Assembly: GCA_000004985.1 (NCBI GenBank) | Contig: GG738847.1 | Reading direction: 5' to 3' (one strand) | Source: Naegleria gruberi | Lineage: Eukaryota | DNA length: 64,000 bases | Shown: positions 1 to 64,000 of the stretch, piece by piece | Numbering within the stretch: position 1 is the stretch's first letter | Layout: each line of letters starts with the position of its first letter | Position numbers and translations under genes: made by a program | Notes under the pieces: generated by a model | Database searches by the model: none | What the model was told of the DNA's origin: nothing | What the model saw: only the letters and a program-made list of their open reading frames with translations

Positions 1-3000
1 ATGAAGGATGACCAAGTGGTTGAACCAACATCATCACACGTTGTTGAAACCACTCCAATAGTAGTAAAACATTCACCTATTCATAAAGATGATTCTACAA
101 CAAGTGAGCAACAACAAGTAGATTCTACCACTCTGATTTTACCACCATCACAATCAACACCAACTATTGAACAAGTTATTACAACATCAACACCACCTCC
201 TTTATCACCACCTCCAACAACAACAATACCAATAGTAACATCAGACAAAGTTAACAAAGAAATCTTACCTCCTACAGTTCAAGAAGATATAACATTACCA
301 CCACCAATCACTACTACCAACAATGCTACTACTCCTCCTACCACCACTAGTATTATACCACCAACAATAGAACCATCAACAAGAGAAGTGACTGAGGAAG
401 AGGAAACAATTGAAAGTGATGAAGAAGAGGATGAAGATTATCAACCTTCTAAAAAGAAGGCTAAATATACAACATCATCATCTAGTACTACTACTTCTTC
501 TTCAAATGATGATGAAATTATAATTGATAAAGAAAGATTAGCAGAGGATGAATTACTTTCAAAAGAAAAGGAAATTTTGAAACAAGTTAAAGAAATGCAA
601 AAGAGAGGAGAATGGCTTCCACAAACACAACAAAAAATTGGAAAAGAACCAAAAATTAACACAACACATTGGGATTATCTATTAATGGAAATGCAATTTA
701 TTCAAAGTGAAAATGCAAAAGAAAAGAAATGGAAAATGTCAACAGCTAAAAAGAATGCCAAAAATGTTGCTAAATATCATGAACAATTAATTCAACTTGA
801 AGTGAAAAAGAAAAAAGAAGCAGAAGCTCATTTAAGAAAACAAGCTTCAAAAATTGCTAAAATTGTCAAGACTGAATTTTGGGATAAGATTAGAAAACTT
901 GTTACTTTTAAAAATCAATCAATTATTGATGAAACAAAACAACAATTATTAGCTGAAAAGAGAGATTTACTTGTTCAACAAACTGAAAAATTTACACAAC
1001 TCATTTCACAAGATTTAATTTTACAACCAACACCTTTACAAAATTCAAGTAATAGTACTGAATCAACAGCGACCACTACTATCAATGATAATACTAGTAA
1101 TAATAATAATACAGATAGTAGTAGTAACAATGATAATATGGATACAACTTCAGATGATAAAAATACAGCAACACCATCAGTTGAATCATTAATTTTAAAT
1201 AATTCTTCAGAAACTAATGAAGCAGAAGAAGAAGATTTTGATTCAGAAGAAGAATCAGATTTATCTGACGATCATATCATTGATTCTGATGATGAAGATG
1301 AGGATTATGAAGATGAAATTGCAATGTTACAAAAAGATATGGAAATGGATACTGAACAACTTCTTTTACAACATTACAATAAACCTCCACAAGATGAGGA
1401 GGAATTGTCATCACCACCACAACAAGAACAACAATCAGATGCCATTTCTACTACCACCACCAATACAACTACTTCCAATGATCATCATACTATGAGTGAT
1501 GAAACTCTTACAAATATAGCAACTACATCTGATAATACTAATAGTAATAATAATACTAGTGATAATAATAATCAAAATGATAATGCTAAATTTATTCAAG
1601 TAGCAGAGGATGCTAAACAATATCAACCAACAGGATGTACACTTCAAAGTACCAAAGTTAAAACACCAATTCCATATCTATTAGATAAAGATTTAGTATT
1701 GAGAGAATACCAACAAATTGGACTTGATTGGTTAGTAACAATGCATGATAAGGGATTGAATGGAATTTTAGCAGATGAAATGGGATTAGGTAAAACTATC
1801 ATGACCATTGCACTTATTGCACATTTAGCATCTAAAGAAGAAATATGGGGACCACATTTAGTTGTTGTACCTTCAAGTGTTTTATTGAATTGGGAAATTG
1901 AATTTAAAAGATGGTGTCCCTCATTGAAAATACTTTCCTATCACGGAACACAAAAACAGAGAAAGGATAAGAGAGTTGGATGGAGTAAACCAAATGCATT
2001 TCATGTTTGCATTACTTCATACAATTTAGTAATACAAGATGCTCTATCATTTAAGAGAAAGAAATGGCACTATTTAATTCTAGATGAAGCTCATCATATT
2101 AGAAATTTTAAAGGTCAAGCATGGCAAACATTGTTAAATTTTAATACTGAAAAGAGATTATTATTAACAGGTACACCATTACAAAATAATGTTATGGAAT
2201 TGTGGTCATTGATGCATTTTTTAATGCCACAAGTATTTCAATCTCATTCAGAATTTAAAGATTGGTTTTCAAATTCAATTCAAGGAATGGTTGAAGGTAA
2301 ACAAGAATTGAATAGAGAATTAATTTCACGTTTACATACAATTTTAAGACCATTCATTTTGAGAAGATTAAAGAAGGAAGTTTCAGAACAATTACCTTCA
2401 AAACAAGAACATGTTATCAAAGTTAGACTTTCACAAAGACAACGAAATTTATATGAAGATTTTATATCAAGATCTGATACGAGAGAAACTTTAGCTTCAG
2501 GAAATGTTTTTAAAATGATTAATGTTGTAATGCAATTAAGAAAAGTTTGTAATCATCCAGATTTATTTGAACCACGTCCAATTATTTCTCCACTTTCATT
2601 ACAACCTTTAGAATTATTATCAATTCCATTAGATTTTATTAATATCGATAATATTTATTATGGTTCTAATGAATATATGAATGATAATTCAAATAGATTG
2701 AAATCTTTACAATTTACTTTGAAAAATTATTTCAATTTCATTTTTACACAATATGAAATGGAAATGAATCATTATCATTATTATCAAGTTAAACAGTTAA
2801 AAATTCAACCTTATCAATCATTTATTAATAATAATCATAGTAATAGTAATCATATCAATAGTAATAATAGTAATACTAATAATAATAATAATCATAACAA
2901 TAATAATACTACCAATAATAATAATACTAACAAATCATTATTATTATTAGAAAATTTAACAATTGAAGAAGAGGAATATTTATATAAAATGTATCCTGAT

Positions 3001-4605
3001 TTAAATATTGATAAACATTTAGATAATCCATATTTTAAGAAACGTTCATTAGAAATGGCACTTGAAAGATATAATGAAAAATCTAATAGATTAGCATATA
3101 TGCAATTAGTTAATCAAAATAGATATAAAAGAAGACCTATTTATGGATATAATTTAATTAAAAAGATTGAAAGTTTATATTTAAATGATCATTTAAGAAA
3201 ATATCATGAACATTCTAATATTAGAAATGTTAATCATTTAGAAATGAGTAATATTTTATTAGAAATGTGTAAAACTTATCAAGATGTTGCTCAAGATTAT
3301 GATTTTGAATTGAATAATTTTATTTGTTTTATTCATCCAGCTAGAACAAGTGAAGAATCACAAATAAGAGAAGTATCAACTATTAGATATAAGAGAGATG
3401 AAATGAATGAAAATTCTAGACAATTAATTTCATCAACATTGGATTTAATAAGAAAACCATCTATTAGAATGCAAATGCATTTTCCTGATAAACGTTTATT
3501 ACAATTTGATTGTGGTAAACTTCAAAAATTATCAAATTTATTAAAAGATTTAAAGAGAGGTGGACATAGAATATTAATATTTACTCAAATGAGTAAAATG
3601 TTAGATGTATTAGAATCATTCATGTCAATGAATGGACATTCATATTTTAGACTTGATGGTCAAACTAAATTAGAAGAAAGACAATACATGATGGAAAGAT
3701 TTAACACTGATCCTAAAATATTTGCATTCATTTTATCAACAAGAAGTGGAGGTGTTGGTATTAATTTAACAGGTGCAGATACTGTTATATTTTATGATAG
3801 TGATTGGAATCCTGCAATGGATGCACAAGCACAAGATAGATGTCACAGAATTGGTCAAACTAGAAATGTTAATATTTATCGTTTAATAAGTGAATCAACT
3901 ATTGAAGAACGTATTTTACTTAAAGCCAATCAAAAAAGACACATGAATGAAATTGTTATACATAATGGTGCATTTACACCTGATTTTTTAAAGAATCAAA
4001 TGGAAGTGAGAGATTTATTTCAAGATTCAATTGATTTTTCATCTGCATTGAAATCTGCTGAAGAACAAATGTTAACTTTTAATACTACTACTACTAGTAA
4101 TATAATAATAGAAGAACTATTATTTCTACTAATAGTGATGATAATGATGATGGATCAAAGGAAAATTATAATGAAAAGGATTTGGATAGAATTTTAGCAA
4201 GTGCAGAAGATGAAAATGATGTTGAAGGTTTGTTTTTTAAGATTTTTTTAATTTTTTAATTATAATATTATTTAATATAAATAGCATTGAAAAATGCAAA
4301 GAGAGAACAAAATGAACAATCTCAAAATGATTATGCTGATGAGGAAAATGCAGAAGATGATATTATCAAACATTTATCATCTGTTGAAAAGTATGTTTAT
4401 TCTTTTATTTAAAATTTAAATTCAATTATAATTATATAATATTTAATATTAAAGATATGGATTTGAATTATTAACATCCATGACATTGAGAGCAGTTCAA
4501 CAAGAAATTGAAGAAATGAAACAAAATGAAAAGGAAAAGACTGAAAATTGGAAGAGTGAAATTGAAACAATTCAACAACCAAATGAAGAAGAAGAAGAAG
4601 TCTGA
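1..4605 (+). CDS. SWR1/SRCAP-type Snf2-family chromatin-remodelling ATPase, 5'-partial at the window edge. It has an HSA domain (KINTTHWDYLLMEMQF), helicase motif I (DEMGLGKT), a ~330-aa insertion that splits the ATPase, and a C-terminal lobe (FDCGKLQKL...DSDWNPAMDAQAQDRCHRIGQTR). The C-terminus continues through two introns at about 4228-4284 and 4391-4454, reaching a stop at about 4603-4605.
   Basis: The 1398-aa ORF 1..4197 matches the Swr1/SRCAP motif order. Exons 2 and 3 are inferred from GTTTGT...AG and GTATGT...AG boundaries. The frame changes near 4100-4140 (see findings). Confidence 0.85.
2821..2935 (+). repeat. AAT/AAC trinucleotide microsatellite encoding a poly-Asn tract inside the Snf2 ATPase insertion.
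   Basis: Runs of aat/aac codons in the sequence. The ORF translation reads NSNTNNNNNHNNNNTTNNNNTN. Confidence 0.8.
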
Positions 4606-4996
4606 TAATAGTTCTGATGATCAATCTTCAGAAGAAGAATCTGATAATGAAATCGATGATTTAAAACAACAAGAGGTATTGCATCAATCACAATTACACA
4701 ACACTGACACACACTCTATAACACTACCACCACTATTACCACTATCACCACCATTATCATCATTACAATTTAATAACGATATTAGTAATGATGATAAAAT
4801 ATCCTCCTCATCATCACGTAAACGAAAGAGTACACTATTGGAATAATCACAATTTCACTCAACTAAGTTTTTATAAAAATTTAATTTTTCACATAACAAT
4901 TTTACTTACATTTTAAAGTTTAAACAAGATAGAAATGTATTAAATTCTTTACAAATTAGTATACCAACTGCAATATTAAGAGATTTATATGGTGAT

Positions 4997-7687
4997 TTGG
5001 AAGAATTATTCATGACAAAAAAGAAGAATTCAATTAAGGATAATGATTTTGAATTACAACCTTCTATTTTACTTCCTTTTAATAATAATAATAGTATTAA
5101 TAGTATGAATATGAATAATAATCATTTGAATCATTTGAATAATCATATGAATGATGATAATAGTTTAATTCAAGTTAATAATGAAATAATGAATGATGAT
5201 AGTAGTGTATTATTAGATTATAGTGAAATTGGAAGTGGATCAATAGATGATATAATGATGTTTGCTGATTATCCTATTGTTAATAACACTACTACTACTA
5301 ATGATAACAGTTCTGATTTAACACCAACTAGTATTTCATCACCAAAATCCAATTCAACAATAACTGGAAGTACTGGATCATCATCTTCTAATGAAAAGAA
5401 GAAGAGAAAGAGAAAGGAATCTGAAAATTCTAATCATTTAACCAGTGAATCATCCAATGTAAATAATAATATCACCTCATCATCATCTTCATCATCATCA
5501 TCAATAACAACACCAATAACAAATTCACTATTAGAATCTAAATCTATTATTTTAATTGAACAACAACCTAAGAAGAGAACATCTAAATTAATAGATAAAT
5601 CACCTCTAAAACCATCATCATCTTTAAAATCTAATTTAAATTCTTCAACACAACAAGCATCATCTTCAACAACAATTAGAAGAAAGAATAATAGATCAAC
5701 TAGTCAAGATACAGAAACATTTATATGGACATTAGAGGAGGAACAATTATTATTAAAACTAGTTGAAAGACATATACATTTTAATAATTCTAGTAGTACT
5801 AGTAATAATTCTAATAATAATTTATCATTATATGAATCAACAATTGAAGAAATTAAAGAAGGTGTTAATTGGCAACATGTAACTGACATGTTAAATGAAA
5901 TATTATCACCCATATGTCCAAATAGATCAGCACAATCATGTTCTAATAAGGTTGAATTATTATTAAAAGAAATTCAATCAAGTAATAATTTAACTGATCG
6001 TACCAAAGATAGAACATTTGATGAATTAGTTAGAGAAATTAAAGAATTTAGATTGAAGAGAGTTTACAATTGTATAACTGGTACTTTTATTGGAACACCA
6101 ATAGTTGGTAATAATTCAAATTCAAATTCAAATACTTCTAATAACATATTATCAATGAGTAGTGGTGGAACTATATTATTACCACCACCTTCTTCATCCT
6201 CATCTAATACTACTACTTCTTCCTCTAATACTTCTAATAGTAATGCAATGAAGAGAAGGAGTAAAACACAAAATTCCATAACATCACTTGTATCCTCTCT
6301 ATGTATGATACATAAAAAGAAGAAGAAATCATCATCCTCATCATCATCAACAACATCATCATCGACAACATCATCAACAGGTAACAACAAATCAGATTCA
6401 TTTGTTGTACTATCAGCATCACAATCAAAGAAATTACAACCACCTAAATTATTAATATCCTCTACAATTGTTGAATCTCAATTAATTTTAAATAATATTA
6501 ATGCTACTTCTAATAGTAATGCATCAAAACATACACTTGATTATAAGAATACTGAAAAACAAACACTTACATTAAATTATTATAATGAATTTGAAAAGAA
6601 TACAAATATGGAAAATAATAATAATACTACCAATACCAATACCAATACTACTAATACTAGTAATATAGATTTAAATGATTCAGATAATAATTCAATACCA
6701 TCATCACCTATAACACCAACTCTAAAAACAATGAGTCAACAATTTGATTTTATGAATGATGATGAATTTGGATTAAATATAATTGGAATGAAAAAATCAA
6801 ATTCTTATTCTTTCAATTTTAATCAACAACAACAAACAAATAATAATAATAGTGGTGGTAGTGGTAGTAGTGGTGTTGGAACAATTGGACCAACTAGTCC
6901 ACAACATCAACGTAAACGTGGTACTATTACATCATCTAATAAGCAATCAAGTAATGTTATTAATAATACAAGTAATATGGCAACAACTAGTTCTGTAATA
7001 ACACCAATGACACCATTAAATACATTATCAAGTAATAATAATAATACTATAACCAGTAATAATAGTATGATGGGTTTATTAACACAACCTTCATTTATTA
7101 ATAGTAATAATACTAATATTAATAATAATACTAATAATAATAATTCAACAAGTAATGTTAATGTAGTGAATTCAGCAACATCTGCTGCAACTCAACCAGC
7201 AACAGGTGCATTCTTACAAAATAGAAATCATTTATTATCTACTCAAGCAAATAATATGGTTGTTGGAGTTAATGTTAGTGGAATTGGATCAGCAGCAACA
7301 TCAACAGTTGGTAATATTGTTAATCCTGCATTACTAACACCTGGTACTACTTATGGTGGCCAACATATTCAAAATGTTGGAACCTATTATGCAACTCAAG
7401 CATATACACGTGGATCAATTGTACCAACTATTAATCCAATGGTTAATACTTATTTACAAGCTCAATATAATGCTTCTTTATATAGAGCTAATGTTGGAAC
7501 ACAACAACCAATATATTTCAATCCTAATATTGTAAATAATATTGTAAATACCAATAATACAAATGTACACACCATCAATAATCCAACCAATGCAGCAACT
7601 CAACCTGCAACTAGTCGACAATCAACAAGTAATTCTTTTGCTCCAAGTTTTTTCATGAATCAAAATAATCAAAACAAGAAACAATAA
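4997..7687 (+). CDS. Low-complexity S/N/T-rich protein with a Myb/SANT-like domain (FIWTLEEEQLLLKLVERH...VNWQHVTDML). The first ATG is at about 5012.
   Basis: 896-aa ORF. The W...W...W spacing resembles a SANT/Myb fold. It could instead be the 3' part of the upstream Snf2 gene (see findings). Confidence 0.5.
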   Translation: MEELFMTKKKNSIKDNDFELQPSILLPFNNNNSINSMNMNNNHLNHLNNHMNDDNSLIQVNNEIMNDDSSVLLDYSEIGSGSIDDIMMFADYPIVNNTTTTNDNSSDLTPTSISSPKSNSTITGSTGSSSSNEKKKRKRKESENSNHLTSESSNVNNNITSSSSSSSSSITTPITNSLLESKSIILIEQQPKKRTSKLIDKSPLKPSSSLKSNLNSSTQQASSSTTIRRKNNRSTSQDTETFIWTLEEEQLLLKLVERHIHFNNSSSTSNNSNNNLSLYESTIEEIKEGVNWQHVTDMLNEILSPICPNRSAQSCSNKVELLLKEIQSSNNLTDRTKDRTFDELVREIKEFRLKRVYNCITGTFIGTPIVGNNSNSNSNTSNNILSMSSGGTILLPPPSSSSSNTTTSSSNTSNSNAMKRRSKTQNSITSLVSSLCMIHKKKKKSSSSSSSTTSSSTTSSTGNNKSDSFVVLSASQSKKLQPPKLLISSTIVESQLILNNINATSNSNASKHTLDYKNTEKQTLTLNYYNEFEKNTNMENNNNTTNTNTNTTNTSNIDLNDSDNNSIPSSPITPTLKTMSQQFDFMNDDEFGLNIIGMKKSNSYSFNFNQQQQTNNNNSGGSGSSGVGTIGPTSPQHQRKRGTITSSNKQSSNVINNTSNMATTSSVITPMTPLNTLSSNNNNTITSNNSMMGLLTQPSFINSNNTNINNNTNNNNSTSNVNVVNSATSAATQPATGAFLQNRNHLLSTQANNMVVGVNVSGIGSAATSTVGNIVNPALLTPGTTYGGQHIQNVGTYYATQAYTRGSIVPTINPMVNTYLQAQYNASLYRANVGTQQPIYFNPNIVNNIVNTNNTNVHTINNPTNAATQPATSRQSTSNSFAPSFFMNQNNQNKKQ

Positions 7688-7789
7688 ATTGATTGTCATC
7701 TTTTCTTTAAATAAACTTTGAGCATATGAATAGATTCGTAGTTAAATGGAGAATAAAAAGCATTACCAAATCTTTTCTTTAAATAATCT

Positions 7790-9155
7790 TTATTGTTTAG
7801 TAGTAGCATTTTCAAATCTTTGAACAAGTCTTTGATTTTGACCACTGTGTGGCTTCTTTTCAAGTCTCTTATCCAGCAATGACTTGGCAATTGGATGATT
7901 TTCCTTGTTTGGTGAATTGAAAATGGCATGAAGGAATAAAAGTTCAAATACATCTCTTTGAGCATTAGATCCACCAATTAAATGAGTCTTTCCAGGGAGA
8001 ATGACATCTTTGAGTAATTGAATAGTTTCATCAAATTTAGAATCATTAAAAGCATTAATTGCCTTACAAATTGGAATACCAACTTGTTGATGAACAAGAG
8101 CACAAGTATGATTAACATCATTAGATTTGGAATTTGTATAATTTTCCAATGATTGAATATGTGAATTAATAATTTCTTCATGAATTAATCTATTATTAAA
8201 TACCATTGTAATATGAGCATCATTAAAAGATAAAGCATGACTATGAATAATATTTTTCCATTGATTTCTAACCTTTTCCCATCTATTATCATTCTTTTCA
8301 ATCATACCTTCTAAATATAATCTAAATAATAAAGCAGAAGCATCAACTAAATCTAATGGAGTAATTGACTCGATGAAAATTGAAATCTTTTCATCATAAA
8401 TTTTTAAAATTTCATCCTTTTTTCCTTGATCCATTAAATATAAACAGAAATGCCACCACATATGACATGCTAATGCTTGACAATTAGCCCAATTATTTTC
8501 TTCTAATTTCATAAATTCAATTCCTTTTTGAATTTCACCTCTCATTTCATTAATATGAACAATTGCATGTAATGCCCATGCATCATCTTGATTAATTTCA
8601 ATAGCTTTAATTGCTGCTTTCATACCTTCATCATATCTATGTACTTCTTCTAATCCAAATGCTTTTTATATTAAATAAAATTAAAAATTAAATTAAAAAT
8701 ATTTAATAATATTTAATAAAATAAAAAATAAAAAATAACCCACCTAACATTCCCATAAAATAACCATATAATTCCATAGGTACATGATCATCTTGTTCAT
8801 AAATATTTAAATGTTTTTCAACACTTGAACAAATATTATTAGATTGACCAAGATAGAAATAAGCATCATGTGCAAATTTAAGTGCAATTACATCTAATGA
8901 ATCAATTTTTAATAATTCTTCCCATATTTCAGTAGCATTAATATATCTACCTTCTCTCCATGATTCTAATGCTTTAATATGAAGAATTTCAATTTCATTT
9001 TCACTTTTTAATTCTTTTAAAAATTTTAATTTTTTTAAATAATTTTCATTATCTAAAAATAGATCAGTTCTTAATAATTCACTTCCTAATTCAATCACTC
9101 TTGCCATTACATTTAATGGTTCTTCTTTTAATGTTTTTTCAAGTGTTTCTGTCAT
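7790..9155 (-). CDS. ttc38: Tetratricopeptide repeat protein 38 (TTC38) homolog. Exons lie at about 8744-9155 and 7790-8661, with an 82-nt intron (GTGGGT...AAAAAG).
   Basis: ORFs 8703..9155 and 7790..8623 join through an AT-rich intron. The conserved TTC38 signature is ALACHMWWHFCLY...DASALLFRL. Confidence 0.75.
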
Positions 9156-9225
9156 TGAATTCTTCCATCCAATGTACTTTTATGATCATGATGATTATAT
9201 GTATACTTAATTGTATTGTTATTAC

Positions 9226-9505
9226 NNNNNNNNNNNNNNNNNNNNNNNNNNNNNNNNNNNNNNNNNNNNNNNNNNNNNNNNNNNNNNNNNNNNNNNNNNN
9301 NNNNNNNNNNNNNNNNNNNNNNNNNNNNNNNNNNNNNNNNNNNNNNNNNNNNNNNNNNNNNNNNNNNNNNNNNNNNNNNNNNNNNNNNNNNNNNNNNNNN
9401 NNNNNNNNNNNNNNNNNNNNNNNNNNNNNNNNNNNNNNNNNNNNNNNNNNNNNNNNNNNNNNNNNNNNNNNNNNNNNNNNNNNNNNNNNNNNNNNNNNNN
9501 NNNNN
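9226..9505. other. Assembly gap, a run of 280 N.
   Basis: Literal n characters in the sequence. Confidence 1.
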
Positions 9506-9660
9506 TCCAACATACACACTCCTCAAAGATAAAATATCTTAATCACTCCCAATTTTAATCAATGATTATTATCCACACTGTACTACTACTACTACTTGAA
9601 GAGATTACCATTAAATTAAATAATATTAATATATTCAATTATAAAATTCAATTAAAAAAA

Positions 9661-10378
9661 ATGTTGTCCAAATTTAAAAACTGTTTAAACATTTCTTCTT
9701 CTTCAAGAAACAAATTCATTCAATCATCACTATGTAAATTAAATAATACCACCAATAATATTACCAATAATAATAATATTTATCGTTCATTTACCATTAC
9801 TAATTCAACATTCTCTTCTTCTTCCGATAATAATTCATCATCATCATCATTTACATCACAACAACAATTAGAACAATTAAATAATAACAATTCATCTCCA
9901 TCATCCAATAATAATAATTCTAATAATTCTTCTAATAATAATAATTCTTCTTCTAATCATACATTTTCATTAGAAGATTTAGATAAAGTAAAAGAAGAAT
10001 TAATTAAAAATTTATTAGAAATTGATTCTAATTCATCAGTTCCATTACCATCACCTGGTAAATCATCTGGTGATCAATCAATTGATGAAGCAACTAAACA
10101 ATGGAGATTAACAAATACTAAAGATGATGAAAATTTACAAAAATTATTTAAATCAACAAAACAAAAAGCATCAACTTCTTTATTAGAACAATCTCAATTA
10201 AATAGTAATATTAATGATATGGAAAATGATGATTTTGAAGTTGGTGTTGATAAAGATGAATTTTCTAAATATGTTAATCCATTCAATCCTGAAACACAAG
10301 AAGTTAATGGTCCAAAAAGGTGCTGAACCTACTAGATTTGGTGATTGGGAAAGAAGTGGAAGATGTGTTGATTTTTAA
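9661..10378 (+). CDS. sdhaf4: SDHAF4 / DUF1674 (succinate dehydrogenase assembly factor 4) homolog. The N-terminus is poly-N/S-rich. The conserved C-terminal motif GPKGAEPTRFGDWERSGRCVDF is reached only after a 1-nt frameshift near 10315.
   Basis: The C-terminus matches the SDHAF4 consensus EPTRYGDWERKGRCIDF when the A-run at about 10311-10316 is read with one fewer A. The ORF track ends the frame early at ...GPKRC*. Confidence 0.7.
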
Positions 10379-10492
10379 AATATTTTAAAAATTATATTAT
10401 ATTAATAATACCCTTTTTTATTAAAATAATAATATTTATAATTAAAATAAATATTATAAAAATATAATATAATAAATATAATAATAATAAAA

Positions 10493-11908
10493 TTATTCAT
10501 TAACTTTTGAAACAATTCTCTTAAATCTCATAATATTTAATTTTTCAAAAATGAATTTAAATAAAATGGTAACCTTATTAACTCTCTTTTTAAAACCAAT
10601 TCTTGCCATACCTTCACTATACTTGTTAATTCTTTCAAATGATAATTTAGAATCTTGTTCATATAATTGTAATGCTTGATTAGTTAATCCATGTTCATTT
10701 AATTGAATACATAATTGAATTGCATCATGAATAGCAACATTACCACGTTGAAATAATGTTGGATCAACACTGTGTGCTACTCCACCAATTGCAACTATAT
10801 TACCATTGGCACTATTATTATTACCAGTATTATTATTACTGCTAGTATTACTAGTATTATTCTTATTAATATTACTAGTATTATTATTATTAATATTAAA
10901 AGGAATAAATAAATTCTTCAATTCATGATCATATGAAATTTGAGAATGTGCAATGGTATGAATTCTATTTCTAGAATAAACGTATTGTCTAATAATATCA
11001 ATAACACTATCAACACCATTATCTCTTAAATTAGTATGAATCTTATTAACGAAATGAAGTGAATTTGTAGAATTTCTTTCCATTCCTAATGCAGAATGTT
11101 TTGGAATGTATTGAATTGAATGAATTCCTAATTGTTGATTTGATAAAGGTATAATTGCTAATCTACTTGAATTATTCCACCATTCAAATAATCTATTTTC
11201 ATAATCAATATCAGAAGGTGAAGGTAAAATAATTGTATCACATTCATAATTTCTAGATTTTAAAATTAATTCATTTCCTAATTTAGTTTGTAAATATTTA
11301 ACAGATTGTGATTGTGAAATATCATCTTCTGCTGCAACAAGTAAATCAACATGACGTTTTGTAATTGATTTTTTAGTTGAAAGTGAAATTCTATTACCAT
11401 TTTCATTAATATTTCTAATATTATCATTAATTAAATTAATATTTGATAATTTTTGTAATTTATCATTTAATAATTTTAATAAATAACTTTTTTGACATGA
11501 ATATAAACATGGTGGTGTTGTATTTTTTAAATCCATAACTGTTAATGCATTACGTATATCTGCACGTATTAAATGATAATGTGTTAATTTAATTACATTT
11601 TTAGATTGTTTTAAATCAATTTCACAATATTCATTCAATAATTCAATACTTTTATGTGATAATACTAATATTTCATCTTTAATATCTTCACTTGTTGTAT
11701 ATATATCAATTATACTTTGTGGTTCTTTTAATGAATATGCAATTGAAAATACTAATCCTTCAATAGTTTGTCCACTTACACCAATATGTTGTTGTTGTTG
11801 TTTTTTATTATTATTATTATTAGTTGTATTAGTAGTTGTATTAGTATGAGTTGTAGTAGTAGTATTAGTAGTAGAAGTAGATGAAGGCTTTGGTGCATAG
11901 ACTCTCAA
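10493..11908 (-). CDS. Divergent flavoprotein-monooxygenase-like protein (UbiH/COQ6-type fold). It carries a GGVAHSVDPTLFQRGNVAIHDA motif that resembles GDAAHxxxPxxGQGxNxxxxDA, and a degenerate N-terminal dinucleotide-binding motif.
   Basis: Motif resemblance only. An upstream ATG at about 12055-12057 encodes a mitochondrial-presequence-like MKSLRLLRHSAHSML, but it is out of frame (see findings). Confidence 0.35.
   Translation of the reverse strand: MRVYAPKPSSTSTTNTTTTTHTNTTTNTTNNNNNKKQQQQHIGVSGQTIEGLVFSIAYSLKEPQSIIDIYTTSEDIKDEILVLSHKSIELLNEYCEIDLKQSKNVIKLTHYHLIRADIRNALTVMDLKNTTPPCLYSCQKSYLLKLLNDKLQKLSNINLINDNIRNINENGNRISLSTKKSITKRHVDLLVAAEDDISQSQSVKYLQTKLGNELILKSRNYECDTIILPSPSDIDYENRLFEWWNNSSRLAIIPLSNQQLGIHSIQYIPKHSALGMERNSTNSLHFVNKIHTNLRDNGVDSVIDIIRQYVYSRNRIHTIAHSQISYDHELKNLFIPFNINNNNTSNINKNNTSNTSSNNNTGNNNSANGNIVAIGGVAHSVDPTLFQRGNVAIHDAIQLCIQLNEHGLTNQALQLYEQDSKLSFERINKYSEGMARIGFKKRVNKVTILFKFIFEKLNIMRFKRIVSKVNE
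10795..10905 (-). repeat. Coding trinucleotide repeat (AAT/ACT class) that gives a poly-N/T/S tract in the monooxygenase-like gene.
   Basis: Visible tandem tattattatta / tactagtattatt runs. Confidence 0.7.
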
Positions 11909-13598
11909 GGAGGATGAAAAATTAGCCTTGTTGAAGAAATTTGTTGAAGAAGAAGTAAATTATTATGAGTAGAAATAGAAGAAGGATAAAAAGACTTGGT
12001 CATTTCATTGGCCAACATGGAGTGAGCCGAATGACGCAATAAACGCAAACTTTTCATTTTTTTTCAATTTTACCTTTTATTGTGTGAATGAATACTAAAA
12101 TGGCCATTCAATTAGATGAGTTTAAAACACAATTATTGCCTTTATCATATTATTATATTGAAATTACAATGAAAGTTAATTAAATATGTAATTTTTCATG
12201 ATATTATCTTTCATTGTGAGAATGGATCCATAATTATAGATATTCAATACATTTAATACTTCCTATATTAAAATAAATAATAATAATGAAACAATAATAA
12301 TAAATTAAATTTTTAAATAAACATAGGATAGAGTTTGTATTAATAAAAGTTTATTTAATATTTTTAATTTTATATTTAATTGAATAACTTTTAATTAAAC
12401 TTAATTTTTGTTTATTAAAATTAATTACATAAACAATTTTCATAATACAATAAATTAAATACAATATTTTAAATTCAATTAATTTTTTTCCTTTTTCATA
12501 TAAAATTCAACCAAGAATATTTATTATAATGAATATAATTACCCTCTATTAATTTATAATTTAAATTATTTAAATAAATATCATTATTCTTTAAAGTACT
12601 ATTAATAATATTTAGTTTATTATCATTTAAACTACTAATAAGTATTTTTATAGGCATTAATATTTTACATTATTAATGTATTTTAAATAGACTTGTTGAT
12701 TATGATTTTATAAATAATTAGTTTAAATTTAATTATAAATGTTCGATAATATATTTTGTACAATTACAATTAGGTATTATCTGCTAATAATAAATCTATC
12801 CTGGATTCCATTAAGAATATTTAATTTTAATTAACATGTATTAATATTAGCATGTTTCAATTTGCAAAAATTTATGCCATTAAGTTTGCTCAAGAACTGA
12901 ATTCAGTGATCGGAACAGATATTACTAACCTTCTCAACTAAGTTTTATGAAGGAACGAAGCATTGTTGTTATGACAACTTTTACCATGAGCTGATTGTTG
13001 TATATGGTTTATTAACAAAAATACTTAGGCTAAGACGGTTACATTATTGTATTTCTACAACTGCGGTACATAACCAAAACTCAATAAATGTAGATGAACA
13101 CTACCATTGAGTAAATAGCTAGGTACGGTAGTTGCTAATACCATAGAATCATAGAATAATATAGTATACAGTACTATCAGTACTATACATCTCAATATAT
13201 GTCATCGTAACTATTTTCTGTTGAATTACACTTACGTTGATCACGGTTACAATGTATAATTGATTGATCGAACGGTACAAAGAATACAACAATATTTTCA
13301 TTGAGAATAGATTTTAATTCATACCTCATTATCTGAAGCACTTCTACATAGTACATGATGTTAATTAATTGGTGCCGAAGAGGAAACAACACAAGGATCA
13401 CCAACACCTCAAAATGAGAACAAAATTCTCCTGGTAATACTGACAACGGAGAGGAACCAGAAGATGACGAGGCAGGGTTTAGGCCATATATCCTAATCAT
13501 TAAATGAATCTATTGTACAACAAACATTAAATGATTGCGTGTAGACGATTTACCATTAATAGAAGTGCCACTTTATTATTTGAATCTGATTAGTGTAT

Positions 13599-13988
13599 NN
13601 NNNNNNNNNNNNNNNNNNNNNNNNNNNNNNNNNNNNNNNNNNNNNNNNNNNNNNNNNNNNNNNNNNNNNNNNNNNNNNNNNNNNNNNNNNNNNNNNNNNN
13701 NNNNNNNNNNNNNNNNNNNNNNNNNNNNNNNNNNNNNNNNNNNNNNNNNNNNNNNNNNNNNNNNNNNNNNNNNNNNNNNNNNNNNNNNNNNNNNNNNNNN
13801 NNNNNNNNNNNNNNNNNNNNNNNNNNNNNNNNNNNNNNNNNNNNNNNNNNNNNNNNNNNNNNNNNNNNNNNNNNNNNNNNNNNNNNNNNNNNNNNNNNNN
13901 NNNNNNNNNNNNNNNNNNNNNNNNNNNNNNNNNNNNNNNNNNNNNNNNNNNNNNNNNNNNNNNNNNNNNNNNNNNNNNNNNNNNNNNN
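13599..13988. other. Assembly gap, a run of 390 N.
   Basis: Literal n characters in the sequence. Confidence 1.
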
Positions 13989-14024
13989 ATTAATATGAAC
14001 AATTGCATGTAATGCCCATGCATC
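13989..14024 (+). repeat. A 36-bp segment identical to 8549-8584, inside the TTC38 coding exon, sitting directly after the gap.
   Basis: The same string attaatatgaacaattgcatgtaatgcccatgcatc occurs at both places. Confidence 0.85.
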
Positions 14025-14097
14025 TACATACGAAATATTCTGGAAGACAATTTATCATCGATACGTCATTACTAATATTATTGAAAAATATCAAAAG

Positions 14098-15823
14098 ATG
14101 AAAGACTATGGTGCTACTACCAGTGCAACTAACAATATTCCACTGAGTGAAATACTCAATGATTCGAAACATTACAATAGAGAGAAGAAGAAACAAACTT
14201 TGAAACTAATCAGAGGAATTAAATCAAATTCTGGACAGAAAAAACTAATTCCCTTCGTTGTACATAGGGCAGTGATGCAATCACTTTTGAATGCCTATGA
14301 TAAACATATATTGGAGGTATGATAAACATATATTGGAGGATGGTAGTGCTGCTGAGAGAACCTCTTCTATAAAGGAAAAACTATTTTTAAATTTACAACA
14401 AAATGTGGTGGATAAAGGATTCAAGTATTTGATGGAAAAACAAATTAATTCAGAAATGACTATAGCTCAAAATGTTTTCTTTGGAGGTTTGAAGACTACT
14501 TTTCAACATCATTCAAATGAAATTGTACTGAATTTTCTGATACATGTCTTGGGAGAGGAATATATGAGTAATATTAGTGTAAAGAAGAAATTTAATCCAA
14601 ATGTAATTGATTTGAAATTGGTTCTAAAGAAATTATTCAGAGGAATTTCCGAAGAGTTTCATTCTAAATTGTATTGGGATATGATGATAGAATTATCATT
14701 GCAGAAATTACCTGAATTAATTCCAAAGAAAGAATTTTCAAATGTTTTAAAGGGCTTATTCGAATCTAGAAAATTCAAAGCTCCAATATCTTGGATATCA
14801 ATTATGTATGCCAATTGTTATTATTATGAGGATGTAAATGAGCTAATGTATGAACTTTTGAATAGGAATGGAATTGATACTTTTGGACCATTGGCAATAA
14901 GTGAATATTTTACAGAATCCATTTCAAAAACATTTTCTTTATTGGCAGAATATCAGTTTTTCATCAAATATTTACAATTTTTGGGAAAATTCCTAGAAGG
15001 AGAGAAAATTAATGTACAAGTTACTGAAAATAGTTATTTTTATTCGTTAATGGGACGATTATCCAATGAAGAGAGTACTAATTTGAATGATTTTCTTGAT
15101 AATTTACCAATTCCATTATTAGAGATGATTAACTTGAAAAGTATGAACCAATTCCATGTCAATATACATAGAATATTGGAATATGTTAAAGGGAAAGGAA
15201 TTTTATATTCTCAATCAGCCATAGAGAATTATTTGGCAGGATTTTACCTCTATTCAACACAATACGGTCAAATAATTAAATTCTTAATTGACAATTATCA
15301 TACAGCAGATATTTATGAAATAGAAAAGAAGGTGAAATTCTACCCAAAACTTGTACAATATTTATCAAATATCTATAATAATGTGGCTGTATATGTTAAT
15401 GAGTTTGCCACTTTATTTCCATCAGATAAACCAATTGATTTGGACAAGCTTTCTGAATCGTGCAGTAGTAGTAGTAGTAGAAGTAGTATTAGTATTGGAG
15501 ATTTAATTTTAAAAAATTGGAAAAATCCAAAAGAATTTGTACAATTTTGTAAGAAACGTTTCATTCAGAATATTTTCTATTTACCAACAGTTTACCGTAT
15601 TCTGTCACAAGTACTCAAATATTACAATGATAATTTAGAGATTAAGAGAGCTATCTATGAAGCAGCCATGTTTAATGAAAATCTAAAGCTCTCTAATTAC
15701 GTTACCCAATTACTTGAGGAAGAACCTGAATTATTACAAGAAACCACACTTCAATTCAATAATTATCATCAAACAGATCCAAGGTTTGCCATTTCAGTCT
15801 ATCTATTTTGTAATGAGAAATAA
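14098..15823 (+). CDS. Hypothetical ~570-aa protein with codon usage atypical for the surrounding genome (frequent ctg/gag/aag/gtg). The reading frame is split by a 22-bp tandem duplication at 14296-14339.
   Basis: ORF 14098..14322 ends ...AYDKHILEV* and ORF 14291..15823 begins ...RYDKHILEDGS. Removing one 22-bp unit fuses them. No recognisable domain. Confidence 0.4.
14296..14339 (+). repeat. Perfect tandem duplication, 2 x 22 bp (tatgataaacatatattggagg). It is not a multiple of 3, so it shifts the frame.
   Basis: Read directly from the sequence. Confidence 0.9.
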
Positions 15824-16074
15824 TTATTTTTGTAAGCAATCCAGAGTTGGTAAAAAACCCATTTTTGAAACAAACGAGAATTTTCCATTTCTTCATATCT
15901 TTAGAGACCTCTATTGTTTCTTCCTTCTGACTTTTTGGATTAAATTCAATAGTTTTGAATATTGCTCTCCTTGATTTTGTTTGTGGTTTTATATCTAAAT
16001 TTACAATAATAATATCATACATATTTACAATTATTTTTCTGCAATATTTAAAGTGATTTGCTTTTCAGCCAAGT

Positions 16075-17778
16075 TTGCTAGAGTCAGTGGCTTTGACAAC
16101 AATAACCACCACACACAACAATAATAATACTAATACCAATACTAATAATAATATTAACAATAACAATATTAACAATAATACTCATTGTCTTCCCAATGAC
16201 ATGTTAATAATAATATTTCAATTTCTCAATCAACAAGATTTTATTATAATGTCACTTGTTTGTAAATATTGGAGATTTGTTGGTCAACAACCATTCCGAA
16301 AGGAATTTACAAATTACAAATTATACCCCTCTTATTCAATGATTACTCCAACATTTATTACCAATTCATTTGAATTTTTTAATTTCTTTTCTTCCATAAC
16401 ATGCTATTTATTTAATACAGTACCTAAATCAACATTTAAAACTATTTTACTCTCTCAGAAATTACAAAGTTTATTTGTAGATTCTTGTTGTTTGGTTAAA
16501 AATATAATACCATTCCATTCAATGATAAAAAAACATTCCTCCAATAATATCACTGAATTGGGATTAAATTATAAAATGAAAAAGAAAGATTTACGTGCTC
16601 TATTTCAAGTACTTCCAAATTTGAAACATTTAAGTTTAGGAATGGGAGCAACAGAATGTTTAATTAGTACAGAATCATTTCTTAGTACATGTTGTCATAA
16701 ATTAGAATCACTCCATTTACAATTATTACCTGAAAATCATAAAAATATTGTAAAATTATTAAATGGAATATTTAATCCATCACTTTCAACAACAACAACA
16801 ATATCCAATCTCATTGATATTAGAATATTTATAACAGAATCTTATTCAATTAATAGAAAATTAATTTTACATTTGATTTTAATTCATTTCCATATTTAAA
16901 ATATTTATTTCTTGATATTACCTATATTTATACATTAGAATCAATTAGTAATGTATTATTAAATTCAACTAATATTTCAAAATTAATAGAATTTGGATTT
17001 GGAACTGTTAGAAAATCTATTGAAAAATTACATTTTAAAAATAGTGAAAATTTAAAAAATTTAAAAAAATTATTTTTAAATAGAACAGAAATGATGACAA
17101 ATATAGATAATCTTCCTTCATTAGAATTATTATATATAGATGAACATGAAAAAAAACATTGTTCCACTAAAAATTATTCAAAACCATGGAATTTAGCATT
17201 NNNNNNNNNNNNNNNNNNNNNNNNNNNNNNNNNNNNNNNNNNNNNNNNNNATTTTTGTTTTGATCTTACCATAATTTAGATTTATCTGAATTGAGTCAAT
17301 TAAATTTAGAAATATTAATTCTTAGAATTCCTGTCGAAAATTATAGGATATTTCATCACATTTCTAAAATATTAACATTGAGAGAATTAACATTTCATTC
17401 TCATAATATTTATGCAACTGATTTGAAATTACTTTGTAAATTACCAAATTTAGAATATCTTTACATTAGATTGGAACATAAAAGTGAAACATCTTTTACT
17501 TTTAATTCACTAACTACACTTTCAATTTATTCAGATAATTTGAAACAATTAAATTTCTTTCAAATATCAAATTTACCAAAATTGAAAACTTTAATGGTTC
17601 GTAATAATCGGGATAATAACCATAAATGGTGGTTGCAACCATTATTTCCAAATTTACAAATACTTGTTGCCAACAATACAGGAACATTTTTAGCATCTCC
17701 ATATAATGATGGTATGAATTTTGGTGCGTGTGATATTTTGCAAAGAATAACAAATTATGAATATGTAGCCCACTTTCC
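16075..17778 (+). CDS. F-box/LRR protein (LPNDMLIIIFQFLNQQDFIIMSLVCKYWRFV, then LRR-like LxxLxL units). It probably has several exons and spans the 50-N gap. The exon structure is uncertain.
   Basis: ORFs 16075..16899 and 17291..17791 plus an intervening open frame carry LRR periodicity. The first ATG may lie within or upstream of 16075. Confidence 0.45.
17201..17250. other. Assembly gap, a run of 50 N.
   Basis: Literal n characters in the sequence. Confidence 1.
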
Positions 17779-17950
17779 AAAAAAATTTTGATACTATTAG
17801 GATGAAATAAATGTGAATATTTAAAAATTTTAATCATCATTATGATTCAATAATAATTGTAGTGTTAATAGTTAGTAATTAAATATCATTGATATTAAAA
17901 TATTAAATATTTACTTTATATTTTTAATTTAAATATAATTATAATAATAA

Positions 17951-20204
17951 TTATAAATTAAAATCATTATCATTTAAATGACAATGATTTGGAATGGTAA
18001 CATTTAAATTTGAATTGAATTGCATTGCTCTATGAATAGTTTCAAAAGCATTATCATTACCAGACCAACTTCTTCTAGCAATACCATTAGCAACATCCCA
18101 AAATAAAACATTTCTAGCTCTCTCATCTGATTGTTGTGATCCATCTAAAACTAAACCAAATCCACAATTAATTGCCAATCCAAAACCAGTACCACCACCA
18201 TTATGAAGAGCACACCATGTTGCACCCCGCATTGAATTACCTGTAAATGTATGAACTGCCATATCAGATGTAATATTACTACCATCATAAATATTTGATG
18301 TTTCTCTAAATGGTGAATCTGCACCTGATACATCATGATGATCTCTACTTAATGCAATTGACCCACTAATTTTACCTTCTCTAATTGCCTTATTAAATGC
18401 TAAGGCTATTTCAACTCTACCTTCTATATCTGAATATAATATTCTTGCTTGTGATCCAACTACTAACTTATTTTCCATTGCTTGTACTATCCATTTATAA
18501 TTATCTTGATATTGTAAATGTGATTTTTCACCAAGTGATGGATTTTTCATTAATCTTTCAATCACTTGAGCTGCTATTTTATCTGTTTCTTCTAAATCTT
18601 TTTCATTACCAGATAAACATACCCATCTTTTTAAATATTAAATTAAAATTAAATTAATAAAATTAAATTAAAAAATAATTAAAATATAAAATATAAATTT
18701 AAAAAATAAAAAAAATAAAACAAACCTAAAAGGACCAAAACCCAATGAAAATATATCACCCATAATATCTTGTACATAGGAAGGATATTTAAAATTACCA
18801 TCTTGATTACAAATATCAGCACCTGCTCTATTAGCTTCATATAAAAAACAATTACCATAATCCCAAAATTTCATTCCCTTTTCAACTAATTTGTTAATAG
18901 CATTAACTTGTCTTTTTAAACTTTCTGATACTTTTAATTTAAATTCATTTGGATTATCTTTCATTAATTGATTTGATTCTTCAAATGTTAAACCAACTGG
19001 ATAATATCCACCTTGATATGGATTATGAAGTGATGTTTGATCACTTCCTAATTCAACAAGTAATTCATCTTCATTAGCTAATCTTTCCCATAATTCAACT
19101 ATATTTCCTAAATATCCAATTGATGTTACTTGTTTTAATAAACGTGCTTGTTTAATTCTTTCAATACATTTTTCTAAATCATTACCAACACTTTCTAATA
19201 ACCATCCTTGTTCATATCTCTTTTTTAATGCTAATTCATTCACTTCTGCTACTACTGTTATACATCCACTAATCACTCCTGCTTTAGGTTGTGCTCCTGA
19301 CATTCCACCAAGTCCTTTTTTAAATTTAAATTTAATTAAAATTAATTAAAATATTAAATAAAAATATTAATTAAAATATTAATAAAAAAAATAAAAACCT
19401 ACCAGATGTAATAAAAACCTTTCCACTTAAATCATTTAAATTTAAATATTTTCTACCTGCATTTAAAACAACAAGAGTAGTACCATGTACAATACCTTGT
19501 GGACCAATATAACAATAACTACCAGCAGTCATTTGACCATAAATAGTATTACCTAAAGCATATAATCTTTCATAATCATCACGTGATGAATAATTAGGTA
19601 CAACTAATCCATTTGTAATAATACAACGTGGATTTTCAGGACAACTTGGAAATAAACCCATTGGATGACCACTATACATTGTAAGTGTTTGATTTTCATT
19701 CATTTCACTTAAATATTTCATGGTTAATAAAAATTGTGCCCAATTTGAAAAAACACTTCCATTTCCACCATATGTTACTAATTCATGTGGATATTGTGCA
19801 ATTTTAACATCTAAATTATTACAAATCATTAACATGATTGCACAAGCTTGTTCACAATTATTCTTATTTGTATAATCTGATAATGAATAGGCTTTCATTT
19901 CTAAAAAACGTGATGGTCTAAATCTATACATATAAATATGACCAAATGTTTTTAATTCATAGGCAAATTCATTGGCCAATTCTCTATGAAAATGTTGAGG
20001 AAAATAACGAAGTGCATTTTTAATGGCCAATTGTTGATCTTGTTTGGAGGGAAGAATTAGATTTATATTTTTAATAGGTGCATGAGGTACAGTAGAATCT
20101 CTCATTTCACTATAATTGAGTGCAGGTGGTAAAATAGTTTGTGGAATGCCCTGACAAAAATATTTACTAATTAATTCTTTAGTTGTTAATTGTTGTTCCA
20201 TCAT
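17951..20204 (-). CDS. Urocanate hydratase (urocanase). Three exons lie at about 19402-20204, 18726-19314 and 17951-18626, with introns of about 87 and 99 nt.
   Basis: Strong matches to the urocanase signatures YGGNGSVFSNWAQFLL, ITSGLGGMSGAQ (across intron 1), SLGFGPFRWVC (across intron 2) and WCALHNGGGTGFG. The introns start with GTAGGT and GTTTGT. Confidence 0.9.
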
Positions 20205-20788
20205 TTAAAGTTAATAATAATTAAATATATTACTACGAATAGAATTGTTGTTATTTAATGATTGATAATAATAATAATAATAATAGATTATAGATTGTTA
20301 TTGTTGTGATGATAATAACGGAGAGAATGATGAGAGATTTTTTTTTAAAAACCAAGACGGAGTTTTAAGCAACGGAATGATTCTTGTTGTAAACTAGAGA
20401 CCAGTTGCATTTGTGGTGTAGTTGAAAATTTTGATTGGTTAATTAATAATCATTTCAATATAATTGATTTTCAATTTGAATGGTTGAACATTAATAAGAA
20501 TGATTCTATTTAATAGTAAGTCTTAATGAACATATCTCAGTTAATTATACGTCTCACTCCAAGGAAATGGTAAAATTAGTACTCTGGATTATGCGGATTA
20601 AGAAATATCCCACTTCCAGATACTCATAACCTCAAGAATTATGAAAAATATGTGACCAAATTCATTGAGATTCAAATTCTTATTATCATCAATGTTAGTA
20701 TTAAAATTTTCATGTTTATTGTTAAATTAATAAATAATACAATTTATTATTAGAATAAAAATACAATCATTTTCTCTATTGAATAAAA

Positions 20789-21808
20789 TTATTGTTTAAG
20801 AGCAGCTTCAAGACCAGCAACAGTTCTAATTTGAACCCAATCACTCAAATCACCACCATAAACATGGGTACCACTTTGAATTTCACCTGATTTGAATTTT
20901 TGTTGCATAGCCTTGAATGAAACTGGACCTTGAGTTTCAACATTACTATCAACATAGAACCATTCACAATCAAATTGTTTTGGAATACTCAATGATGATG
21001 ATGATGATACATTAGGTGAAACCATAACACTTGCACTTCTAGACTTGCTTTGAGATGAAGTTGGTTGAATATGTGCGCTACTATTAGCAGTGCTGGAGGA
21101 TGAACTACTTTGAACAGGTGAAACAATTAAAGTGGAAGAATGATTCTTCAATTCTAACATTGTTTGAGACAATGCTGAATTCCATTCAATTAAATTTGCA
21201 CAAAGTTGTTGTATAGCAGGTTCATAAACAGATTGTTCCTTTTCCAAAATTTCTAAAATATGTTGTTTACACATAATATTAACTTCTTCCCATTTTTCTT
21301 TAAAAGTATTCATCTTCTCTTTAGCCTTTGGTAATTCAAGTGGATTCTTTGATTGTTTTTCAGTTAACTTTTCAACTTGTTGTCTATAATAATCATATTG
21401 AAGTGTTAAATCTTTTCTTTCTTTAAAAATCTTTTTAACAGGTTCGAATAAAACAAAATATTCGTTAGCAGGATTAACAACGGTTTGTGTTACATTGGAT
21501 TGGAATGGAAGAACACAATTAGTTTCAACAGATTTGGATACCTTTTCCAAGACCATACCTGCTTGTTCAATTCTAGCTGATCCTTGAGTATTAACATCAC
21601 GGAAATCTTCTGCTAAAAAGGCCAATGTTGTTGAAAAGGCATGGAAATTTTCAATCAATTGATTAGAATGTTTAACAAAATTTTCACAAGCCTTTTCTGC
21701 TGATTTAAACTTGTTAGAGAGAATGGAAAATTCTTCATCTTCAGTTTGTTCAGCTTTACCAAGTTTTGTTTTAATTGTTTGTGTACCAATAACCCAAAGT
21801 TTCTTCAT
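20789..21808 (-). CDS. BAR-domain-like N-terminus plus a C-terminal GYF domain protein (EWFYVDSNVETQGPVSFKAMQQKFKSGEIQSGTHVYGGDLSDWVQI).
   Basis: 339-aa ORF. The GYF signature W-Y-x-D-x-x-G-x-x-QGP-F is present. The N-terminus is coiled-coil/BAR-like. Confidence 0.55.
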   Translation of the reverse strand: MKKLWVIGTQTIKTKLGKAEQTEDEEFSILSNKFKSAEKACENFVKHSNQLIENFHAFSTTLAFLAEDFRDVNTQGSARIEQAGMVLEKVSKSVETNCVLPFQSNVTQTVVNPANEYFVLFEPVKKIFKERKDLTLQYDYYRQQVEKLTEKQSKNPLELPKAKEKMNTFKEKWEEVNIMCKQHILEILEKEQSVYEPAIQQLCANLIEWNSALSQTMLELKNHSSTLIVSPVQSSSSSSTANSSAHIQPTSSQSKSRSASVMVSPNVSSSSSLSIPKQFDCEWFYVDSNVETQGPVSFKAMQQKFKSGEIQSGTHVYGGDLSDWVQIRTVAGLEAALKQ

Positions 21809-22100
21809 CTATATTTTAAATATATTATAAATATTTGGAAGTATTATAGTAGTGAAGATGAATATTTAATAATATCATTTGACAATAATTAGTACCAAGG
21901 ATTAATCATTGATGATGATTTTGTTATTGTTGTTAAAATATTATTCGTAGAAGAGTATAATGAATTATCATTGATCGTCATCATGTAGAGAGCAAATGAT
22001 GATGAATGAATAATAAAACAATTAGCCTAAAATTTTCTTAGCAAGCTTGAGTACTAACCTTTAATTGTTATGTGTTTGAATATTTTTTAAAAATAAATAA

Positions 22101-22266
22101 ACACTGTCTTGCTACGTACTTATTGGAGGTCACAATCTCTGCGCCTCACAGTAACTTTGAAAGGCTTGTGTCGCTCGTCATCCATTGAAGTACGAACTTG
22201 GATTCTAATTAGAAACGCAACAAAGGAATATTCATGTACTGTGGTGAGGGACTTTTTGTACAGTGT
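22101..22266 (+). ncRNA. Candidate structured ncRNA, or a conserved promoter module. It is a ~165-nt GC-richer island with terminal complementarity (acactgt...acagtgt) and an internal long-range stem (cctcacagta / tactgtggtgagg). It has a U-run after GGGAC (GGGACUUUUUG, Sm-site-like) and the palindrome TCTAATTAGA at 22204-22213.
   Basis: Sharp compositional contrast with the flanking intergenic DNA, which is ~85% AT. The stems were seen by eye. The strand is not established. Confidence 0.25.
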
Positions 22267-22704
22267 TAAATTAGTATGAGATGATTGTTTATTTCTAAGA
22301 ATGAAATAGAAGATAAGGAATAAATGTATTAAACAATTGAGGATGTATTGATGGGTTATTAATATAATATATTACTCATTCCTTTTCAATACTATTTAAT
22401 ACTCTTTATTGTTATCATTACAATGATATTAACAGTAGTTGCAAAAATCTTGATCATTCTAATTAAATTTTAAATTGCAAGAAATATGTATAATGTATTT
22501 CTAATTTTTAGATAAATATTACTAGCAGTAATCCTTACTAAAATTGAAATTGTAATTTTTTACTTTCTTGTTACAACAATCAACCTTTAAATATCATTTT
22601 AAATTTCCAAATATATAAATTTTAATATTTTGATAACCAATTAGATGCAATCATGCAAAACACATTTCCCGCCATTTTTTGTACAATTTATTCAAAGTAA
22701 AAAA

Positions 22705-24918
22705 ATGTCCTCCAACAATCCACGTGGATTCAATCAACAACAAAACATTAATAGGAGAGAATTATCATTCAATGTTGTTGGAGTTGGAAAACAAAACTCA
22801 AATACATCAACTAATACAACTTCAAATGGTGGTTCATCTTCTCCTACCACTAATTCTACAACAAATAATGTTGTTACTTCTACAACCAATAGTAAGCCTT
22901 CAAATACATCACCTAAATCATCAAAATCATCTTCATCATCAGCCAATAGTACAAGTAGTCAGAGACAAGCTAACAATGCACCAATTAAAAGTAGTACACC
23001 ACTCACAAAACAATCCTCTGGAACACAACTCACTACTCGAAGTGGAGTTGAAAGTTCTTCCTCTTCTGCTGCTATCAGTAAGAGATTGACTAGTGCTGCC
23101 ACAACAGTTAGTAGTACAACAAGTAACTCAATCAAATCAACAAGTTCATCCATTGCACTCTCATCTGCTTCATCTTCATCAAATCTTCTTCAAACAGTTC
23201 TAAGTAAGGAAGAAGAGGCTGAACTAATTAAAGAATTGTGTGGCGAAGAAATGTACCTATTATTAATATCAAGTAAACATCAAGAAAGAGAAGAATTTCT
23301 AACACGTTTAAATGTATGGATTAATCAATCATCTAATTTACCACATGGATTTATGATTTTTCCAAGTGTAAATTTACCAATTGAAAAGACAAGAGTATTA
23401 AAAGTACTTGCTATTATTCTAAGAATGACACTAGTTGATAAAATTATTAAAATAGTGCAATTAGCATATTCAACATGTATTTTATTAGTTGAATCAGCAC
23501 CAGTACAACAAGCAAAGAATATAACACATTTAAAAGAAGGTCTTTCACAAATATTACCATTATTGATGACTAAAGTAATTGATTCAAATGAAAGAAACTC
23601 TAAGAGTGCTATACAAGCAGTAACAAAAATGTCAACAGTTAAAGTAATTTCTAAATTAGTATTTAATTATGCATTACTATCAATTAATTCAGGTAAACCA
23701 TTATCACCTAAAGCTATTCAAGGTAGAATTTCACTTGTAGAATCACTTGTTTTAAAACATGGATTGAATAATAGTAGTTTAGAAGTTTCAATTCAATTTT
23801 TAGATTTTTTAAATGAATGTTTAACACATAAAACAGTTCAAGTTAAAGATTCATGTATTGAGTTATTAGCAATAATGCATAAATCAATGGGAAAGGAATT
23901 ATTTGATTTAAATGTAATGGATAAATTACCTTCAAAAACATCAACACTTGTACAAAAATTAGAAATTAAAATTAGAGCTAAAAAACAAGAAGAAATTGAA
24001 GAAGAAAAAAAGAAGGAAGAATTAAAAAATCAAAAAACACAAAATGAAACTAATATAGTATTTAAACAAGGTGATATATCGAGAGAATTAATAATGAAAA
24101 AATCACTTAAAAAAATTCAATCAGGTGAATCAATTCGATCATTTTTAAAATCACTAACACATTTACATTTTGATTCATGTAATATTTCTAAAATTATTAA
24201 TTTAGAACATTGTCCAAATTTAAGAGTTTTATATTTATATGATAATAGAATTACTAAAATAGAAGGATTAAATAATAACAAACAATTAATACATTTACAT
24301 TTACATCACAATTTAATTGAAAAAATTGAAGGATTGGATGAATTGGTTAATTTACAACAATTATATTTAAATAATAATAGAATTAAAATTGTTGAAAATT
24401 TAACAAAATTACAAAAACTACAAGAATTACATTTACAACAACAAGATATTGAAAATTCAATGATTTTAGATTCAGATTCAATGAAATCACTTTCAAATTC
24501 ATTAACTTTATTGGATTTAAGTAATAACAAGATTGAAGATTCACTTTCTATTGGATTTTTAGAAAATTTAATTGAATTGGATTTGAGTAAAAACAGAATT
24601 GATAAAATGGATCAAATTTTATTCATTTTAGAAAGTAATAGACAATTACACTCTTTAAATTTAATTGGAAATTCTGTATGCGATTCTTATAAAATGAGAG
24701 ATCAAATCATTGTTTCAAGTAGTTCAGATTTAACTTTATTAAATCAAGTGGAAATTACAGATATTCAGAGAGAATTTTTATTATCATTTGAACATCAAAA
24801 ATTAAAAAGAACATCAAGTGATAATAATGGAATGAATTTGGCTTTACATAATAATAGACAGACAAATAGTAATGAAAATGATCCAAACTTTTTAAAAGAT
24901 TTATTAACAATAAATTAA
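22705..24918 (+). CDS. Leucine-rich repeat protein. The N-terminus is S/T-rich, the centre is an alpha-helical HEAT/TOG-like region, and the C-terminus has SDS22-type LRRs (LxxLxLxxNxIxxIEGL).
   Basis: 757-aa ORF (the track starts at 22645 with an alternative start; the first ATG is at 22705). At least 8 LRR units lie between about 24180 and 24700. Confidence 0.6.
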   Translation: MSSNNPRGFNQQQNINRRELSFNVVGVGKQNSNTSTNTTSNGGSSSPTTNSTTNNVVTSTTNSKPSNTSPKSSKSSSSSANSTSSQRQANNAPIKSSTPLTKQSSGTQLTTRSGVESSSSSAAISKRLTSAATTVSSTTSNSIKSTSSSIALSSASSSSNLLQTVLSKEEEAELIKELCGEEMYLLLISSKHQEREEFLTRLNVWINQSSNLPHGFMIFPSVNLPIEKTRVLKVLAIILRMTLVDKIIKIVQLAYSTCILLVESAPVQQAKNITHLKEGLSQILPLLMTKVIDSNERNSKSAIQAVTKMSTVKVISKLVFNYALLSINSGKPLSPKAIQGRISLVESLVLKHGLNNSSLEVSIQFLDFLNECLTHKTVQVKDSCIELLAIMHKSMGKELFDLNVMDKLPSKTSTLVQKLEIKIRAKKQEEIEEEKKKEELKNQKTQNETNIVFKQGDISRELIMKKSLKKIQSGESIRSFLKSLTHLHFDSCNISKIINLEHCPNLRVLYLYDNRITKIEGLNNNKQLIHLHLHHNLIEKIEGLDELVNLQQLYLNNNRIKIVENLTKLQKLQELHLQQQDIENSMILDSDSMKSLSNSLTLLDLSNNKIEDSLSIGFLENLIELDLSKNRIDKMDQILFILESNRQLHSLNLIGNSVCDSYKMRDQIIVSSSSDLTLLNQVEITDIQREFLLSFEHQKLKRTSSDNNGMNLALHNNRQTNSNENDPNFLKDLLTIN

Positions 24919-25038
24919 TGAAATTGACCGATTACGAATCTTTTATCTTCCTTCATTTGGTATTGAAATTGAGAGTCGGTATGCAACTCTTTGGCAAAAC
25001 CATACTGTAATATACTGTTATTTTTATAAAACAATGGT

Positions 25039-25539
25039 TCATTCAAATTCTTTAAAATTCCTTTTCAAATTCTCAATTACCTTCTCTCTCTTGTATGACA
25101 TGTCAACTTTACTCCATGATAATAAAATCGCTTCATATCCACCTGATTCCAATTGTTCCTTCTCATTCAAAATGTAAAGTTGATCTGCTCTCGAGAATTC
25201 TTTCACACCATTCTCAAAAGTACCATAATTAAATTCCTTAACATTTTTAAAATAATCATTCTTGGACCATTGAGTGAATGAATTTCCTTGAAGGAATGCA
25301 ATTCTCTGATTCATTCTGAATTTAAATTCACCTCCACCACCACCATGACGACGACGTTGTTCTGATAGGAATGAACTATTGAGAAAGAGTGATTCTTGAG
25401 AGGAGAGAAGAGATGATGATTTGGAAATGATTGAACTGCCAAGACTTTCCACAAATTTATTACATTCTACGACACTACCACGAAGGCCTACCATAACACA
25501 GATTAAATAGTTGGTATAGAGAAGGTTGGGATTTTGCAT
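25039..25539 (-). CDS. Hypothetical 166-aa protein with no confident homology.
   Basis: ORF only. Confidence 0.3.
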   Translation of the reverse strand: MQNPNLLYTNYLICVMVGLRGSVVECNKFVESLGSSIISKSSSLLSSQESLFLNSSFLSEQRRRHGGGGGEFKFRMNQRIAFLQGNSFTQWSKNDYFKNVKEFNYGTFENGVKEFSRADQLYILNEKEQLESGGYEAILLSWSKVDMSYKREKVIENLKRNFKEFE

Positions 25540-25980
25540 TTTTTTTTAAATTTAGTTGGAATTCAGTCAATTTGAATTTGGAATTGAAATGGAATGTGGA
25601 GAACCAAGTTGTAATGAATTATTGAATATATTTGGATAGTGTGTTGTAAGCATCATCAACTTTCATTTATTAAAAAAATGCAATTTACTTCATCATTGCT
25701 TCTTGTCATAATATTATTATGTTGTTAACACTTTATATTATCAATTAATGGACAATCTCCTCATGTCAATCAGAATCAACAACATTACACTGATACAATT
25801 TATGTGTGGATTTAATTCCAACTCATGGTATGTTTATTAAAAGTATATTCAATAATTATTTAATAATATATTTACAATTTAATATTATTTAAAGGATGAA
25901 GGATGTGAGAGTGTTTTGAAATAATAAGAGATGTAATTCTAATATTGCAATATTTATAAATCAATGTCTTTCCTTTGGTA

Positions 25981-26419
25981 ATCAGGATGAGAGTATATTA
26001 ATATCCAATATCTATCCCAAACCGCTTTTTTTGGATATGGCTTTTTAAAAAGGGCAATCTGGTTGAATTTTTACGGGCTTGGCTTTTTGGATAAATCTCA
26101 TCGGATTGGATAATATTATTTGAAAATGTGTCGTGTTTGAGTAATTGTCATTTGTCAACAAGGAATGCAGTCAAATCACTTTACGAATATTAATTAGATT
26201 ATTATCAATACTAATTGCAATAAATCAACATTTTTCGATATAAATTTGGAATATTGTATTTTTTCAAAAGTTTATTTTTTAGTGGAAATTTCTTGACTTA
26301 TTTTTGGCTTTAGTTTTTGGCTTTTTGGTTCAATTTAGCTTTTTGCCGATTTTTTATTCACCAACATCCAAAAAGTGGTTTAGGATGGATACTGGATATT
26401 AATATACTCTCATCAGGAT
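25981..26419. mobile_element. MITE-like non-autonomous DNA element of ~440 bp with ~55-60 bp imperfect terminal inverted repeats (atcaggatgagagtatattaatatccaatatctatcccaaaccgctttttttggat ... atccaaaaagtggtttaggatggatactggatattaatatactctcatcaggat). Its interior is non-coding and carries repeated ggctttttgg motifs.
   Basis: Reverse-complement comparison of the two ends read from the sequence. Possible flanking TSD-like tggta/tggtg. Confidence 0.55.
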
Positions 26420-26604
26420 TGGTGTAGTGGTATAATATTTGGCAATAATCAACATTCATTTTGATTTATTAAGTCCAACAAGTGGTGGTGTATGGATTGG
26501 AATATTTTACGTACATTGTATAATACTTTTGAAATTCAATTAACTACCCAAATTGATTTCTAATATTTCACAAACATAATAGGTTTATACAAGTTCAACA
26601 AAAT

Positions 26605-27999
26605 ATGACAAGCTACTCTGGTACCGATGGTCATAACAAATTTTATTCGTATGACGAAAACTTTATGCCACACCAAAACTATGGAGCATTATTATTCAAT
26701 ACTCTAGAGTTGGGTGTTGAAGTGTTAGTAAAAAGAGTATCTATGAACACAATGAAACACCTTTCGGAGAATGAGATGTCAAAGAAGGATGAACAATTAG
26801 AGAAGTCCTTAGAACTTGCTTTCATTGATGCAAATATCAACAACATACAACCACTAATATCAAATCTACAAGCTCTAGTGAACAATGAGAGTGGTGAGAA
26901 GATATTAGAACTTAATTTGCCCTCCATAACCTCAACATTGAACACAACAAACGATTCTAATTTGAAAAGAATATGTCGTCAGGTATTGGCGTTTTGTTAT
27001 TGTTCTCTTGGTAAATCTGAGGAATTAATTGATACGTGCAACAAGTTGCTTTTGGAAGATTTTACCACTTCCAATTTAATAATAACTAGCCTTTTATTTT
27101 TTGATCTTGGAAATAAGATTAATTCAATTCAATTGCTCAAAGATTCATTCATAATCATTTCGGACGTTAATTTAATATTTCCAAGTGAAGCAGAAAGATT
27201 GATGGTGGCTATTGGTGACCGATTGTTATTAATGATTACTTCTGATTATGAAGATGAATGTGAAGAAACTTTGTTTGCTCAATATGTAGCCAGAAGATTG
27301 TCTACATGTAATACTGCAAGCCCTGTTGTTTATGGTGATGGAACTACTCATGCATTCTTTAATAGAGCTCATAGGCTTTCAAGTATCAGTGAAACAATGT
27401 TATCAAATTTCGATCCTCTAGAACGTGAAGAACGTTATGTTGTGCTTTGCAATGCTATTCACAATTTTAACAGTGTTTTGCAATTGGTTTTAAAAAAACA
27501 ACAAAAAGTTGAGTTTCAAATAAGCTATCCTATTACAACTACCAAATCAGATGTATTTAGTATTAATGCATACAACAATACCTTATCAAGCTTATTTTTA
27601 GAATACTTGCATCCTGATATTCCAATAGCAAAAGCAATTAAGAATTACCATACTCAATTTGCCTCATTATTGACATTGGTGTTTGAAAAAAACGTTAAAA
27701 TAATTCAAGCTGAATTGGAGAAGGAAAAACAAAGTTTAGATTTAAACATCAACAACTCAAAAAGGCTTGAAAAAATTGAACAAATGTTAAATCTTACCAA
27801 ATCACAGAAAGAAAAAGAATATCTTTGTTTGTTTAAGGAAATATGTAACAAACACAACTACCCTCATATTTCTGACGTTCAACGTTATTCCATGTTTCAT
27901 TTAAGCTTAGATGGACCTTTTGTTCCAACAATAGAAGATCCTTATGAACAGTACGATCAATCCGATGATGAAATGGAAAATCTAGAACATGTTCAATAA
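26605..27999 (+). CDS. Hypothetical 464-aa protein. It lacks low-complexity tracts and its codon usage is less AT-biased than neighbouring genes.
   Basis: ORF with ATG at 26605. No recognisable domain. Confidence 0.4.
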   Translation: MTSYSGTDGHNKFYSYDENFMPHQNYGALLFNTLELGVEVLVKRVSMNTMKHLSENEMSKKDEQLEKSLELAFIDANINNIQPLISNLQALVNNESGEKILELNLPSITSTLNTTNDSNLKRICRQVLAFCYCSLGKSEELIDTCNKLLLEDFTTSNLIITSLLFFDLGNKINSIQLLKDSFIIISDVNLIFPSEAERLMVAIGDRLLLMITSDYEDECEETLFAQYVARRLSTCNTASPVVYGDGTTHAFFNRAHRLSSISETMLSNFDPLEREERYVVLCNAIHNFNSVLQLVLKKQQKVEFQISYPITTTKSDVFSINAYNNTLSSLFLEYLHPDIPIAKAIKNYHTQFASLLTLVFEKNVKIIQAELEKEKQSLDLNINNSKRLEKIEQMLNLTKSQKEKEYLCLFKEICNKHNYPHISDVQRYSMFHLSLDGPFVPTIEDPYEQYDQSDDEMENLEHVQ

Positions 28000-28095
28000 C
28001 TTTATTCCAAATAAAAGAAATCGAATTTTCTGCCTCAATAAATTAGATTTCCATAAGAAGATGAAATAATTACCATTTTAAAATTTTAAAAAAAA

Positions 28096-29627
28096 ATGGT
28101 TGTTTGTAGATATTGGTTGCAAGGTTGTTGTCGATATGGCAATTCTTGTTGGTATGATCATTTCAAAACAACAGAACATTCATCATCCCATCAAGTTAAC
28201 TTGGAACTAATTAAATCATGGGAAAAGGAATTAAAAGAGCAAGAATCAAGTTTAGAGAGCATATTACTTGATGCAGACGAACACTATTATGAAAATAGTG
28301 AATATGAGGATTGGGATGATGATGATGCTCAAAAAATTAGAAATGCATTATTACATGGAAAGGAATTGTATATTTATGAAGATGACGATTCCGATTATTA
28401 TGAGGATGAGGATGATGAAGATGAAGAAGAGGATTCCGATGATGAAGATGATGATATTTGGAAAAGAAAGGTCGTATAAATTCTGACGATGAGGAAGATG
28501 AGGAAGATTCCGATGAAGATGAAGATGAAGAAAAAGATTTGAATTATTATGCAAACAAAGTTCGTCAACGCCATAGAAAGAAGAGAAAATTGAATGATTC
28601 TAAACGTTCAACACAATCTATCAATACTAATGTATTAATTATTCAACATTCTAATTATCATTTTACAAAATGGTTAAATACTATTATATTACATAATATT
28701 TTCATGTATTTACCAAATAGTGATCAATTATCATTTAGACTTGTTCATTCAGCTTTTACCAATGAACTCTACATTGGATATAATAGTCATTTACAATATC
28801 AATGCAAATATCAATTTCAACTATTTCTCCTCTTTAAAAATTTAATTAAAAATTATTTAAGTGAAAAATCTACAAAACCATCCACCATGCAATTTATTAA
28901 TGGATGTATACTTCATTTAAATGCACAAATATTAAATAATGAATTGATATCAAATAATCATTCCACTCTGATGAATCTTTATATTGATGATGAAGATGAA
29001 AATTTAAAAACATTGAAAAATTATAAACAATTATTTAAGGATGAAAATGTTAAATTTACAAGTTGGGCATCTGTAAAATTAGGTCATTCACAAGGAAGTG
29101 TTTGTGAATTATCTATAAAAAGAAAAGATGGAAATGGATATGTGAAATTATTTCAACATCATGTCAAGACTATATATAGTAGAGATGATACATGTCATGT
29201 TTATTATTATTTGACGACAAATAGCACTGAAAAAGGAATGGAAACATTGATATTAACTGATACTTATGAATCAGATAAAGTATTTCATAATAAGGAAGCA
29301 TTGAATAATGTATTTTCCTTATTGGATATTCCTTCAAATTGGAATTTGAATGATTTTGTTACATTTCTAATGATTTGTTCATGCTCATTCTATATTAATA
29401 TTAATGAATTTAATGGAAAGAAATATGCAATAGTTGATATTTTACAATTTTTACAATTACAAGATGTTAATTTTAATTTATTATCATCCAAAAATAATTC
29501 TGCGAATGATGTGAGTTCTATTCGTAAAAATTGTCATTCACATTATGAATTAGATGGAATTAAAAAGATGGAACAACTTGTGAATACAATTTCATCAACC
29601 ATCACAATCAAATCATTTCAATTCTAG
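28096..29627 (+). CDS. CCCH zinc-finger protein (CRYWLQGCCRYGNSCWYDH) with acidic D/E tracts and an F-box-like segment (ILHNIFMYLPNSDQLSFRLVHSAF). It reads as two overlapping frames joined by a +1 shift near 28455-28476.
   Basis: ORFs 28096..28479 and 28458..29627. Both carry DE-rich tracts, which argues for one gene. Confidence 0.5.
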
Positions 29628-29744
29628 TCAATATTTGAAAAGTTTAATTGATTTGCGAAATTTCTGTATGAAATATTCTGGAAAATTAGTAAAATTTGAT
29701 ACTAGTGATTATGGTTTCATACTAAATCAAAGGTAGAAAAATAT

Positions 29745-30255
29745 TTGAAAAGGAAACAATTAAATGATAATGATAGGAAGGGTTTTTCAGTTTCCATAAA
29801 AAGTAAAGAAATTTTAACTGAAATGAAAATTTATTCAGAATGTAATTTTAAAACAAATAATAATGAAATATTGAATGTAATACTTGAAGTGACATGTTTT
29901 AATGGATACCATTATGATTCAACTAGTTTTAAAATAATTAAGAACAAGACTGAGAAAATTGAATGGAGAGGTATGTTACAATATATTTAATTATTTCAAT
30001 ATATTTAATTTTTATTTTAAATGTGTGTTAATGAATAGATAAAAATACACTAATTGAATCAGAATCATTTATTACAGATTTGAAGAATAAGTTATTGAGT
30101 GATATGAAAGGTAGTGTGAGTAATAAGAAGTTTATAAAATCTCTCATTATCGTCATGTCAAAACATCATTATCACTTATTTTCCAATTCACAAAATTATA
30201 CTGCAACACACAAGAATACAATTGTTGAGGAGGTTATTGGTGCTATTACAGATTA
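29745..30255 (+). CDS. Small hypothetical protein with a probable intron (GTATGT at about 29978 ... AATAG at about 30036). The first ATG is at about 29820.
   Basis: 81-aa ORF plus an in-frame continuation after a canonical AT-rich intron. Weak. Confidence 0.2.
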
Positions 30256-30309
30256 GTGTTCATAATGGCGTCTTGCAATATTTCCAATTAAATTTACAAG
30301 TCAATAAAT

Positions 30310-31761
30310 TTAATATTTTACAATTAGGTCTGAAAAGCAATTTTCATCTGTTGAAACAATCTTTTTCAAATTTTCGTTGAAATATTTGAGACATTTGCTG
30401 TCCATTAGCTTCTTATTGTAGACTACAAAGTGCCATCCACCACATTCGACACTATTCGTTTCATAATTATTTAACATTTCCTCTTTTCCAAATGCATGAT
30501 AAATACAGTTGACTATATTGACACCATCATCAGCAAATATGTACTTTTTCGAAGAGGAATTTGCAGAATCTCCAACAATGATAAATCCATGATCATTGAT
30601 AAATGTTGTTGCAATTGAGGAACAAATTATTCTATTTGGTTGGAATTTGTGTTGGCTTGTAGAGTTGCCTTCATAAACGGGACTATCTGATGTCAGATAT
30701 GGTCGTAAGGGGAATGATGGAAAATTAATCTTTTGGAAATACTGATCTGGACCATGACTTCCACATTGTGAATAGGTATTATAACCTGAATCATCATATT
30801 TTGAATGAGTTTGAAAGCAATAAAATTACTTACCACACATGTAAACATCTCCATTCTCCAATAAAACTCCCGTGTGAAAATATCCACATTTGATTTGATT
30901 AATTCTTTCTCCTTGAAATGGCGTTTTCAATTCAGTGAACTTGTCATTGGATACTTGACCATTTTGTGTACGGAATTGATCATCACCATGACAGAGAATT
31001 TGATGTTTTCGATCCTGAGTTTCATAAACTACAAATGTTGATCTCCCACTCAATGCCGACATGACATACTTCCTCTCTGTTAAATCCAAATGTAATTTTG
31101 GATCCTCTGAAAACGAGCTAGCATCAGCACGAAAATAATACACCATATTATCAGTTCCACGAACGAGAATATGAAGTGCAAGAGGTCCACTCACAATTTC
31201 CTTAATCCCCAAACTGGAATCATCCATAAATTTCTTTGACTTGTGTAAAGTTCCAGATGAACTTTCAATAGCCAATATCAACTTATTCCTCATTTGTAAT
31301 ATTATGAATACCTGATTACAAAACACATTTTCCACTTGATAACAATTTCCCAATTTCAATTCTTCTATAGCCAATCGATAATCCAATTGATAAAACGGAT
31401 TACTATCATTATTCAACACATCCACACTCGTATCACCACCACCATTCACATTCCGAAATGCATCATTCATCACAACATAATTAAGTGATTTAAAGTAGGG
31501 TGATTGAGTTGTTTTAGGTGTTGAAAACTTGATATACAACTCTTCAGCAGCAGCATTATTCAATGCTTGATTACCAATAGAATCCCACAATCGCACCACA
31601 AAAAAAGTTCCACCACAACTAACACTCCTCACCGACCGATCAATTGTTGTTGTATTGATATTTGGATGAAGAGGAGAGGGCATAAAATCGGAATGAGGAA
31701 CGTAGACTGGTGTCGTTTGTATTCCCAATATTAGAAGGGGAATTGTATTCATCATCATCAT
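30310..31761 (-). CDS. RCC1-like repeat (beta-propeller) protein with an N-terminal signal-peptide-like segment (MMMMNTIPLLILGIQTTPVYV). Two exons lie at about 30834-31761 and 30310-30785, with a 48-nt intron (GTAAGT...TTCAG).
   Basis: RCC1-type repeats CGYFHTGVLLENGDVYMCG and YNTYSQCGSHG. The hydrophobic N-terminus was read from the ORF. Confidence 0.5.
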
Positions 31762-31893
31762 TAATAACTATTTTAATAAGTTGTGATCAAAAATGAGTGA
31801 TTGAAATAGTTGGTGATCTTTGATCAAATTTTTGTATTTTTTTTATATGAAAAATCTAAAATGAAAAAGATTGAAATATTATTTAATTAATTC

Positions 31894-31911
31894 GTTGTAG
31901 CTCAGTCGGTA
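31894..31911 (+). pseudogene. Fragment of a tRNA gene's 5' portion (gttgtagctcagtcggta), ~85 bp upstream of the intact tRNA.
   Basis: A 17/18 match to positions 4-21 of the downstream tRNA. No acceptor 3' half is present. Confidence 0.5.
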
Positions 31912-31994
31912 TAATATTTAATGTGTTGTAAATGACTTCCAAACATTATTTGTTATATTAGAGAATTATTTAGGTTTTTTTACCAAGAATGTAA

Positions 31995-32067
31995 GCTGGC
32001 GTAGCTCAGTCGGTAGAGCGTTGGTCTAATAAGCCATTGGTCGCCGGTTCGATCCCGTCCGTCAGCA
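31995..32067 (+). tRNA. tRNA-Ile, anticodon AAU (anticodon loop CTAATAA), 73 nt, no intron.
   Basis: Cloverleaf: acceptor GCTGGCG/CGTCAGC with one G-U pair, D-arm GCTC-AGTCGGTA-GAGC, T-arm GCCGG-TTCGATC-CCGTC, 5-nt variable loop. Confidence 0.8.
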
Positions 32068-32181
32068 TGAAATTTTGTTTTTGAACTAGTTTTTCCTATT
32101 TATCTATTTATAGCATCATTAGGAAGAGAACACTCAATCAAGAGGTTTCTTCTCATTGACAAACTATTTGATCAAGTTAAA

Positions 32182-32952
32182 TTGGTTGAAGATTGTACTT
32201 TCATGGAAGAGCTATTAGTGCAGAGGGATTATTACAATATTAAAGTAGGTGATTGGGATACAAATACTATGCTATTGAGTCATGATCATTTATTCACTTT
32301 ATTTCTGGAAGATGGTTACAAAATTACATTTGTTTGTGAAACTGATGATTACAAAAATAACCCATACATTCCAAGGAAGGGTGAATATCCAATAATTTCA
32401 ATTCAATTATCAAGCTGGAGATCTGGTTGTTTTATTCTCGATACTAATAGTGTTAATATTACAAAGCCATTAATGAGAGAAGGTATTTCACTTGTTGATT
32501 CAAAAAAATATTCAATGTTTTCAGTGTTTGAAGTTAAAATATGTTATGAAGTGATTGATCACAATTTTGAGTCTGAAATCTTTTGCGATTCAATATATAT
32601 TCTAGTAACAAAAAAGTATGAACAAAAGCTAGAAGCTAATCCTTATTCTATAATGTGGAAAGTTTGTAACAGAAAAGGTTTTGAATCAAATGTTAGAAAG
32701 GTGAAGACCCCAAGCTCAACTTACTATCCTGAAATTAGAGGGTTAAAAAATAAGGCCTGCTTTATAGACCAGGGAAGAAAACTAAAACTGCTTACAAGTT
32801 TCTATGGTTATAATTATCTAAAAGTAGAGCCTGAAGATTTATATGAATCAGATTTTTGGGACTATATCTATTTTACAAAAGTTTACCCTTCTTGGAATTT
32901 TATTGATTCAGATTCCATAGCAAGACTGGAAAATTGTTTTTTGGCTACCTGA
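32182..32952 (+). CDS. Hypothetical 256-aa ORF starting 115 bp downstream of the tRNA. Its composition and codon usage are atypical (cag/agg/ctg/aag) and it has no low-complexity tracts.
   Basis: ORF only. No recognisable domain. It lies inside a GC-richer island at about 32100-33520. Confidence 0.3.
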   Translation: MVEDCTFMEELLVQRDYYNIKVGDWDTNTMLLSHDHLFTLFLEDGYKITFVCETDDYKNNPYIPRKGEYPIISIQLSSWRSGCFILDTNSVNITKPLMREGISLVDSKKYSMFSVFEVKICYEVIDHNFESEIFCDSIYILVTKKYEQKLEANPYSIMWKVCNRKGFESNVRKVKTPSSTYYPEIRGLKNKACFIDQGRKLKLLTSFYGYNYLKVEPEDLYESDFWDYIYFTKVYPSWNFIDSDSIARLENCFLAT

Positions 32953-33024
32953 AATCTGCGAAGTCAGTTTTTACCAGCTGATTATTTTTAGTCGCGAGTT
33001 TTTGATATGGTCTAGCTGGTTTTG

Positions 33025-33046
33025 ACCATCCCAGCGCTGGGATGGT
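33025..33046. repeat. Perfect 22-bp palindrome accatcccagcgctgggatggt.
   Basis: Read from the sequence. It is its own reverse complement. Confidence 0.9.
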
Positions 33047-33553
33047 AAGCTTAAAAATTCTCCACCAGCTAGTCTTGCTATGTATTGGAGACTTTGAAGA
33101 GGACAATTTGAAACAAGTGATAACTAAAGAAATTAGGGGACGGAATTGGAAATTTGTAGGCCATGCTGAAGATAATTTCTACATTGTTTTAAACTTTACT
33201 AGAGATTTACAAAGATTAACCTTGTCAGTATGTGTTGTGAATTACGACAATATTAAAAAGATGATCAACAAGTAGAATGCCTTTTCTTCATAAACAAATT
33301 GTTGGATATGGCTATACATTGCTTTCTTTATTTCTGTTTCGTACAGCCATCATACGTTGCACAAAGATTTCATCCCATTATTAGCTGAAATGTAATTGAG
33401 TTTGGTATTTACAGCCAGAAAGACTGGAGAGACAATTATTATTATTGAAAATCACTGCACGTCTTTTAAAGTATTCTTTCTTTGGAAATGAAAAGGAAGT
33501 AAATAGTCAACTATTTAGTGTTTTTAAATATTGAAAATCCGTTAAATATTTGC

Positions 33554-33565
33554 TTCCCGCCAAAA
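33554..33565 (-). promoter_or_regulatory. E2F-type site (reverse complement TTTTGGCGGGAA) about 50 bp upstream of the TPX2 ATG.
   Basis: Matches the TTTSSCGC E2F consensus. GC-rich motifs are rare in this AT-rich intergenic DNA. Confidence 0.35.
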
Positions 33566-33613
33566 TTTTATCATTCAATCCGTTACACAAAACAAATCAC
33601 AACTAAAAAAAAA

Positions 33614-35713
33614 ATGTCCAGTGCAACTCCATCATACACTACTGGTCCGCAACAACAACAACAACAAGAAGACTATATTTTAGAATCCACTTCAGAGGAG
33701 ATTGAGTTGATAGAAGAAGAATGGGAATTTAATGCTCCAAAATACTTTGACTTTGATAAACTCTCTAGAAAAGCCTTTACTCATCAATCTAAGCCTCCGC
33801 ATCATCATCATCAACATGAACAAGATGAAGAATTAAATCATAGTAATGCTGATCAATGGTTCTTTACTCCTGATGCTCAACATTTAGAATTTCTCGATCC
33901 AAAATATATTGATATTAATAATCAGGCTGATACTAATAATCAACAACAAATGATGATGATGAATAATTATGATAATATTGTTGATATTAGTACCATTTCA
34001 AAATATAGTGTTCATCAAGAGTCATTGGGATCATCTACTAATCAACAACAACAATACAATGCAACTACTAATTCAACTCTAGGTACAATTAATGCATTCA
34101 ATTCTATTAGAATGACACCTGTTAAGAAAGTTAAAAGGAAAGTGTTGGCTAAATTGACCATTCCTCAAACTCCAAATTTTAAAACTGAAAAGAGAATTAG
34201 ACAACGAAATAATCAATCTAGTAATCAATCTAATAATCAATCACAACAACAATCATCTATTATGAAAGGTGGTAAAATTAATTTAACAATTGTAAAATCC
34301 TCAAGACCATCCACTGATTTGAAAACCTTAAAAGTACAAGATAGAGATGATAATATTACTAAATTTAAATCTGTTACTAAAATAGCAAATACTACAACAC
34401 CTAAACCATTCAAATTCAGAACTGATAGTAGAGTATTAGATACAGATAGAAGTACAGCAATGGTAGCAGGTGGACATTCACCATTCAATAAGAGTATACT
34501 TCAAAAGATTAATGATATGAGAAATCAAATACCATCAAGATGGAAACAAACTCCAGATATGGTTACTCCACATAAACCAATGAAGATTACAAAACCAAAT
34601 TCTTTCAAATTGAGAACTAAATTTAGAAGTCGTACTAATACTACAATGATGACACAAAATGCACAATTGACTACAGCAACATTCAAGGCTAGACCACTTA
34701 ATAGAAAGATATTTGAAAGTCATGGTGAATTAGGATTATCAAAGATTATGAAGAAGGATATTACACATCCACAAGAATTTAATTTAATGACTGAAGAGAG
34801 AAGTAAGAAGAGAAAATTTGATCAATCAAAATTAGAAGAATCGACAAATATCACTACTCAACAACCTCAACAACAATCAAGCGATTTTACAAGACCATTC
34901 AAGGCTAGAAAATTAGATAATATTCTATCTGGTAGTTATATGGTACAATCATCTAAAATTATTTCAAAATCAACAACCATTCCAGAATCCCCAAAATTAT
35001 TAACAAAATCCAGAGCAGGTAATAGGTCTATTTTATTACATAATCATCACCAACACTCTGAAACTAATACTTCCAATTCTTCACAACATTCAAATGTAAC
35101 ATTTAGAGCTAGACCATTACCTACAACTCAACCATTCATTCCCAAAATTACTCATACCATAACAGTTCCACAACCATTTTCACTTGAAACAGAAAATAGA
35201 GGAACCATTCATAAGAAACAATTAGATTCTAAATTGAATGAAAAAGATGAAAAGGAAAATACATTACGAGTATTTAAAGCTAGACCAATTCATCACTATA
35301 CAAATGTAGATACATCAAAGATTTTACACAAACCAGTTACTGTACCAGTTTCACCAAATATTACAAAAGTTAAATCATCATTTAAAGATTCAATTCTTTC
35401 CTCAGCATCTGTAGCATCGTCGTGTGTAGCATCAACCATTATTGGACCAAAATTACCACACTCTTTCAAGGCAAGACCAATGCCAGATTTTAATTCATCA
35501 ACACTCAAGAGTTCTATTACTACTACAAATAATCATAGAAATGTACCAATGGAACCATTTAATCTTGCAACTGAAAAGAGAGGACAAGTTTATCAATCAA
35601 AATTCAAAGCATCTGTTCAGTCAATAGAAAGAGTTTCAATTTCTAAAATAGATGATGGTACTTTTACAAGTGTTACTAAACGAGTTTACAATTCAATTCA
35701 AAACTTACGTTAA
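33614..35713 (+). CDS. tpx2: TPX2-family microtubule-associated protein with a repeated FKARPLNRKIFE / FKARP...PF.F.TE.RG C-terminal TPX2 motif.
   Basis: Four to five FKARP/FRARP repeats, with PFSLETENRG and PFNLATEKRG typical of the TPX2 C-terminal domain. The ATG is at 33614. Confidence 0.7.
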   Translation: MSSATPSYTTGPQQQQQQEDYILESTSEEIELIEEEWEFNAPKYFDFDKLSRKAFTHQSKPPHHHHQHEQDEELNHSNADQWFFTPDAQHLEFLDPKYIDINNQADTNNQQQMMMMNNYDNIVDISTISKYSVHQESLGSSTNQQQQYNATTNSTLGTINAFNSIRMTPVKKVKRKVLAKLTIPQTPNFKTEKRIRQRNNQSSNQSNNQSQQQSSIMKGGKINLTIVKSSRPSTDLKTLKVQDRDDNITKFKSVTKIANTTTPKPFKFRTDSRVLDTDRSTAMVAGGHSPFNKSILQKINDMRNQIPSRWKQTPDMVTPHKPMKITKPNSFKLRTKFRSRTNTTMMTQNAQLTTATFKARPLNRKIFESHGELGLSKIMKKDITHPQEFNLMTEERSKKRKFDQSKLEESTNITTQQPQQQSSDFTRPFKARKLDNILSGSYMVQSSKIISKSTTIPESPKLLTKSRAGNRSILLHNHHQHSETNTSNSSQHSNVTFRARPLPTTQPFIPKITHTITVPQPFSLETENRGTIHKKQLDSKLNEKDEKENTLRVFKARPIHHYTNVDTSKILHKPVTVPVSPNITKVKSSFKDSILSSASVASSCVASTIIGPKLPHSFKARPMPDFNSSTLKSSITTTNNHRNVPMEPFNLATEKRGQVYQSKFKASVQSIERVSISKIDDGTFTSVTKRVYNSIQNLR

Positions 35714-35845
35714 AATATTACAAAGATAATAACATGTATTTGGAACAGATTTTGTGTAAAATTCTGTTAACAATTATATGATAAAGATTATTAAAATATT
35801 ATTTAATTATTACTAATATTATTTATTATTGTTTAAAGTAACCAA

Positions 35846-36874
35846 TCAATCAAAACGATAACGATTTACTAGTTTCATTTGATTAATATTTAAAGCACCC
35901 TGAGTTCCAATATTATTCAAGCTAATATCAAGATTTGTTAATTGTTTCATTTCACTAACGAAAAAGGATCCCAAAGCTTGTAAATCATTTCTACTAATAT
36001 CAAGATTTGTTAACTGTTTCAATGCTAAAAGATACATAGCACCAAAAGTAATTCTATTTTTGGCAATATTAAGAATTTTTAACTGAGACAATTTACCAAT
36101 ACATTTAGCACCGTTATCTTTAATTCGATTATTTTCAATATTAAGATTTGTTAATTGTTTCAATTCACTAATATGTTCAGCTCCATCACTACCAATGTTA
36201 TTTTCACAAATATTTAATATTGTTAAATGTGGTAATTTACTAATATAGTAAGCACCTTCAGATCCAATAAAATTAGAACTAATATTAAGATTAGTTAATT
36301 GAATCATTTTACTTATACTTTCAGCACCACTAACACGAATATTGTTTTTGTAAACTCCTAAATATTGCAATTCTTTCAATTGATTAATATAATCCAATGC
36401 TTTCTCGTCAAATTTCAAATTAGAATATAAAGAAATATGTTTTAACTTTTGTAAACGAGTTAAATATTTGGCACTTTCTAAATTAATTCTATTATAATCT
36501 ATTTTAAGTAGTGTTAATTGTTTCATATTATCACAAATAAATTGTAAATTATTAATATCAATATCATTACAACGACTATTATTATTTACTATTAAAGTAG
36601 TAATATTCTGTGATAATTGCTGAGGTAGTGATTGCTGAGTTTTCTTTAAACTAAAACATGTAAATGAAAAATTTCTTATTCTTTCCATAATAATATTAAA
36701 CCATTGTTTTGAGACTAATAAACCTGTTTTCATTAAAAAGTGAAAATCACTATGAAAAGATAAAATTTCATAAACAATATCATTGTACAACTGAACTTCT
36801 TGCTTCTTATTTACTCTAGATGGAACCAACTTCTTGTTCTTTTCATTATTAAGAATAGTATACTTATTATTCAT
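35846..36874 (-). CDS. F-box-like / RNI-type leucine-rich repeat protein with repeated LTNLNIxxNxIGxxGA units.
   Basis: 348-aa ORF. The true ATG is at about 36872-36874. About 8 RNI-like LRRs. Confidence 0.6.
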   Translation of the reverse strand: MNNKYTILNNEKNKKLVPSRVNKKQEVQLYNDIVYEILSFHSDFHFLMKTGLLVSKQWFNIIMERIRNFSFTCFSLKKTQQSLPQQLSQNITTLIVNNNSRCNDIDINNLQFICDNMKQLTLLKIDYNRINLESAKYLTRLQKLKHISLYSNLKFDEKALDYINQLKELQYLGVYKNNIRVSGAESISKMIQLTNLNISSNFIGSEGAYYISKLPHLTILNICENNIGSDGAEHISELKQLTNLNIENNRIKDNGAKCIGKLSQLKILNIAKNRITFGAMYLLALKQLTNLDISRNDLQALGSFFVSEMKQLTNLDISLNNIGTQGALNINQMKLVNRYRFD

Positions 36875-37082
36875 GTTTATTAAGCTGTTCAATAACTTGT
36901 TCGGCTGTTAGAGTTTCACCTTTTTTTTAATAATAAATTTATTTTTAAAAAAGTTAGAAATATTTTAATGGATGCAATTTTGTTTGGAGGTTTGTTAAAA
37001 AGAGCAGCAGCAACATCCATGGATGGAAAATTGTATTAATTATTATATAAATTTATAATAGTATTTTTAAATATTTTACAAT

Positions 37083-38573
37083 TTAATCTAATAAATCTTG
37101 AACAGTTTCTAAAATGAAAGGTGAATCATGTTTTAAATCCATTCTCTTGGTTGGAATTTTAAATGGTAAATTTAATTTACAATATTTATCTAAATTTTCA
37201 TTATTTACTTCCTTTTCTTGTGAATTATTTTCTAAATTATTTTCTGAATTAAAATTATTTAATTTAAAAATAACTCCAAGTTCATAATTTGAAATATATA
37301 ATTGTGTTCCATTTTTTTGTAATTTACCCAAAGCAGGTTGACTCAAATTGTGACTTCCAACAAAAATATAACCATTTTTTAAATTTTCCAAATGTAGTAA
37401 TATTTTAGAGTGTGCTAAATGATTTGCCTGATTTGGTGAGTAGTGTGTCATTAAATGTTTTGGAAATGTTGAAGTTTCAAATGTTTTACTTTTTAAATGT
37501 ATCATTCCACCACATCTAAGTCCAAAATGACTTGAAGATACACTTTCCAAACTAGGAAATACTATATTAAAATTATTACAATCTTTTAAATAAAAACTTG
37601 AACTTAATTCTTTAATCCAATCTAAATTCATTGATCCAATACTTGACATTTGATAATATAATGGTGATTGTTTTAAATTTAATATTTCATTTTTAGTAAA
37701 ATTCATTCTTTCAATTGCTTTTTTAATTGCTAAATGTCCATATTTATCTTTTTCTATATTTGTATGATATCCAGGAATTGAAGGTATTAATTCACCTTTA
37801 GCATTTGAATAATCATATTTTCTCAAAAAATTACCTGGAATACCATCTGTTAATTTTGTCCAAAATTCAACAAGTGTATTTTCAAATTGATTTGTATTAT
37901 TATTAGATATATTTTCCTTTTTAGGAAAGTCTTGTATCCAAATACATTGTTTAAAAAAGCTCCAATCAAAGTCAGTTAAATTAGCAGATGAAACAACAAT
38001 TCTAATAAAATCATCAAATTCGATAATAAATAATTTAGCATGCATATTAGAATAAGCACCTAATAAAGAAGGATGACAAACACAAACAGGACATGATCCT
38101 ATTTTTAGAAATTCCTTTCCTTTTTTTTCTTCTTTTTGATTCCAATGTTTTGAAATAGTAATTGGTAATTCAAATTTAGTAAATGGAATGATTGTTTTTA
38201 AAAAATCAAAATCTAAACAATAACTTGATAAAAATAAACTTTTAGCCTTTTCAATATTTAATATTTCTTTTAGAGTAATTAAATTTCTAGAATTATTAGA
38301 ATCATTAACTAGTTTGTTAAAATAAATTTCATTTCCATTATATTTTAATGATTTACTTGATGATGAATTATTTGAAATATTGTTACTATTTGATGTGGTA
38401 TTGGTTGATTGTTTGGTTGATGATTTGGATGAAGATGTAATAGAAGAGGAATTTGATTGTTGTTGTTTTTTATCGGATGATGGTTTTGATTTTTTATAGG
38501 ATACTAATTGAATTGCTTCATCATCACTACTTTCTTCATCACTACTGATAATGTAGACTGCTGATCTTTTCAT
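37083..38573 (-). CDS. tdp1: Tyrosyl-DNA phosphodiesterase 1 (TDP1), PLD superfamily, with two HKN motifs (HAKLFIIEF...SSANLT and HSKILLHL...GSHNLSQPALG).
   Basis: Both catalytic HxK(x)n N motifs are present at the expected spacing. 496 aa, single exon. Confidence 0.85.
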   Translation of the reverse strand: MKRSAVYIISSDEESSDDEAIQLVSYKKSKPSSDKKQQQSNSSSITSSSKSSTKQSTNTTSNSNNISNNSSSSKSLKYNGNEIYFNKLVNDSNNSRNLITLKEILNIEKAKSLFLSSYCLDFDFLKTIIPFTKFELPITISKHWNQKEEKKGKEFLKIGSCPVCVCHPSLLGAYSNMHAKLFIIEFDDFIRIVVSSANLTDFDWSFFKQCIWIQDFPKKENISNNNTNQFENTLVEFWTKLTDGIPGNFLRKYDYSNAKGELIPSIPGYHTNIEKDKYGHLAIKKAIERMNFTKNEILNLKQSPLYYQMSSIGSMNLDWIKELSSSFYLKDCNNFNIVFPSLESVSSSHFGLRCGGMIHLKSKTFETSTFPKHLMTHYSPNQANHLAHSKILLHLENLKNGYIFVGSHNLSQPALGKLQKNGTQLYISNYELGVIFKLNNFNSENNLENNSQEKEVNNENLDKYCKLNLPFKIPTKRMDLKHDSPFILETVQDLLD

Positions 38574-38586
38574 ATTTTTTAATTTA

Positions 38587-38596
38587 TTGGCGCCAA
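38587..38596. promoter_or_regulatory. Palindromic E2F-type site TTGGCGCCAA in the TDP1 promoter, which is the SMC1 3' intergenic region.
   Basis: TTTGGCGC consensus on both strands. Confidence 0.35.
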
Positions 38597-38679
38597 ACTT
38601 TTTTGAAGTTCGAGTAAAATTTCGAATTGACTTGCATAATAAAAATTTTTAAGTTTTTGAATAGTAATTTTACAAATAA

Positions 38680-41600
38680 TTATTCTTCTACTTCTGGTTC
38701 ATCTTGTTGTTCATCATATTGAGACAAATCTATTGTTAAAGTCTTTGAGGACTTGGTACTAATATCTCTCATAATACCAACCAAAGACTTGGCATCAGTG
38801 TAAAAGTTTTCTTTCAATGAAATGATAATAAATTGACACTTCAAATCAGTTAGACCATTCACAGAACGTTTGATATAATTGGCAACCTTATTAACGTTAA
38901 CATTGTCGAGAGCAGCATCAACTTCATCAAGAATGTAGAATGGAGATGGATTATATTTGTGAACAGAGAAAAGTAAAGCAAGAGCAGCAACAGTCTTTTC
39001 ACCACCACTCAATTGTGCCATATCTCTGTAACGTTTAAGAGGTGGCATGGCATTAAACTTAATTCCGTGCAAGTATGGCTCATCAGTATCTTCCAATAAC
39101 AAATAGGCTGTACCACCAGGTGTCTTGTCAGATTTTGTCAAGTCTTTGTAAATACTATCAATGGATTGAGAAATTCTATCATAAGCTTTCATGAAGGCTT
39201 CCTTTCTCTTCTTCTTGACTTCTTCAAAATCTTTCTTAATCTTAGTTGTATCTTGTCTAGTTTGCTTATATTCTTCGAGGGTATCTTTGTATTTCTTAGA
39301 AATGGCATCATATTTACCAACAATGGCTGTAGTTGGAGCTAATCTTTCAATTTCTTCTTGAAGTTCAAGCAATTTGTTTTCAAAGTCCTTTTCAATGGCT
39401 TCATATTCCTTGATATCTTTGAGATTTCTCTTTTCCTTTTCAATGCTAGAGAAATCGAGAGTGACAAATTCTTGAGAGAGGGATGATGTTTCTTCTTGTG
39501 TTTGAGAAATTGGGAAAGACTCACTGAATCTGAGTTCTCCTTGAACTTCTTCTCCTTCTGAGTATTTTCTCTTCTTTTTAGATTTACCTGCAGATTTACT
39601 TTGCTTTCTCTTCTTTCCGTCTTCTTCTTCGGATTCTTCTTCAGATTCCTCTTCAGACTCTTGAGTTGAACTTAGTTTACCCTTGATGGATGGCAATTCA
39701 ATTTCTTCTAATTTACATTTCATGAACATTTCTTGTCTCCTATTTCTGAGTTGTTCAATTTGATTTTCCTTAGCTGTGATTTGTTTAGCCAACTTGATGA
39801 GTTCATCATAAACAGATTGTAAAATCTTCTTCAATTCATTCATTTCAGTTGTCTTGTCATCTACTGAAGATTGTGACGATTTCATTTCTTCAAGTGCTTT
39901 CTTAAAGTCTTTCTCGATAGAAATTAATTCAGTTTCAAGTTTCTTGCACTTATCCTTCTTTTCACTCAAGGTCTTTTCTTCCTTTTCAACATCCTTTTCT
40001 AATCTATCGAGTGATGTTGTAATATCTCTCTTCTTGATCAATTCTAGTTGATTGGTAAGTCTTGAAATCATAGTTTCGAATCTAGATCTTTCCTTATCAG
40101 CATGTTCTTCAGCCTTCTTCTTCTTATTTTCATAATCTCTAATATTCTTAACACCAAGCTTCTTAGATAAATCAGCAAAGATACCTTCTTCAATTTCAGC
40201 AATTTCACCTTCAATCTTTTCAATTCTGCTATCAAGTGATGAAATCTTAGTGCTTAAAGTGTTAATTGTTGGTTCTTCGGCCTTGATTTCCTTTTCAATA
40301 TCTCTCAATTCAGAATCAACATCAGCAATCTTCTTCTTTGTAAAGTCGACATCAGTTCTGACAACAAGTTTACCTTCAAGTTGTTTGATTTCAATTTCAA
40401 GTCTTGACAAAGTAGCACTATCAGAGGCTTCTTCTCTTGTAAGATTTTGAACATCTGAAACAAGCTTATCTCTGTCATTCTTAAGCTTTTCAATATCACT
40501 TTCCTTAAATCTGGAAGTTCTTGTTCTGACATCAGCCAAACCACCTGTAACCATACCTGATTTGCTAATAACAGTACCATCAACGGTAACACCTTTAACT
40601 TTGAAACCTAAACCTGCATCATCATCAAAACAAATTGATGTTGCTTCATCATATGTATCACAAACGATAGTGTTGCCAAGAGCATACTTAAATATCTTAT
40701 CAACCTTATCTTCATATGTGATAACATCAGTAACAAGTTTAGCACTAGAGTTTGGAATCTTTCTCAACTTTTCATTGACCTTCTTAGCTTTGACAGAATC
40801 AATTGGAATGAAAGTACAACTTCCAAGTCTTTGTTCTTTCAAATACTTGATACATTCTAAAGCTGTCTTTTCAGTTTCACAAACAATCGAATTCAAATGT
40901 TTACCAAGTGCAACATTAACAGCAACATTGTACTTTTCACGGGTGATTGTGAATAAATCACCAACTTTACCTAGAACACCTGGGAATAAACGTTTCATAC
41001 CTTCGAGTGCTTCCTTGAATCTTAATTCTCTTTCACTGTCTCTCTTTTCAACTCTAGCTTCTTTCAACTTATCTCTAATTTGATGTAATTCGTCTTCGGA
41101 TTTTTGCTTTTTTCTAGCCTTTTCAGTAGTTGACTTGGTGAGTTCATCCTTCTTTCTATTCTTCTCATCTAATTCAGTTTCTAAAGCTTGCAAAGATTCT
41201 TCCAACTTTTCAAGTCTCTTTTGGTTGGTCTTCTTTTGATCATCAAGTTGCTTTTTTCTTTCTTCGAATTGTTCAACTTTTTGAAGTACAGTTTTTTGAG
41301 ATTCAAAGAGAGTATTCTTTTCACCAGTGAGTGTTGAAAGTTCTTGTCTCAAACTCACAGTTTCTTCACTAGCTTGAACTTTACGTTTGTTATATTCCTC
41401 AAGATCAGCACCAGAAATTTTAATTTCTTCGGAACTTTCTTCTTTTAACTTGGCTTCCATTTCATCTCTTTCTTGTTCTAGCTGCTTAATTTCATCTTCC
41501 AATTTTTCAACATCTTTAGTATGTTTGTCTAATTGATTCTTCTTTTTATCCATTGACTTGGAACGATTTTTAAGACTATTCTCCAAATGGTTAATTTCAA

Positions 41601-42576
41601 CTTTCAATGATGCCAAAGATTCTCTCTTCTTTGTGACATCATCCTTTTGTCCTTTAACTTTGCTTGTAGCCAACAGGTTTTGTTTTTTCAATTTAGCCAT
41701 TTCCTTTTTCTTTTCATTGATTTCTTCGTTGGTTGTGTCTTGCTTTGATGATAAGTGACTCTTTTCCTTGTTGAGACGGGTCAATTCAGATTTATATTTA
41801 CGAATATCCTTTTCAATATGATACAATTTCCACAAAACAAAGTTTGCTTGGAGTTCTGTATGTTCAGCTGTTGCATCATCAAATCTGTCAGCATCTTTCT
41901 TTTGATTTTTAAATTGAGTCTTTTCTGTACTAATACCCTTCTTCTTTTGGAAATTTGTAATCAACTTGTTATTTGATTGTTCATATTCTTCTTTTAGGCG
42001 ATCATATTCTTTCTTATATTCTTCAGATCCAGAAATTTGTTCAAATAATTTAGTTAATTCTTGTGGTGATTTAGAAGCAACATTTTCTACATCACCTTGA
42101 AAAACTAAAAAGTTTCTAGCCTTTGTTAAAATACCAAAGCTCTTCAATTTCTTTTCATAGTCTGCTGCTTGCACAACCTTCTTATTAATTTTATATTCTG
42201 TTTGACCTTGTGATGAAATAGTTCTTGTGAATTCTACTTCGGCTCCTTCCTCTTCTTCATCCTCTGGAGAAGTTTTAAAAACCAATTTAACATAGGCTGT
42301 TCTATTTTGTTGTGTAGCAAGACCGTCACCATTGAAAATCAATTGTTTTAAATGTGAAGAACGCAAATATGTTGCTCTGAGACCCATAACGAAACTGATG
42401 GCATCCATCAAGTTACTTTTACCACTACCATTTGGACCAATCACACAAGTAAAGTCATCAAAAGGACCAATGATTTGTCTTCCTTTGTATGATTTAAAGT
42501 TTTCTGCTTCAATTCTTACGATTTTGCCGTGATTAGTTGAATCGTTAGATTGTGATTGACTTGTTGTTTGGCTCAT
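38680..42576 (-). CDS. smc1: Structural maintenance of chromosomes protein SMC1 (cohesin ATPase), 1298 aa, single exon.
   Basis: N-terminus IEAENFKSYKGRQIIGPFDDFTCVIGPNGSGKSNLMDAISFVMG (SMC1 Walker A). C-terminus LSGGEKTVAALALLFSVH...ILDEVDAALD (signature motif and Walker B). Long coiled coils and a hinge between them. Confidence 0.9.
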   Translation of the reverse strand: MSQTTSQSQSNDSTNHGKIVRIEAENFKSYKGRQIIGPFDDFTCVIGPNGSGKSNLMDAISFVMGLRATYLRSSHLKQLIFNGDGLATQQNRTAYVKLVFKTSPEDEEEEGAEVEFTRTISSQGQTEYKINKKVVQAADYEKKLKSFGILTKARNFLVFQGDVENVASKSPQELTKLFEQISGSEEYKKEYDRLKEEYEQSNNKLITNFQKKKGISTEKTQFKNQKKDADRFDDATAEHTELQANFVLWKLYHIEKDIRKYKSELTRLNKEKSHLSSKQDTTNEEINEKKKEMAKLKKQNLLATSKVKGQKDDVTKKRESLASLKVEINHLENSLKNRSKSMDKKKNQLDKHTKDVEKLEDEIKQLEQERDEMEAKLKEESSEEIKISGADLEEYNKRKVQASEETVSLRQELSTLTGEKNTLFESQKTVLQKVEQFEERKKQLDDQKKTNQKRLEKLEESLQALETELDEKNRKKDELTKSTTEKARKKQKSEDELHQIRDKLKEARVEKRDSERELRFKEALEGMKRLFPGVLGKVGDLFTITREKYNVAVNVALGKHLNSIVCETEKTALECIKYLKEQRLGSCTFIPIDSVKAKKVNEKLRKIPNSSAKLVTDVITYEDKVDKIFKYALGNTIVCDTYDEATSICFDDDAGLGFKVKGVTVDGTVISKSGMVTGGLADVRTRTSRFKESDIEKLKNDRDKLVSDVQNLTREEASDSATLSRLEIEIKQLEGKLVVRTDVDFTKKKIADVDSELRDIEKEIKAEEPTINTLSTKISSLDSRIEKIEGEIAEIEEGIFADLSKKLGVKNIRDYENKKKKAEEHADKERSRFETMISRLTNQLELIKKRDITTSLDRLEKDVEKEEKTLSEKKDKCKKLETELISIEKDFKKALEEMKSSQSSVDDKTTEMNELKKILQSVYDELIKLAKQITAKENQIEQLRNRRQEMFMKCKLEEIELPSIKGKLSSTQESEEESEEESEEEDGKKRKQSKSAGKSKKKRKYSEGEEVQGELRFSESFPISQTQEETSSLSQEFVTLDFSSIEKEKRNLKDIKEYEAIEKDFENKLLELQEEIERLAPTTAIVGKYDAISKKYKDTLEEYKQTRQDTTKIKKDFEEVKKKRKEAFMKAYDRISQSIDSIYKDLTKSDKTPGGTAYLLLEDTDEPYLHGIKFNAMPPLKRYRDMAQLSGGEKTVAALALLFSVHKYNPSPFYILDEVDAALDNVNVNKVANYIKRSVNGLTDLKCQFIIISLKENFYTDAKSLVGIMRDISTKSSKTLTIDLSQYDEQQDEPEVEE

Positions 42577-42743
42577 TGTTTAATAAATAAATTAATTGTT
42601 GTTTGTTCGTCGATCTAGTAATGTTAATTATTTAGGCTGGTGATGATGTTAAAGCCTTTTGATGAAATCGACTAATTCTTAGGGTGATACACTTTATCAG
42701 TGATCGTTTTTGAATATTTTTTTTTGTGATTATTTTTCTTCTT

Positions 42744-42773
42744 GGCGCGAAATGCTGTGAATTTGGCGGGAAA
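42744..42773. promoter_or_regulatory. Tandem E2F-type sites (GGCGCGAAA and TTTGGCGGGAAA) in the divergent SMC1/Sfi1-like promoter. A third site, cTTGGCGC, is at 42908-42915.
   Basis: Canonical TTTSSCGC motifs. They lie between two divergently transcribed genes involved in chromosome segregation. Confidence 0.4.
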
Positions 42774-42949
42774 CTTTTCTATTATTTAAAAGAATTTTTA
42801 AATCTTAGAAATCATTTTGTTACTGTGAAGATATCCTTAAGTATTAGATAGAACAAGTTTATCAGTATTAGAATATTAATTCTGTTGTTGTATTTTATCA
42901 CACTAAACTTGGCGCTCTTCAAAATACAATTTAAATTTAGCCTTAAAAA

Positions 42950-45900
42950 ATGCTCAAACAACCAACAACAAAACCATTGGCTATTGTTGGGGTCAATAAT
43001 AATCAACAACAGAGAAGAGTTACACAGAGTAATTTACCTCAACGACAAGCTGTCTCTTCATCATCACGACCATCGACATCATCCCGAACACCACAACCAC
43101 CAACAAATTCAACTAGGAAAACCACATCAAACAATAATCATCAGACAAACAATAATAGACTTCGACAACAATCAGCACACAACGTTCATACAACATCTAA
43201 AAATTCTAAAATACCTGATAATAGAAGTTCTTCTAATGAACCTCTTATTAGATATCACAATTTGGATGATGAGGAACCGGAAACTTTGGATGAAGAGGAA
43301 GAAGATATTCAAACAGTATCTGTGATCCCTTCTTTTGGAAGAAATATATTTCATCAACAACGAGTTAATATCAATGGCGATTCAGTAATGAAAATTAGAT
43401 CACCAATAATACAAACCCCTGTAAATATTCCATCAACAGAACAAAAAGTAGTAATCAAACCACCAACAAAGTTGACTGATTCAATAAGTGCCCTCACTAA
43501 ACAATATAGAAAACTGGGCGATTTCCCATTTCAACCAACAATACAACCTGAAAAACAAGAAAGCTTTTCGGATGAGTGGTCAAGGAAAAAACAAGCTGCA
43601 TTAGAAAGGAGAAAAAACAAATCGAGGAATGAATATCTTGCAAGAAAAGTAGTTGATCATTGGAAATGGTTTGCAAGAAAAGGATTGGATGAAATTAAGG
43701 CCAAAAATAAGAGGAATATCGTTTTAATATTCAAAACATTTCAACATTGGAAAAGAAGAAAAGAGGAAAGAGATAATTTATGGAAAAAAGAATTTATTGT
43801 ACAAACAAGACAAAAGTTCACTTTGATGCAAACCTATTTCAATCAATGGTTGACTCAATTGGAAATATCGAGAGAAAGAGAAGAACTCTACACAGATAGA
43901 GCTTACAGTTTTTTGAAACGAAAATTGGAACACAAAGTGTTGAAATCTCTTAAATTATTTGTTCTGCAAAGAAAAGAAAGAAGAGAAATTATTGATATAG
44001 CTGATACTTTTGCAAATAGAAGAATCATTAAGGGCTCACTAAGAAAAATTAAGGAAGGTTAGTATATTTCAATTACAATAATAAGGACTAACATATGATA
44101 GTTAAAATAATGCAGGATAAGGACACAGCAGCTGATCATTTCTGGCAACATCAACTATTCATTAAAACAATAAGAAGTATTAAAATGTATATAGGAGAAG
44201 AAAATTACAACAAGGAATGTTTGGCACTGGAGTTTTTCAATAATAATCTGAAATCAAAATCACTGAAATCACTTGCCCTGTACTATAGAGCCAAAGAGCT
44301 CAAAAGAAAAACAATTGAACAGAATAATATGAAAGCTGATAATTTCTTCAAAGATCGTCACATTCAAGAATACTTTAAAGCTTTGCAAGATTTTTGGCAA
44401 AGTAGAAAACAAAAACAAATCAGAGAGCAAACCTCATTTACTTATTACAGAAATACTAATGTCAAGAATTTCTTTGGATATTGGAAAATGTGCAGTTCAA
44501 ATTCAATCCATTTCAAGGAGTTGGAGGTATGTTGATTATTAAGGAAATTGATTCAAATAACTTATTGCTTAGTCAATCATCCAAAAGAAGGAAAGAAAGG
44601 CTCTTTTAAAAGAGTTTTTTTCTCAATGGAAAGAAAAATTAAATGGGAAAAATCTCATGCTCAATATGGAATATGAAGCTAAACGATTTTATGACCACAG
44701 TATCAAATGCAGAGCCTTTATAAGTTTGAAAACTGTAAGTTGAACACCATGATATTTCTAATATCGATTAGTATAATAATTTTAGGCAAGAAAAAGAAGA
44801 ATCAAAAAACAAATCAATTAGTTTTAATTCGTTTTCAGTTGTGTATAAGGCATTCAGACATTGGAAGGTAAGTTGTTTGAAGAAGTTATTACTGATGAAA
44901 TAATTAGACAAAATTTGAATTAGAGAGAGATAAAACATCAGAAAAGAATAGGATTGTTGATAATTTGATTAGAACCAAAAACAAGCAACTTATACTGAAA
45001 GTAATAGCCAATCTAAAGTCTCATAAAAATAAGAAAAAGGCCAAACAAAATGAAGAAGATAAGAGAGTTATGGAACTACGAAAGATATTACAAAGAAAAA
45101 AGATGGAAAGAATTCTTAAATCATGGAAAGATTATCAAAATTACAGAACACAAAGAAGAGTTGATTATGAAAGAGCAGTTATGCACTATCAAAGAATTCA
45201 AAGAGAGAAATCAATGAAACAACTCTACGCATACATGTTATACAAGAGAAGGAAATATTGCCTCTATGAAAAAGCTGAAAAATTCACAATGAATCACTCA
45301 ATCAAGAACATATTTCAGTATTGGTTTGGAATAGTGGATGACAGATTGAATACTAAATGTAAAATCAAGAAGGCTGAGTTTACTTTCTCTAAACATTTAG
45401 CCAAGAAAACCCTTCGTTCCTTTAAGAATTATGTTTATTACAAAAGAGCCAAATCCAAGTTAGAAATTGAAGCTATGGAAAATAGAAAAGCACTCCTAAT
45501 GAGAAGAGGCATGATACAGTTAATGGAAAGTTCCTTTGAGGAAAAAACAAAACGAATGAACATGATTGAAAGGTTAAATCTTAAAAGTACTGCTGAAGAT
45601 CTGAAGAAAATTGAAAAATTTGCTAGGCATTGGCTTTATATTACAATAAGAAATGCTCACAAGAGAGGATCTGGTCTTTTTAGTGGATACAGAAGTTTGA
45701 CCATTCAAAACACCAAAGAAGAGGAACCATCCTCAAACAAATTTGATAGAGAACCTACAAGTCAACTAAAATATCCAAAAAGAAGAGCTTCTCCAAGAAG
45801 ACCATCAGATGTTGATCGTCTAAAGTTTAATGATTCAAATTCTGTTACAATGGCCCCACCATCAAGAGTCAAGTTTGAAAGTTTTCCTTCTCCTAGTGAG

Positions 45901-46332
45901 ACTAGTAGTATTTCAAGTGAATTGCTAGAACAAGAGGAATTAGTCAGTAGAATTGAGAGAATTGAAAATCTCTCCTCTGTTGTAGAAGAAACAAATAACA
46001 ATATAACTGAAGAACCAGTTTATACGAATGATACAAGCACTACTGAAGAACAAGAGGCTATCCTTCTTCAGGTTGATAAAATCAAATCCATTCTTGAAGA
46101 ATTTGATAATAATTGGACACCAGTATACGAATTTGAGAAGGAAAGAAGAAAAGCCTTGAAGGAACTCTTAGATCTCGAAGAAGATGTTTCCATCATGCAA
46201 GAGTATGCAACTGAATTGTCGCACCTAGAGAAGAGAGCAAAAACCTATTTGAAATTTAAGCGGGAAGAACTTCCAAAGCTTTTGAGTCAATTACATGATT
46301 GTCTACATTCTGTGTTGCCGCTTTCTGAATAA
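42950..46332 (+). CDS. sfi1: Sfi1-like centrin-binding repeat protein (repeated ...F/LxxW[KR] units: HWKWFARKG, FQHWKRRKEE, YFNQWLTQL, FRHWK, FQYWFGI, ARHWLYI). It has multiple exons with introns at about 44058-44101 and 44527-44572, and two more between about 44735 and 44912.
   Basis: ORFs 42950..44062, 44095..44535 and 44965..46332 link through GTTAGT/GTATGT/GTAAGT...AG introns. The repeat periodicity resembles Sfi1. The family assignment is moderately confident. Confidence 0.55.
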
Positions 46333-46353
46333 AAAAAAATAGCCTTAATCATC

Positions 46354-48952
46354 ATGCTCAATCAACCACTCAACCCACAAGATTCATTTTTGAGTCGATC
46401 AACCTCGGGTAAAATTATGAGAACGCCAAGTCGATCAAAGAGAACATCAACAACTCCTCTTTCTTCATCAACTAGTACTCCAAGGAGAGGAAATCAAGAG
46501 GCTAAAGGTGCTACATCATCCACAGCTGTTAATATTGTTGCTATTTTGGACAACCCGGCAAGAGATGTAGGCTTTGCTGTTTTCAATATGAGAACGAATT
46601 CAATCTTCCTCACTCAGTACAATGAAGGATCAAGCTACATCAACACTTGTAATATGTTGAAAGTGTATGAACCATCCGAAGTACTTTTTCCTAAATCTTT
46701 GTTTGATTCGAAACTAGCCTCTATCGTCAAGCAAGAATTAGAATCTAATGCTGATAATCAAAATAGTGCTGCAAAGGCTAAGGTAACCTTCATTGCTAGA
46801 AAACTCTTCAATGAGAATAAGGGAGTTGAAATAATAGACACCCTAATGATGGATGATAATGCTTCTATCAAATCCGATACAATTGCCAAATATTTGAGTG
46901 TTAGTTCCCTCTCTGCTGTTGTTCAATATGTTGAATTCATTCAAGAGTTAACATTTCAACCAAGAAGTCTCCGAATTAATTATGTTGCTTGTGATGGACA
47001 TTTAATGCTTGACTCTGCCAGTATTTCTTCCCTTGAAATTGTTAGAAGCCTCAAATATGGAAACTCTCATTGTACACTACTCTCACATATTGATAATACT
47101 AAGACACCAATGGGAAAGAGAATCATTAGATCAAATATTCTTCAACCATTGCTTGATGTTAATTCTCTCAATGCCAGATTAGACAGCACTGAGGAGATAT
47201 TGTCCAAGGAGAAAGAGTTTTTCGAAATTGGAGCTCTCCTTGCAGAGTTTAGTTCCATTGATCTGAGTCATCTATTAACTCAATTCACTCACACCAGAAA
47301 GAATGCGAGAGGTTCTTGCCACACTCTTGTACTCAATATTATTAGCTTGAGGAAGATGTTGAGTAAACTCCCCAAACTAGAAAGTTGCATGAGAGAGTAT
47401 AATACTCCAATCCTCCAAGCAATTTGTAGTGCTCTCAAATTCCCTGAAAATGAATCTCTTCAAGAAGAAATGGACGAGATAATCAATGAGAAAAGCATTC
47501 TTAGTTGTAAAAACAAACAGCAACAAATTATCTTTGCAGTAGCTCCTGAAATTGATGCTCTGTTGGATATTGGAAGAAAGAAATACATTGAGACTGTTGA
47601 AGAAATCCACGAACATCACAAGCATTGCCAATCAGAGGCAGGAATTTCCTCTCTCAAGTTAAAATACAATGTAAGAAGAGGATATCATTTTAGCATTGAA
47701 GGTAATTATACATTTCTAAATTGATTCTTAACATTTCAAAGATAAAAATGGAGAGTCACACAAAATGTTCATTCAAAAGTCAAAGAAAGGAAAACAAACT
47801 CACTGCTCCACCCAAGAATTGAACTCCCTTAATGTTAGATTGAAGGAAATTATTGATGAAATCTACCTAATGACAGATTTGGTTGTGAATAGACTTGTAG
47901 AATCCATTAGAAATCATTTGAGTCAACTTTACAAGCTGAGTGAGTCCATTGGATTATTAGATATGCTTTATAGCTTTGCCACCTTAGTTACTCTATCCAA
48001 CAATTACGTGAGACCAGAGTTTTGTAGCGAGGGACCAATAGCCATCAAACAAGGAAGACATCCTGTCATGGAGAAGCAACTTCAAGGCCAATATGTTCCT
48101 AATGATACCTTTATGGCCGAATCATGCAACTTTCAAATAATAACTGGAGCCAACATGAGCGGCAAGAGCACATATCTTAAACAAATAGCCACTATTCAGA
48201 TACTAGCTCAAATTGGAAGCTTTGTTCCATGTGCTTTTTGCAATTTAAGAATTTGTGATAGAGTATTCACCAGAATTGGTAATAATGATAGTATTGAGAG
48301 CAATAGCAGTACATTCATGGTAGAAATGGTATGTTACCAATTGTTTTAAACTTTTAAATCTTATCTATCATTTAGAAAGAGGTAACCAATATTGTTCAAA
48401 ATGCAACAAACAAAAGTCTAATAATTATTGACGAACTAGGAAGAAGTTCAAGTAATATTGAGGGAACTTCAATTGCTTGGAGTATTGCAGAACATTTGAG
48501 TGTAAGTTTTACAAATTCAGCTTCATTCTTAGTTATTAAATTAGTCAATCAGAGCCTATTCTCTCTTTGCAACACATTACACAGAATTGAGTGATTTGGA
48601 GAGCTTGTATCCAAATATTAAAAATTCACATCTCAGAGTAACAACCACACAAGACGGTGAATTAAACTACTTGTATCAAATCCAACCTGGTAACTGTAGT
48701 GAAGACAGATATGGTATTAAGCTTGCAAAAATGCTTGGTCTCTCTTCCAAGATTATCACTGAAAGTGAGCATATTCTCGATGAATTACTCCAGCAAAAGC
48801 AAAAACCTCAAAGAAATACTGAGGATATTAAGCAAAGAAAAATAGTATTTAGTATTGCATCTAAATTAATTGCCCATTCTGATGCAGGAATTGACAGTTT
48901 CAAAGAAATAGTACAGAAATTACAATCAACTATAAATGTTCAACAAAATTAG
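46354..48952 (+). CDS. msh4: MutS homolog 4 (MSH4), meiosis-specific and lacking the mismatch-binding domain I. Four exons lie at about 46354-47701, 47742-48328, 48376-48501 and 48545-48952.
   Basis: TPMGKRIIRSNILQPL (MutS domain III), ANMSGKSTYLKQIATIQILAQIGSFVP...NSSTFMVEM (Walker A region, very close to MSH4), FATHYTEL...LYPNIKNSHL. Canonical introns. Confidence 0.8.
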
Positions 48953-50078
48953 GAATCAAATTTTTGGAACATTTGTGAACAAAACTCGAAACTGCCCAAA
49001 GTTAACACTGCAGCAGGTACAACTCTCACTAAATTAGCTCCCATTCCACGATAAAATCCTCTATATCCTTCTTCATGCCAAATTCTGTAAATAGCATCCC
49101 TCATTCCTTTATATGGTTCATAATTAGCTCCTGTTTGAATATTTTTACCATGTCCATGATCTTGTAATCTAGATCTCAACACTTCGTGAGGATATGCAAT
49201 CATACTGGCTATAATCTTACTAACAGAACTGGCTATTAAAATATCAACTGTTGAATTATGTCTCTTATCATGATCTTTCAATAATCTTTTCAAATATTCT
49301 ATTCAAATATAATCATTAGATAATTGTTGATTGAATGAAACAAAAACATACCATAAGTTGGGAATTGTACACCAACGTGAATTAAACCAAATAATGAAGG
49401 AGCTAATCCTCTATATAAACCTCTAATGCCTTCAGTTTTGAAAATTTCACTCAAGGCATGAAAAGTTCCAGTATATTTCTTTTCTACTTGTGTTTGCATT
49501 CTAGTTTTTACAACCCACATAGGTGATGTTATGAATGAAGTAATAAATCCACTGAGCATCGAACTAAAAACGTGATTTAAATGTACATGATTTGAAAGTA
49601 AAGCACTCTTTCCGAATGACTCTTTAAAATGTTCATATGATGTAAAGTAAATTGCCCAATTCGGAACATATCCCAATAAATTTGTTCCTAATCCTTTGTA
49701 TAAACTTGTAATTCCTTCGTGTTTGATCATGTGTTTCATTGTTCCTAAAATTCCTTTCGATTTTTGATATTTTGGTATATGCTGATTAGATAAGTGAGTA
49801 TAGTGAGTTGGTATTTTGACAGGAATTCTTTGAATGATTAAACGTGTTTTAACTACATCGAGAGGTGCCAATACTATGGTTGATATTACACCTGACATAC
49901 TTCCAGCCAATGCATTAACCATCTTTTGATGATGAGCAGAATTTGTATTCGGAAGGGTTGATAAAAGTAAATTTGTAATTGATGATGAAGAAGATGACAA
50001 TGGTAATGAATCATTCATATCACCAATAGCTGCTTGTTGCTGCTGTTCACTGCTACTACTTGTTGATGATGGATTCAT
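48949..50078 (-). CDS. Mitochondrial carrier family (SLC25) protein of the Rim2/pyrimidine-nucleotide-carrier type. Two exons lie at about 49352-50078 and 48949-49298, with a 53-nt intron.
   Basis: Three carrier signatures PLDVVKTRL, PMWVVKTRMQ and YPHEVLRSRLQ. The intron is GTATGT...AATAG. Confidence 0.8.
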
Positions 50079-50662
50079 TTTTCTTATTATTATTGATGAT
50101 ATTAAAATATTAATGATGATGAACTGTTAATGATGACAATGATGATAATGGTAATGGTGGAAGAATCTTAGGGTTAGACTGTGCTATTGTATTGAAGAGA
50201 GAGAAGGTTCGAGAGATTGTGGCTATCTATGAATAGCAGATTTATATCAAATATTGGCCGACAACCTAGAAGTTTAATTAATATCAAGGCTACCTCAAGA
50301 ATCCTTCAATTTTTTTCAGTGTTTTATATTAATCCAAACATTCAAAAAGAATCCTTTTAATATGTTGATGAGAGAATTGTTTTTTACAAGTTCAAAATTG
50401 ATTAGAGAAGTAAATTGATTAATCATGATTTCAATTAAATCCTCACTGAAATGACAACGATCCGAGATTATATTCATCACCATCACCATCTATTTATCAT
50501 CAGTATCAGTAAGGATTTAATTGTAATGTGGTGATTAATTTTCATTCATACCCAATCATATCCGAAAGAGGAGGATTTTCTTCATGTATCAATTAGGCCC
50601 ACTAATAAAAATCTTCTCTCCGAATTAATTCGATACAGTAACAGTTATTAATAATTAAAAAA

Positions 50663-53600
50663 ATGAACGGAGTTGTCGATTCCAAAAATCATCAACATAC
50701 TCTCACCCCTCCATCGACCAATAATAACAATAATACGATCAATAATAATAATAATAATAATGGAAAGAAAAGATCGGATAGTTTAAATAGTACCACTTCA
50801 TCAATTTTATTTGATCATGACAAGCCTAAATTTATTGAATTTACAACAAGTACTCCGAGTGGACCGATTAATATTTCTTCATTCATTTCAAAGATTTTTC
50901 ATAATACAACAACAACAAATCAACAAGCTAATAATACATCATCTAATTTATTAAATAATCATCATAGTAATTTATTAAATTCTGATTTAACTAATGATCA
51001 CTCTGATAATTATTACTTTTATGAAAATCCTACCAATCAAGCAGTTTCACTTTTTGTTAGTGGTAATAAATTGAAATTGAATGAAAATATTAAAATTAAA
51101 CAAAAGATTTTAAATAGAGAAGATATAACTGATACTGAAAATATTGAAGTTAATCAATTACATTTAACAAGAAGAGAGAAACCAACATTACATGCCACTA
51201 GTCATAATAATGCTAATCAACATTTAAATTCTTCTCAAGAATTTCAAAACAAGACACTTGATATTCAACATATTGATAATTTAATTAGTAAGAAGAAGAG
51301 ATCATTCTCAATTACAAAGAATAGCTCAAATGTTATTGAAACTGAAAATGATACTTCCTATTCTGGATTTTCACTTGTTAATAAGAAGGAACTTTTGAAA
51401 ATGGAAAACAGAGTTGATTTACAAGCAAGTAGACATAATAGTACTGATTCTTTACTTTCCAGATCAAAATCACATCCAGAATTGTATAAATTTATAAGTC
51501 AAAACAATAGCTCAGATGAAATTGTAAACTCTGATAATAATAATAATGGATCAGCTCCACAATCACCAAGTAATGCTCTTCAACAACAACAACCTTCATC
51601 TCCAGGTACACCAAATAATCTTCCAAATTCATCATCAACTGGTTCTGGTTTTCAATCAGGTACTGCTGATTCCTATCATTCACCAACAAATGATTCTCAA
51701 AGTATTGGTGTTATGAGTCCTTCCATCATGACATCACCTTCTCATCATTACCATTATCAACAACAATTACATCAAAATCAACAACAACAACAATTCAATT
51801 CCTATTCAACCCCACCTACCACACCCTCACGTGAAAATACCTTTAAACAATTTCTCAGTAATACACTCCAAAAGAAGAATCATTCAAAACAATTTTGGAT
51901 GCCAGATGATCGTGTCACTAATTGTTATGAATGTTTAACACCATTTAGTGTTTTTAAGAGAAAACACCATTGTAGAATTTGTGGACAAATATTTTGTTGG
52001 AAATGTTCTGATTATTTCATTGATGGTAAAAAGTTTGGTTTATCCTCTAAAGTTAGAGTTTGCATTTATTGTTACAATTTAATGAAGAAAGATAGTGGTG
52101 ATTCTAATTTAACTGATTATCCTAATCAATCAAATAAGATTGTTGACACGACTGTTGCTTCATCCGGTTCAAATTTACTAAATTCTCAAAGAACAACATT
52201 TTCATCCATGTTTACATCGAGTGTTGCTGAGGATTTTGATGCATCACAACAATTTAATGATCCAATTGATGAGGAGGGAGATCGAGTGGATGGTCTTTCC
52301 AATTTAATGGATGGAATGGATGGTGGAGCTGGTGCTGGTGGTGCCAATTCTGCTGAGGAAGATTCAGAAGATTCAGAGGATGAAATGATTTATCAACATC
52401 CTCAAGCAACTACCACTATTTTTGATGATAATATGGCTAATTCTGACATGTTTAATGGAAATGCTCAACAAACTGTTGATAATGAAACAGTTCCATTCAA
52501 AATTATTTCAGGAGAAGAATTTGAACAAGGTTTTGATGAACATTTGAATTCCATTGAAGAATCATCACAAGTACATTTGAAGAATATTGTTCTCCAATTA
52601 ATTCAGAAAGAAAATGAGCAACATAATCAAATTATTGATAAGAAATGGGAAGAAGTTATTGTTGGTCTTGCTTTAAGAACTGTTAACACTGTAAATCCAA
52701 ATATGATAAGGGGTGATAAGATGGATATTACCAATTATGTTAAAATCAAAAAAGTATTGGGAAGTAATTTATCGAAGAGTGAATACATTGATGGAGGTGT
52801 TGTTTTTACAAAGAATATTATTCACAAAAAGATGAGAAATAATTTAACCAATCCAAAACTCTTAATGTTAACCTGTCCAATTTCATATCAATATCACAAA
52901 GCTGATACATTGATTGCATCGATGGATATTTTAATAAGTCAAGAGGAAGAATTCTTAAAACTTTTAGTTGAAAGAATTGCTGAAAAGAAACCTGATTTGG
53001 TATTGTGTGAGAAATCTGTGAGTAGACATGCTAAGGAATTATTATTAGCGAAGGGAATTTCTGTTGCTGTTAATGTTAAAAGAAGAGTTTTAGAAAGAAT
53101 TTCAAGATGTAGTGGTTATCCAATTCTATCTTCAATTGATGAATACAACTCTGCAACTCATCAACAATTAGAACCATCTCTACAACATGTTAATCATGCC
53201 TATGTTAAAAGAATTGGTGATAAGAATTTGTTTATTATTTGTGGAAGTCAAACAGATGCTCAATGTACCATTGTTTTGAGAGGAGAAAATGAAAAGGAAT
53301 TGGACCTTGTTAAAAAGATTTTCAAGTTTGCTATTTATGTTGCTTACAATCTCAAATTGGAAACTGAATTCTTCTTTGATCAATGTGGTACTTTATTAGA
53401 TACAAACCAAGATGAAGACACAACTAACAAACCATTCATATTATCTGCCTCTCCTCATGTTAAATTCCCATTGAAAATTCAAGATTTGGATTTGGGTAAA
53501 TGGAACATTTCATCAAATTTGATTTTACAAAAGAATCAAGAAGAATGTACAGAATTGGAATCATCAATGTTTGAAAAACTCCTAACACCATATGCTCACC

Positions 53601-56147
53601 AAAACATCATTGTTCTATTCACAAAACATCCTAAAATTGATCCAAAAGTTATTTCCAACATTGAAAATCCATCAATTTCACCTCCAGAAACTATTGTCAT
53701 TGCATATTACACTGAAAATGATATGCCATTAGGAAAGTTTCTTGAACTCAGATGTTTTAATAAGGCCAATTTGGCAAATTATTTGAATACTATCCGAATC
53801 TATACTCATAATGAAGGTAAAATAACTTTAACCATTGAAAAGTCATCAGAAATAATTTCCTCCTCAGATGAAGGTATTGCCATGTGGAATTATTGTAAAA
53901 TTTGTGAAAGACACGTTACACCTGTTATTCCAATGTCCGAAAGTGCCTACAAGTATTCATTTGGTAAATTCCTTGAATCAACATTTTATAATCATTCATT
54001 GAAATGTAGAACAGGAGGTTGTAATCACTCAGTTCATCATGATCATATTAGATATTTTGCCTATAATGATATTATTGCCAAGTTTGAATACAAACCTGTG
54101 AGTGTATATAATTTAGTGTTCCCAGGAAATCAAATTACCTATGATAGTAATCAACAACGTAATCAATTCTTGATTCTTATTCAAAATGTCACTGATGCTT
54201 GTCAGATTTTATTTAATGATTTTAATCAACTCGTAAATGAAATCTCTTGTAATTATTCAGTATTGACACAGGAACAAATCACTCAAGTTACTGAACTTGG
54301 AGAACAAATCAAAACACAACAATCTTCACTGTGGACAACATTAGAAGCCATTTCACAAACCAAAGAAAATATTTACACTTTGAATGATTTTATTAGAAAT
54401 GTTTACATTTCCTCATTGGGATGGAATGATATGATTATTGAAATGTTTTCCAAGTTTGGAATGCTCAAAAACAATGGTAAATCTTCAACCTCAATCAATA
54501 ATAATACTTCATCCATTCCAAATGCATCTTCATTAACTAGTAGTTGTATAAAGAAGAAGGAAACAAAGATTTCTGTTCAATTAACAGTTGATGAAAATAG
54601 AATCAAAGTAATACTTGAAGAGATTGAATGTGGTGTCAATGTACCATTACTTAATTTAGATAATGTTGAAACAATGAGTACAAGTAGTAGTTCAAATGGT
54701 AGTAGTATGGTTAATAGTAATAGTCTTGGTAATTTTACCACTAGTACTGGTTTATCACTTGATACTAAAATTGTTTCTCCGAGAGGAGCTGATACAGATG
54801 GAGAGTTGGTTTCACCAATTTCAACCTCAAGAAAATCATTTAATATTTTCACATTCAAGAATCAAAACAAACAATCTTCAATCTTTGATCAATTACAACT
54901 TAAACCAGTGAAATTACCAAATATTATTGATAATGTTTCAGCTCACATGTTTTTACCATCAGGTTCTAATGATGCCAATGTAATTGTTTACAATGATGAA
55001 CCATCTACTATTATTTCCTATACATTGAGTTCAAATGATTATTACAAATTCCTTCCTTCAAAAGATGATATTGATATTGAATTAGTTTTAAAATCAAAAG
55101 ATAAGAATCACTACAAGTTTTGTAAGTATATTTAACATCAAGTAGTATTAATTATCTACTTAGCATTCTATGATACACCAAATTCAACTTCCAGTAACAA
55201 GGTAACACTTATTAATGGTGCTGAATTACCATCCAATACTGCAATAGCTTCAAATCCAATATCTGCAGGTAGATCTAAGAATAAGACCAAGTTCAGTTGC
55301 ACTTGCTTCTTTTCTAATCAATTTTCTGCTTTAAGAAAAGCCTATTGTAATGGTGATGATTCATTTATTCATTCACTTGCTAGATGTGTCAAGTGGACAC
55401 CAACAGGTGGTAAAAAGGGTTCATTTACCATGTCTTGGGATTCTAGATTTGTGTTAAAAGAAGTTTCCCGAGTTGAATTGTTATCATTCTTAGAAATTGG
55501 ACATTCCTACTTTGAATATGTTGCCAGTTCTTTATATCATGAATTACCAATTGTTTTAGTTAAAATATTGGGAGTTTTTAGATTGAGTTACCATGATAAT
55601 AAGGGTAAACCAATCAAGAAAGATGTGATTGTTATGGATAATTTATTCTACAATAGAAATATATCAAAGAGATTTGATTTGAAAGGTTCTACAAGAAATA
55701 GATATCAAAAAACAGAAGGAGCCACATTGATGGATGAGAATTTACTCGAATGTAAGTTTTAAATTTTCATTTAATTTCTAATAATATGTCAATACAGTTA
55801 TTTGTAATGGATCTCCTCTCATAACAAGAGAAGCATTCAAGTCAATTTTGACAATTAGTGTATTCAATGATACCCTATTCCTTAGCAAGCATAATGTCAT
55901 GGACTATAGTTTACTAGTTGGTATAGATGAAGAGAATGGGGATATTATCCTTGGTATTATTGACTATGTGAGACAATACACGTGGGATAAGCATTTTGAG
56001 ACTTGGGTCAAATCTGCTGGTATTATTAGTAATAAGGGTAAGGTTCCAACTGTTATTTCACCAAAACACTACAAGACAAGATTCAGGGAAGCAATGCAAA
56101 GGTATATTGTTGCTACATGCAGCAAATTAACAGGTTTATTGAGTTAA
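50663..56147 (+). CDS. pikfyve: 1-phosphatidylinositol-3-phosphate 5-kinase (PIKfyve/Fab1) with a FYVE finger, a chaperonin-like CCT domain and a C-terminal PIPK kinase domain. Three exons lie at about 50663-55121, 55164-55751 and 55797-56147.
   Basis: FYVE motif WMPDDRVTNCYECLTPFSVFKRKHHCRICGQIFC. PIPK motifs GKKGSFTMSWDSRFVLKEV, MDNLFYNRNISKRFDLKGS and MDYSLLVGIDEENGDIILGIIDYVRQYTWDK. The introns are GTAAGT...TAG/CAG. Confidence 0.9.
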
Positions 56148-56232
56148 ACTCCAAAATTCCAAATTAGCACTCACTGAACCAGCAATAAAACAATTCTCTG
56201 CAAAATGTTATTTAAGATTACTATTAAAATTC

Positions 56233-57248
56233 TTAGTACTTACCCTTTGGATGATAATCTATTGAGACAACTGGTGTAGAATCTGAGTCAATCTTTGGTA
56301 TTTTGCAAGATTGCTCATTTTCTAAATTCCATTCAAAAATATTTCCATTCTCATCTCCACTCAACAAATATCTATCATCATTCGAAATAGTATGCTTAAT
56401 TTGATACTTTTCGTTAGTATGTCCTGTTAATGTCCTAAGGATATTCCCACTTTCAATCTCAATCATTAATATTGTAGAATTCAGCAAACTGCAACAATAG
56501 GTCTTGTAATTTTTACTTATTGAAACATGACCAACTGATGCTCCTCCTAAATCGTCCACTTTCAATTTACCCATACGAATGTCATAAATATGAACTGTTC
56601 CATCAACACATCCAGCAATAATACTCGAATCTGAGCTAGTAATACTCGAAACACTATCTTGAAAATCTCCCAAATTTTGCACAGATTTATATGAAGCAGA
56701 TCTGACATCCCATACTTTCAAAGTTCTGTCATATGATCCTGACATGATTATTTCATTATTAAAATTATATTTTACACAATTCACTTTCTATAAAGAATAA
56801 ATTTCCAAATAAAAATCCAAATATATTACATACTCCTTTATGTTCCTTAAATCTCCTCTTCACTTCACCTGTTGAAACATCCCATAAAAATACATTTTTA
56901 TCAGCGCTTGCACTCACAAAATAATTATTATCGTTCGATCTGAAATAAATCATATATTTTACATATTTGAAATCCTATATATTTTACATACATATCAATA
57001 TCAAATACTTCATATCCGTGAGATTTATATTCCTTCAACACAAAAAATGATTTATATGGATTTAATAATTTAATATTCTTATCTGCACCAGCACTCATAC
57101 AATATTGACCATTTCCTTTACTAAATTGACAATGAAGAACAGATCCATTATGTTTCTTTTTTGATATATCCACTCCTGATTGTAATAAATTATTTAAAGA
57201 GCATTCAATTTGATAATTCCGATTATTGGTTGAATTTTGTAGGCTCAT
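56233..57248 (-). CDS. wdr83: WD repeat protein WDR83/MORG1 homolog. Three exons lie at about 56992-57248, 56833-56939 and 56233-56786, with ~50-nt introns.
   Basis: Collinear with MORG1: HGYEVFDIDI..., ASADKNVFLWDVSTGEVKRRFKEH, SGSYDRTLKVWDVRS, IIAGCVDGTVHIYDIRMGKL. GTATGT donors. Confidence 0.75.
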
Positions 57249-57409
57249 CGTGGATGTTGCTAGTAGAGACGTTGAGTTATTTTTTTTAATTATTTGATAA
57301 TTAAATAATTATAAATGGTTGAGTGAGTGAAAATTAATTTTTACTTCACATTCAATTTACAATTCCAATATTATGAGCTTAATATTTTAAATTATTAAGA
57401 ATATATTTA

Positions 57410-57937
57410 TTATTCAGTCTTTTTTTCAGCTTGTTTTTCCAATCTTAATGCTCTAATATTTCTCAAATGTACAGCATATAAAGCAAGAGCAATGAAATTA
57501 CCAACGAGAGCAAAATAATAAATCTTATTATGAAGAGATTGTTGAGAGTATGGTTTTAAAACGAGACCAAATAAAATCAACCAAACGGATAGAGCAACAT
57601 GAGTCCACAAGGTTAATGTTCTATTTCTTGTTGCGAAAAAGACAATCAGTAAAATTAGAGCACTTGAAAGTAAAAAGCAAAGAGCAGAGAATTGATATTG
57701 TGCTGTAAGTAATTGTTTAACAATTTGTGAAGCTTGTTTTGGATCGGAGAAGGAATCTGATTTTAATGATGATAAAAATTGATCCATAGATAAATTTGAA
57801 GAACCTAATAATGCATTATTACTATTATTATCAATTGTCCAAGGAGCATCATTAACATAATACATCCAACTCAATAAACATCCAATAGCTGCTAATAAAT
57901 AAATAATCAATGATGAAGTAAATGTTAAGAAACGCAT
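57410..57937 (-). CDS. Hypothetical small membrane protein of about 175 aa with 4 predicted hydrophobic helices.
   Basis: ORF with four 20-aa hydrophobic stretches. No homology recognised. Confidence 0.4.
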   Translation of the reverse strand: MRFLTFTSSLIIYLLAAIGCLLSWMYYVNDAPWTIDNNSNNALLGSSNLSMDQFLSSLKSDSFSDPKQASQIVKQLLTAQYQFSALCFLLSSALILLIVFFATRNRTLTLWTHVALSVWLILFGLVLKPYSQQSLHNKIYYFALVGNFIALALYAVHLRNIRALRLEKQAEKKTE

Positions 57938-58066
57938 TTTTTTAAAGTTTTTAAAAGAAATATCAGAGTTATTCTTAATCTACAGCTCAACTACTACACA
58001 GACATATTTAATAATAATTATCATTGAGATTTGAATAAATAATTTTTATATATTTTTATTTTTTTG

Positions 58067-59911
58067 TTATTTCTCTGCTACTTTAATAGAAGCACCATTT
58101 TGTACAGTTTGGGATGATACAGGCTTACTACAGGTTGGGTTAGCAATTTGAATATCTCTTCTAACCTTCTTTGCAGCTTCTTCTTGTTCTTCTAACCTTT
58201 CTCTCTTAATCTTGGCAACAATTTCAGCTGTTGTTTCTGTTGGAGATGGTGGTTTATATCTAACTGGATGGAGAACTTTGGTTTCCCTTTGGTAAACCAT
58301 CTTAGTTTGAGGAGATCCAACAGGAGTGATTGGTGTTTGTTCACCAGTACTTGTAGAGCTACTTACAGTTCTACAAGGAGTACCAGTAACAGGTTGAGAT
58401 TCTGCAGGAGAGGTTGAAACAATAACAGGTGTTGATTGAAGCTTTTGTTGTGGTGGCACTGGTTGTGGAGGATAACCCATTTGATGTGGAGGATAAGCCA
58501 TTGGATATCCGTGAGGTGGATATGGGTATGTAGCTTGATCTGGATGTGGTGGGTATGAATAACCAGGTTGAGGAGGATATGGATAAGGTGGAACAGTACC
58601 AGATTGTGGATATGAATATCTGTAATCATAATAGTAAGGAGGAACATAAGGTGGTTGTTGAGGTTGTCCATCTTTAGATTCTGTTGGTTGAGGTGGATAA
58701 GCACCTGGTGGTGGAACAGAAGTTTGAGGTGGATAATACATTGGATATGGAACAGGTTGTGAACCATCATGTGTTGGTGGAGGAACACCATATGGATAAT
58801 GATAACCTGGATGTGGTGGATACATATGAGGATAACCTGGGTGTGGAGGATATGGAGGATATGAATAAGCAGTACCTGTTGTTGGTTGTGGAACTGGTCT
58901 TGGAGGTTGATGAGCAACAACTCCATGAGTAGTTGGTTGTTGTTGGACAGTTGTACTTGTTGTTGTTGGAGCTGAGGTTGAACTAGTTGTGCTTGGAACA
59001 GGTGTAGTAGTTGTTGTAGTATTGGAAGCAGATCTGTTAACATTGTGCAATTTATCCAAAGCTTCAAGTGCCAAAGCTTCTTCACTCTTCATCTTTTGAG
59101 CAACTGGTGATTTACCCTTATTCAATTGGAAACAAGAGAATAATTGATCACCACTTGCTGATGATTCTTCAACTTGTTGTGCTTGTGTATTTTTACCAGA
59201 AGTAATATTACATCTCTTTCTATATGGCCATCTTCTAATACCTAATTCTCTACATCTCTTCTTCAGTGATGATTCATCAACTCTTAAAGCAACGCATGCT
59301 TCATGTAAAGGTAATTTGAAATATTGTGAAATGGAAAGATAACTTAAATTAGCAGCATTATTAACAAAGTAGTCTGATGGTGGTGGACTTCTAAAGCTCT
59401 TGGCAATATGAGGAGTGGAGGAAGATACTTGTGGAGAGAGATGGGCATTAGCAATGGAAGGTATCGATACGATTGGGGTAGGTGTAGTTGGTTGTGGTGG
59501 AATTTGTTGTGGTTGGGTGGTAGATGTGGTTATTGTTGTTGGAATGTGAGAAGTTGGGATGGTTTCAACACGTGTTGTTGAAATGGTAGTTGGTTGTGAA
59601 GGGATTTCTTGTCGAGGTTGAGGTGAATATGATTCAACAGAACTCGATGTAGAGGAGTGATCAACCAATGGTGTAGTATTTCTTGGGATTGGTTCATGTG
59701 TACTAGGATCATAGGTTTGAAGTTTGGCCCACAATGGATCAGCAGCATAATTAGTTGAAATGACGGTTCTCATATTATATTTTGTTATTACATCATTCAT
59801 TCCTAATTCTTCATGTTTCAGAACATCAGTAACGAGGTAGTAAATATTATTTCTACTGATTAAATCTTTACGAACAAAGTTGGTGTTGGTGGTGCCTGTT
59901 GAGTGCATCAT
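58067..59911 (-). CDS. RWP-RK domain transcription factor (LKKRCRELGIRRWPYRK) with a long Pro/Tyr/Gln-rich, PPxY-like C-terminal tail.
   Basis: The exact RWPYRK motif with the upstream helix LHEACVALRVDESSLKKRCRELGI. Single exon of 614 aa. Confidence 0.75.
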   Translation of the reverse strand: MMHSTGTTNTNFVRKDLISRNNIYYLVTDVLKHEELGMNDVITKYNMRTVISTNYAADPLWAKLQTYDPSTHEPIPRNTTPLVDHSSTSSSVESYSPQPRQEIPSQPTTISTTRVETIPTSHIPTTITTSTTQPQQIPPQPTTPTPIVSIPSIANAHLSPQVSSSTPHIAKSFRSPPPSDYFVNNAANLSYLSISQYFKLPLHEACVALRVDESSLKKRCRELGIRRWPYRKRCNITSGKNTQAQQVEESSASGDQLFSCFQLNKGKSPVAQKMKSEEALALEALDKLHNVNRSASNTTTTTTPVPSTTSSTSAPTTTSTTVQQQPTTHGVVAHQPPRPVPQPTTGTAYSYPPYPPHPGYPHMYPPHPGYHYPYGVPPPTHDGSQPVPYPMYYPPQTSVPPPGAYPPQPTESKDGQPQQPPYVPPYYYDYRYSYPQSGTVPPYPYPPQPGYSYPPHPDQATYPYPPHGYPMAYPPHQMGYPPQPVPPQQKLQSTPVIVSTSPAESQPVTGTPCRTVSSSTSTGEQTPITPVGSPQTKMVYQRETKVLHPVRYKPPSPTETTAEIVAKIKRERLEEQEEAAKKVRRDIQIANPTCSKPVSSQTVQNGASIKVAEK

Positions 59912-60209
59912 CTTTGTTGGTTATTGTTTTGTTGTGTTTTTATTTGTTTGTGAGAATTTTGTGTGAGGCTTCTTTGGAAAACTCTAGGCCACAACAAAGC
60001 AGCTAGTTGCGTTGTTTGCGAGATGACTTGTTTGCTTTACTTATTTTGACGTAAGGAATGGAAAATAAAGGGTTAACAAACGAACTTTGAGCCGCTTAAA
60101 CGTCTTTATATTCAAGCGCCCTTTGGACGATGTTTCCAAATATGAATTTTGTAAATTTTTGGGACTGACGGCAAACAACAGACATTGACGAAAACCAACG
60201 AAGGAGGAC

Positions 60210-60219
60210 TCTAATTAGA
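60210..60219. promoter_or_regulatory. Palindrome TCTAATTAGA inside a ~45-nt block conserved with 22170-22220 (acgaa..gga.tctaattagaa.cgca). It lies in a GC-richer island at about 59950-60240, upstream of the RWP-RK gene.
   Basis: Alignment by eye of the two islands. A TAATTA homeodomain-type core. Confidence 0.3.
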
Positions 60220-60464
60220 ACGCATGAGAATTAATTTACCATCTATATTAAAACGTATTGTACCGTTTTGTATTTAAAATAATATTCTGGACTTTATTAA
60301 AAGATGCATGAAGAAAATTTGGTCTCTAACTTTTAATCCATCATTCCAGACTGTTGTTAATTCCTCAAATGGTTTTGTGATGAAAATTTTCATTGGATAT
60401 TTTCCAATATAACTGTATTTTACAATGTCTTGCCTTCTTTAACAGAAAGTTTTGAAAACTCAAA

Positions 60465-62711
60465 TTATCCAACCAATTCATCTACAAGATAATCAAAAAT
60501 TGTGTGGGCTGGATTTTTTTTCCCAGTTTGATAATTGCATATTAAAGCGTATAATTCAGAGATTGAAACTTCTAATTGAATCAGTAAACTTTGCATGGCT
60601 TTTAACTTTTTAGCAAGCTCATCATTGTAGTAGGTAAAGTAAATCATTTGGAAATTGTTCATTGATTCTTGTTGGTTGTTGGCAACACTTCCAATACCTA
60701 GAGATGCAACCTTGGAAATACATAAGAACTGACAAAGGAATTTTAAAAAATAATCTCCCTTAAATGCTCCACATCCTTTAAGGTACATGATTAAAGACCA
60801 AATATATAATTGTTTGGTTTTGTTAACAACTTAATTAGGAATACTTTTGTATAAATATCACTTACCTAAATTTCCAGTAGATATAATTTTACAATCACTA
60901 CCAATAAATCCACAATATATCTTGTTGATTTCTCTCTGAATATACTTTGCCTTAAATTGATCGAAAGGACTTCTAAATGGGGCCGAGTTAAAATTTAGGG
61001 CATCAATTGCTATGATTGGATAGTTAATAGTGGAGAAATTTTCACAGTTCTCATCGTAGGTTCCTGTGTATCTATAGGAATAGGAGTATCCTTCATAGGT
61101 TGAGAAGCGTTTTGTGTTCCTTATCAGTAAAGTTTCATTATCGTCTAATTCTTCTGTGAAAAGTCTTCCAATTATACATTCTGTATTGATAAGGAATCTA
61201 ATCTCTTCTTGTACTGCACCATTTCCTAATACGCCTCCACCAAGCATTTTGTTTGCAAAATCGACATGGCAACAATCAAGTGTATGTGGTGAATTATCTT
61301 CAATTGTTCCATTATCTCTGATTTCAATATTAGAAAGCAGCTTTTCGCTGCTATTCTGGAACATCTTGTCCATATCCTTCGAATCATCCAACAGCACTTT
61401 TCTCTCAAAAGATACTTTTTCATCAATTATGGAGTTATTATTTAAAATATATTCGGCCATTAAATTAAAGTAATTGATAACAGTTTTGAGTTTTTCAATG
61501 AGTAAACTTGTTTCTTCAAATTCTTCTTCCTCAAATTTAGATGGACTCAATAAATCTTCATCAAATAATAAATCATCCTCAATTGAAATTGTTTCAGAAA
61601 TAGACAATGTTTTGGTGATTATAACCTCATTAGATGTTGTGGTGGTTTGTGTTGTTGTTGTGGAACTGATAATTGTTGCATCAAGATTTGCATCCATGTG
61701 ATTACTAGATGCAATGGCAGTAGAATCATTTGTTGTTTGAGTTACAATAGAGGAATTCAAATCAGTAGAAGAAGGGATTGATGAACTTGTATCATTTTGT
61801 TGTGGAATTTCTGGAGTATTTTCTGGTGACAAGCTTGGTGATTTAAAAGTGTCTTTTGGATCAACTGGAATATTGAATGGATCCTTTTTGATAACTCTCT
61901 TTGTTAGAGGAGACTTTTTAAATAATGTTATAAAATTGATAGATGGATAGTAATAGTATTCATCTGATGGATTACTCGTTTGATTTCTTCTTGGGAATGT
62001 ACAAAAAAATGCATGTATCAATAGACAACAAATTTGTTTTCTAGTCAAAGTAACTGAACTATCCTCTTGTTTCTTCAAAAGTGGAATTTCGTCAATCAAG
62101 TTTGGTAAATCCAAAGCTAAAGATTGTAAACAAGGTAATGTAGTGTTAAAAAATTGATCCTTATCCTTAGCAGTATAAATATTATTAAATAATGTCTCTA
62201 AAGAATTGAAAGTATTAGAGGAAAAACTCCAACTAGAGTTGACTGTTTTGATAATTTGAATGATGTCATTCACATCAGAAATTCTCTGTTGTAAAACTGT
62301 TTTGATCAAATACCATTTTGACAATTGTCTATTATTTTGAAAGTAAACATTATTTTCATGACAAGGTAATTTGACACAATCTCTATTCCAGCCTGGTGTA
62401 GATTTTCTTCTATTGCTAGTTCTAGGAGGAGTTGAAGGAGGAGGTTGTGCATAATTTTGATTATCATAATTTGGTTGTTTAGAAGCCTTTGTTTTGAAGG
62501 GTGGATTTGAATTTGATGAATGATCATTAAATGATCTTGTTGATGAATTGTCATTTGGTTGAGTTGGTGGTGGATTGTTACGGATTTGTTTTCTTGTCTT
62601 TTCTATCCATGATTCCTCATCTGGTCTCTTTCTTTTGTCATTATTTAAAAAGTCACCCAAAGTTAATTGTTTTTTGTTACCTGTTGATGAAGATCTACCT
62701 TGAGAAGACAT
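60465..62711 (-). CDS. parg: Poly(ADP-ribose) glycohydrolase (PARG). Two exons lie at about 60866-62711 and 60465-60775, with a 90-nt intron.
   Basis: Catalytic signature VDFANKMLGGGVLGNGAVQEEIRF. TGNLGCGAFKGD spans the GTAAGT...TTAAAG intron. Confidence 0.9.
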
Positions 62712-62971
62712 TTTTTTAATTTAAATGTAACGGAAAACTATCTGGCCAGCAAACAGGAGAAGCCTATTATTTTCTACTCAAAACTAGATATCAACAAACT
62801 TTCCAACAAAAACATTAGACAAGTTTAAATAATAATAATTAATTGACAGTAACTAAATAATTCGTCGAAAACGAATAATAATAATTTTTTATTATTCAGA
62901 GCGACAACAATAAAGCAATAAAATTCCCTGAAGCTGAATTCAAACTCGTGATTTTTAATCTATTAAAATGA

Positions 62972-63466
62972 TTAATGGTGACCATGATGACCATGTGGAT
63001 TTTCCTTTCTTTCCTTAGCAATTTGATGAGCAACATATTCCATCAAATCAGTGTTAGAAAAAGTACCAGACTTGAATTTTTCAAAGTTTCCAACCATGAG
63101 AGCCTTGCAAACACCAGAATCCAATTGCTTGGAACAGATGGTTTCAATAGTTTCATCTTGGTTATCCAATGATTTTCCTTGCTTCTTGAGTTCTTCAACT
63201 TGACATTGAATATCCTTGCAAGCTAAAATAATATTGTTATAATCCGCCAATACATTTTTTTAAAATTACGTACAATTCTTCAAAGTTTTATACATTGGAG
63301 AATCAGAGACAACACCAGTCATATCAGTTTTTGGAGAACCGGCAGCAATGTGAGTAGTGAAGAGAACACCACCAACACCCAAGAAGAGTTTGGTCAAAAA
63401 ACGAGAGGACATTTTTTTTAAAGTATTTACAAAAAATTTAAAGTACCCAAGACAATCAAAAAGCAA
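62972..63466 (-). CDS. Small putative secreted Cys-containing, His-tailed protein. Its signal-peptide-like N-terminus is MSSRFLTKLFLGVGGVLFTTHIAAG. It may have one ~52-nt intron (GTACGT...TTTTAG) joining the two ORFs.
   Basis: ORFs 63266..63466 and 62972..63250. Hydrophobic N-terminus. C-terminal HGHHGHH. Confidence 0.35.
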
Positions 63467-63643
63467 TTGAATTAAACACTCTCATCATGATGATATTTAA
63501 ACCTTTTCATCATGTCATATAGTTGTATTATAAAGTTTATTGTTTTACGGTGATGCAATTAATTTCGCCTCTCTCATTTCTAAAGAAAGCTTAGGAATCA
63601 ACCTTTGCTGCATATATTTTAACGATAAAAAAAGCCTTCAAAA

Positions 63644-64000
63644 ATGAGTCAACAACTCAGAAATTTATTGGTGAAGAGAAGAGAGGCCTTTGGCAGTGTT
63701 GCTGGTAATTGTAGGAAGAACCTTGCAATGTTACAGGCAGGGATTCATGGCTCTTATCACAAAAGAATGTCCAATCAGAAACAATTTTTATTGGATTTTA
63801 ATAGAAAATATGAAAGGCAATTTTCCACTTCGGAAATATCATTTGTAGAGTCATGTAAAAAGGAACCAATAAGAATTATTGAGGATATTCCAATGGCTAA
63901 TGAGGAAAAAACAAAAGAATTACTTGATAGATTTGAGAAATATTGTCAAGAAATTGAAAGAAGAGAAAAAAAACCAAGAGGACAAATTAGAATTGTTGTT
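63644..64000 (+). CDS. Hypothetical protein, 3'-partial, running off the window end.
   Basis: Open frame from the ATG at 63644 to the window edge. Confidence 0.35.
   Translation, partial: MSQQLRNLLVKRREAFGSVAGNCRKNLAMLQAGIHGSYHKRMSNQKQFLLDFNRKYERQFSTSEISFVESCKKEPIRIIEDIPMANEEKTKELLDRFEKYCQEIERREKKPRGQIRIVV

Follow-up and report, generated by a model that had tools for sequence, protein, structure and literature searches.

In the stretch of Naegleria gruberi DNA analysed here (64,000 nt in length, in the following called the window), an island at positions 22101-22266 lies between two divergent genes and is much richer in G and C than the DNA on both sides of it. The question arises of what this island is. 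An initial annotation, made from the sequence, had read it as either a small RNA gene (snRNA/snoRNA-like) or a shared cis-regulatory element and had placed it between the 5' ends of a BAR-GYF gene on the minus strand and an LRR gene on the plus strand, and the coordinates of the open reading frames agree with this placement. The BAR-GYF frame encodes a protein of 339 aa with the domains PF03114 (BAR) and PF14237 (GYF_2) that is 100% identical to a predicted protein of N. gruberi, a member of the Heterolobosea; the dictyostelid host that had been assumed for the comparison was thus the wrong one. The spacer between the BAR-GYF and LRR frames amounts to 836 nt and contains the island. The features of this setting are as follows:

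20789-21808, minus strand: coding sequence (ORF) of the BAR-GYF gene, the gene which the island is proposed to serve
22645-24918, plus strand: LRR ORF, the divergent neighbour of the BAR-GYF gene
22101-22266, minus strand: GC-richer island, proposed from composition and position in relatives to be the non-coding exon 1 / 5' leader of BAR-GYF and possibly part of its promoter
22204-22213, no strand assigned: perfect palindrome TCTAATTAGA, a possible transcription-factor site or start-proximal element by prediction

The island has a GC content of 0.422, which was confirmed as clearly higher than that of the flanks with 0.216 (21809-22100) and 0.196 (22267-22644); the flanks are 78-80% AT, not ~85% as had been stated for the surrounding intergenic DNA. 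In the whole 64-kb window, the GC content is 0.25 for non-ORF DNA and 0.29 for ORF DNA. The island reached 0.44-0.45 in 100-120 nt windows and, at 120 nt, its only rivals in non-ORF DNA were the tRNA-Ile region, a probable coding stretch at ~33000 and a small coding exon at ~63300. The compositional anomaly of the island is real. The sequence elements described before were found as well, that is, complementary ends (acactgt at 22101-22107 and acagtgt at 22260-22266, with a pairing that extends to 12 of 14 nt), a bulged internal stem of cgcctcacagta (22142-22153) with tactgtggtgaggg (22237-22250) in which three bases are bulged, and the palindrome TCTAATTAGA. An Sm-site-like element was only partly borne out: gggactttttg is present at 22248-22258, but ACUUUUUGU departs from the Sm consensus RAU(3-6)GR. 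Inverted pairs of at least 10 nt were counted 35 times within the same 836-nt spacer, and CTAATTAG was found twice in the 64-kb window (in the island and at 60211-60218) with 1.3 occurrences expected; the motifs and stems of the island are not more than chance would produce.

The BAR-GYF loci of N. lovaniensis (L002), N. fowleri (L003, L004), Naegleria sp. (L005, L006; from metagenomes) and Willaertia magna (L007) were compared; L005 and L006 are the same across the region and, therefore, give no close-strain information. Exact-protein look-ups gave matches in genome-colinear contigs only. In N. lovaniensis, N. fowleri and Naegleria sp., two additional genes (~450 aa and ~243 aa) separate LRR from BAR-GYF. 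Neither gene was detectable in the 64-kb window of N. gruberi and a member of the 243-aa family was not found for N. gruberi in the protein collection. Yet a GC-richer stretch (0.40-0.48) is located 250-450 nt upstream of the BAR-GYF ATG in all four Naegleria lineages, which shows that the island stays with BAR-GYF. Beside its own start, ~400 nt away from the island, the LRR gene carries an E2F-like site (TTTCCCGCC, 22668-22676) and, therefore, the island is unlikely to be the LRR promoter. The island is 458 nt away from the BAR-GYF ATG, and in the other lineages this ATG and the preceding stop codon are 420-678 nt apart; the distance to the LRR ATG is 378 nt, compared to 477 nt in N. lovaniensis. 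Since the distances match, a clean deletion of the 450-aa and 243-aa genes in N. gruberi fits. The comparison thus documents a clean loss of two adjacent genes in N. gruberi with respect to N. lovaniensis, N. fowleri and the third lineage. The upstream 243-aa gene is followed, right from its stop codon, by the GC-rich stretch in N. lovaniensis and N. fowleri, so that there this stretch could be the 3'UTR of that gene.

The body of the island is poorly conserved. It gave no blastn match in the syntenic loci of N. lovaniensis, N. fowleri, Naegleria sp. or Willaertia, and beyond short blocks the bodies of the counterparts could not be aligned; this was true of N. lovaniensis and N. fowleri as well, although the two are sister species. 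Short motifs common to the island, N. lovaniensis and N. fowleri and colinear in all three were GATTAGAA, GTTTCTAA and CCAAGT(T)CG; colinear with the palindrome TCTAATTAGA were GATTAGAATTGAGTTTCTAA in N. lovaniensis and GATTAGAAC in N. fowleri. The only strongly conserved feature was the BAR-proximal edge, which consists of AAAAAATATTC and a sequence resembling a splice donor. The features from this edge to the start codon, together with a short upstream reading frame, are (the slash marks the proposed exon-intron junction):

22078-22088, minus strand: conserved motif AAAAAATATTC, 19 nt upstream of the donor
22053-22059, minus strand: proposed 5' splice donor AAAG/GTTAGT, with exon 1 ending at 22059 and the intron starting at 22058
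21809-22058, minus strand: proposed 250-nt 5'UTR intron with a GC content of ~0.2 and five ATGs, ending in TATAG at the BAR-GYF start codon
22120-22185, minus strand: uORF of 21 codons (MDDERHKPFKVTVRRRDCDLQ) within the proposed leader

The 11-mer AAAAAATATTC is identical and colinear in N. gruberi, N. lovaniensis and N. fowleri, where 19, 13 and 19 nt, respectively, separate it from the donor; Naegleria sp. has the A-run CCAAAAAAAAATAACC in its place, followed by C/GTAAGT. The donor-like site reads G/GTTAGT in N. gruberi, G/GTAAGT in N. lovaniensis (L002 ~5662) and N. fowleri (L003 ~1946) and C/GTAAGT in Naegleria sp. (L005 ~3086), and in all four lineages it comes after the GC-richer stretch and the A-rich motif. 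From the base composition, we estimated a chance expectation for G-GT[AT]AGT of ~0.065 per strand per 836-nt spacer; with this rate, its presence at the same relative place in four lineages argues for conservation and not for chance. The donors of introns in the N. gruberi window are GTAGGT, GTTTGT, GTAAGT, GTATGT and GTGGGT, a pattern into which GTTAGT fits. On the other side, an AG is found at or within ~50 nt of the BAR-GYF ATG in every lineage; in N. gruberi the sequence is TATAG/ATG and the G is position 21809. The BAR-GYF strand thus carries a canonical GT donor (22059/22058) and an AG acceptor (21809/21808), and the donor is kept at the equivalent place in the relatives. The stretch from the donor to the ATG is 250-450 nt long across the lineages, AT-rich and contains many ATGs (five in N. 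gruberi). A 250-nt spacer laden with ATGs is improbable as part of a mature leader but fits an intron; by contrast, an SMC-like gene has a presumed leader of 115 nt that contains no ATG. Further, splicing would give the start codon the context TTAAAG-ATG, which is more like the A-rich contexts seen at other genes than ATATAG-ATG is.

The reading that we prefer, albeit tentatively, takes the island to be non-coding exon 1 / 5' leader of the BAR-GYF mRNA, together with the promoter-proximal region of the gene, and 22058-21809 to be a 5'UTR intron. That the island is transcribed, where the start site lies and that the intron is spliced out are what we infer from the features described above. The start site of BAR-GYF would lie in the island or a short way upstream of it, perhaps close to the palindrome TCTAATTAGA, and the transcript would comprise ~150-210 nt of GC-richer sequence including the short uORF. 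The leader would then pass through the conserved AAAAAATATTC and end at the donor AAAG/GTTAGT (exon end 22059). With the 250-nt AT-rich intron 22058-21809 removed, the leader would directly abut the start codon (21808), which would then stand in the context TTAAAG-ATG, and the upstream ATGs would be gone. Such an arrangement resembles known genes with a non-coding first exon and a 5'UTR intron in having a leader, a GT donor, an AT-rich intervening sequence and an AG at the start codon; likewise, upstream ATGs would be spliced away, a short uORF is present and the donor is kept in four congeners. The peptide of the uORF (MDDERHKPFKVTVRRRDCDLQ) is not conserved in the sequences read from N. lovaniensis and N. 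fowleri. The proposed leader differs from such genes in its GC content, which with 0.42 compared to 0.29 in coding exons is atypical of a plain UTR, and in that its transcription and splicing are predicted. The leader reading leaves the GC content of 0.42, well above the coding GC of the window, unexplained; a general GC peak upstream of start codons was not found across the window. Within the proposed intron, N. lovaniensis and N. fowleri have blocks in common, for example GATGATG..TTGATCATT; these could be promoter footprints, and the start site would then be near the ATG. If the leader reading is true, a non-coding first exon that is missing from the annotation is added to the BAR-GYF gene model, together with a uORF and a 5'UTR intron that is conserved, and AAAAAATATTC and the palindrome TCTAATTAGA become candidate motifs for the barely studied promoters and leaders of Heterolobosea; this would be useful to annotation but unsurprising.

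The alternative that survives best, although we regard it as unlikely, is that the island is a non-transcribed cis-regulatory module of BAR-GYF or of the divergent pair, in which AAAAAATATTC would be a TATA-like element and the palindrome TCTAATTAGA and a CCAAT box would be sites within the island. A candidate for the latter is TCCAAT in minus sense at ~22133-22128, and the location of the island between divergent genes agrees with such a module, as do the colinear short motifs amid an otherwise unalignable sequence, a pattern known from binding-site footprints. In addition, the SMC-like gene has AAAAAATATTC ~135 nt before its ATG, where the motif closely follows two E2F-like sites, as in a classical core promoter. 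From this promoter-like position, AAAAAATATTC could be a TATA-like element and not exon sequence. The locus, indeed, resembles Pol II promoters with TATA and upstream elements in its A/T-rich AAAAAATATTC, which recurs in the SMC-like promoter, and in the CCAAT box and palindrome upstream of it, but it differs from them by the perfect splice-donor consensus 13-19 nt downstream, by the unfixed spacing and by the next 250 nt being full of ATGs. A TATA box at 22078-22088 would put the transcription start on the conserved GGTWAGT, leaving no first exon but a 250-nt leader with five upstream ATGs. A gap of 13 or 19 nt between motif and GGTWAGT is not expected for a pair of TATA box and initiator. 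GGTAAGT is the canonical donor consensus and, to our knowledge, not a known initiator. The part of such a module that would serve the LRR gene is opposed by the start-proximal E2F-like site of that gene. Of the two original proposals, the regulatory one came closer to the comparison, as the island travels with BAR-GYF and has a conserved edge of motif and donor, but the idea that the element is shared found no support. Together, the linkage to BAR-GYF and the conserved edge point to a 5' leader exon and promoter region.

Quite unlikely, in our view, is an independent, fast-evolving, Naegleria-specific small ncRNA gene that is syntenic with BAR-GYF. Its transcript could extend in minus sense to the T-run ATTTATTTTT (22098-22089) or in plus sense from behind the A/T-rich box 22078-22099 to the T5 at 22253-22257. 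GC excess is a signal for finding structural RNAs in AT-rich genomes, and the island has a GC content of 0.42 in a spacer of 20% GC. The complementary ends and the possible internal stem are in line with an RNA, as is the place upstream of BAR-GYF that was retained in four lineages; further, read in BAR-sense, three lineages have a T-run behind the GC-rich body (T5 in N. gruberi, T4 in N. lovaniensis and T4 in N. fowleri). For the U1 RNA of N. gruberi, Lopez et al. 2008 (PMC2396436) used an unfiltered Infernal search, a step reserved for RNAs missed by the standard screen, so that standard models may miss some Naegleria RNAs because of their divergence. An improbable form of this reading is an RNA of ~150-170 nt belonging to an undescribed, fast-evolving, Naegleria-specific family, linked to BAR-GYF in at least four lineages and maybe made by Pol III with its end at the adjacent T-run. 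A lineage-specific syntenic RNA that is autonomous would be a new entry, Naegleria ncRNAs being poorly catalogued.

The results of the RNA searches, however, argue against a small RNA gene. At the gathering score, Rfam 15 found only the tRNA-Ile in the whole window and no family in the counterpart loci. At E ≤ 10 no family overlapped the N. gruberi island; nothing relevant was detected in either of the islands (a second one is described below) or in the N. lovaniensis counterpart, and there was no snRNA in 21900-22500. The minimum free energy (MFE) of the island gave z-scores against dinucleotide shuffles of -1.1 (plus strand) and -1.0 (minus strand), and of -0.5 and -0.6 in a second run; across all lineages and both strands, z was between -1.1 and +1.1, with the exception of the N. 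lovaniensis sense strand (-2.5). The folding that had been suggested as a check thus revealed no excess stability, and RNAalifold on three Naegleria sequences, whose small number and poor alignment give it low power, gave a consensus of -0.05 kcal/mol with 3 pairs. Also, as mentioned, the bodies of the two sister species could not be aligned with each other, and a second copy was found neither in the 64-kb window nor in the JGI metagenomes. No box C (TGATGA), box D (CTGA) or canonical Sm site (RAU(3-6)GR) was present on either strand of 22085-22285. Without a family, excess stability, boxes or an Sm site, or a conserved body or structure, the proposal of an snRNA- or snoRNA-like gene was not upheld.

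As to the single classes, the island resembles Sm-class snRNAs (U1, U2, U4, U5, U11, U12) in its size of ~165 nt, in being GC-richer than its surroundings and in the U-run ACUUUUUGU near one end. This U-run motif (22251-22259) is the only one and is not followed by a stem-loop. The island differs from this class by the absence of a 3' stem-loop, by not complying with the Sm consensus, by its unconserved sequence and by the lack of a model match: none of the covariance models for U1, U2, U4, U5, U11, U12 and U4atac matched. snRNAs are conserved between congeneric species, unlike the island, for which strong congeneric conservation was not seen at the syntenic loci examined. By eye, ACUUAUUGG is faintly like the 5' end of U1 and CAUCCAUUGAAG like the loop of its stem-loop II, but ACUUAUUGG differs from the U1 motif ACUUACCUG. 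A U1 snRNA was rejected because ACUUAUUGG needs G-U pairs at invariant donor positions and because there was neither a covariance-model score nor conservation between species. ACTTACC, which lies opposite the conserved block, was rejected as U1, too: it varies as ACTAACC, ACTTACC and ACTTACG between species, as donors do. Donor sites vary between species, U1 does not. The length of the island is similar to that of box C/D and box H/ACA snoRNAs. A box C/D snoRNA is at odds with the absence of RUGAUGA and CUGA from both strands. As to box H/ACA, there is an ACA (22260-22262) 3-4 nt from the distal end; read on the plus strand, this ACA and a possible hinge AAAGGA leave ~35 nt between them, which is probably too short for a pocket hairpin, and the island had no snoRNA or H/ACA match in Rfam. 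An intronic box C/D snoRNA was considered for the region of the proposed intron, where ATGATGA occurs in all lineages and the N. lovaniensis sequence gave weak C/D hits of 16-19 bits, but was discarded as no CUGA box D was found on reading.

Improbable as well is that the island is functionless, a relic of the deletion of the 450-aa and 243-aa genes, such as the former 3'UTR of the 243-aa gene, which has not yet decayed to AT. This is suggested by the GC-rich stretch of N. lovaniensis and N. fowleri that begins at the stop codon of the 243-aa gene, by the absence of both genes from the N. gruberi locus along with the lack of an N. gruberi homologue of the 243-aa family in the protein collection, and by the distances that match a clean deletion (458 compared to 420-678 nt and 378 compared to 477 nt). 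A relic would, however, hardly have kept so sharp a GC contrast (0.42 to 0.20) despite the saturated divergence of N. gruberi non-coding DNA from the other lineages. The conserved motif and donor place at least the proximal part under constraint, and no protein-coding remnant was detectable. Indeed, tblastn of the neighbouring proteins against the spacer gave E > 0.04 throughout. An open frame of 56-60 codons on the plus strand has no ATG and matched the 450-aa protein no better than shuffled sequences (p = 0.8), and exact look-ups of the 56-aa and 38-aa ORF products gave no match; a coding remnant of the lost genes or a small exon was, therefore, dismissed. The remaining candidates were dismissed as well, a MITE or DNA-transposon remnant because the inverted ends are perfect over 8 nt only (12 of 14 overall), without a flanking direct duplication or a second copy in the window, and foreign DNA because blastn found no match in plasmid and phage collections. 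Strings of the island sequence had no match in the text of the papers searched.

The claim of a shared element was based on a block of ~45 nt said to be conserved in a second island at 60170-60225. This did not hold: blastn gave 23 identities in 28 positions with one gap and E = 0.33, which is chance level for a 64-kb window. A gapped alignment of the two islands covers 58-63 nt with a score of 19 and a pairwise shuffle p of 0.0005-0.003, but four unrelated 95-nt segments of the window score at least as high and, therefore, the block is not conserved beyond chance. A wider motif scan for the shared block in JGI metagenomes retrieved one unrelated, bacterial-like contig of 45-60% GC. The likeness to a GC-rich stretch at 33070 (GTCTTGCTAYGTA..TTGGAG), which is a probable coding exon, was taken as chance (p ~0.05).

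The second island (~59912-60230) is located directly upstream of the ATG of an RWP-RK gene (59911, minus strand) and is probably a long leader with a 28-codon uORF; on reading, ~190 nt of its sense strand after the uORF are free of ATG. The palindrome is oriented alike in the two islands with respect to the minus-strand gene downstream of it, and a uORF comes after it; this fits a start-proximal element in both, although the likeness of the islands is not supported statistically. A U12-like RNA was rejected for the second island: GUAAGGAA and AAUUUUUGG are present on the plus strand, but there is no Rfam match and GUAAGGAA is lost in the related contig L011. This contig, the only related one, which ends 189 nt upstream of the ATG and thus short of the motif and palindrome region, has CAAAATAAGTAAARCAAA upstream of the RWP-RK orthologue, too.

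The interval between the LRR gene and the BAR-GYF gene was compared between the window (21809-22644), N. lovaniensis (contig L002, 2595-6000), N. fowleri (L003, 1-2403) and a third Naegleria lineage known from a metagenome (L005, 1160-3328). It holds two genes in the latter three lineages, the first encoding a product of ~450 aa and the second a product of ~243 aa with a conserved C-terminus (EDDENFEYNDELNFLI..FDL..K..FMPYIY). Neither gene is present at this locus in N. gruberi, and a search for proteins of the 243-aa family found none from this species. The distances are consistent with a clean deletion of both genes from the N. gruberi locus.

In all Naegleria lineages, ATGATGA and GATGATGA motifs are repeated in the AT-rich spacer 5' of the BAR-GYF ATG (window 21880-22000; L002 5720-5830; L003 1960-2200), and N. 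lovaniensis and N. fowleri have spacer blocks in common, such as GATGATG..TTGATCATT.CC. The N. lovaniensis spacer gave weak, sub-threshold Rfam scores of a box C/D snoRNA-like kind (16-19 bits); a CUGA box D was not seen on reading the spacer sequences upstream of BAR-GYF. A contig of the ENA metagenome ERZ929261 (L001), which ends 40 nt 5' of the BAR-GYF ATG, is 99.6% identical to window 20720-21848 in the region of this gene, so the sampled environment contained an N. gruberi-like amoeba.

The second GC-richer island adjoins another gene:
59912-60230, minus-sense: second island, immediately 5' of the RWP-RK gene ATG
58067-59911, minus: RWP-RK gene

The island looks like a ~300-nt leader of the RWP-RK gene with a 28-codon uORF (MSVVCRQSQKFTKFIFGNIVQRALEYKDV), downstream of which ~190 nt are free of any ATG. 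The block CAAAATAAGTAAARCAAA is common to the island and to L011, a contig with an orthologue of the RWP-RK gene. On the plus strand, GUAAGGAA and AAUUUUUGG recall U12, but Rfam returned no match for the island.

E2F-like sites (TTTCCCGCC, TTTCGCGCC, TTTGGCGCC) were found close to, and just 5' of, the starts of three genes:
42745-42775: just upstream of the SMC-like gene (minus, ATG at 42575)
22665-22676: LRR gene (plus), between its first ATG (22645) and second ATG (22705)
38590-38600: just upstream of a third gene (minus, ATG at 38573)

Since the site in the LRR gene falls between the two ATGs, the second one (22705) is suggested to be the true start.

The sole Rfam match at gathering score within the window is a tRNA, with which ARAGORN agrees; three runs of N are presumably assembly gaps:
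31995-32067, plus: tRNA-Ile (anticodon AAT), 59.9 bits
9226-9505: N run, 280 nt
13599-13988: N run, 390 nt
17201-17250: N run, 50 nt

Two further GC-rich stretches (both 0.44) were seen:
63293-63415, minus: small exon beginning with an ATG at ~63415
33029-33048: palindrome CCATCCCAGCGCTGGGATGG (20 nt, perfect) within the second stretch, with CTAGCTGG...CCAGCTAG on either side

The exon product (MSSRFLTKLFLGVGGVLFTTHIAAGSPKTDMTGVVSDSPMYK...) looks like a short hydrophobic N-terminus. The exon shows that GC islands outside the ORFs are in some cases short coding exons. The GC-rich stretch that contains the palindrome lies between the ORFs 32182-32952 and 33042-33275.

Follow-up and report, generated by a model that had tools for sequence, protein, structure and literature searches.

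We analysed a stretch of 64,000 nucleotides of genomic DNA from Naegleria gruberi, which is referred to here as the window. Within it, an intergenic region of 1,065 bp separates two divergent genes and holds a short element with inverted ends that is flanked directly by a repeated octamer. The features of the locus, with the octamer pair read as a target-site duplication (TSD) and the inverted ends as terminal inverted repeats (TIRs), are as follows.

25039-25539, minus strand: gene NAEGRDRAFT_62329, 166 aa, no Pfam family, exact match to XP_002682483.1, transcribed away from the element
25981-25988, no strand: left TSD, ATCAGGAT, identical to 26412-26419 and abutting the perfect TIR end
25989-26411, no strand: element proper, with GAGAG...CTCTC ends and flanking TSDs, GC 0.286
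25989-26057, plus strand: left TIR, ungapped core 25989-26030 with a gapped extension to about 26057
26024-26090, plus strand: left subterminal GCTTTTT(GG) cluster, starts at 26024, 26040 and 26082, exact GGCTTTTTGG at 26081-26090
26319-26346, plus strand: right subterminal GCTTTTT(GG) cluster, exact GGCTTTTTGG at 26319-26328 and AGCTTTTTGC at 26337-26346
26343-26411, minus strand: right TIR, ungapped core 26370-26411 with a gapped extension from about 26343
26412-26419, no strand: right TSD, ATCAGGAT, identical to 25981-25988
26605-27999, plus strand: gene NAEGRDRAFT_45720, 464 aa, no Pfam family, exact match to XP_002682284.1

Genomic setting

The element lies upstream of NAEGRDRAFT_45720, with 185 bp between the right TSD and the start codon of this gene. 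In addition, a transcript-like contig from ENA, L013, begins at window position 26546, 127 nt beyond the right TSD, which places the element just upstream of the transcribed region of this gene. L013 and a second contig, L014, belong to a metagenome-labelled set (ENA ERZ929261, run ERR1078381, PRJEB11402), whose contigs are the size of genes and derive from an organism closely related to N. gruberi. The L014 protein is identical to a 339-aa gene product of the window, and L013 shows scattered substitutions and small indels against the DNA of the window. The ends of both contigs fall within about 40-100 nt of coding regions, which suggests that they are transcripts rather than genomic DNA.

The host is N. 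gruberi NEG-M (Heterolobosea). Seven ORFs of the window match its proteins exactly, and those seven proteins are encoded on a scaffold of 941,567 bp. The original prediction, made from the letters of the window, had framed the element by comparison with the Dictyostelid families Tdd, DDT and thug, a framing that does not hold for this host; the correction also bears on every other finding made in the window. The ORFs nearby are ordinary cellular ones according to Pfam, including a CEP104-like TOG/LRR protein, a BAR-GYF protein, a CCCH zinc finger, TPX2, Tdp1, SMC, MutS and a mitochondrial carrier. No transposase or other transposon was found in the surroundings among the neighbouring ORFs scanned with Pfam.

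The gene at 26605-27999 had also been described as atypical in codon usage for its region, and the numbers do not bear this out. GC3 in this gene comes to 0.273, where the window averages 0.188 (sd 0.076), and the codon-usage distance to 0.99, where the average is 0.90 (sd 0.22); several other genes of the window are more extreme. A link between the element and horizontal transfer or odd codon usage of its neighbour was dropped on these two measures. The GC content of the window follows a gradient, from 0.19-0.29 at positions 1-20000, a part rich in Asn/Ser/Thr-type codon repeats (AAT, AGT and ACT runs), to 0.29-0.38 at positions 38000-64000. This gradient, and not the gene itself, is probably behind the impression of atypical codon usage.

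Some other features of the window are recorded here. Runs of N at 9226-9505, 13599-13988 and 17201-17250 mark assembly gaps, and any listed ORF that spans one of these runs (9101-9558 and 13535-14023, for example) is an artefact of it. A plus-strand ORF of 370 aa at 42950-44062 carries the NCBI name 'retrotransposon gag/pol polyprotein', but Pfam gives it no match at E<=0.001. Two of the ORFs that follow it, 46354-47724 and 47765-48349, match MutS domains, and the retrotransposon label looks doubtful. The sole RNA gene detected in the window by ARAGORN and Rfam is a tRNA-Ile(AAT) at 31995-32067 on the plus strand (59.9 bits).

Boundaries, inverted ends and internal repeats

An inverted-repeat search places two arms of 51 nt at 25980-26030 and 26370-26420, 88% complementary and 339 nt apart, and a gapped comparison with blastn stretches them to about 70 nt (a 72-nt alignment at 80.6%). 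In a base-by-base reading, the element proper is 423 bp long. Its left end opens with GAGAGTATATTAATATCC, and its right end is the reverse complement of this sequence. The first 19 nt inside the TSD, GAGAGTATATTAATATCCA, are identical at both ends when read as a TIR. Without gaps, the TIR core matches at 38 of 42 positions between 25989-26030 and 26370-26411, and the mismatches in this core are transitions in 4/4 cases. Beyond the core there is a 2-nt gap, after which the match resumes and continues to about 69 nt, so that the full arms span 25989-26057 and 26343-26411.

This inverted repeat is far above the level of chance. The best local inverted repeat of the 1.5-kb neighbourhood scores 33, while 60 shuffles gave 11 on average and never more than 15. 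A 27-mer of the element end occurs at only two sites in the 64-kb window, where shuffles expect 0.00. The single-stranded DNA of the element takes the form of a long hairpin (z-score -5.8). Another hairpin-like inverted repeat of the window, at 50428-50527 just upstream of the long ORF 50663-55135, has 22-nt arms that are 91% complementary with 56 nt between them, no TSD, and a sequence unrelated to that of the element.

The outermost 8 nt of the two arms are not inverted copies of each other: the octamer ATCAGGAT stands in the same orientation at 25981-25988 and at 26412-26419, a perfect direct repeat (8/8). At a fixed spacing, the empirical background for an 8/8 direct repeat in the 64-kb window is 1.2e-4. 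The duplication is exactly 8 bp long, as the ninth bases differ. ATCAGGAT is almost its own reverse complement (ATCCTGAT), and because it is nearly palindromic the outer 8-9 nt mimicked a further piece of inverted repeat with two mismatches. Both of these 'mismatches' in the outer 9 nt would be transversions. Set against the transitions of the core, they fit an outer part that is a TSD rather than a decayed TIR, and we read the ATCAGGAT pair as a target-site duplication.

These boundaries revise those of the original prediction, which had given the element as 25981-26419 with TIRs of about 55-60 bp. The inverted repeat that it described is real and the TIRs are present, but the span took in the TSD, and the TIRs, counted from GAGAG, are about 42 nt long without gaps or about 69 nt with gaps. 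The prediction had named target-site duplications among the things to be checked and had itself missed the 8-bp ATCAGGAT on both sides.

The interior had been described as non-coding with internal ggctttttgg repeats, and both statements are confirmed. No ORF inside the element exceeds 38 aa, the length of the longest. GCTTTTT occurs 17 times in the 64 kb on both strands together, and five of these occurrences are inside the 423-bp element, where about 0.11 would be expected; all five are on the plus strand, with the two on the right starting at 26320 and 26338. The longer form GGCTTTTTGG has exactly two occurrences in the whole window, which lie on one strand and both within the element. Positions 26079-26096 and 26317-26334 form an 18-nt direct repeat, TTGGCTTTTTGG(A/T)T(A/C)AAT, with 89% identity. 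Class II elements usually carry their transposase-binding sites in this way, as short repeats clustered just inside the TIRs. The GCTTTTT(GG) repeats are probably transposase-binding sites here as well, judging from this arrangement.

A probable single transposon insertion and its alternatives

Taken together, the locus probably holds one inserted copy of a class II (cut-and-paste) transposon of N. gruberi, miniature and non-autonomous, which is to say a MITE. The core reading of the original prediction, a small non-autonomous DNA transposon with TIRs and subterminal repeats, is supported, and the 8-bp TSD strengthens it. For a MITE one looks for flanking TSDs, for TIRs and for a length below about 800 bp without coding capacity; the element has ATCAGGAT at 8/8 on its two sides, TIRs that match at 38/42 ungapped and extend to about 69 nt gapped, and a length of 423 bp. 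In addition, its position in a divergent intergenic region near a gene start counts for this reading, since such positions are typical of MITEs.

According to this model, a DDE-type transposase encoded elsewhere in the genome would bind the TIRs (GAGAGTATATTAATATCC...) and probably also the subterminal GCTTTTT(GG). It would excise the element and insert it where the target had been cut with a stagger of 8 nt; filling in the stagger would then leave ATCAGGAT duplicated on both sides. Because it is without coding capacity, the element would depend on transposase supplied in trans. We infer this mobility in trans, the role of the subterminal motif and the superfamily discussed below. The insertion implies a clean empty site, which would read TTTGGTAATCAGGATTGGTG; before insertion the site would have been ...CTTTCCTTTGGTAATCAGGATTGGTGTAGTGG... 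with a single ATCAGGAT.

What speaks against a transposon is the number of copies, repetition being the defining property of a transposon family, and the outcome of the searches for relatives. The element is present once in the 64-kb window, and neither the 27-mer with up to 3 mismatches nor blastn at word size 7 finds a further copy there. A scan for TIRs with adjoining TSDs finds nothing related either, although its low-complexity filter also removed the element itself. The collections searched were viral, metagenome and prokaryote DNA together with proteins, and N. gruberi genomic DNA is not among them. An exact 18-mer of the TIR core matches once in IMG/VR, 11 times in the JGI metagenomes and 7 times in the GTDB genomes. 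None of the IMG/VR and JGI matches extends past the 18-mer and none is paired, the GTDB matches are each single and in a bacterial contig, and we treated all of them as chance. For the inner TIR, a degenerate 25-mer has 0 matches in IMG/VR, and a six-frame pseudo-protein of the element finds nothing at E<=10 among 5.8 billion proteins. In the open-access literature we found no account of this element, of any Naegleria MITE or of a Naegleria hAT. On the side of a transposon, DNA transposons have been reported from N. gruberi, whose repeats are for the most part unclassified (PMC3164196, PMC9587614, PMC12344493). The repeat content of the genome is about 5% (PMC6125883), and a small fraction only of these repeats is classified (PMC12344493).

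The single copy in 64 kb and the missing relatives in the collections searched also count for a static origin of the locus by local inverted duplication or palindromic rearrangement, the 8-mer match then being coincidental or left over from repair. We regard this as improbable. A perfect 8-bp direct repeat would have to fall exactly at the outer edges of the arms (about 1e-4), the short subterminal repeats are clustered at both ends, and the interior between the arms is unlike nearby sequence, which offers no possible source for it.

Alternatively, the element may be a transposon with other boundaries. If the TIR began 9 nt to the outside of GAGAG (AATCAGGAT...ATCCTGATT, including two mismatches), the TSD would be the 3-bp GGT, and the element would be PIF/Harbinger-, CACTA- or Zator-like. 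The inverted-repeat search does run out to 25980 and 26420, GGT is present on both sides (TTTGGT/AATC...GATT/GGTGTA), and Harbinger elements are known in N. gruberi (PMC3164196). However, these boundaries require that TIR positions 2-9 are self-complementary and that two adjacent transversions happened to produce an 8/8 direct repeat, whereas the undisputed mismatches of the TIR are transitions only (4/4). In addition, GGT is unlike the TWA of Harbinger, and the ends are not CACTA. By our rough estimate the likelihood would favour the 8-bp reading about 20:1, and we consider the 3-bp TSD improbable.

Hairpins of MITEs are sources of small RNAs in other eukaryotes. This precedent and the long hairpin fold could also recommend a structured ncRNA gene or a long-hairpin small-RNA precursor, instead of or besides a transposon, but of the explanations weighed here we give this one the least credence: the fold is an automatic consequence of the TIRs, Rfam finds nothing, even at E<=1, the one transcript-like contig of the locus begins outside the element, and of the four TIR mismatches two would form wobble pairs and two would not pair, whichever strand is folded, so that the arms show no strand-specific compensation. 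The right flank has a tRNA-like look (GGTGTAGTGGTATAAT), but ARAGORN and Rfam detect neither a tRNA nor another ncRNA there.

Superfamily and significance

For the MITE insertion, the length of the TSD narrows the choice of superfamily. A TSD of 8 bp points to hAT, Mutator-like, P, Merlin or similar elements, and it excludes Tc1/mariner (TA), piggyBac/Kolobok (TTAA), PIF/Harbinger (TWA) and CACTA. The Dictyostelid families Tdd-4/5, DDT and thug share with the locus an AT-rich protist genome and a small element with TIRs. They differ in host, as the element is in Discoba, and little would be expected from comparing their sequences with it. DDT elements are Tc1/mariner-like with a TA TSD. No TA TSD is found at the boundaries of the element, and with N. 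gruberi as host the Tdd, DDT and thug families were rejected. PIF/Harbinger was rejected, as the 3-bp TWA TSD is absent and the flanks are ATCAGGAT, or GGT with the outer boundaries; Harbinger elements are present in N. gruberi (PMC3164196). Likewise, Kolobok and piggyBac were rejected because neither boundary has a TTAA. Kolobok has been reported in Naegleria (PMC9587614) and PiggyBac in N. lovaniensis (PMC6125883). The most plausible superfamilies are hAT and Mutator-like, and we make no choice between the two.

Like the hAT MITEs (Mar, the BuT2-derived MITEs of Drosophila, and Ds1-type elements), the element is small and non-coding with an 8-bp TSD, and it also has short subterminal repeats and a place near a gene in common with them. 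hAT TIRs are usually 10-25 bp long (PMC3942097), whereas those of the element are 42-69 nt. The end of the element, xAGxG, agrees with the hAT end pattern YARNG at 4/5 positions, and its first base is G where hAT elements usually have C or T (Y). In other words, the short TIRs and YARNG termini of hAT elements are not found here, where the TIRs are 42-69 nt long and the termini are GAGAG. This mismatch makes hAT less likely but still possible, because MITEs can differ from their parent elements. Ac-type hAT elements reportedly have the target pattern nTnnnnAn (Arensburger et al. 2011). ATCAGGAT fits it with T at position 2 and A at position 7, a single instance that is weak as evidence.

The ends of maize Mu are GAGA-like, and the terminal GAGA of the element resembles them. 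The TSD of the element falls within the MULE range of 8-11 bp, at its lower edge, the usual MULE value being 9 bp, and its long TIRs may be a further resemblance. The 8-11 bp range is that given for MULEs in PMC6446971, where Spectre has an 8-bp TSD and 74-bp TIRs. MULE TIRs are typically hundreds of bp long and those of the element are shorter; at 42-69 nt they are inside the range of some MULE groups and short for most (PMC6446971). The MuDR-type element of N. gruberi itself, MuDRF, has a 9-bp TSD (PMC3164196), in contrast to the 8 bp found here.

A more speculative proposal, to which we give limited weight, is that the element represents an uncatalogued Naegleria or Heterolobosea family with an 8-bp TSD (hAT- or MULE-type) that may still be mobile and may, through its hairpin or subterminal motifs, influence the divergent promoter region. 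Continued mobility of such a family is possible because the TSD is intact and the 19-nt termini are perfect. If active, it would give this protist, for which good genetics are lacking, a transposon tool of its own. If it exists in multiple copies that differ between strains or haplotypes, it would serve as a useful marker and point the way to an active transposase. The analysis documents one clean class II insertion in N. gruberi with its exact boundaries and TSD, and its direct importance is modest. MITEs are ubiquitous and DNA transposons of N. gruberi are already known, so the element is of an ordinary kind.

Two genes around the insertion, at 25039-25539 and 28096-28479, have second versions in the same assembly that are >90% identical to them. 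These are on tiny scaffolds of 1,261 bp (NAEGRDRAFT_77082) and 1,645 bp (NAEGRDRAFT_77016), and NAEGRDRAFT_77082 is 97% identical to the 166-aa gene upstream of the element. The two scaffolds look like unmerged alternative haplotypes of this region. Allelic scaffolds of this kind could show whether the transposon insertion is heterozygous, or could reveal the empty site.

Follow-up and report, generated by a model that had tools for sequence, protein, structure and literature searches.

The 64-kb stretch of Naegleria gruberi DNA analysed here (the window) carries E2F-type motifs that are real and occur far above chance, and we think it probable that they are binding sites of the Naegleria E2F family, occupying short promoters that belong to some of the chromosome-cycle genes. 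Among the putative E2F targets, the bidirectional promoter shared by SMC1 and a gene starting at position 42950 (the 42950 gene) is, on comparison of sequences, the best supported candidate, and the promoter of a TPX2 homologue comes next. The sites are the expected kind of cell-cycle promoter element, found in a lineage that lacked an earlier description of them; a literature search returned no report of E2F cis-elements in Heterolobosea (Discoba).

Sites were scored against the consensus TTTSSCGC and its extended palindromic form TTTSGCGCSAAA, with site-to-gene distances counted to the ATG; enrichment was assessed in the 64-kb window, and ten comparison loci were added for the pooled density. 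In the window, strict TTTSSCGC is seen 4 times where 0.54 occurrences are expected, a count equalled in 0 of 100 shuffles, and TTGGCGS is present 7 times against 0.71 expected, which again none of 100 shuffles reached; a pattern search with the looser TTSSCGS gave 15 sites against 2.95, likewise a number that none of 100 shuffles attained. Intergenic DNA makes up 14.3 kb, and an unbiased 7-mer scan of it ranked TCCCGCC, TGGCGGG, TTGGCGC and TTCCCGC highest among the non-repetitive words. Matches of 8/8 to TTTSSCGC lie at 38590, 42745, 42766 and 22665, and 7/8 matches at 33553-33565 (the extended palindrome) and 42908; every strong site is located 14-205 nt 5' of a start codon. A first-pass annotation of this DNA had listed motifs upstream of TPX2, TDP1 and SMC1, and all of them are present, either exactly or displaced by one or two bases. 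It had also remarked on the rarity of GC-rich words, and this is borne out, as the window contains only 12 G/C runs of at least six, seven of them intergenic, including five E2F-type sites (one at 22668) and one run in a tRNA-Ile. Other GC-rich promoter words were seen at 60116 (GCGCCC, upstream of an RWP-RK gene) and at 22141 (GCGCC).

The distribution of the sites follows the genes. Over the 195 kb of pooled sequence, TTSSCGS reaches a density of 0.98 per kb within 250 nt 5' of genes, compared with 0.19 per kb inside genes and 0.06 per kb in the rest of the intergenic DNA, and 17 of the 48 sites fall within the 8.9% of sequence that is gene-upstream (binomial 3.6e-7), figures which are to be read as a pooled enrichment and not as an unbiased genome-wide estimate, the comparison loci having been picked via SMC1, TPX2 and cyclin B. 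Within the window, upstream sites were seen at five of the 28 genes, each of them a member of the chromosome, spindle, centrosome or repair class (Fisher 5.7e-4, with the classification made post hoc); no upstream E2F-type site was found for the LRR gene inside the cluster, nor for the urocanase, mitochondrial carrier, PIKfyve-like, BAR and other window genes. That the motifs are merely random occurrences in an AT-rich genome is a reading to which we give hardly any weight. It could draw on the loss of signal once a single mismatch to TTTSSCGC is permitted (36 sites against 28.6 expected, not above expectation), and on the perfect-looking sites which arise by chance in coding sequence too, such as TTTGGCGGGAAG in a Willaertia magna methyltransferase-like ORF; the shuffled sequences, the concentration upstream of genes and the recurrence of the sites in orthologous promoters of five genomes all speak against it. 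For the SMC1 and TPX2 sites the chance reading is already refuted, while for the weak 42908 site and for the TDP1 site taken alone it is possible. Two candidates were set aside in the course of this analysis: the E2F and CCGTTA words grouped at L002 2236-2299 in W. magna fall within a continuous ORF and are coding matches due to chance, and CCGCCAAT at 63244, considered as a promoter site, is bounded by GT...AG and appears to be intronic in a small minus-strand gene.

SMC1, a cohesin subunit, is encoded on the minus strand (38680..42576) by a continuous ORF of 1298 aa with the Pfam domains SMC_N and SMC_hinge; its best protein matches carry the name SMC1, and the ORF agrees with the N. gruberi GenBank model save for one segment that is spliced out in the model. 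Its ATG at 42576 and that of the 42950 gene on the plus strand enclose a divergent promoter of 373 nt with three sites: TTTCGCGCCAAG on the minus strand at 42741..42752 (plus strand CTTGGCGCGAAA), an 8/8 match to TTTSSCGC; TTTGGCGGGAAA on the plus strand at 42762..42773 (minus strand TTTCCCGC, likewise 8/8); and the weaker, E2F-like CTTGGCGC on the plus strand at 42908..42915, a 7/8 match that lies 35-42 nt 5' of ATG 42950. An E2F-type site is present upstream of SMC1 in all five heterolobosean genomes compared (joint chance 2.4e-5), namely in N. gruberi at 42741-42773, in N. lovaniensis at L001 9790-9800, in W. magna at L002 9917 and 9940, in Acrasis kona at L009 1304 and in a metagenomic relative at L010 1997, and by eye the sequence around these sites has no apparent alignability across species.

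The 42950 gene (42950..46332, plus strand) encodes a protein of ~1000 aa from ORF segments at 42950-44062, 44095-44535 and 44965-46332. The protein has helical repeats rich in lysine and arginine, and 9 or 10 of its 13 Trp residues stand in an [F/L/H]-x-x-W-[K/R/Q]-type context with loose periodicity. The earlier designation of this gene as Sfi1-like is unconfirmed, in that the protein gave zero matches in Pfam (E up to 10), the Sfi1 family profile included, and in PDB sequences (E up to 10). The head-to-head arrangement with SMC1 is found in N. lovaniensis also, and in W. magna the divergent model adjoining SMC1 is a fusion of a segment without Pfam domains and a MutS segment, consistent with the same arrangement.

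The TPX2 homologue (33614..35713, plus strand) is a single-exon gene for a protein of 699 aa that is identical to N. gruberi XP_002682286.1 and carries a Pfam TPX2_importin domain (3.3e-22); a second TPX2_importin paralogue was looked for in N. gruberi and none was found. An RNA-seq study of heat-shock-synchronised N. gruberi reports a Naegleria TPX2 homologue, probably this gene, to be mitosis-specific (bioRxiv 10.1101/2024.01.08.573270). Its E2F-type site, TTTTGGCGGGAAG on the minus strand (plus strand CTTCCCGCCAAAA), occupies 33553..33565, 49-61 nt 5' of ATG 33614. Upstream regions were compared by eye and by pattern, as MAFFT misaligned the short elements, and equivalent sites at the same upstream distance were found in N. 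fowleri (L004 5930, TTGGCGCC) and in a metagenomic relative (L005 2299, CCCGCCAAAAA), while that of N. lovaniensis is degenerate (L003, TAGCGCCAC); the TPX2 site is thus present in three of four genomes and degenerate in the fourth.

TDP1, a tyrosyl-DNA phosphodiesterase of 496 aa (37083..38573, minus strand; Pfam Tyr-DNA_phospho 1.8e-65), has the palindromic site TTGGCGCCAAA (minus strand TTTGGCGCCAA) at 38587..38597, 14-24 nt 5' of its ATG at 38573 and 83 nt beyond the SMC1 stop; the TDP1 promoter of N. lovaniensis has no E2F-type site. A strict site outside the range of the first-pass annotation, TTTCCCGCCA at 22665..22674 on the plus strand, is located 31-40 nt 5' of 22705, where a CEP104-like TOG/LRR gene has its likely ATG. 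The TDP1 and CEP104-like promoters are plausible E2F targets, in N. gruberi only. We note in passing that an alternative in-frame ATG of the CEP104-like gene, at 22645, would put TTTCCCGCCA in codons 7-10.

The neighbouring MutS homologue (46354..48952, plus strand) has Pfam MutS domains II-V and lacks domain I, which places it in the MSH4/MSH5 class; its PDB matches were to MSH2, MSH3, MSH6 and MutS only, and MSH4 is not separable from MSH5. The gene names TPX2, TDP1 and SMC1 in the first-pass annotation all agree with Pfam, and so does its MSH4 as far as the MutS domains go. As an E2F target the MutS gene is not supported, there being no credible site in its putative promoter: the 7/8 matches at 46260 and 46314 both lie within upstream coding sequence, and the one at 46260 is not conserved in N. 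lovaniensis.

The genes had been regarded as a cluster under common control, and it is conceivable that the clustering itself, rather than the individual sites, coordinates expression. Five or six adjoining genes with chromosome-related functions would fit such a chromosomal domain, as would the order MutS, 42950 gene, SMC1, TDP1, which is retained in N. lovaniensis, and the W. magna SMC1 beside its fusion model. The cluster is nonetheless not conserved as a unit. TPX2 is ~570 kb away from SMC1 in N. lovaniensis, still with an E2F-like element, and in N. fowleri it sits in a different neighbourhood, not beside SMC1, with the element again retained; in W. magna PSME4 takes the place of TDP1. 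An LRR gene (35846-36892, minus strand) that the earlier annotation omitted lies between TPX2 and TDP1 and interrupts the series without a site of its own, and the MutS gene is without one as well. The only neighbours that stay together are SMC1 with its divergent partner, and the MutS gene. We consider control by a chromosomal domain very unlikely; the adjacency of these genes is ordinary, partly conserved synteny and no regulatory unit.

The factors that would recognise individual sites are encoded in the genome. N. gruberi has E2F, DP, DEL and RB (NgruE2F, NgruDP, NgruDEL and NgruRB; Medina et al. 2016 supplement, PMC4862756). The supplement sequence of NgruE2F has an intact RRXYD recognition helix; it aligns to the DNA-binding domain of human E2F4 (1CF7) at 2.8e-25, with the recognition helix identical over 24 letters, and also to the E2F4/5 coiled-coil/marked-box domain and to the E2F8 structure 4YO2. 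NgruDEL contains two E2F-type DNA-binding domains. We suggest that the candidate sites are bound by this family, that is by E2F-DP under restraint from the pocket protein RB, and perhaps by the atypical DEL as well. The Rb/E2F control envisaged in the first-pass annotation is in this way retained in part, by the consensus, its enrichment, the conservation at SMC1 and TPX2 and the encoded factors, and given up for the MutS gene, which has no site, with TDP1 weakened by the lack of a site in N. lovaniensis. The Dictyostelium setting in which it had been framed does not apply, as the host is N. gruberi (Heterolobosea); an rblA mutant and Dictyostelium RNA-seq are inapplicable for the same reason.

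A GC-rich element could also be the target of an unrelated factor, such as a zinc-finger protein or one that binds CpG, or be a core-promoter element, so that the likeness to E2F sites would be coincidental. The GC-rich words in a few other promoters (60116, 22141) are in keeping with this, yet a general core-promoter element would be expected in most promoters, which is not the case here, and the carriers form a functionally coherent minority. Moreover, the agreement of the sites with the E2F consensus extends to its T-run and A-run flanks, several of them are the extended palindrome, and the recognition helix of E2F is the same as in human; this reading is in our judgement improbable. We hold it about equally unlikely that the sites are bound solely by an atypical, DP-independent E2F (DEL, of the E2F7-8 type), which would make them pure repressor sites with no periodic activation through RB-E2F-DP. 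The paired DNA-binding domains of NgruDEL and the alignment to E2F8 would agree with that idea. Atypical E2Fs favour TTCCCGCCAAAA-type sites, and the TPX2 site (33554-33565) is exactly what we take to be this type; a literature sequence search for an E2F8 site found nothing. The same core is, however, bound by typical E2F-DP, so the sequence cannot discriminate between the two, and the remaining sites, TTTCGCGC and TTTGGCGC, are of the classical E2F-DP kind, in a genome that encodes E2F, DP and RB.

Binding by an RB-restrained E2F-DP, the reading we prefer, would place Naegleria beside the E2F/DP-RB systems of animals, plants and Dictyostelium, with which it has in common the motif, including the extended palindrome, its promoter-proximal position, and the encoded factor set E2F, DP, DEL and RB. 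In Dictyostelium, SMC1 is one of the RblA-repressed genes (PMC3386910), a target of the same type as the candidate in Naegleria; the main text of that paper contains no promoter-motif analysis. Unlike in these systems, the promoters in Naegleria are exceptionally compact, the distance from site to ATG being 14-205 nt, and two of them are shared or overlapping, one being the bidirectional promoter of the SMC1 pair and the other having its TDP1 site shortly past the SMC1 stop. A canonical E2F word on cohesin and spindle promoters provides cis-regulatory evidence from Discoba, beyond the well-studied animals, plants and amoebozoans, and suggests that the binding specificity of E2F, together with some of its targets, goes back equally far. 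If Naegleria resembles animals, plants and Dictyostelium in this respect, E2F bound by RB would silence these promoters except in the proliferative window, and free E2F-DP would turn them on ahead of S/M phase.

A second element accompanies the E2F-type site at TPX2. This Myb/MSA-like element, CCGTTACA, with the core AACGG, flanks the TPX2 site in four genomes. In N. gruberi one copy, CCGTTAAA, lies at 33539..33546 on the plus strand, in the 5' flank of the E2F-type site, and the TPX2 loci L003, L004 and L005 have a CCGTTA or CGTTA element at the equivalent position; another, CCGTTACACA (other strand TGTGTAACGG), lies at 33580..33589 on the plus strand, 25-34 nt 5' of the ATG. The CCGTTACACA word also occurs 5' of the W. 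magna cyclin B1 gene (L007 4873) and of an N. lovaniensis B-like cyclin gene (L008 4695), and a sense-oriented CGTTACA is found at most 310 nt upstream in 3/3 B-type cyclin genes, all fetched once the Myb-element hypothesis had been formed (chance ~3e-6). In the window, PARG has CCGTTACA in gene orientation at 62726..62733 (minus strand), 15-22 nt 5' of its ATG at 62711. The sample is tiny, comprising four TPX2 promoters, three cyclin promoters and one PARG promoter, and the CCGTTA word as such is not enriched in the window (5 occurrences against 4.3 expected).

The B-type cyclin promoters among the fetched loci have no E2F site, from which it follows that E2F alone would be insufficient for mitotic expression. 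Together with the TPX2 site, flanked as it is by two CCGTTA(CA) words, cyclins that have the element and lack an E2F site suggest a two-element logic, in which cohesin-type genes would depend on E2F alone, and mitotic genes on E2F plus the Myb-type element or on the Myb-type element alone. We tentatively propose, as a possibility that we rate below even, a Naegleria cell-cycle programme in which E2F serves cohesin and S-phase-type genes, CCGTTACA and a presumed Myb-type factor serve mitotic genes, and both act on TPX2. In an organism without interphase microtubules, the two elements could account for the way spindle genes are transcribed sharply and specifically at mitosis, and the E2F word and the candidate mitotic element CCGTTACA give Naegleria biologists, for whom RNA-seq data on mitotic synchrony already exist (Kennard et al.), concrete elements that can be tested.

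Similar pairings are known elsewhere. The plant MSA element, bound by R1R2R3-Myb (MYB3R) proteins, has the consensus YCYAACGGYYA, and its AACGG core recurs upstream of the G2/M genes compared here, TPX2 and the B-type cyclins, where it stands once or twice near the gene start and, in one promoter, beside an E2F site; the extended Naegleria word, CCGTTACA(CA) = TGTGTAACGG, is unlike that consensus. Late promoters controlled by animal DREAM/MuvB (CDE/CHR) follow the same concept, in that mitotic genes have another element close to an E2F-like site, but the second element in Naegleria is Myb-type (AACGG) rather than a CHR (TTYGAA). In plants, DREAM-type complexes unite MYB3R, E2F and RBR (PMC5608833); a literature search returned no paper tying Naegleria to MYB3R or MuvB.

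The 699-aa TPX2 ORF of the window (33614-35713, plus strand) is identical to N. gruberi XP_002682286.1, which lies on a 941,567-bp scaffold, and the SMC1 ORF corresponds to the N. gruberi GenBank SMC1 model on that same scaffold, apart from one in-frame segment modelled as an intron. The first-pass annotation had assumed Dictyostelium as the host; this is wrong, and an rblA mutant and Dictyostelium data are therefore not applicable. Of its gene calls, Pfam upheld TPX2, TDP1 (37083-38573, minus strand) and SMC1 (38680-42576, minus strand), and identified the proposed MSH4 (46354-48952, plus strand) as a MutS homologue that has domains II-V but lacks domain I, so that this call holds at the level of the MSH4/MSH5 class. 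The gene at 42950-46332 gave no match in Pfam or PDB searches; most of its tryptophans sit within an [F/L/H]-x-x-W-[K/R/Q]-type context that recalls the repeats of Sfi1, and the suggested Sfi1-like identity is possible on this basis. A LRR gene between TPX2 and TDP1 (35846-36892, minus strand), missing from the original list, carries no E2F-type site. The GenBank SMC1 model is partial at 1214 aa, lacking the first 16 codons and with an in-frame acidic/basic segment spliced out; in the window SMC1 is a single continuous ORF of 1298 aa, as are its orthologues in N. lovaniensis (1301 aa) and Willaertia magna (1287 aa).

Direct reading of the sequence located E2F-type sites in the promoters of TPX2 (CTTCCCGCCAAAA, 33553-33565) and TDP1 (TTGGCGCCAAA, 38587-38597), and three in the promoter shared by SMC1 and the 42950 gene (CTTGGCGCGAAA, 42741-42752; TTTGGCGGGAAA, 42762-42773; CTTGGCGC, 42908-42915), all as previously placed, exactly or to within 1-2 bases. 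A fourth strict site outside the range considered earlier, TTTCCCGCCA (22665-22674), is directly upstream of the likely ATG (22705) of a CEP104-like TOG/LRR gene; it would fall inside the coding sequence if the in-frame ATG at 22645 were used. Compared with dinucleotide-preserving shuffles of the window, strict TTTSSCGC occurs 4 times vs 0.54 expected, TTGGCGS 7 times vs 0.71 and TTSSCGS 15 times vs 2.95, counts that no shuffle matched. Allowing one mismatch in TTTSSCGC abolishes the enrichment in the window (36 seen vs 28.6 expected), and information thus resides only in exact or near-exact sites. The seventh TTGGCGS match, at 63244, was discounted as a promoter site, since GT...AG boundaries place it in an apparent intron of a small gene. 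The claim that G/C-rich words are rare is borne out: there are 12 G/C runs of at least 6 in the window, 7 of them in its 14.3 kb of intergenic DNA, and E2F-type sites make up five of these seven. The other two are a run belonging to a tRNA-Ile gene (anticodon AAT, 31995-32067) upstream of the TPX2 region, and GCGCCC at 60116-60121, ~205 nt upstream of an RWP-RK transcription factor gene, which does not fit the E2F consensus. In an unbiased 7-mer scan of the intergenic DNA, the non-repetitive words that ranked highest were TCCCGCC, TGGCGGG, TTGGCGC and TTCCCGC.

The strong sites all precede a start codon by 14-205 nt. Among the 28 window genes having an upstream region, five carry an upstream site, and all five fall into a class of chromosome, spindle, centrosome or repair genes (class assignment post hoc, Fisher 5.7e-4). 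In 195 kb of pooled sequence, the 250 nt preceding genes hold 0.98 sites per kb, as against 0.19 per kb within genes and 0.06 elsewhere (binomial 3.6e-7), figures that come from loci picked through genes of interest and are not an unbiased genome-wide estimate. Perfect-looking sites also arise by chance in coding sequence: CCGCCAAT, CCGTTAAA and TTTGGCGGGAAG share a stretch of 65 nt in a W. magna locus (L002 2236-2299), and were ruled out as promoter sites because they are inside a continuous methyltransferase-like ORF.

The SMC1 promoter has an E2F-type site at orthologous loci in 5 of 5 heterolobosean genomes, in flanking sequence that seems unalignable by eye. Besides the three N. gruberi sites, these are GGCGCCAAAA in N. 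lovaniensis (L001 9790-9800), CCCGCCAAT and GCGCCAAAT in W. magna (L002 9917 and 9940), TTCCCGCTAAA in Acrasis kona (L009 1304) and CGCGCCAAATTT in a metagenomic relative (L010 1997); from the site density of each locus, the joint chance for the four genomes other than N. gruberi is 2.4e-5. SMC1 is head-to-head with a 42950-type gene in N. lovaniensis as in N. gruberi, and the divergent W. magna gene model adjoining SMC1, a no-Pfam protein fused with MutS, fits the same arrangement. The intergenic region looks like a conserved bidirectional promoter.

For TPX2, an E2F-type site is found at equal distance in N. fowleri and a metagenomic relative, and is degenerate in N. lovaniensis. In the compared genomes TPX2 does not lie close to SMC1, so the element goes with the gene and not with the cluster; adjacency within the cluster is ordinary, partly conserved synteny. 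The N. lovaniensis TDP1 promoter has no E2F-type site. Inclusion of the MutS gene among the E2F-controlled genes is unsupported: nearby there are only 7-of-8 matches at 46260 and 46314, both rejected as promoter sites because they lie within the upstream coding sequence, the former also not being conserved in N. lovaniensis.

The assumption that the host has an Rb/E2F pathway holds for Naegleria, as Medina et al. 2016 (PMC4862756) list N. gruberi E2F, DP, DEL (E2F7/8-like) and RB sequences in their supplement. NgruE2F aligns to the DNA-binding domain of human E2F4 (structure 1CF7) at 2.8e-25 and also to the coiled-coil/marked-box domain of E2F4/5; its 24-residue recognition helix is identical to that of human E2F4, so the same DNA specificity would be expected. 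In their RNA sequencing of N. gruberi synchronised by heat shock, Kennard et al. (bioRxiv 10.1101/2024.01.08.573270) list "a Naegleria TPX2 homolog" among mitosis-specific genes; this is probably the window gene, because a search for a second TPX2_importin paralogue in N. gruberi found none. The best reading of the window motifs is that they would be E2F-family sites on a subset of Naegleria cell-cycle promoters; the bidirectional SMC1 promoter and TPX2 have the best support, and TDP1 and the CEP104-like gene are plausible targets in N. gruberi only. Judged by sequence, the sites would suit typical E2F-DP and atypical DEL alike, and activation and repression alike. Literature searches turned up no earlier description of Naegleria cis-elements of the E2F or Myb/MSA type; elements of this kind are textbook, and what is new is the lineage.

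In all four TPX2 promoters, CCGTTA or CGTTACA elements flank the E2F site. Read on the opposite strand, their core is AACGG, a Myb-type site that also forms the core of the MSA element of plants; the elements, CCGTTACA(CA) in the window (33539-33546 and 33580-33589), are found at 5917 and 5948 in N. lovaniensis (L003) and at 5918 and 5946 in N. fowleri (L004). Three B-type cyclin genes, fetched once the idea of a Myb element had already formed, served as a test set. Upstream of N. lovaniensis cyclin B1 are GCGTTACA, TAACGG and CCGTTTCACA (L006 4040-4110), upstream of W. magna cyclin B1 CCGTTACACA and CAACGG (L007 4873-4900), and upstream of a second N. lovaniensis B-like cyclin CCGTTACACAAAAA (L008 4695-4704). 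All are sense-oriented and at most ~310 nt upstream, in 3 of 3 genes (chance ~3e-6, in a small sample), and E2F sites are absent from all three promoters. Counted alone, the 6-mer CCGTTA shows no enrichment across the window (5 seen vs 4.3 expected). Mitotic genes are probably marked by this Myb-type element, a candidate for a mitotic promoter element of Heterolobosea; as a companion to the E2F site it offers a lead open to testing. CCGTTACA also occurs at 62726-62733, 15-22 nt upstream of the PARG ATG, and in the metagenomic heterolobosean-like contig CCGTTAC stands 16 nt upstream of the SMC1 E2F-type site (L010 1975-2006), the same pairing as in TPX2 promoters.

Beside N. lovaniensis cyclin B1, TTTGGCGGGA (L006 7131-7140) lies in the promoter from which a CDC20/Fizzy-type WD40 gene and a Ras gene diverge, and may mark another E2F target. 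In the W. magna cyclin locus, E2F-type words precede an unannotated gene of 350 aa by 48 nt and an F-box/WD40 gene by 200 nt (L007 1537-1544 and 8709-8717). Elsewhere in the window, 9001-10000 has a GC content of 0.16 and a strongly negative GC skew (-0.54), with short overlapping ORFs on both strands.

Follow-up and report, generated by a model that had tools for sequence, protein, structure and literature searches.

Overlapping transcription units and promoters lying within upstream genes occur in the compact genomes of microsporidia, nucleomorphs, Giardia, and Entamoeba. As at the locus described here, only tens of bases lie between tandem genes in these organisms, control elements are no further than a few tens of nt from the ATG, and 3′ ends necessarily overlap neighbouring genes. 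The locus, formed by an Sfi1-like gene followed by MSH4, belongs to a stretch of 64,000 nucleotides of Naegleria gruberi DNA (contig GG738847.1), hereafter called the window. In contrast to the organisms above, Naegleria is free-living and has a much larger genome with normal spliceosomal introns; moreover, only the Sfi1-like/MSH4 pair is so tightly spaced in the window, and the overlap of the two units is deduced here from sequence.

Two other systems can be compared with this locus. In animals and plants, genes for mismatch repair and recombination belong to the typical targets of E2F. E2F/DP promoters carry TTTSSCGC sites near the transcription start, and in the window the SMC, Sfi1-like, TDP1, CEP104-like, and TPX2 genes likewise have E2F-type sites at their 5′ ends, whereas the candidate sites of MSH4 match only seven of the eight consensus positions, fall inside coding sequence, and have no conserved counterparts in N. 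fowleri. The E2F/DP/Rb proteins have been reported across Excavata (PMC4862756). The spliced-leader operons of Euglenozoa and nematodes share with the locus genes on the same strand, a very short intercistronic distance, and a conserved order, but Heterolobosea do not display the directon and intergenic signatures of polycistrony, and promoter-like motifs precede the second gene here. Promoter elements of Naegleria have had no experimental characterisation, flanks of about 1 kb having been used in one study (PMC12845041), and our literature search on transcription start sites and UTR lengths in Naegleria found nothing specific.

The Sfi1-like open reading frame (ORF) ends with a TAA at 46330-46332 on the plus strand, and the next ORF opens with an ATG at 46354-46356, as shown by direct reading and by the ORF list. 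The 21-nt spacer between them (46333-46353, plus strand; AAAAAAATAGCCTTAATCATC) is in frame with both flanking ORFs, which thus share one frame with a single TAA between them (...PLSE*KKIALIIMLNQ...). The junction was compared with two N. gruberi-like haplotypes, both assembled from the metagenome run ERR1078381. The first (contig L001, ENA ERZ929261) matched the window over 3957 bp with seven SNPs, none of them at the junction; the second (L008) differed at six sites, none before 47370, with an identical junction. The TAA was the same in both. Since two further haplotypes carry the identical junction, it results neither from a sequencing error nor from an assembly error, and the distance of about 21 bp between the Sfi1-like stop and the MSH4 start, given in a preliminary description of this DNA, is borne out. 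As a side observation (47370-48028), run ERR1078381 contains at least two N. gruberi-like haplotypes, each 6-7 sites away from the reference per ~4 kb.

No RNA element was apparent at the junction. The predicted RNA structure was not unusual (z = +0.36), no Rfam match was obtained across 46000-46700 at E ≤ 1, and a search of the whole window at the gathering threshold gave no match to a spliced-leader RNA. A tRNA-Ile (anticodon AAT) at 31995-32067 was the only Rfam or ARAGORN match in the window.

The upstream gene (42950-46332, plus strand) was modelled from the sequence with five exons (42950-44057, 44102-44526, 44573-44734, 44772-44867, and 44908-46332), separated by introns of 44, 46, 37, and 40 nt, and encodes 1071 residues. 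The centrin-binding Sfi1 repeat was described with the consensus AX7LLX3[F/L]X2W[K/R], occurring every ~23-35 residues (PMC2173958). The product of the upstream gene contains five [FWL]xxW[KRH] motifs, when 0.49 was expected from shuffled sequences, with tryptophan spacings of 27-33 or 66 residues, and one match to the Kilmartin double-repeat pattern, a result reached by 0.15% of shuffles (P = 0.0015). A Pfam search with the full 1071-residue model returned nothing at E ≤ 1, PF08457 included. However, remote homologues of the last exon match the Pfam Sfi1 family (P0250 at 32.1 bits, for a cut-off of 22, and P0260 at 20.6 bits), and the N. fowleri orthologue is named Sfi1 domain protein in UniRef. 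The label given in the preliminary description is thus reasonable, and "Sfi1-like" is a fair label, of the right strength, for this gene. N. fowleri and a relative with 46% identity share with the window protein a C-terminal motif, EKRAKxYLxFKREELPKLxxQLH, and all three proteins stop 7-11 residues beyond it. This conservation of the C-terminus in three proteins indicates that the Sfi1-like coding sequence truly extends to the TAA at 46330-46332.

The downstream gene (46354-48952, plus strand) was spliced by eye into four exons (46354-47701, 47742-48328, 48376-48501, and 48545-48952) with introns of 40, 47, and 43 nt, giving 822 residues from the first in-frame ATG. Pfam analysis of the exon ORFs detected MutS_II, MutS_III, MutS_IV, and MutS_V, but not MutS_I (PF01624), which is carried by the bacterial MutS matches and is also absent from the Naegleria MSH4 orthologue. 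Over 98% of its length, the model shares 69% identity with N. fowleri FDP41_007901; the next named matches were to fungal MSH4 proteins, with the Mortierella "MutS protein msh4" at 36% identity (E = 7e-126) and the Monosporozyma "mutS protein homolog 4", and no MSH5-named protein was found among the best 120 matches. Matches in the PDB were restricted to MSH2/3/6 and MutS (E ~1e-59 to 1e-66). By its domains and its nearest named relatives, as far as sequence allows such an assignment, the downstream gene is MSH4-like. MSH4 of other eukaryotes likewise combines MutS domains II-V with the lack of the mismatch-binding domain I, and the Naegleria gene shows nothing unusual in this respect, its ~58 N-terminal residues being of low complexity and poorly conserved, as is common. 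The presence of MSH4, which had been put forward as notable, is not so, as MSH4-5 were already listed for the genus Naegleria (PMC9928731).

Residues 51-772 of the model are 100% identical to XP_002682288.1, a 722-residue "predicted protein, partial [Naegleria gruberi]", and this identity confirms all three MSH4 splice junctions. The public model is partial at both ends, neither end of the gene having been called. Once completed, the protein would have 822 residues from the first ATG or 801 residues from the ATG at 46417, with a C-terminus reading ...LQSTINVQQN. All three SNPs distinguishing the window from L001 in MSH4 exons are synonymous, which indicates that MSH4 is maintained. The seven introns of the Sfi1-like and MSH4 genes (44058-44907 and 47702-48544) are 37-47 nt long, with GTAAGT, GTATGT, GTTAGT, and GTAATT donors, TAG or AAG acceptors, and one CTAAC branch-like motif.

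The identity with XP_002682288.1 and a six-gene synteny with N. fowleri establish that the DNA is from N. gruberi, an amoeboflagellate belonging to the Heterolobosea, and the dictyostelid framework in which it had previously been placed was wrong; macrocysts and a comparison with dictyostelid genomes are therefore irrelevant to it. In N. fowleri (L003), the order and orientation are the same: TDP1 (minus), SMC (minus), Sfi1-like (plus), MSH4 (plus), mitochondrial carrier (minus), and PIKfyve (plus). The distance from the Sfi1-like stop to the MSH4 ATG is 52 nt in this species. A metagenomic relative (L005) also carries an Sfi1-like gene followed by MSH4, with ~159 nt from the stop to the likeliest ATG. 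Among these relatives, the linkage is thus conserved as gene order but not as tight spacing (21, 52, and ~159 nt). Outside them, an intronless, AT-rich MSH4 relative with 35% identity was found in L002 (Logan SRR22387979, 2945-5107), with PPR-like and beta-helix-repeat-like genes as upstream neighbours and without the Naegleria synteny. It was the sole relative recovered by a protein search with the N-terminal exon of MSH4, which gave almost nothing useful, and a metagenome scan for more Naegleria loci yielded one relative only, at 24% identity. Two further candidates (L006 and L007) were rejected, both being N. fowleri again. None of the window ORFs was present as an exact sequence in the collection searched.

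The other tandem spacers of the window are also short, with 106 nt from SMC to TDP1 and at least 175 nt from TDP1 to the next gene (120 and 133 nt for their counterparts in N. fowleri), and the convergent gaps measure 102-166 nt and −4 nt. The latter value corresponds to the mitochondrial-carrier gene (48949-50078, minus strand), whose stop overlaps that of the convergent MSH4 by 4 nt (48949-48952), the MSH4 TAG occupying 48950-48952 on the plus strand and the carrier TAA 48949-48951 on the minus strand. As a consequence, the 3′ portions of the two mRNAs must be mutually antisense. MSH4 is thus crowded both upstream and downstream. In N. fowleri, these two genes are separated by +69 nt, and the C-terminal length of the carrier is conserved between the two species. 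The 21-nt interval is the shortest tandem spacer observed in the window; it is the extreme of an already short distribution, not a different kind of arrangement, and the locus looks like an ordinary crowding of genes in a compact stretch of genome. An in-frame stop at 55133-55135 in the PIKfyve gene (FYVE and Cpn60_TCP1 domains) was considered as a second case of abutting ORFs and was rejected: it lies in a 42-nt GTAAGT...TAG intron (55124-55165), whose length is a multiple of three, so that the gene only looks like two abutting ORFs.

The location of E2F-type motifs was analyzed throughout the window. The consensus GCGSSAAA was found four times, when 0.49 was expected, and all four copies are located at gene 5′ ends. 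A relaxed 7-mer, GCG[CG][CG]AA, was found at 11 sites, eight of them in non-coding 5′ regions. Relative to the respective ATG, these relaxed sites are located at about −14 to −24 for TDP1, at −39 for the CEP104-like gene (from ATG 22705, the probable true start), at −41, −185, and −207 for the Sfi1-like gene, at −60 for TPX2 (from ATG 33614), and at −166 to −196 for SMC. E2F-type sites were recorded at 22665-22672 (CEP104-like), 33554-33560 (TPX2), 38587-38597 (TDP1), and, for SMC and the Sfi1-like gene, at 42742-42774 and 42909-42915. Within the divergent promoter of these last two genes, they correspond to TTGGCGCGAAA (42742-42752), TTTGGCGGGAAA (42763-42774), and TTGGCGC (42909-42915), and the orthologous promoter of N. 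fowleri carries a palindromic TTGGCGCCAA. This set of cell-cycle, mitosis, and repair genes, with sites 14-210 nt from their ATGs, looks like an E2F regulon of N. gruberi with very proximal sites. The presence of sites within tens of bases of an ATG implies that promoters are proximal and that leaders are necessarily short. The SMC/Sfi1-like promoter is the only one at which an E2F-type site is conserved in the N. fowleri locus, and TDP1 of this species is without its site, which suggests that these motifs turn over or that some of them arose by chance.

Several annotation points were noted in the same regions and elsewhere in the window. For the CEP104-like and TPX2 genes (22645-22707 and 33518-33616), the start given by the longest ORF is probably wrong, ATG 22705 and ATG 33614 being likelier in view of their A-rich contexts and of the positions of the E2F sites. 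An N run, corresponding to an assembly gap, is found at ~9500-9505, just upstream of the ORF starting at 9562. An ORF encoding an SWR1/p400-type SNF2 ATPase (1-4197), whose best named match is from Acrasis kona, appears to extend through short AT-rich introns to ~4600-4850.

Only three of the 11 relaxed E2F-like sites fall in coding sequence, of which the window contains 43.5 kb. One is in the Walker A motif of MSH4 and the two others lie within 73 nt of the end of the Sfi1-like coding sequence: GCGGGAA (46260-46266, plus strand), 94 nt before the first ATG of MSH4, and TTGCCGC (46315-46321, plus strand), 39 nt before it. Each is a 7/8 match to the E2F consensus and each includes a rare codon, the Arg codon CGG (46261-46263; 2 of the 542 Arg codons) and the Pro codon CCG (46318-46320; 10 of the 539 Pro codons), respectively. 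From the coding background rate, a Poisson estimate gives a probability of ~1e-5 for two such sites in one pre-defined 100-nt stretch. The two sites are absent at the orthologous positions of N. fowleri, where CGT is found instead of CGG. Over the final 110 nt of this coding sequence, CpG density was not unusual, 15% of coding windows having at least as many. CCCGCC in the L005 spacer was examined by eye as an E2F site and rejected, as its flanks are wrongly oriented. Over the whole window, CpG is strongly depleted (451 observed versus 1315 expected, a ratio of 0.34, at 33% GC) and the codons CGG, CGC, GCG, CCG, and CCC are nearly unused, in agreement with a report that Naegleria is CpG-depleted despite very little 5mC (PMC12695648).

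A second feature was observed in the spacer. The 9-mer TAGCCTTAA (46340-46348, plus strand) has two exact copies in the window, the other being at 42938-42946, 3 nt before the Sfi1-like ATG. When the segment from −60 to +30 of MSH4 was compared with the 64-kb window, its best match was the Sfi1-like gene's own 5′ end, and this similarity was the best of 170 gene-start pairs (score of 26 versus 19 for the next; mean 11.5, SD 3.1, z ~4.7). The two 5′ ends have a common layout, consisting of an E2F-like site, ~20 A/T-rich nt, TAGCCTTAA, 3-5 nt, and ATGCTCAAWCAACCA; the likeness in TAGCCTTAA/ATGCTCAA is one between two copies in a single species.

Taken together, we favour, with a probability of about 0.6, a reading in which the Sfi1-like gene and MSH4 are transcribed conventionally, each as a gene of its own, and MSH4 has a small proximal promoter extending over the final ~100 nt of the Sfi1-like coding sequence and the spacer. 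The positions of the motifs and the rarity of the codons were observed directly; from them we infer that the motifs act as a promoter, where transcription starts, and which ATG is used. The elements of the promoter would be the two E2F-like sites (−94 and −39), an A-run, and the TAGCCTTAA element adjoining the start. Transcription of MSH4 would probably begin in or just past the spacer, giving a very short leader, and the 3′ end of the Sfi1-like mRNA would form right after the stop or inside the 5′ region of MSH4; with such a 3′ end, the two transcription units would overlap. The preliminary description had concluded that there was no room for an independent promoter, which presumes long spacers; here, E2F-type sites are found 14-60 nt from ATGs and tandem spacers are ~100-175 nt long. 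Of the three alternatives that it proposed, the sequence evidence favours two, namely a promoter located in the Sfi1-like coding region and a true 5′ end of MSH4 that differs from the predicted one, over co-transcription with the upstream gene.

The second of these concerns the ATG used by MSH4. The first in-frame ATG (46354-46356, plus strand) is followed by CTCAATCAACCA, as is the Sfi1-like start, and the second (46417-46419, plus strand) encodes M22. The sequence ATGAGAACGCCA at 46417 is identical at 11 of 12 nt to the N. fowleri MSH4 start, ATGAAAACGCCA (MRTPS versus MKTPS). In addition, AGCCTT, the core of the TAGCCTTAA motif, is located 76 nt upstream of the M22 codon in the window, 68 nt upstream of the start in N. 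fowleri, where it falls in the terminal codons of the Sfi1-like gene, and 70 nt upstream in L005. Such a register among the three is reached by 0.7% of random triples (P ~0.007-0.015, in a test made post hoc, after the motif had been seen and with two possible anchors), and it is lost when the window is anchored on the first ATG. The start-sequence match and this register suggest that the ATG at 46417 is probably the ancestral MSH4 start and that the ATG at 46354 is probably a lineage-specific, in-frame upstream ATG, which would add 21 residues if it is within the transcript. The resemblance to the Sfi1-like start, which is itself supported by the N-terminus of the N. fowleri protein, suggests that the transcript includes ATG 46354.

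It is possible, although we consider it doubtful, that the 21-nt gap is only a product of the choice of the first ATG, transcription starting downstream of 46354 and translation at ATG 46417, with a stop-to-ATG spacer of 84 nt. The match to the N. fowleri start and the AGCCTT register, obtained only with the M22 anchor, both speak for this possibility, as do the absence of any ATG between AGCCTT and the start in N. fowleri and L005 and the agreement of 84 nt with the 52 nt of N. fowleri. Furthermore, no start was ever called in the public N. gruberi model, and 21 extra open codons are unremarkable, being expected by chance in an estimated ~20% of cases. However, the context of ATG 46354 (TAGCCTTAA and ATGCTCAA) is nearly that of the genuine Sfi1-like start, which argues that it lies inside the transcript. 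In a MAFFT alignment, which is ambiguous for these low-complexity N-termini, residues 13-30 of the window protein pair with residues 6-22 of the N. fowleri protein, making the N-termini roughly co-extensive, and the N. fowleri start is itself a prediction. Even with translation from M22, the promoter would still have to overlap the end of the Sfi1-like gene.

Multigene transcripts occur in other compacted eukaryotic genomes, and MSH4 could have no promoter of its own and be expressed, in an operon-like manner, from read-through or bicistronic transcripts initiated at the E2F-regulated Sfi1-like promoter. The common strand, the 21-nt gap, the gene order shared with N. fowleri and a more distant relative, and the small space left for a separate 3′ UTR are all compatible with such transcripts, but we regard this explanation as unlikely. 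The spacer varies from 21 to ~159 nt among relatives, so that tightness is not conserved, promoter-like motifs are located directly upstream of MSH4, and a downstream cistron on a capped mRNA needs trans-splicing or an IRES, when no structured element is present here. Moreover, directons of Heterolobosea contain ~2 genes, spacers are equally long inside and between directons, and there is no polycistronic signature of the kind found in Euglenozoa (bioRxiv 10.64898/2026.07.29.740908); in the window, gene orientation alternates often and the long same-strand runs of an operon-type lineage were not seen. That the two genes form a conserved transcription unit, with MSH4 expressed only through read-through of an E2F-regulated centrosome gene, seems to us quite improbable from the sequence. 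Such a unit, if it existed, would represent an operon at an early stage, in a lineage that is sister to the polycistronic Euglenozoa, and would keep a meiotic gene expressed where sex was never observed.

It is very unlikely that the TAG at 46340-46342 serves as a 3′ splice acceptor (TAG|CCTTAA) and that both MSH4 and the Sfi1-like gene possess an upstream non-coding exon or leader, their true 5′ ends lying elsewhere. Both copies of the motif have the form of an A/T-rich TAG|CC a few nt before an ATG, and the introns of the locus end in TAG or AAG, but no convincing GTAAGT- or GTATGT-type donor was found 37-47 nt upstream of either copy, and the E2F-like sites would lie within the intron. A general acceptor would not be expected to be a specific 9-mer of only two genes, and spliced-leader trans-splicing is not known in Heterolobosea.

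Finally, an Sfi1-MSH4 fusion protein, produced by programmed stop-codon read-through or separated by a recent nonsense mutation, has hardly any likelihood: the single stop between two ORFs in one frame would allow it, but chance alone gives a common frame in one case out of three, the N. fowleri genes are in different frames, the L005 spacer contains a further in-frame stop (TGA), the position at which the Sfi1-like protein ends is common to three species, the junction has no stimulatory RNA structure, and the TAA is found in all three haplotypes. Overall, our sequence analysis provided no evidence that the locus is an operon, yields a read-through fusion, or contains an RNA element.

This junction is real but ordinary and is best explained by an MSH4 promoter embedded in the neighbouring gene, the only mildly interesting features being the E2F-like sites embedded in rare codons and the duplicated 5′-end module. 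The main value of the analysis is that of a correction, the DNA being from N. gruberi and not from a dictyostelid, and of an aid to annotation, including the completion of the partial MSH4 model XP_002682288.1. Usable leads for the construction of compact expression vectors are also provided by the TAGCCTTAA element and by the E2F-type sites of the five cell-cycle genes. The locus illustrates how small Naegleria promoters must be. If functional, the embedded E2F-like sites would be a clear case of regulatory sequence in the synonymous positions of a neighbouring gene, and they would place a "meiotic" crossover gene under cell-cycle control in an amoeba without an observed sexual cycle.
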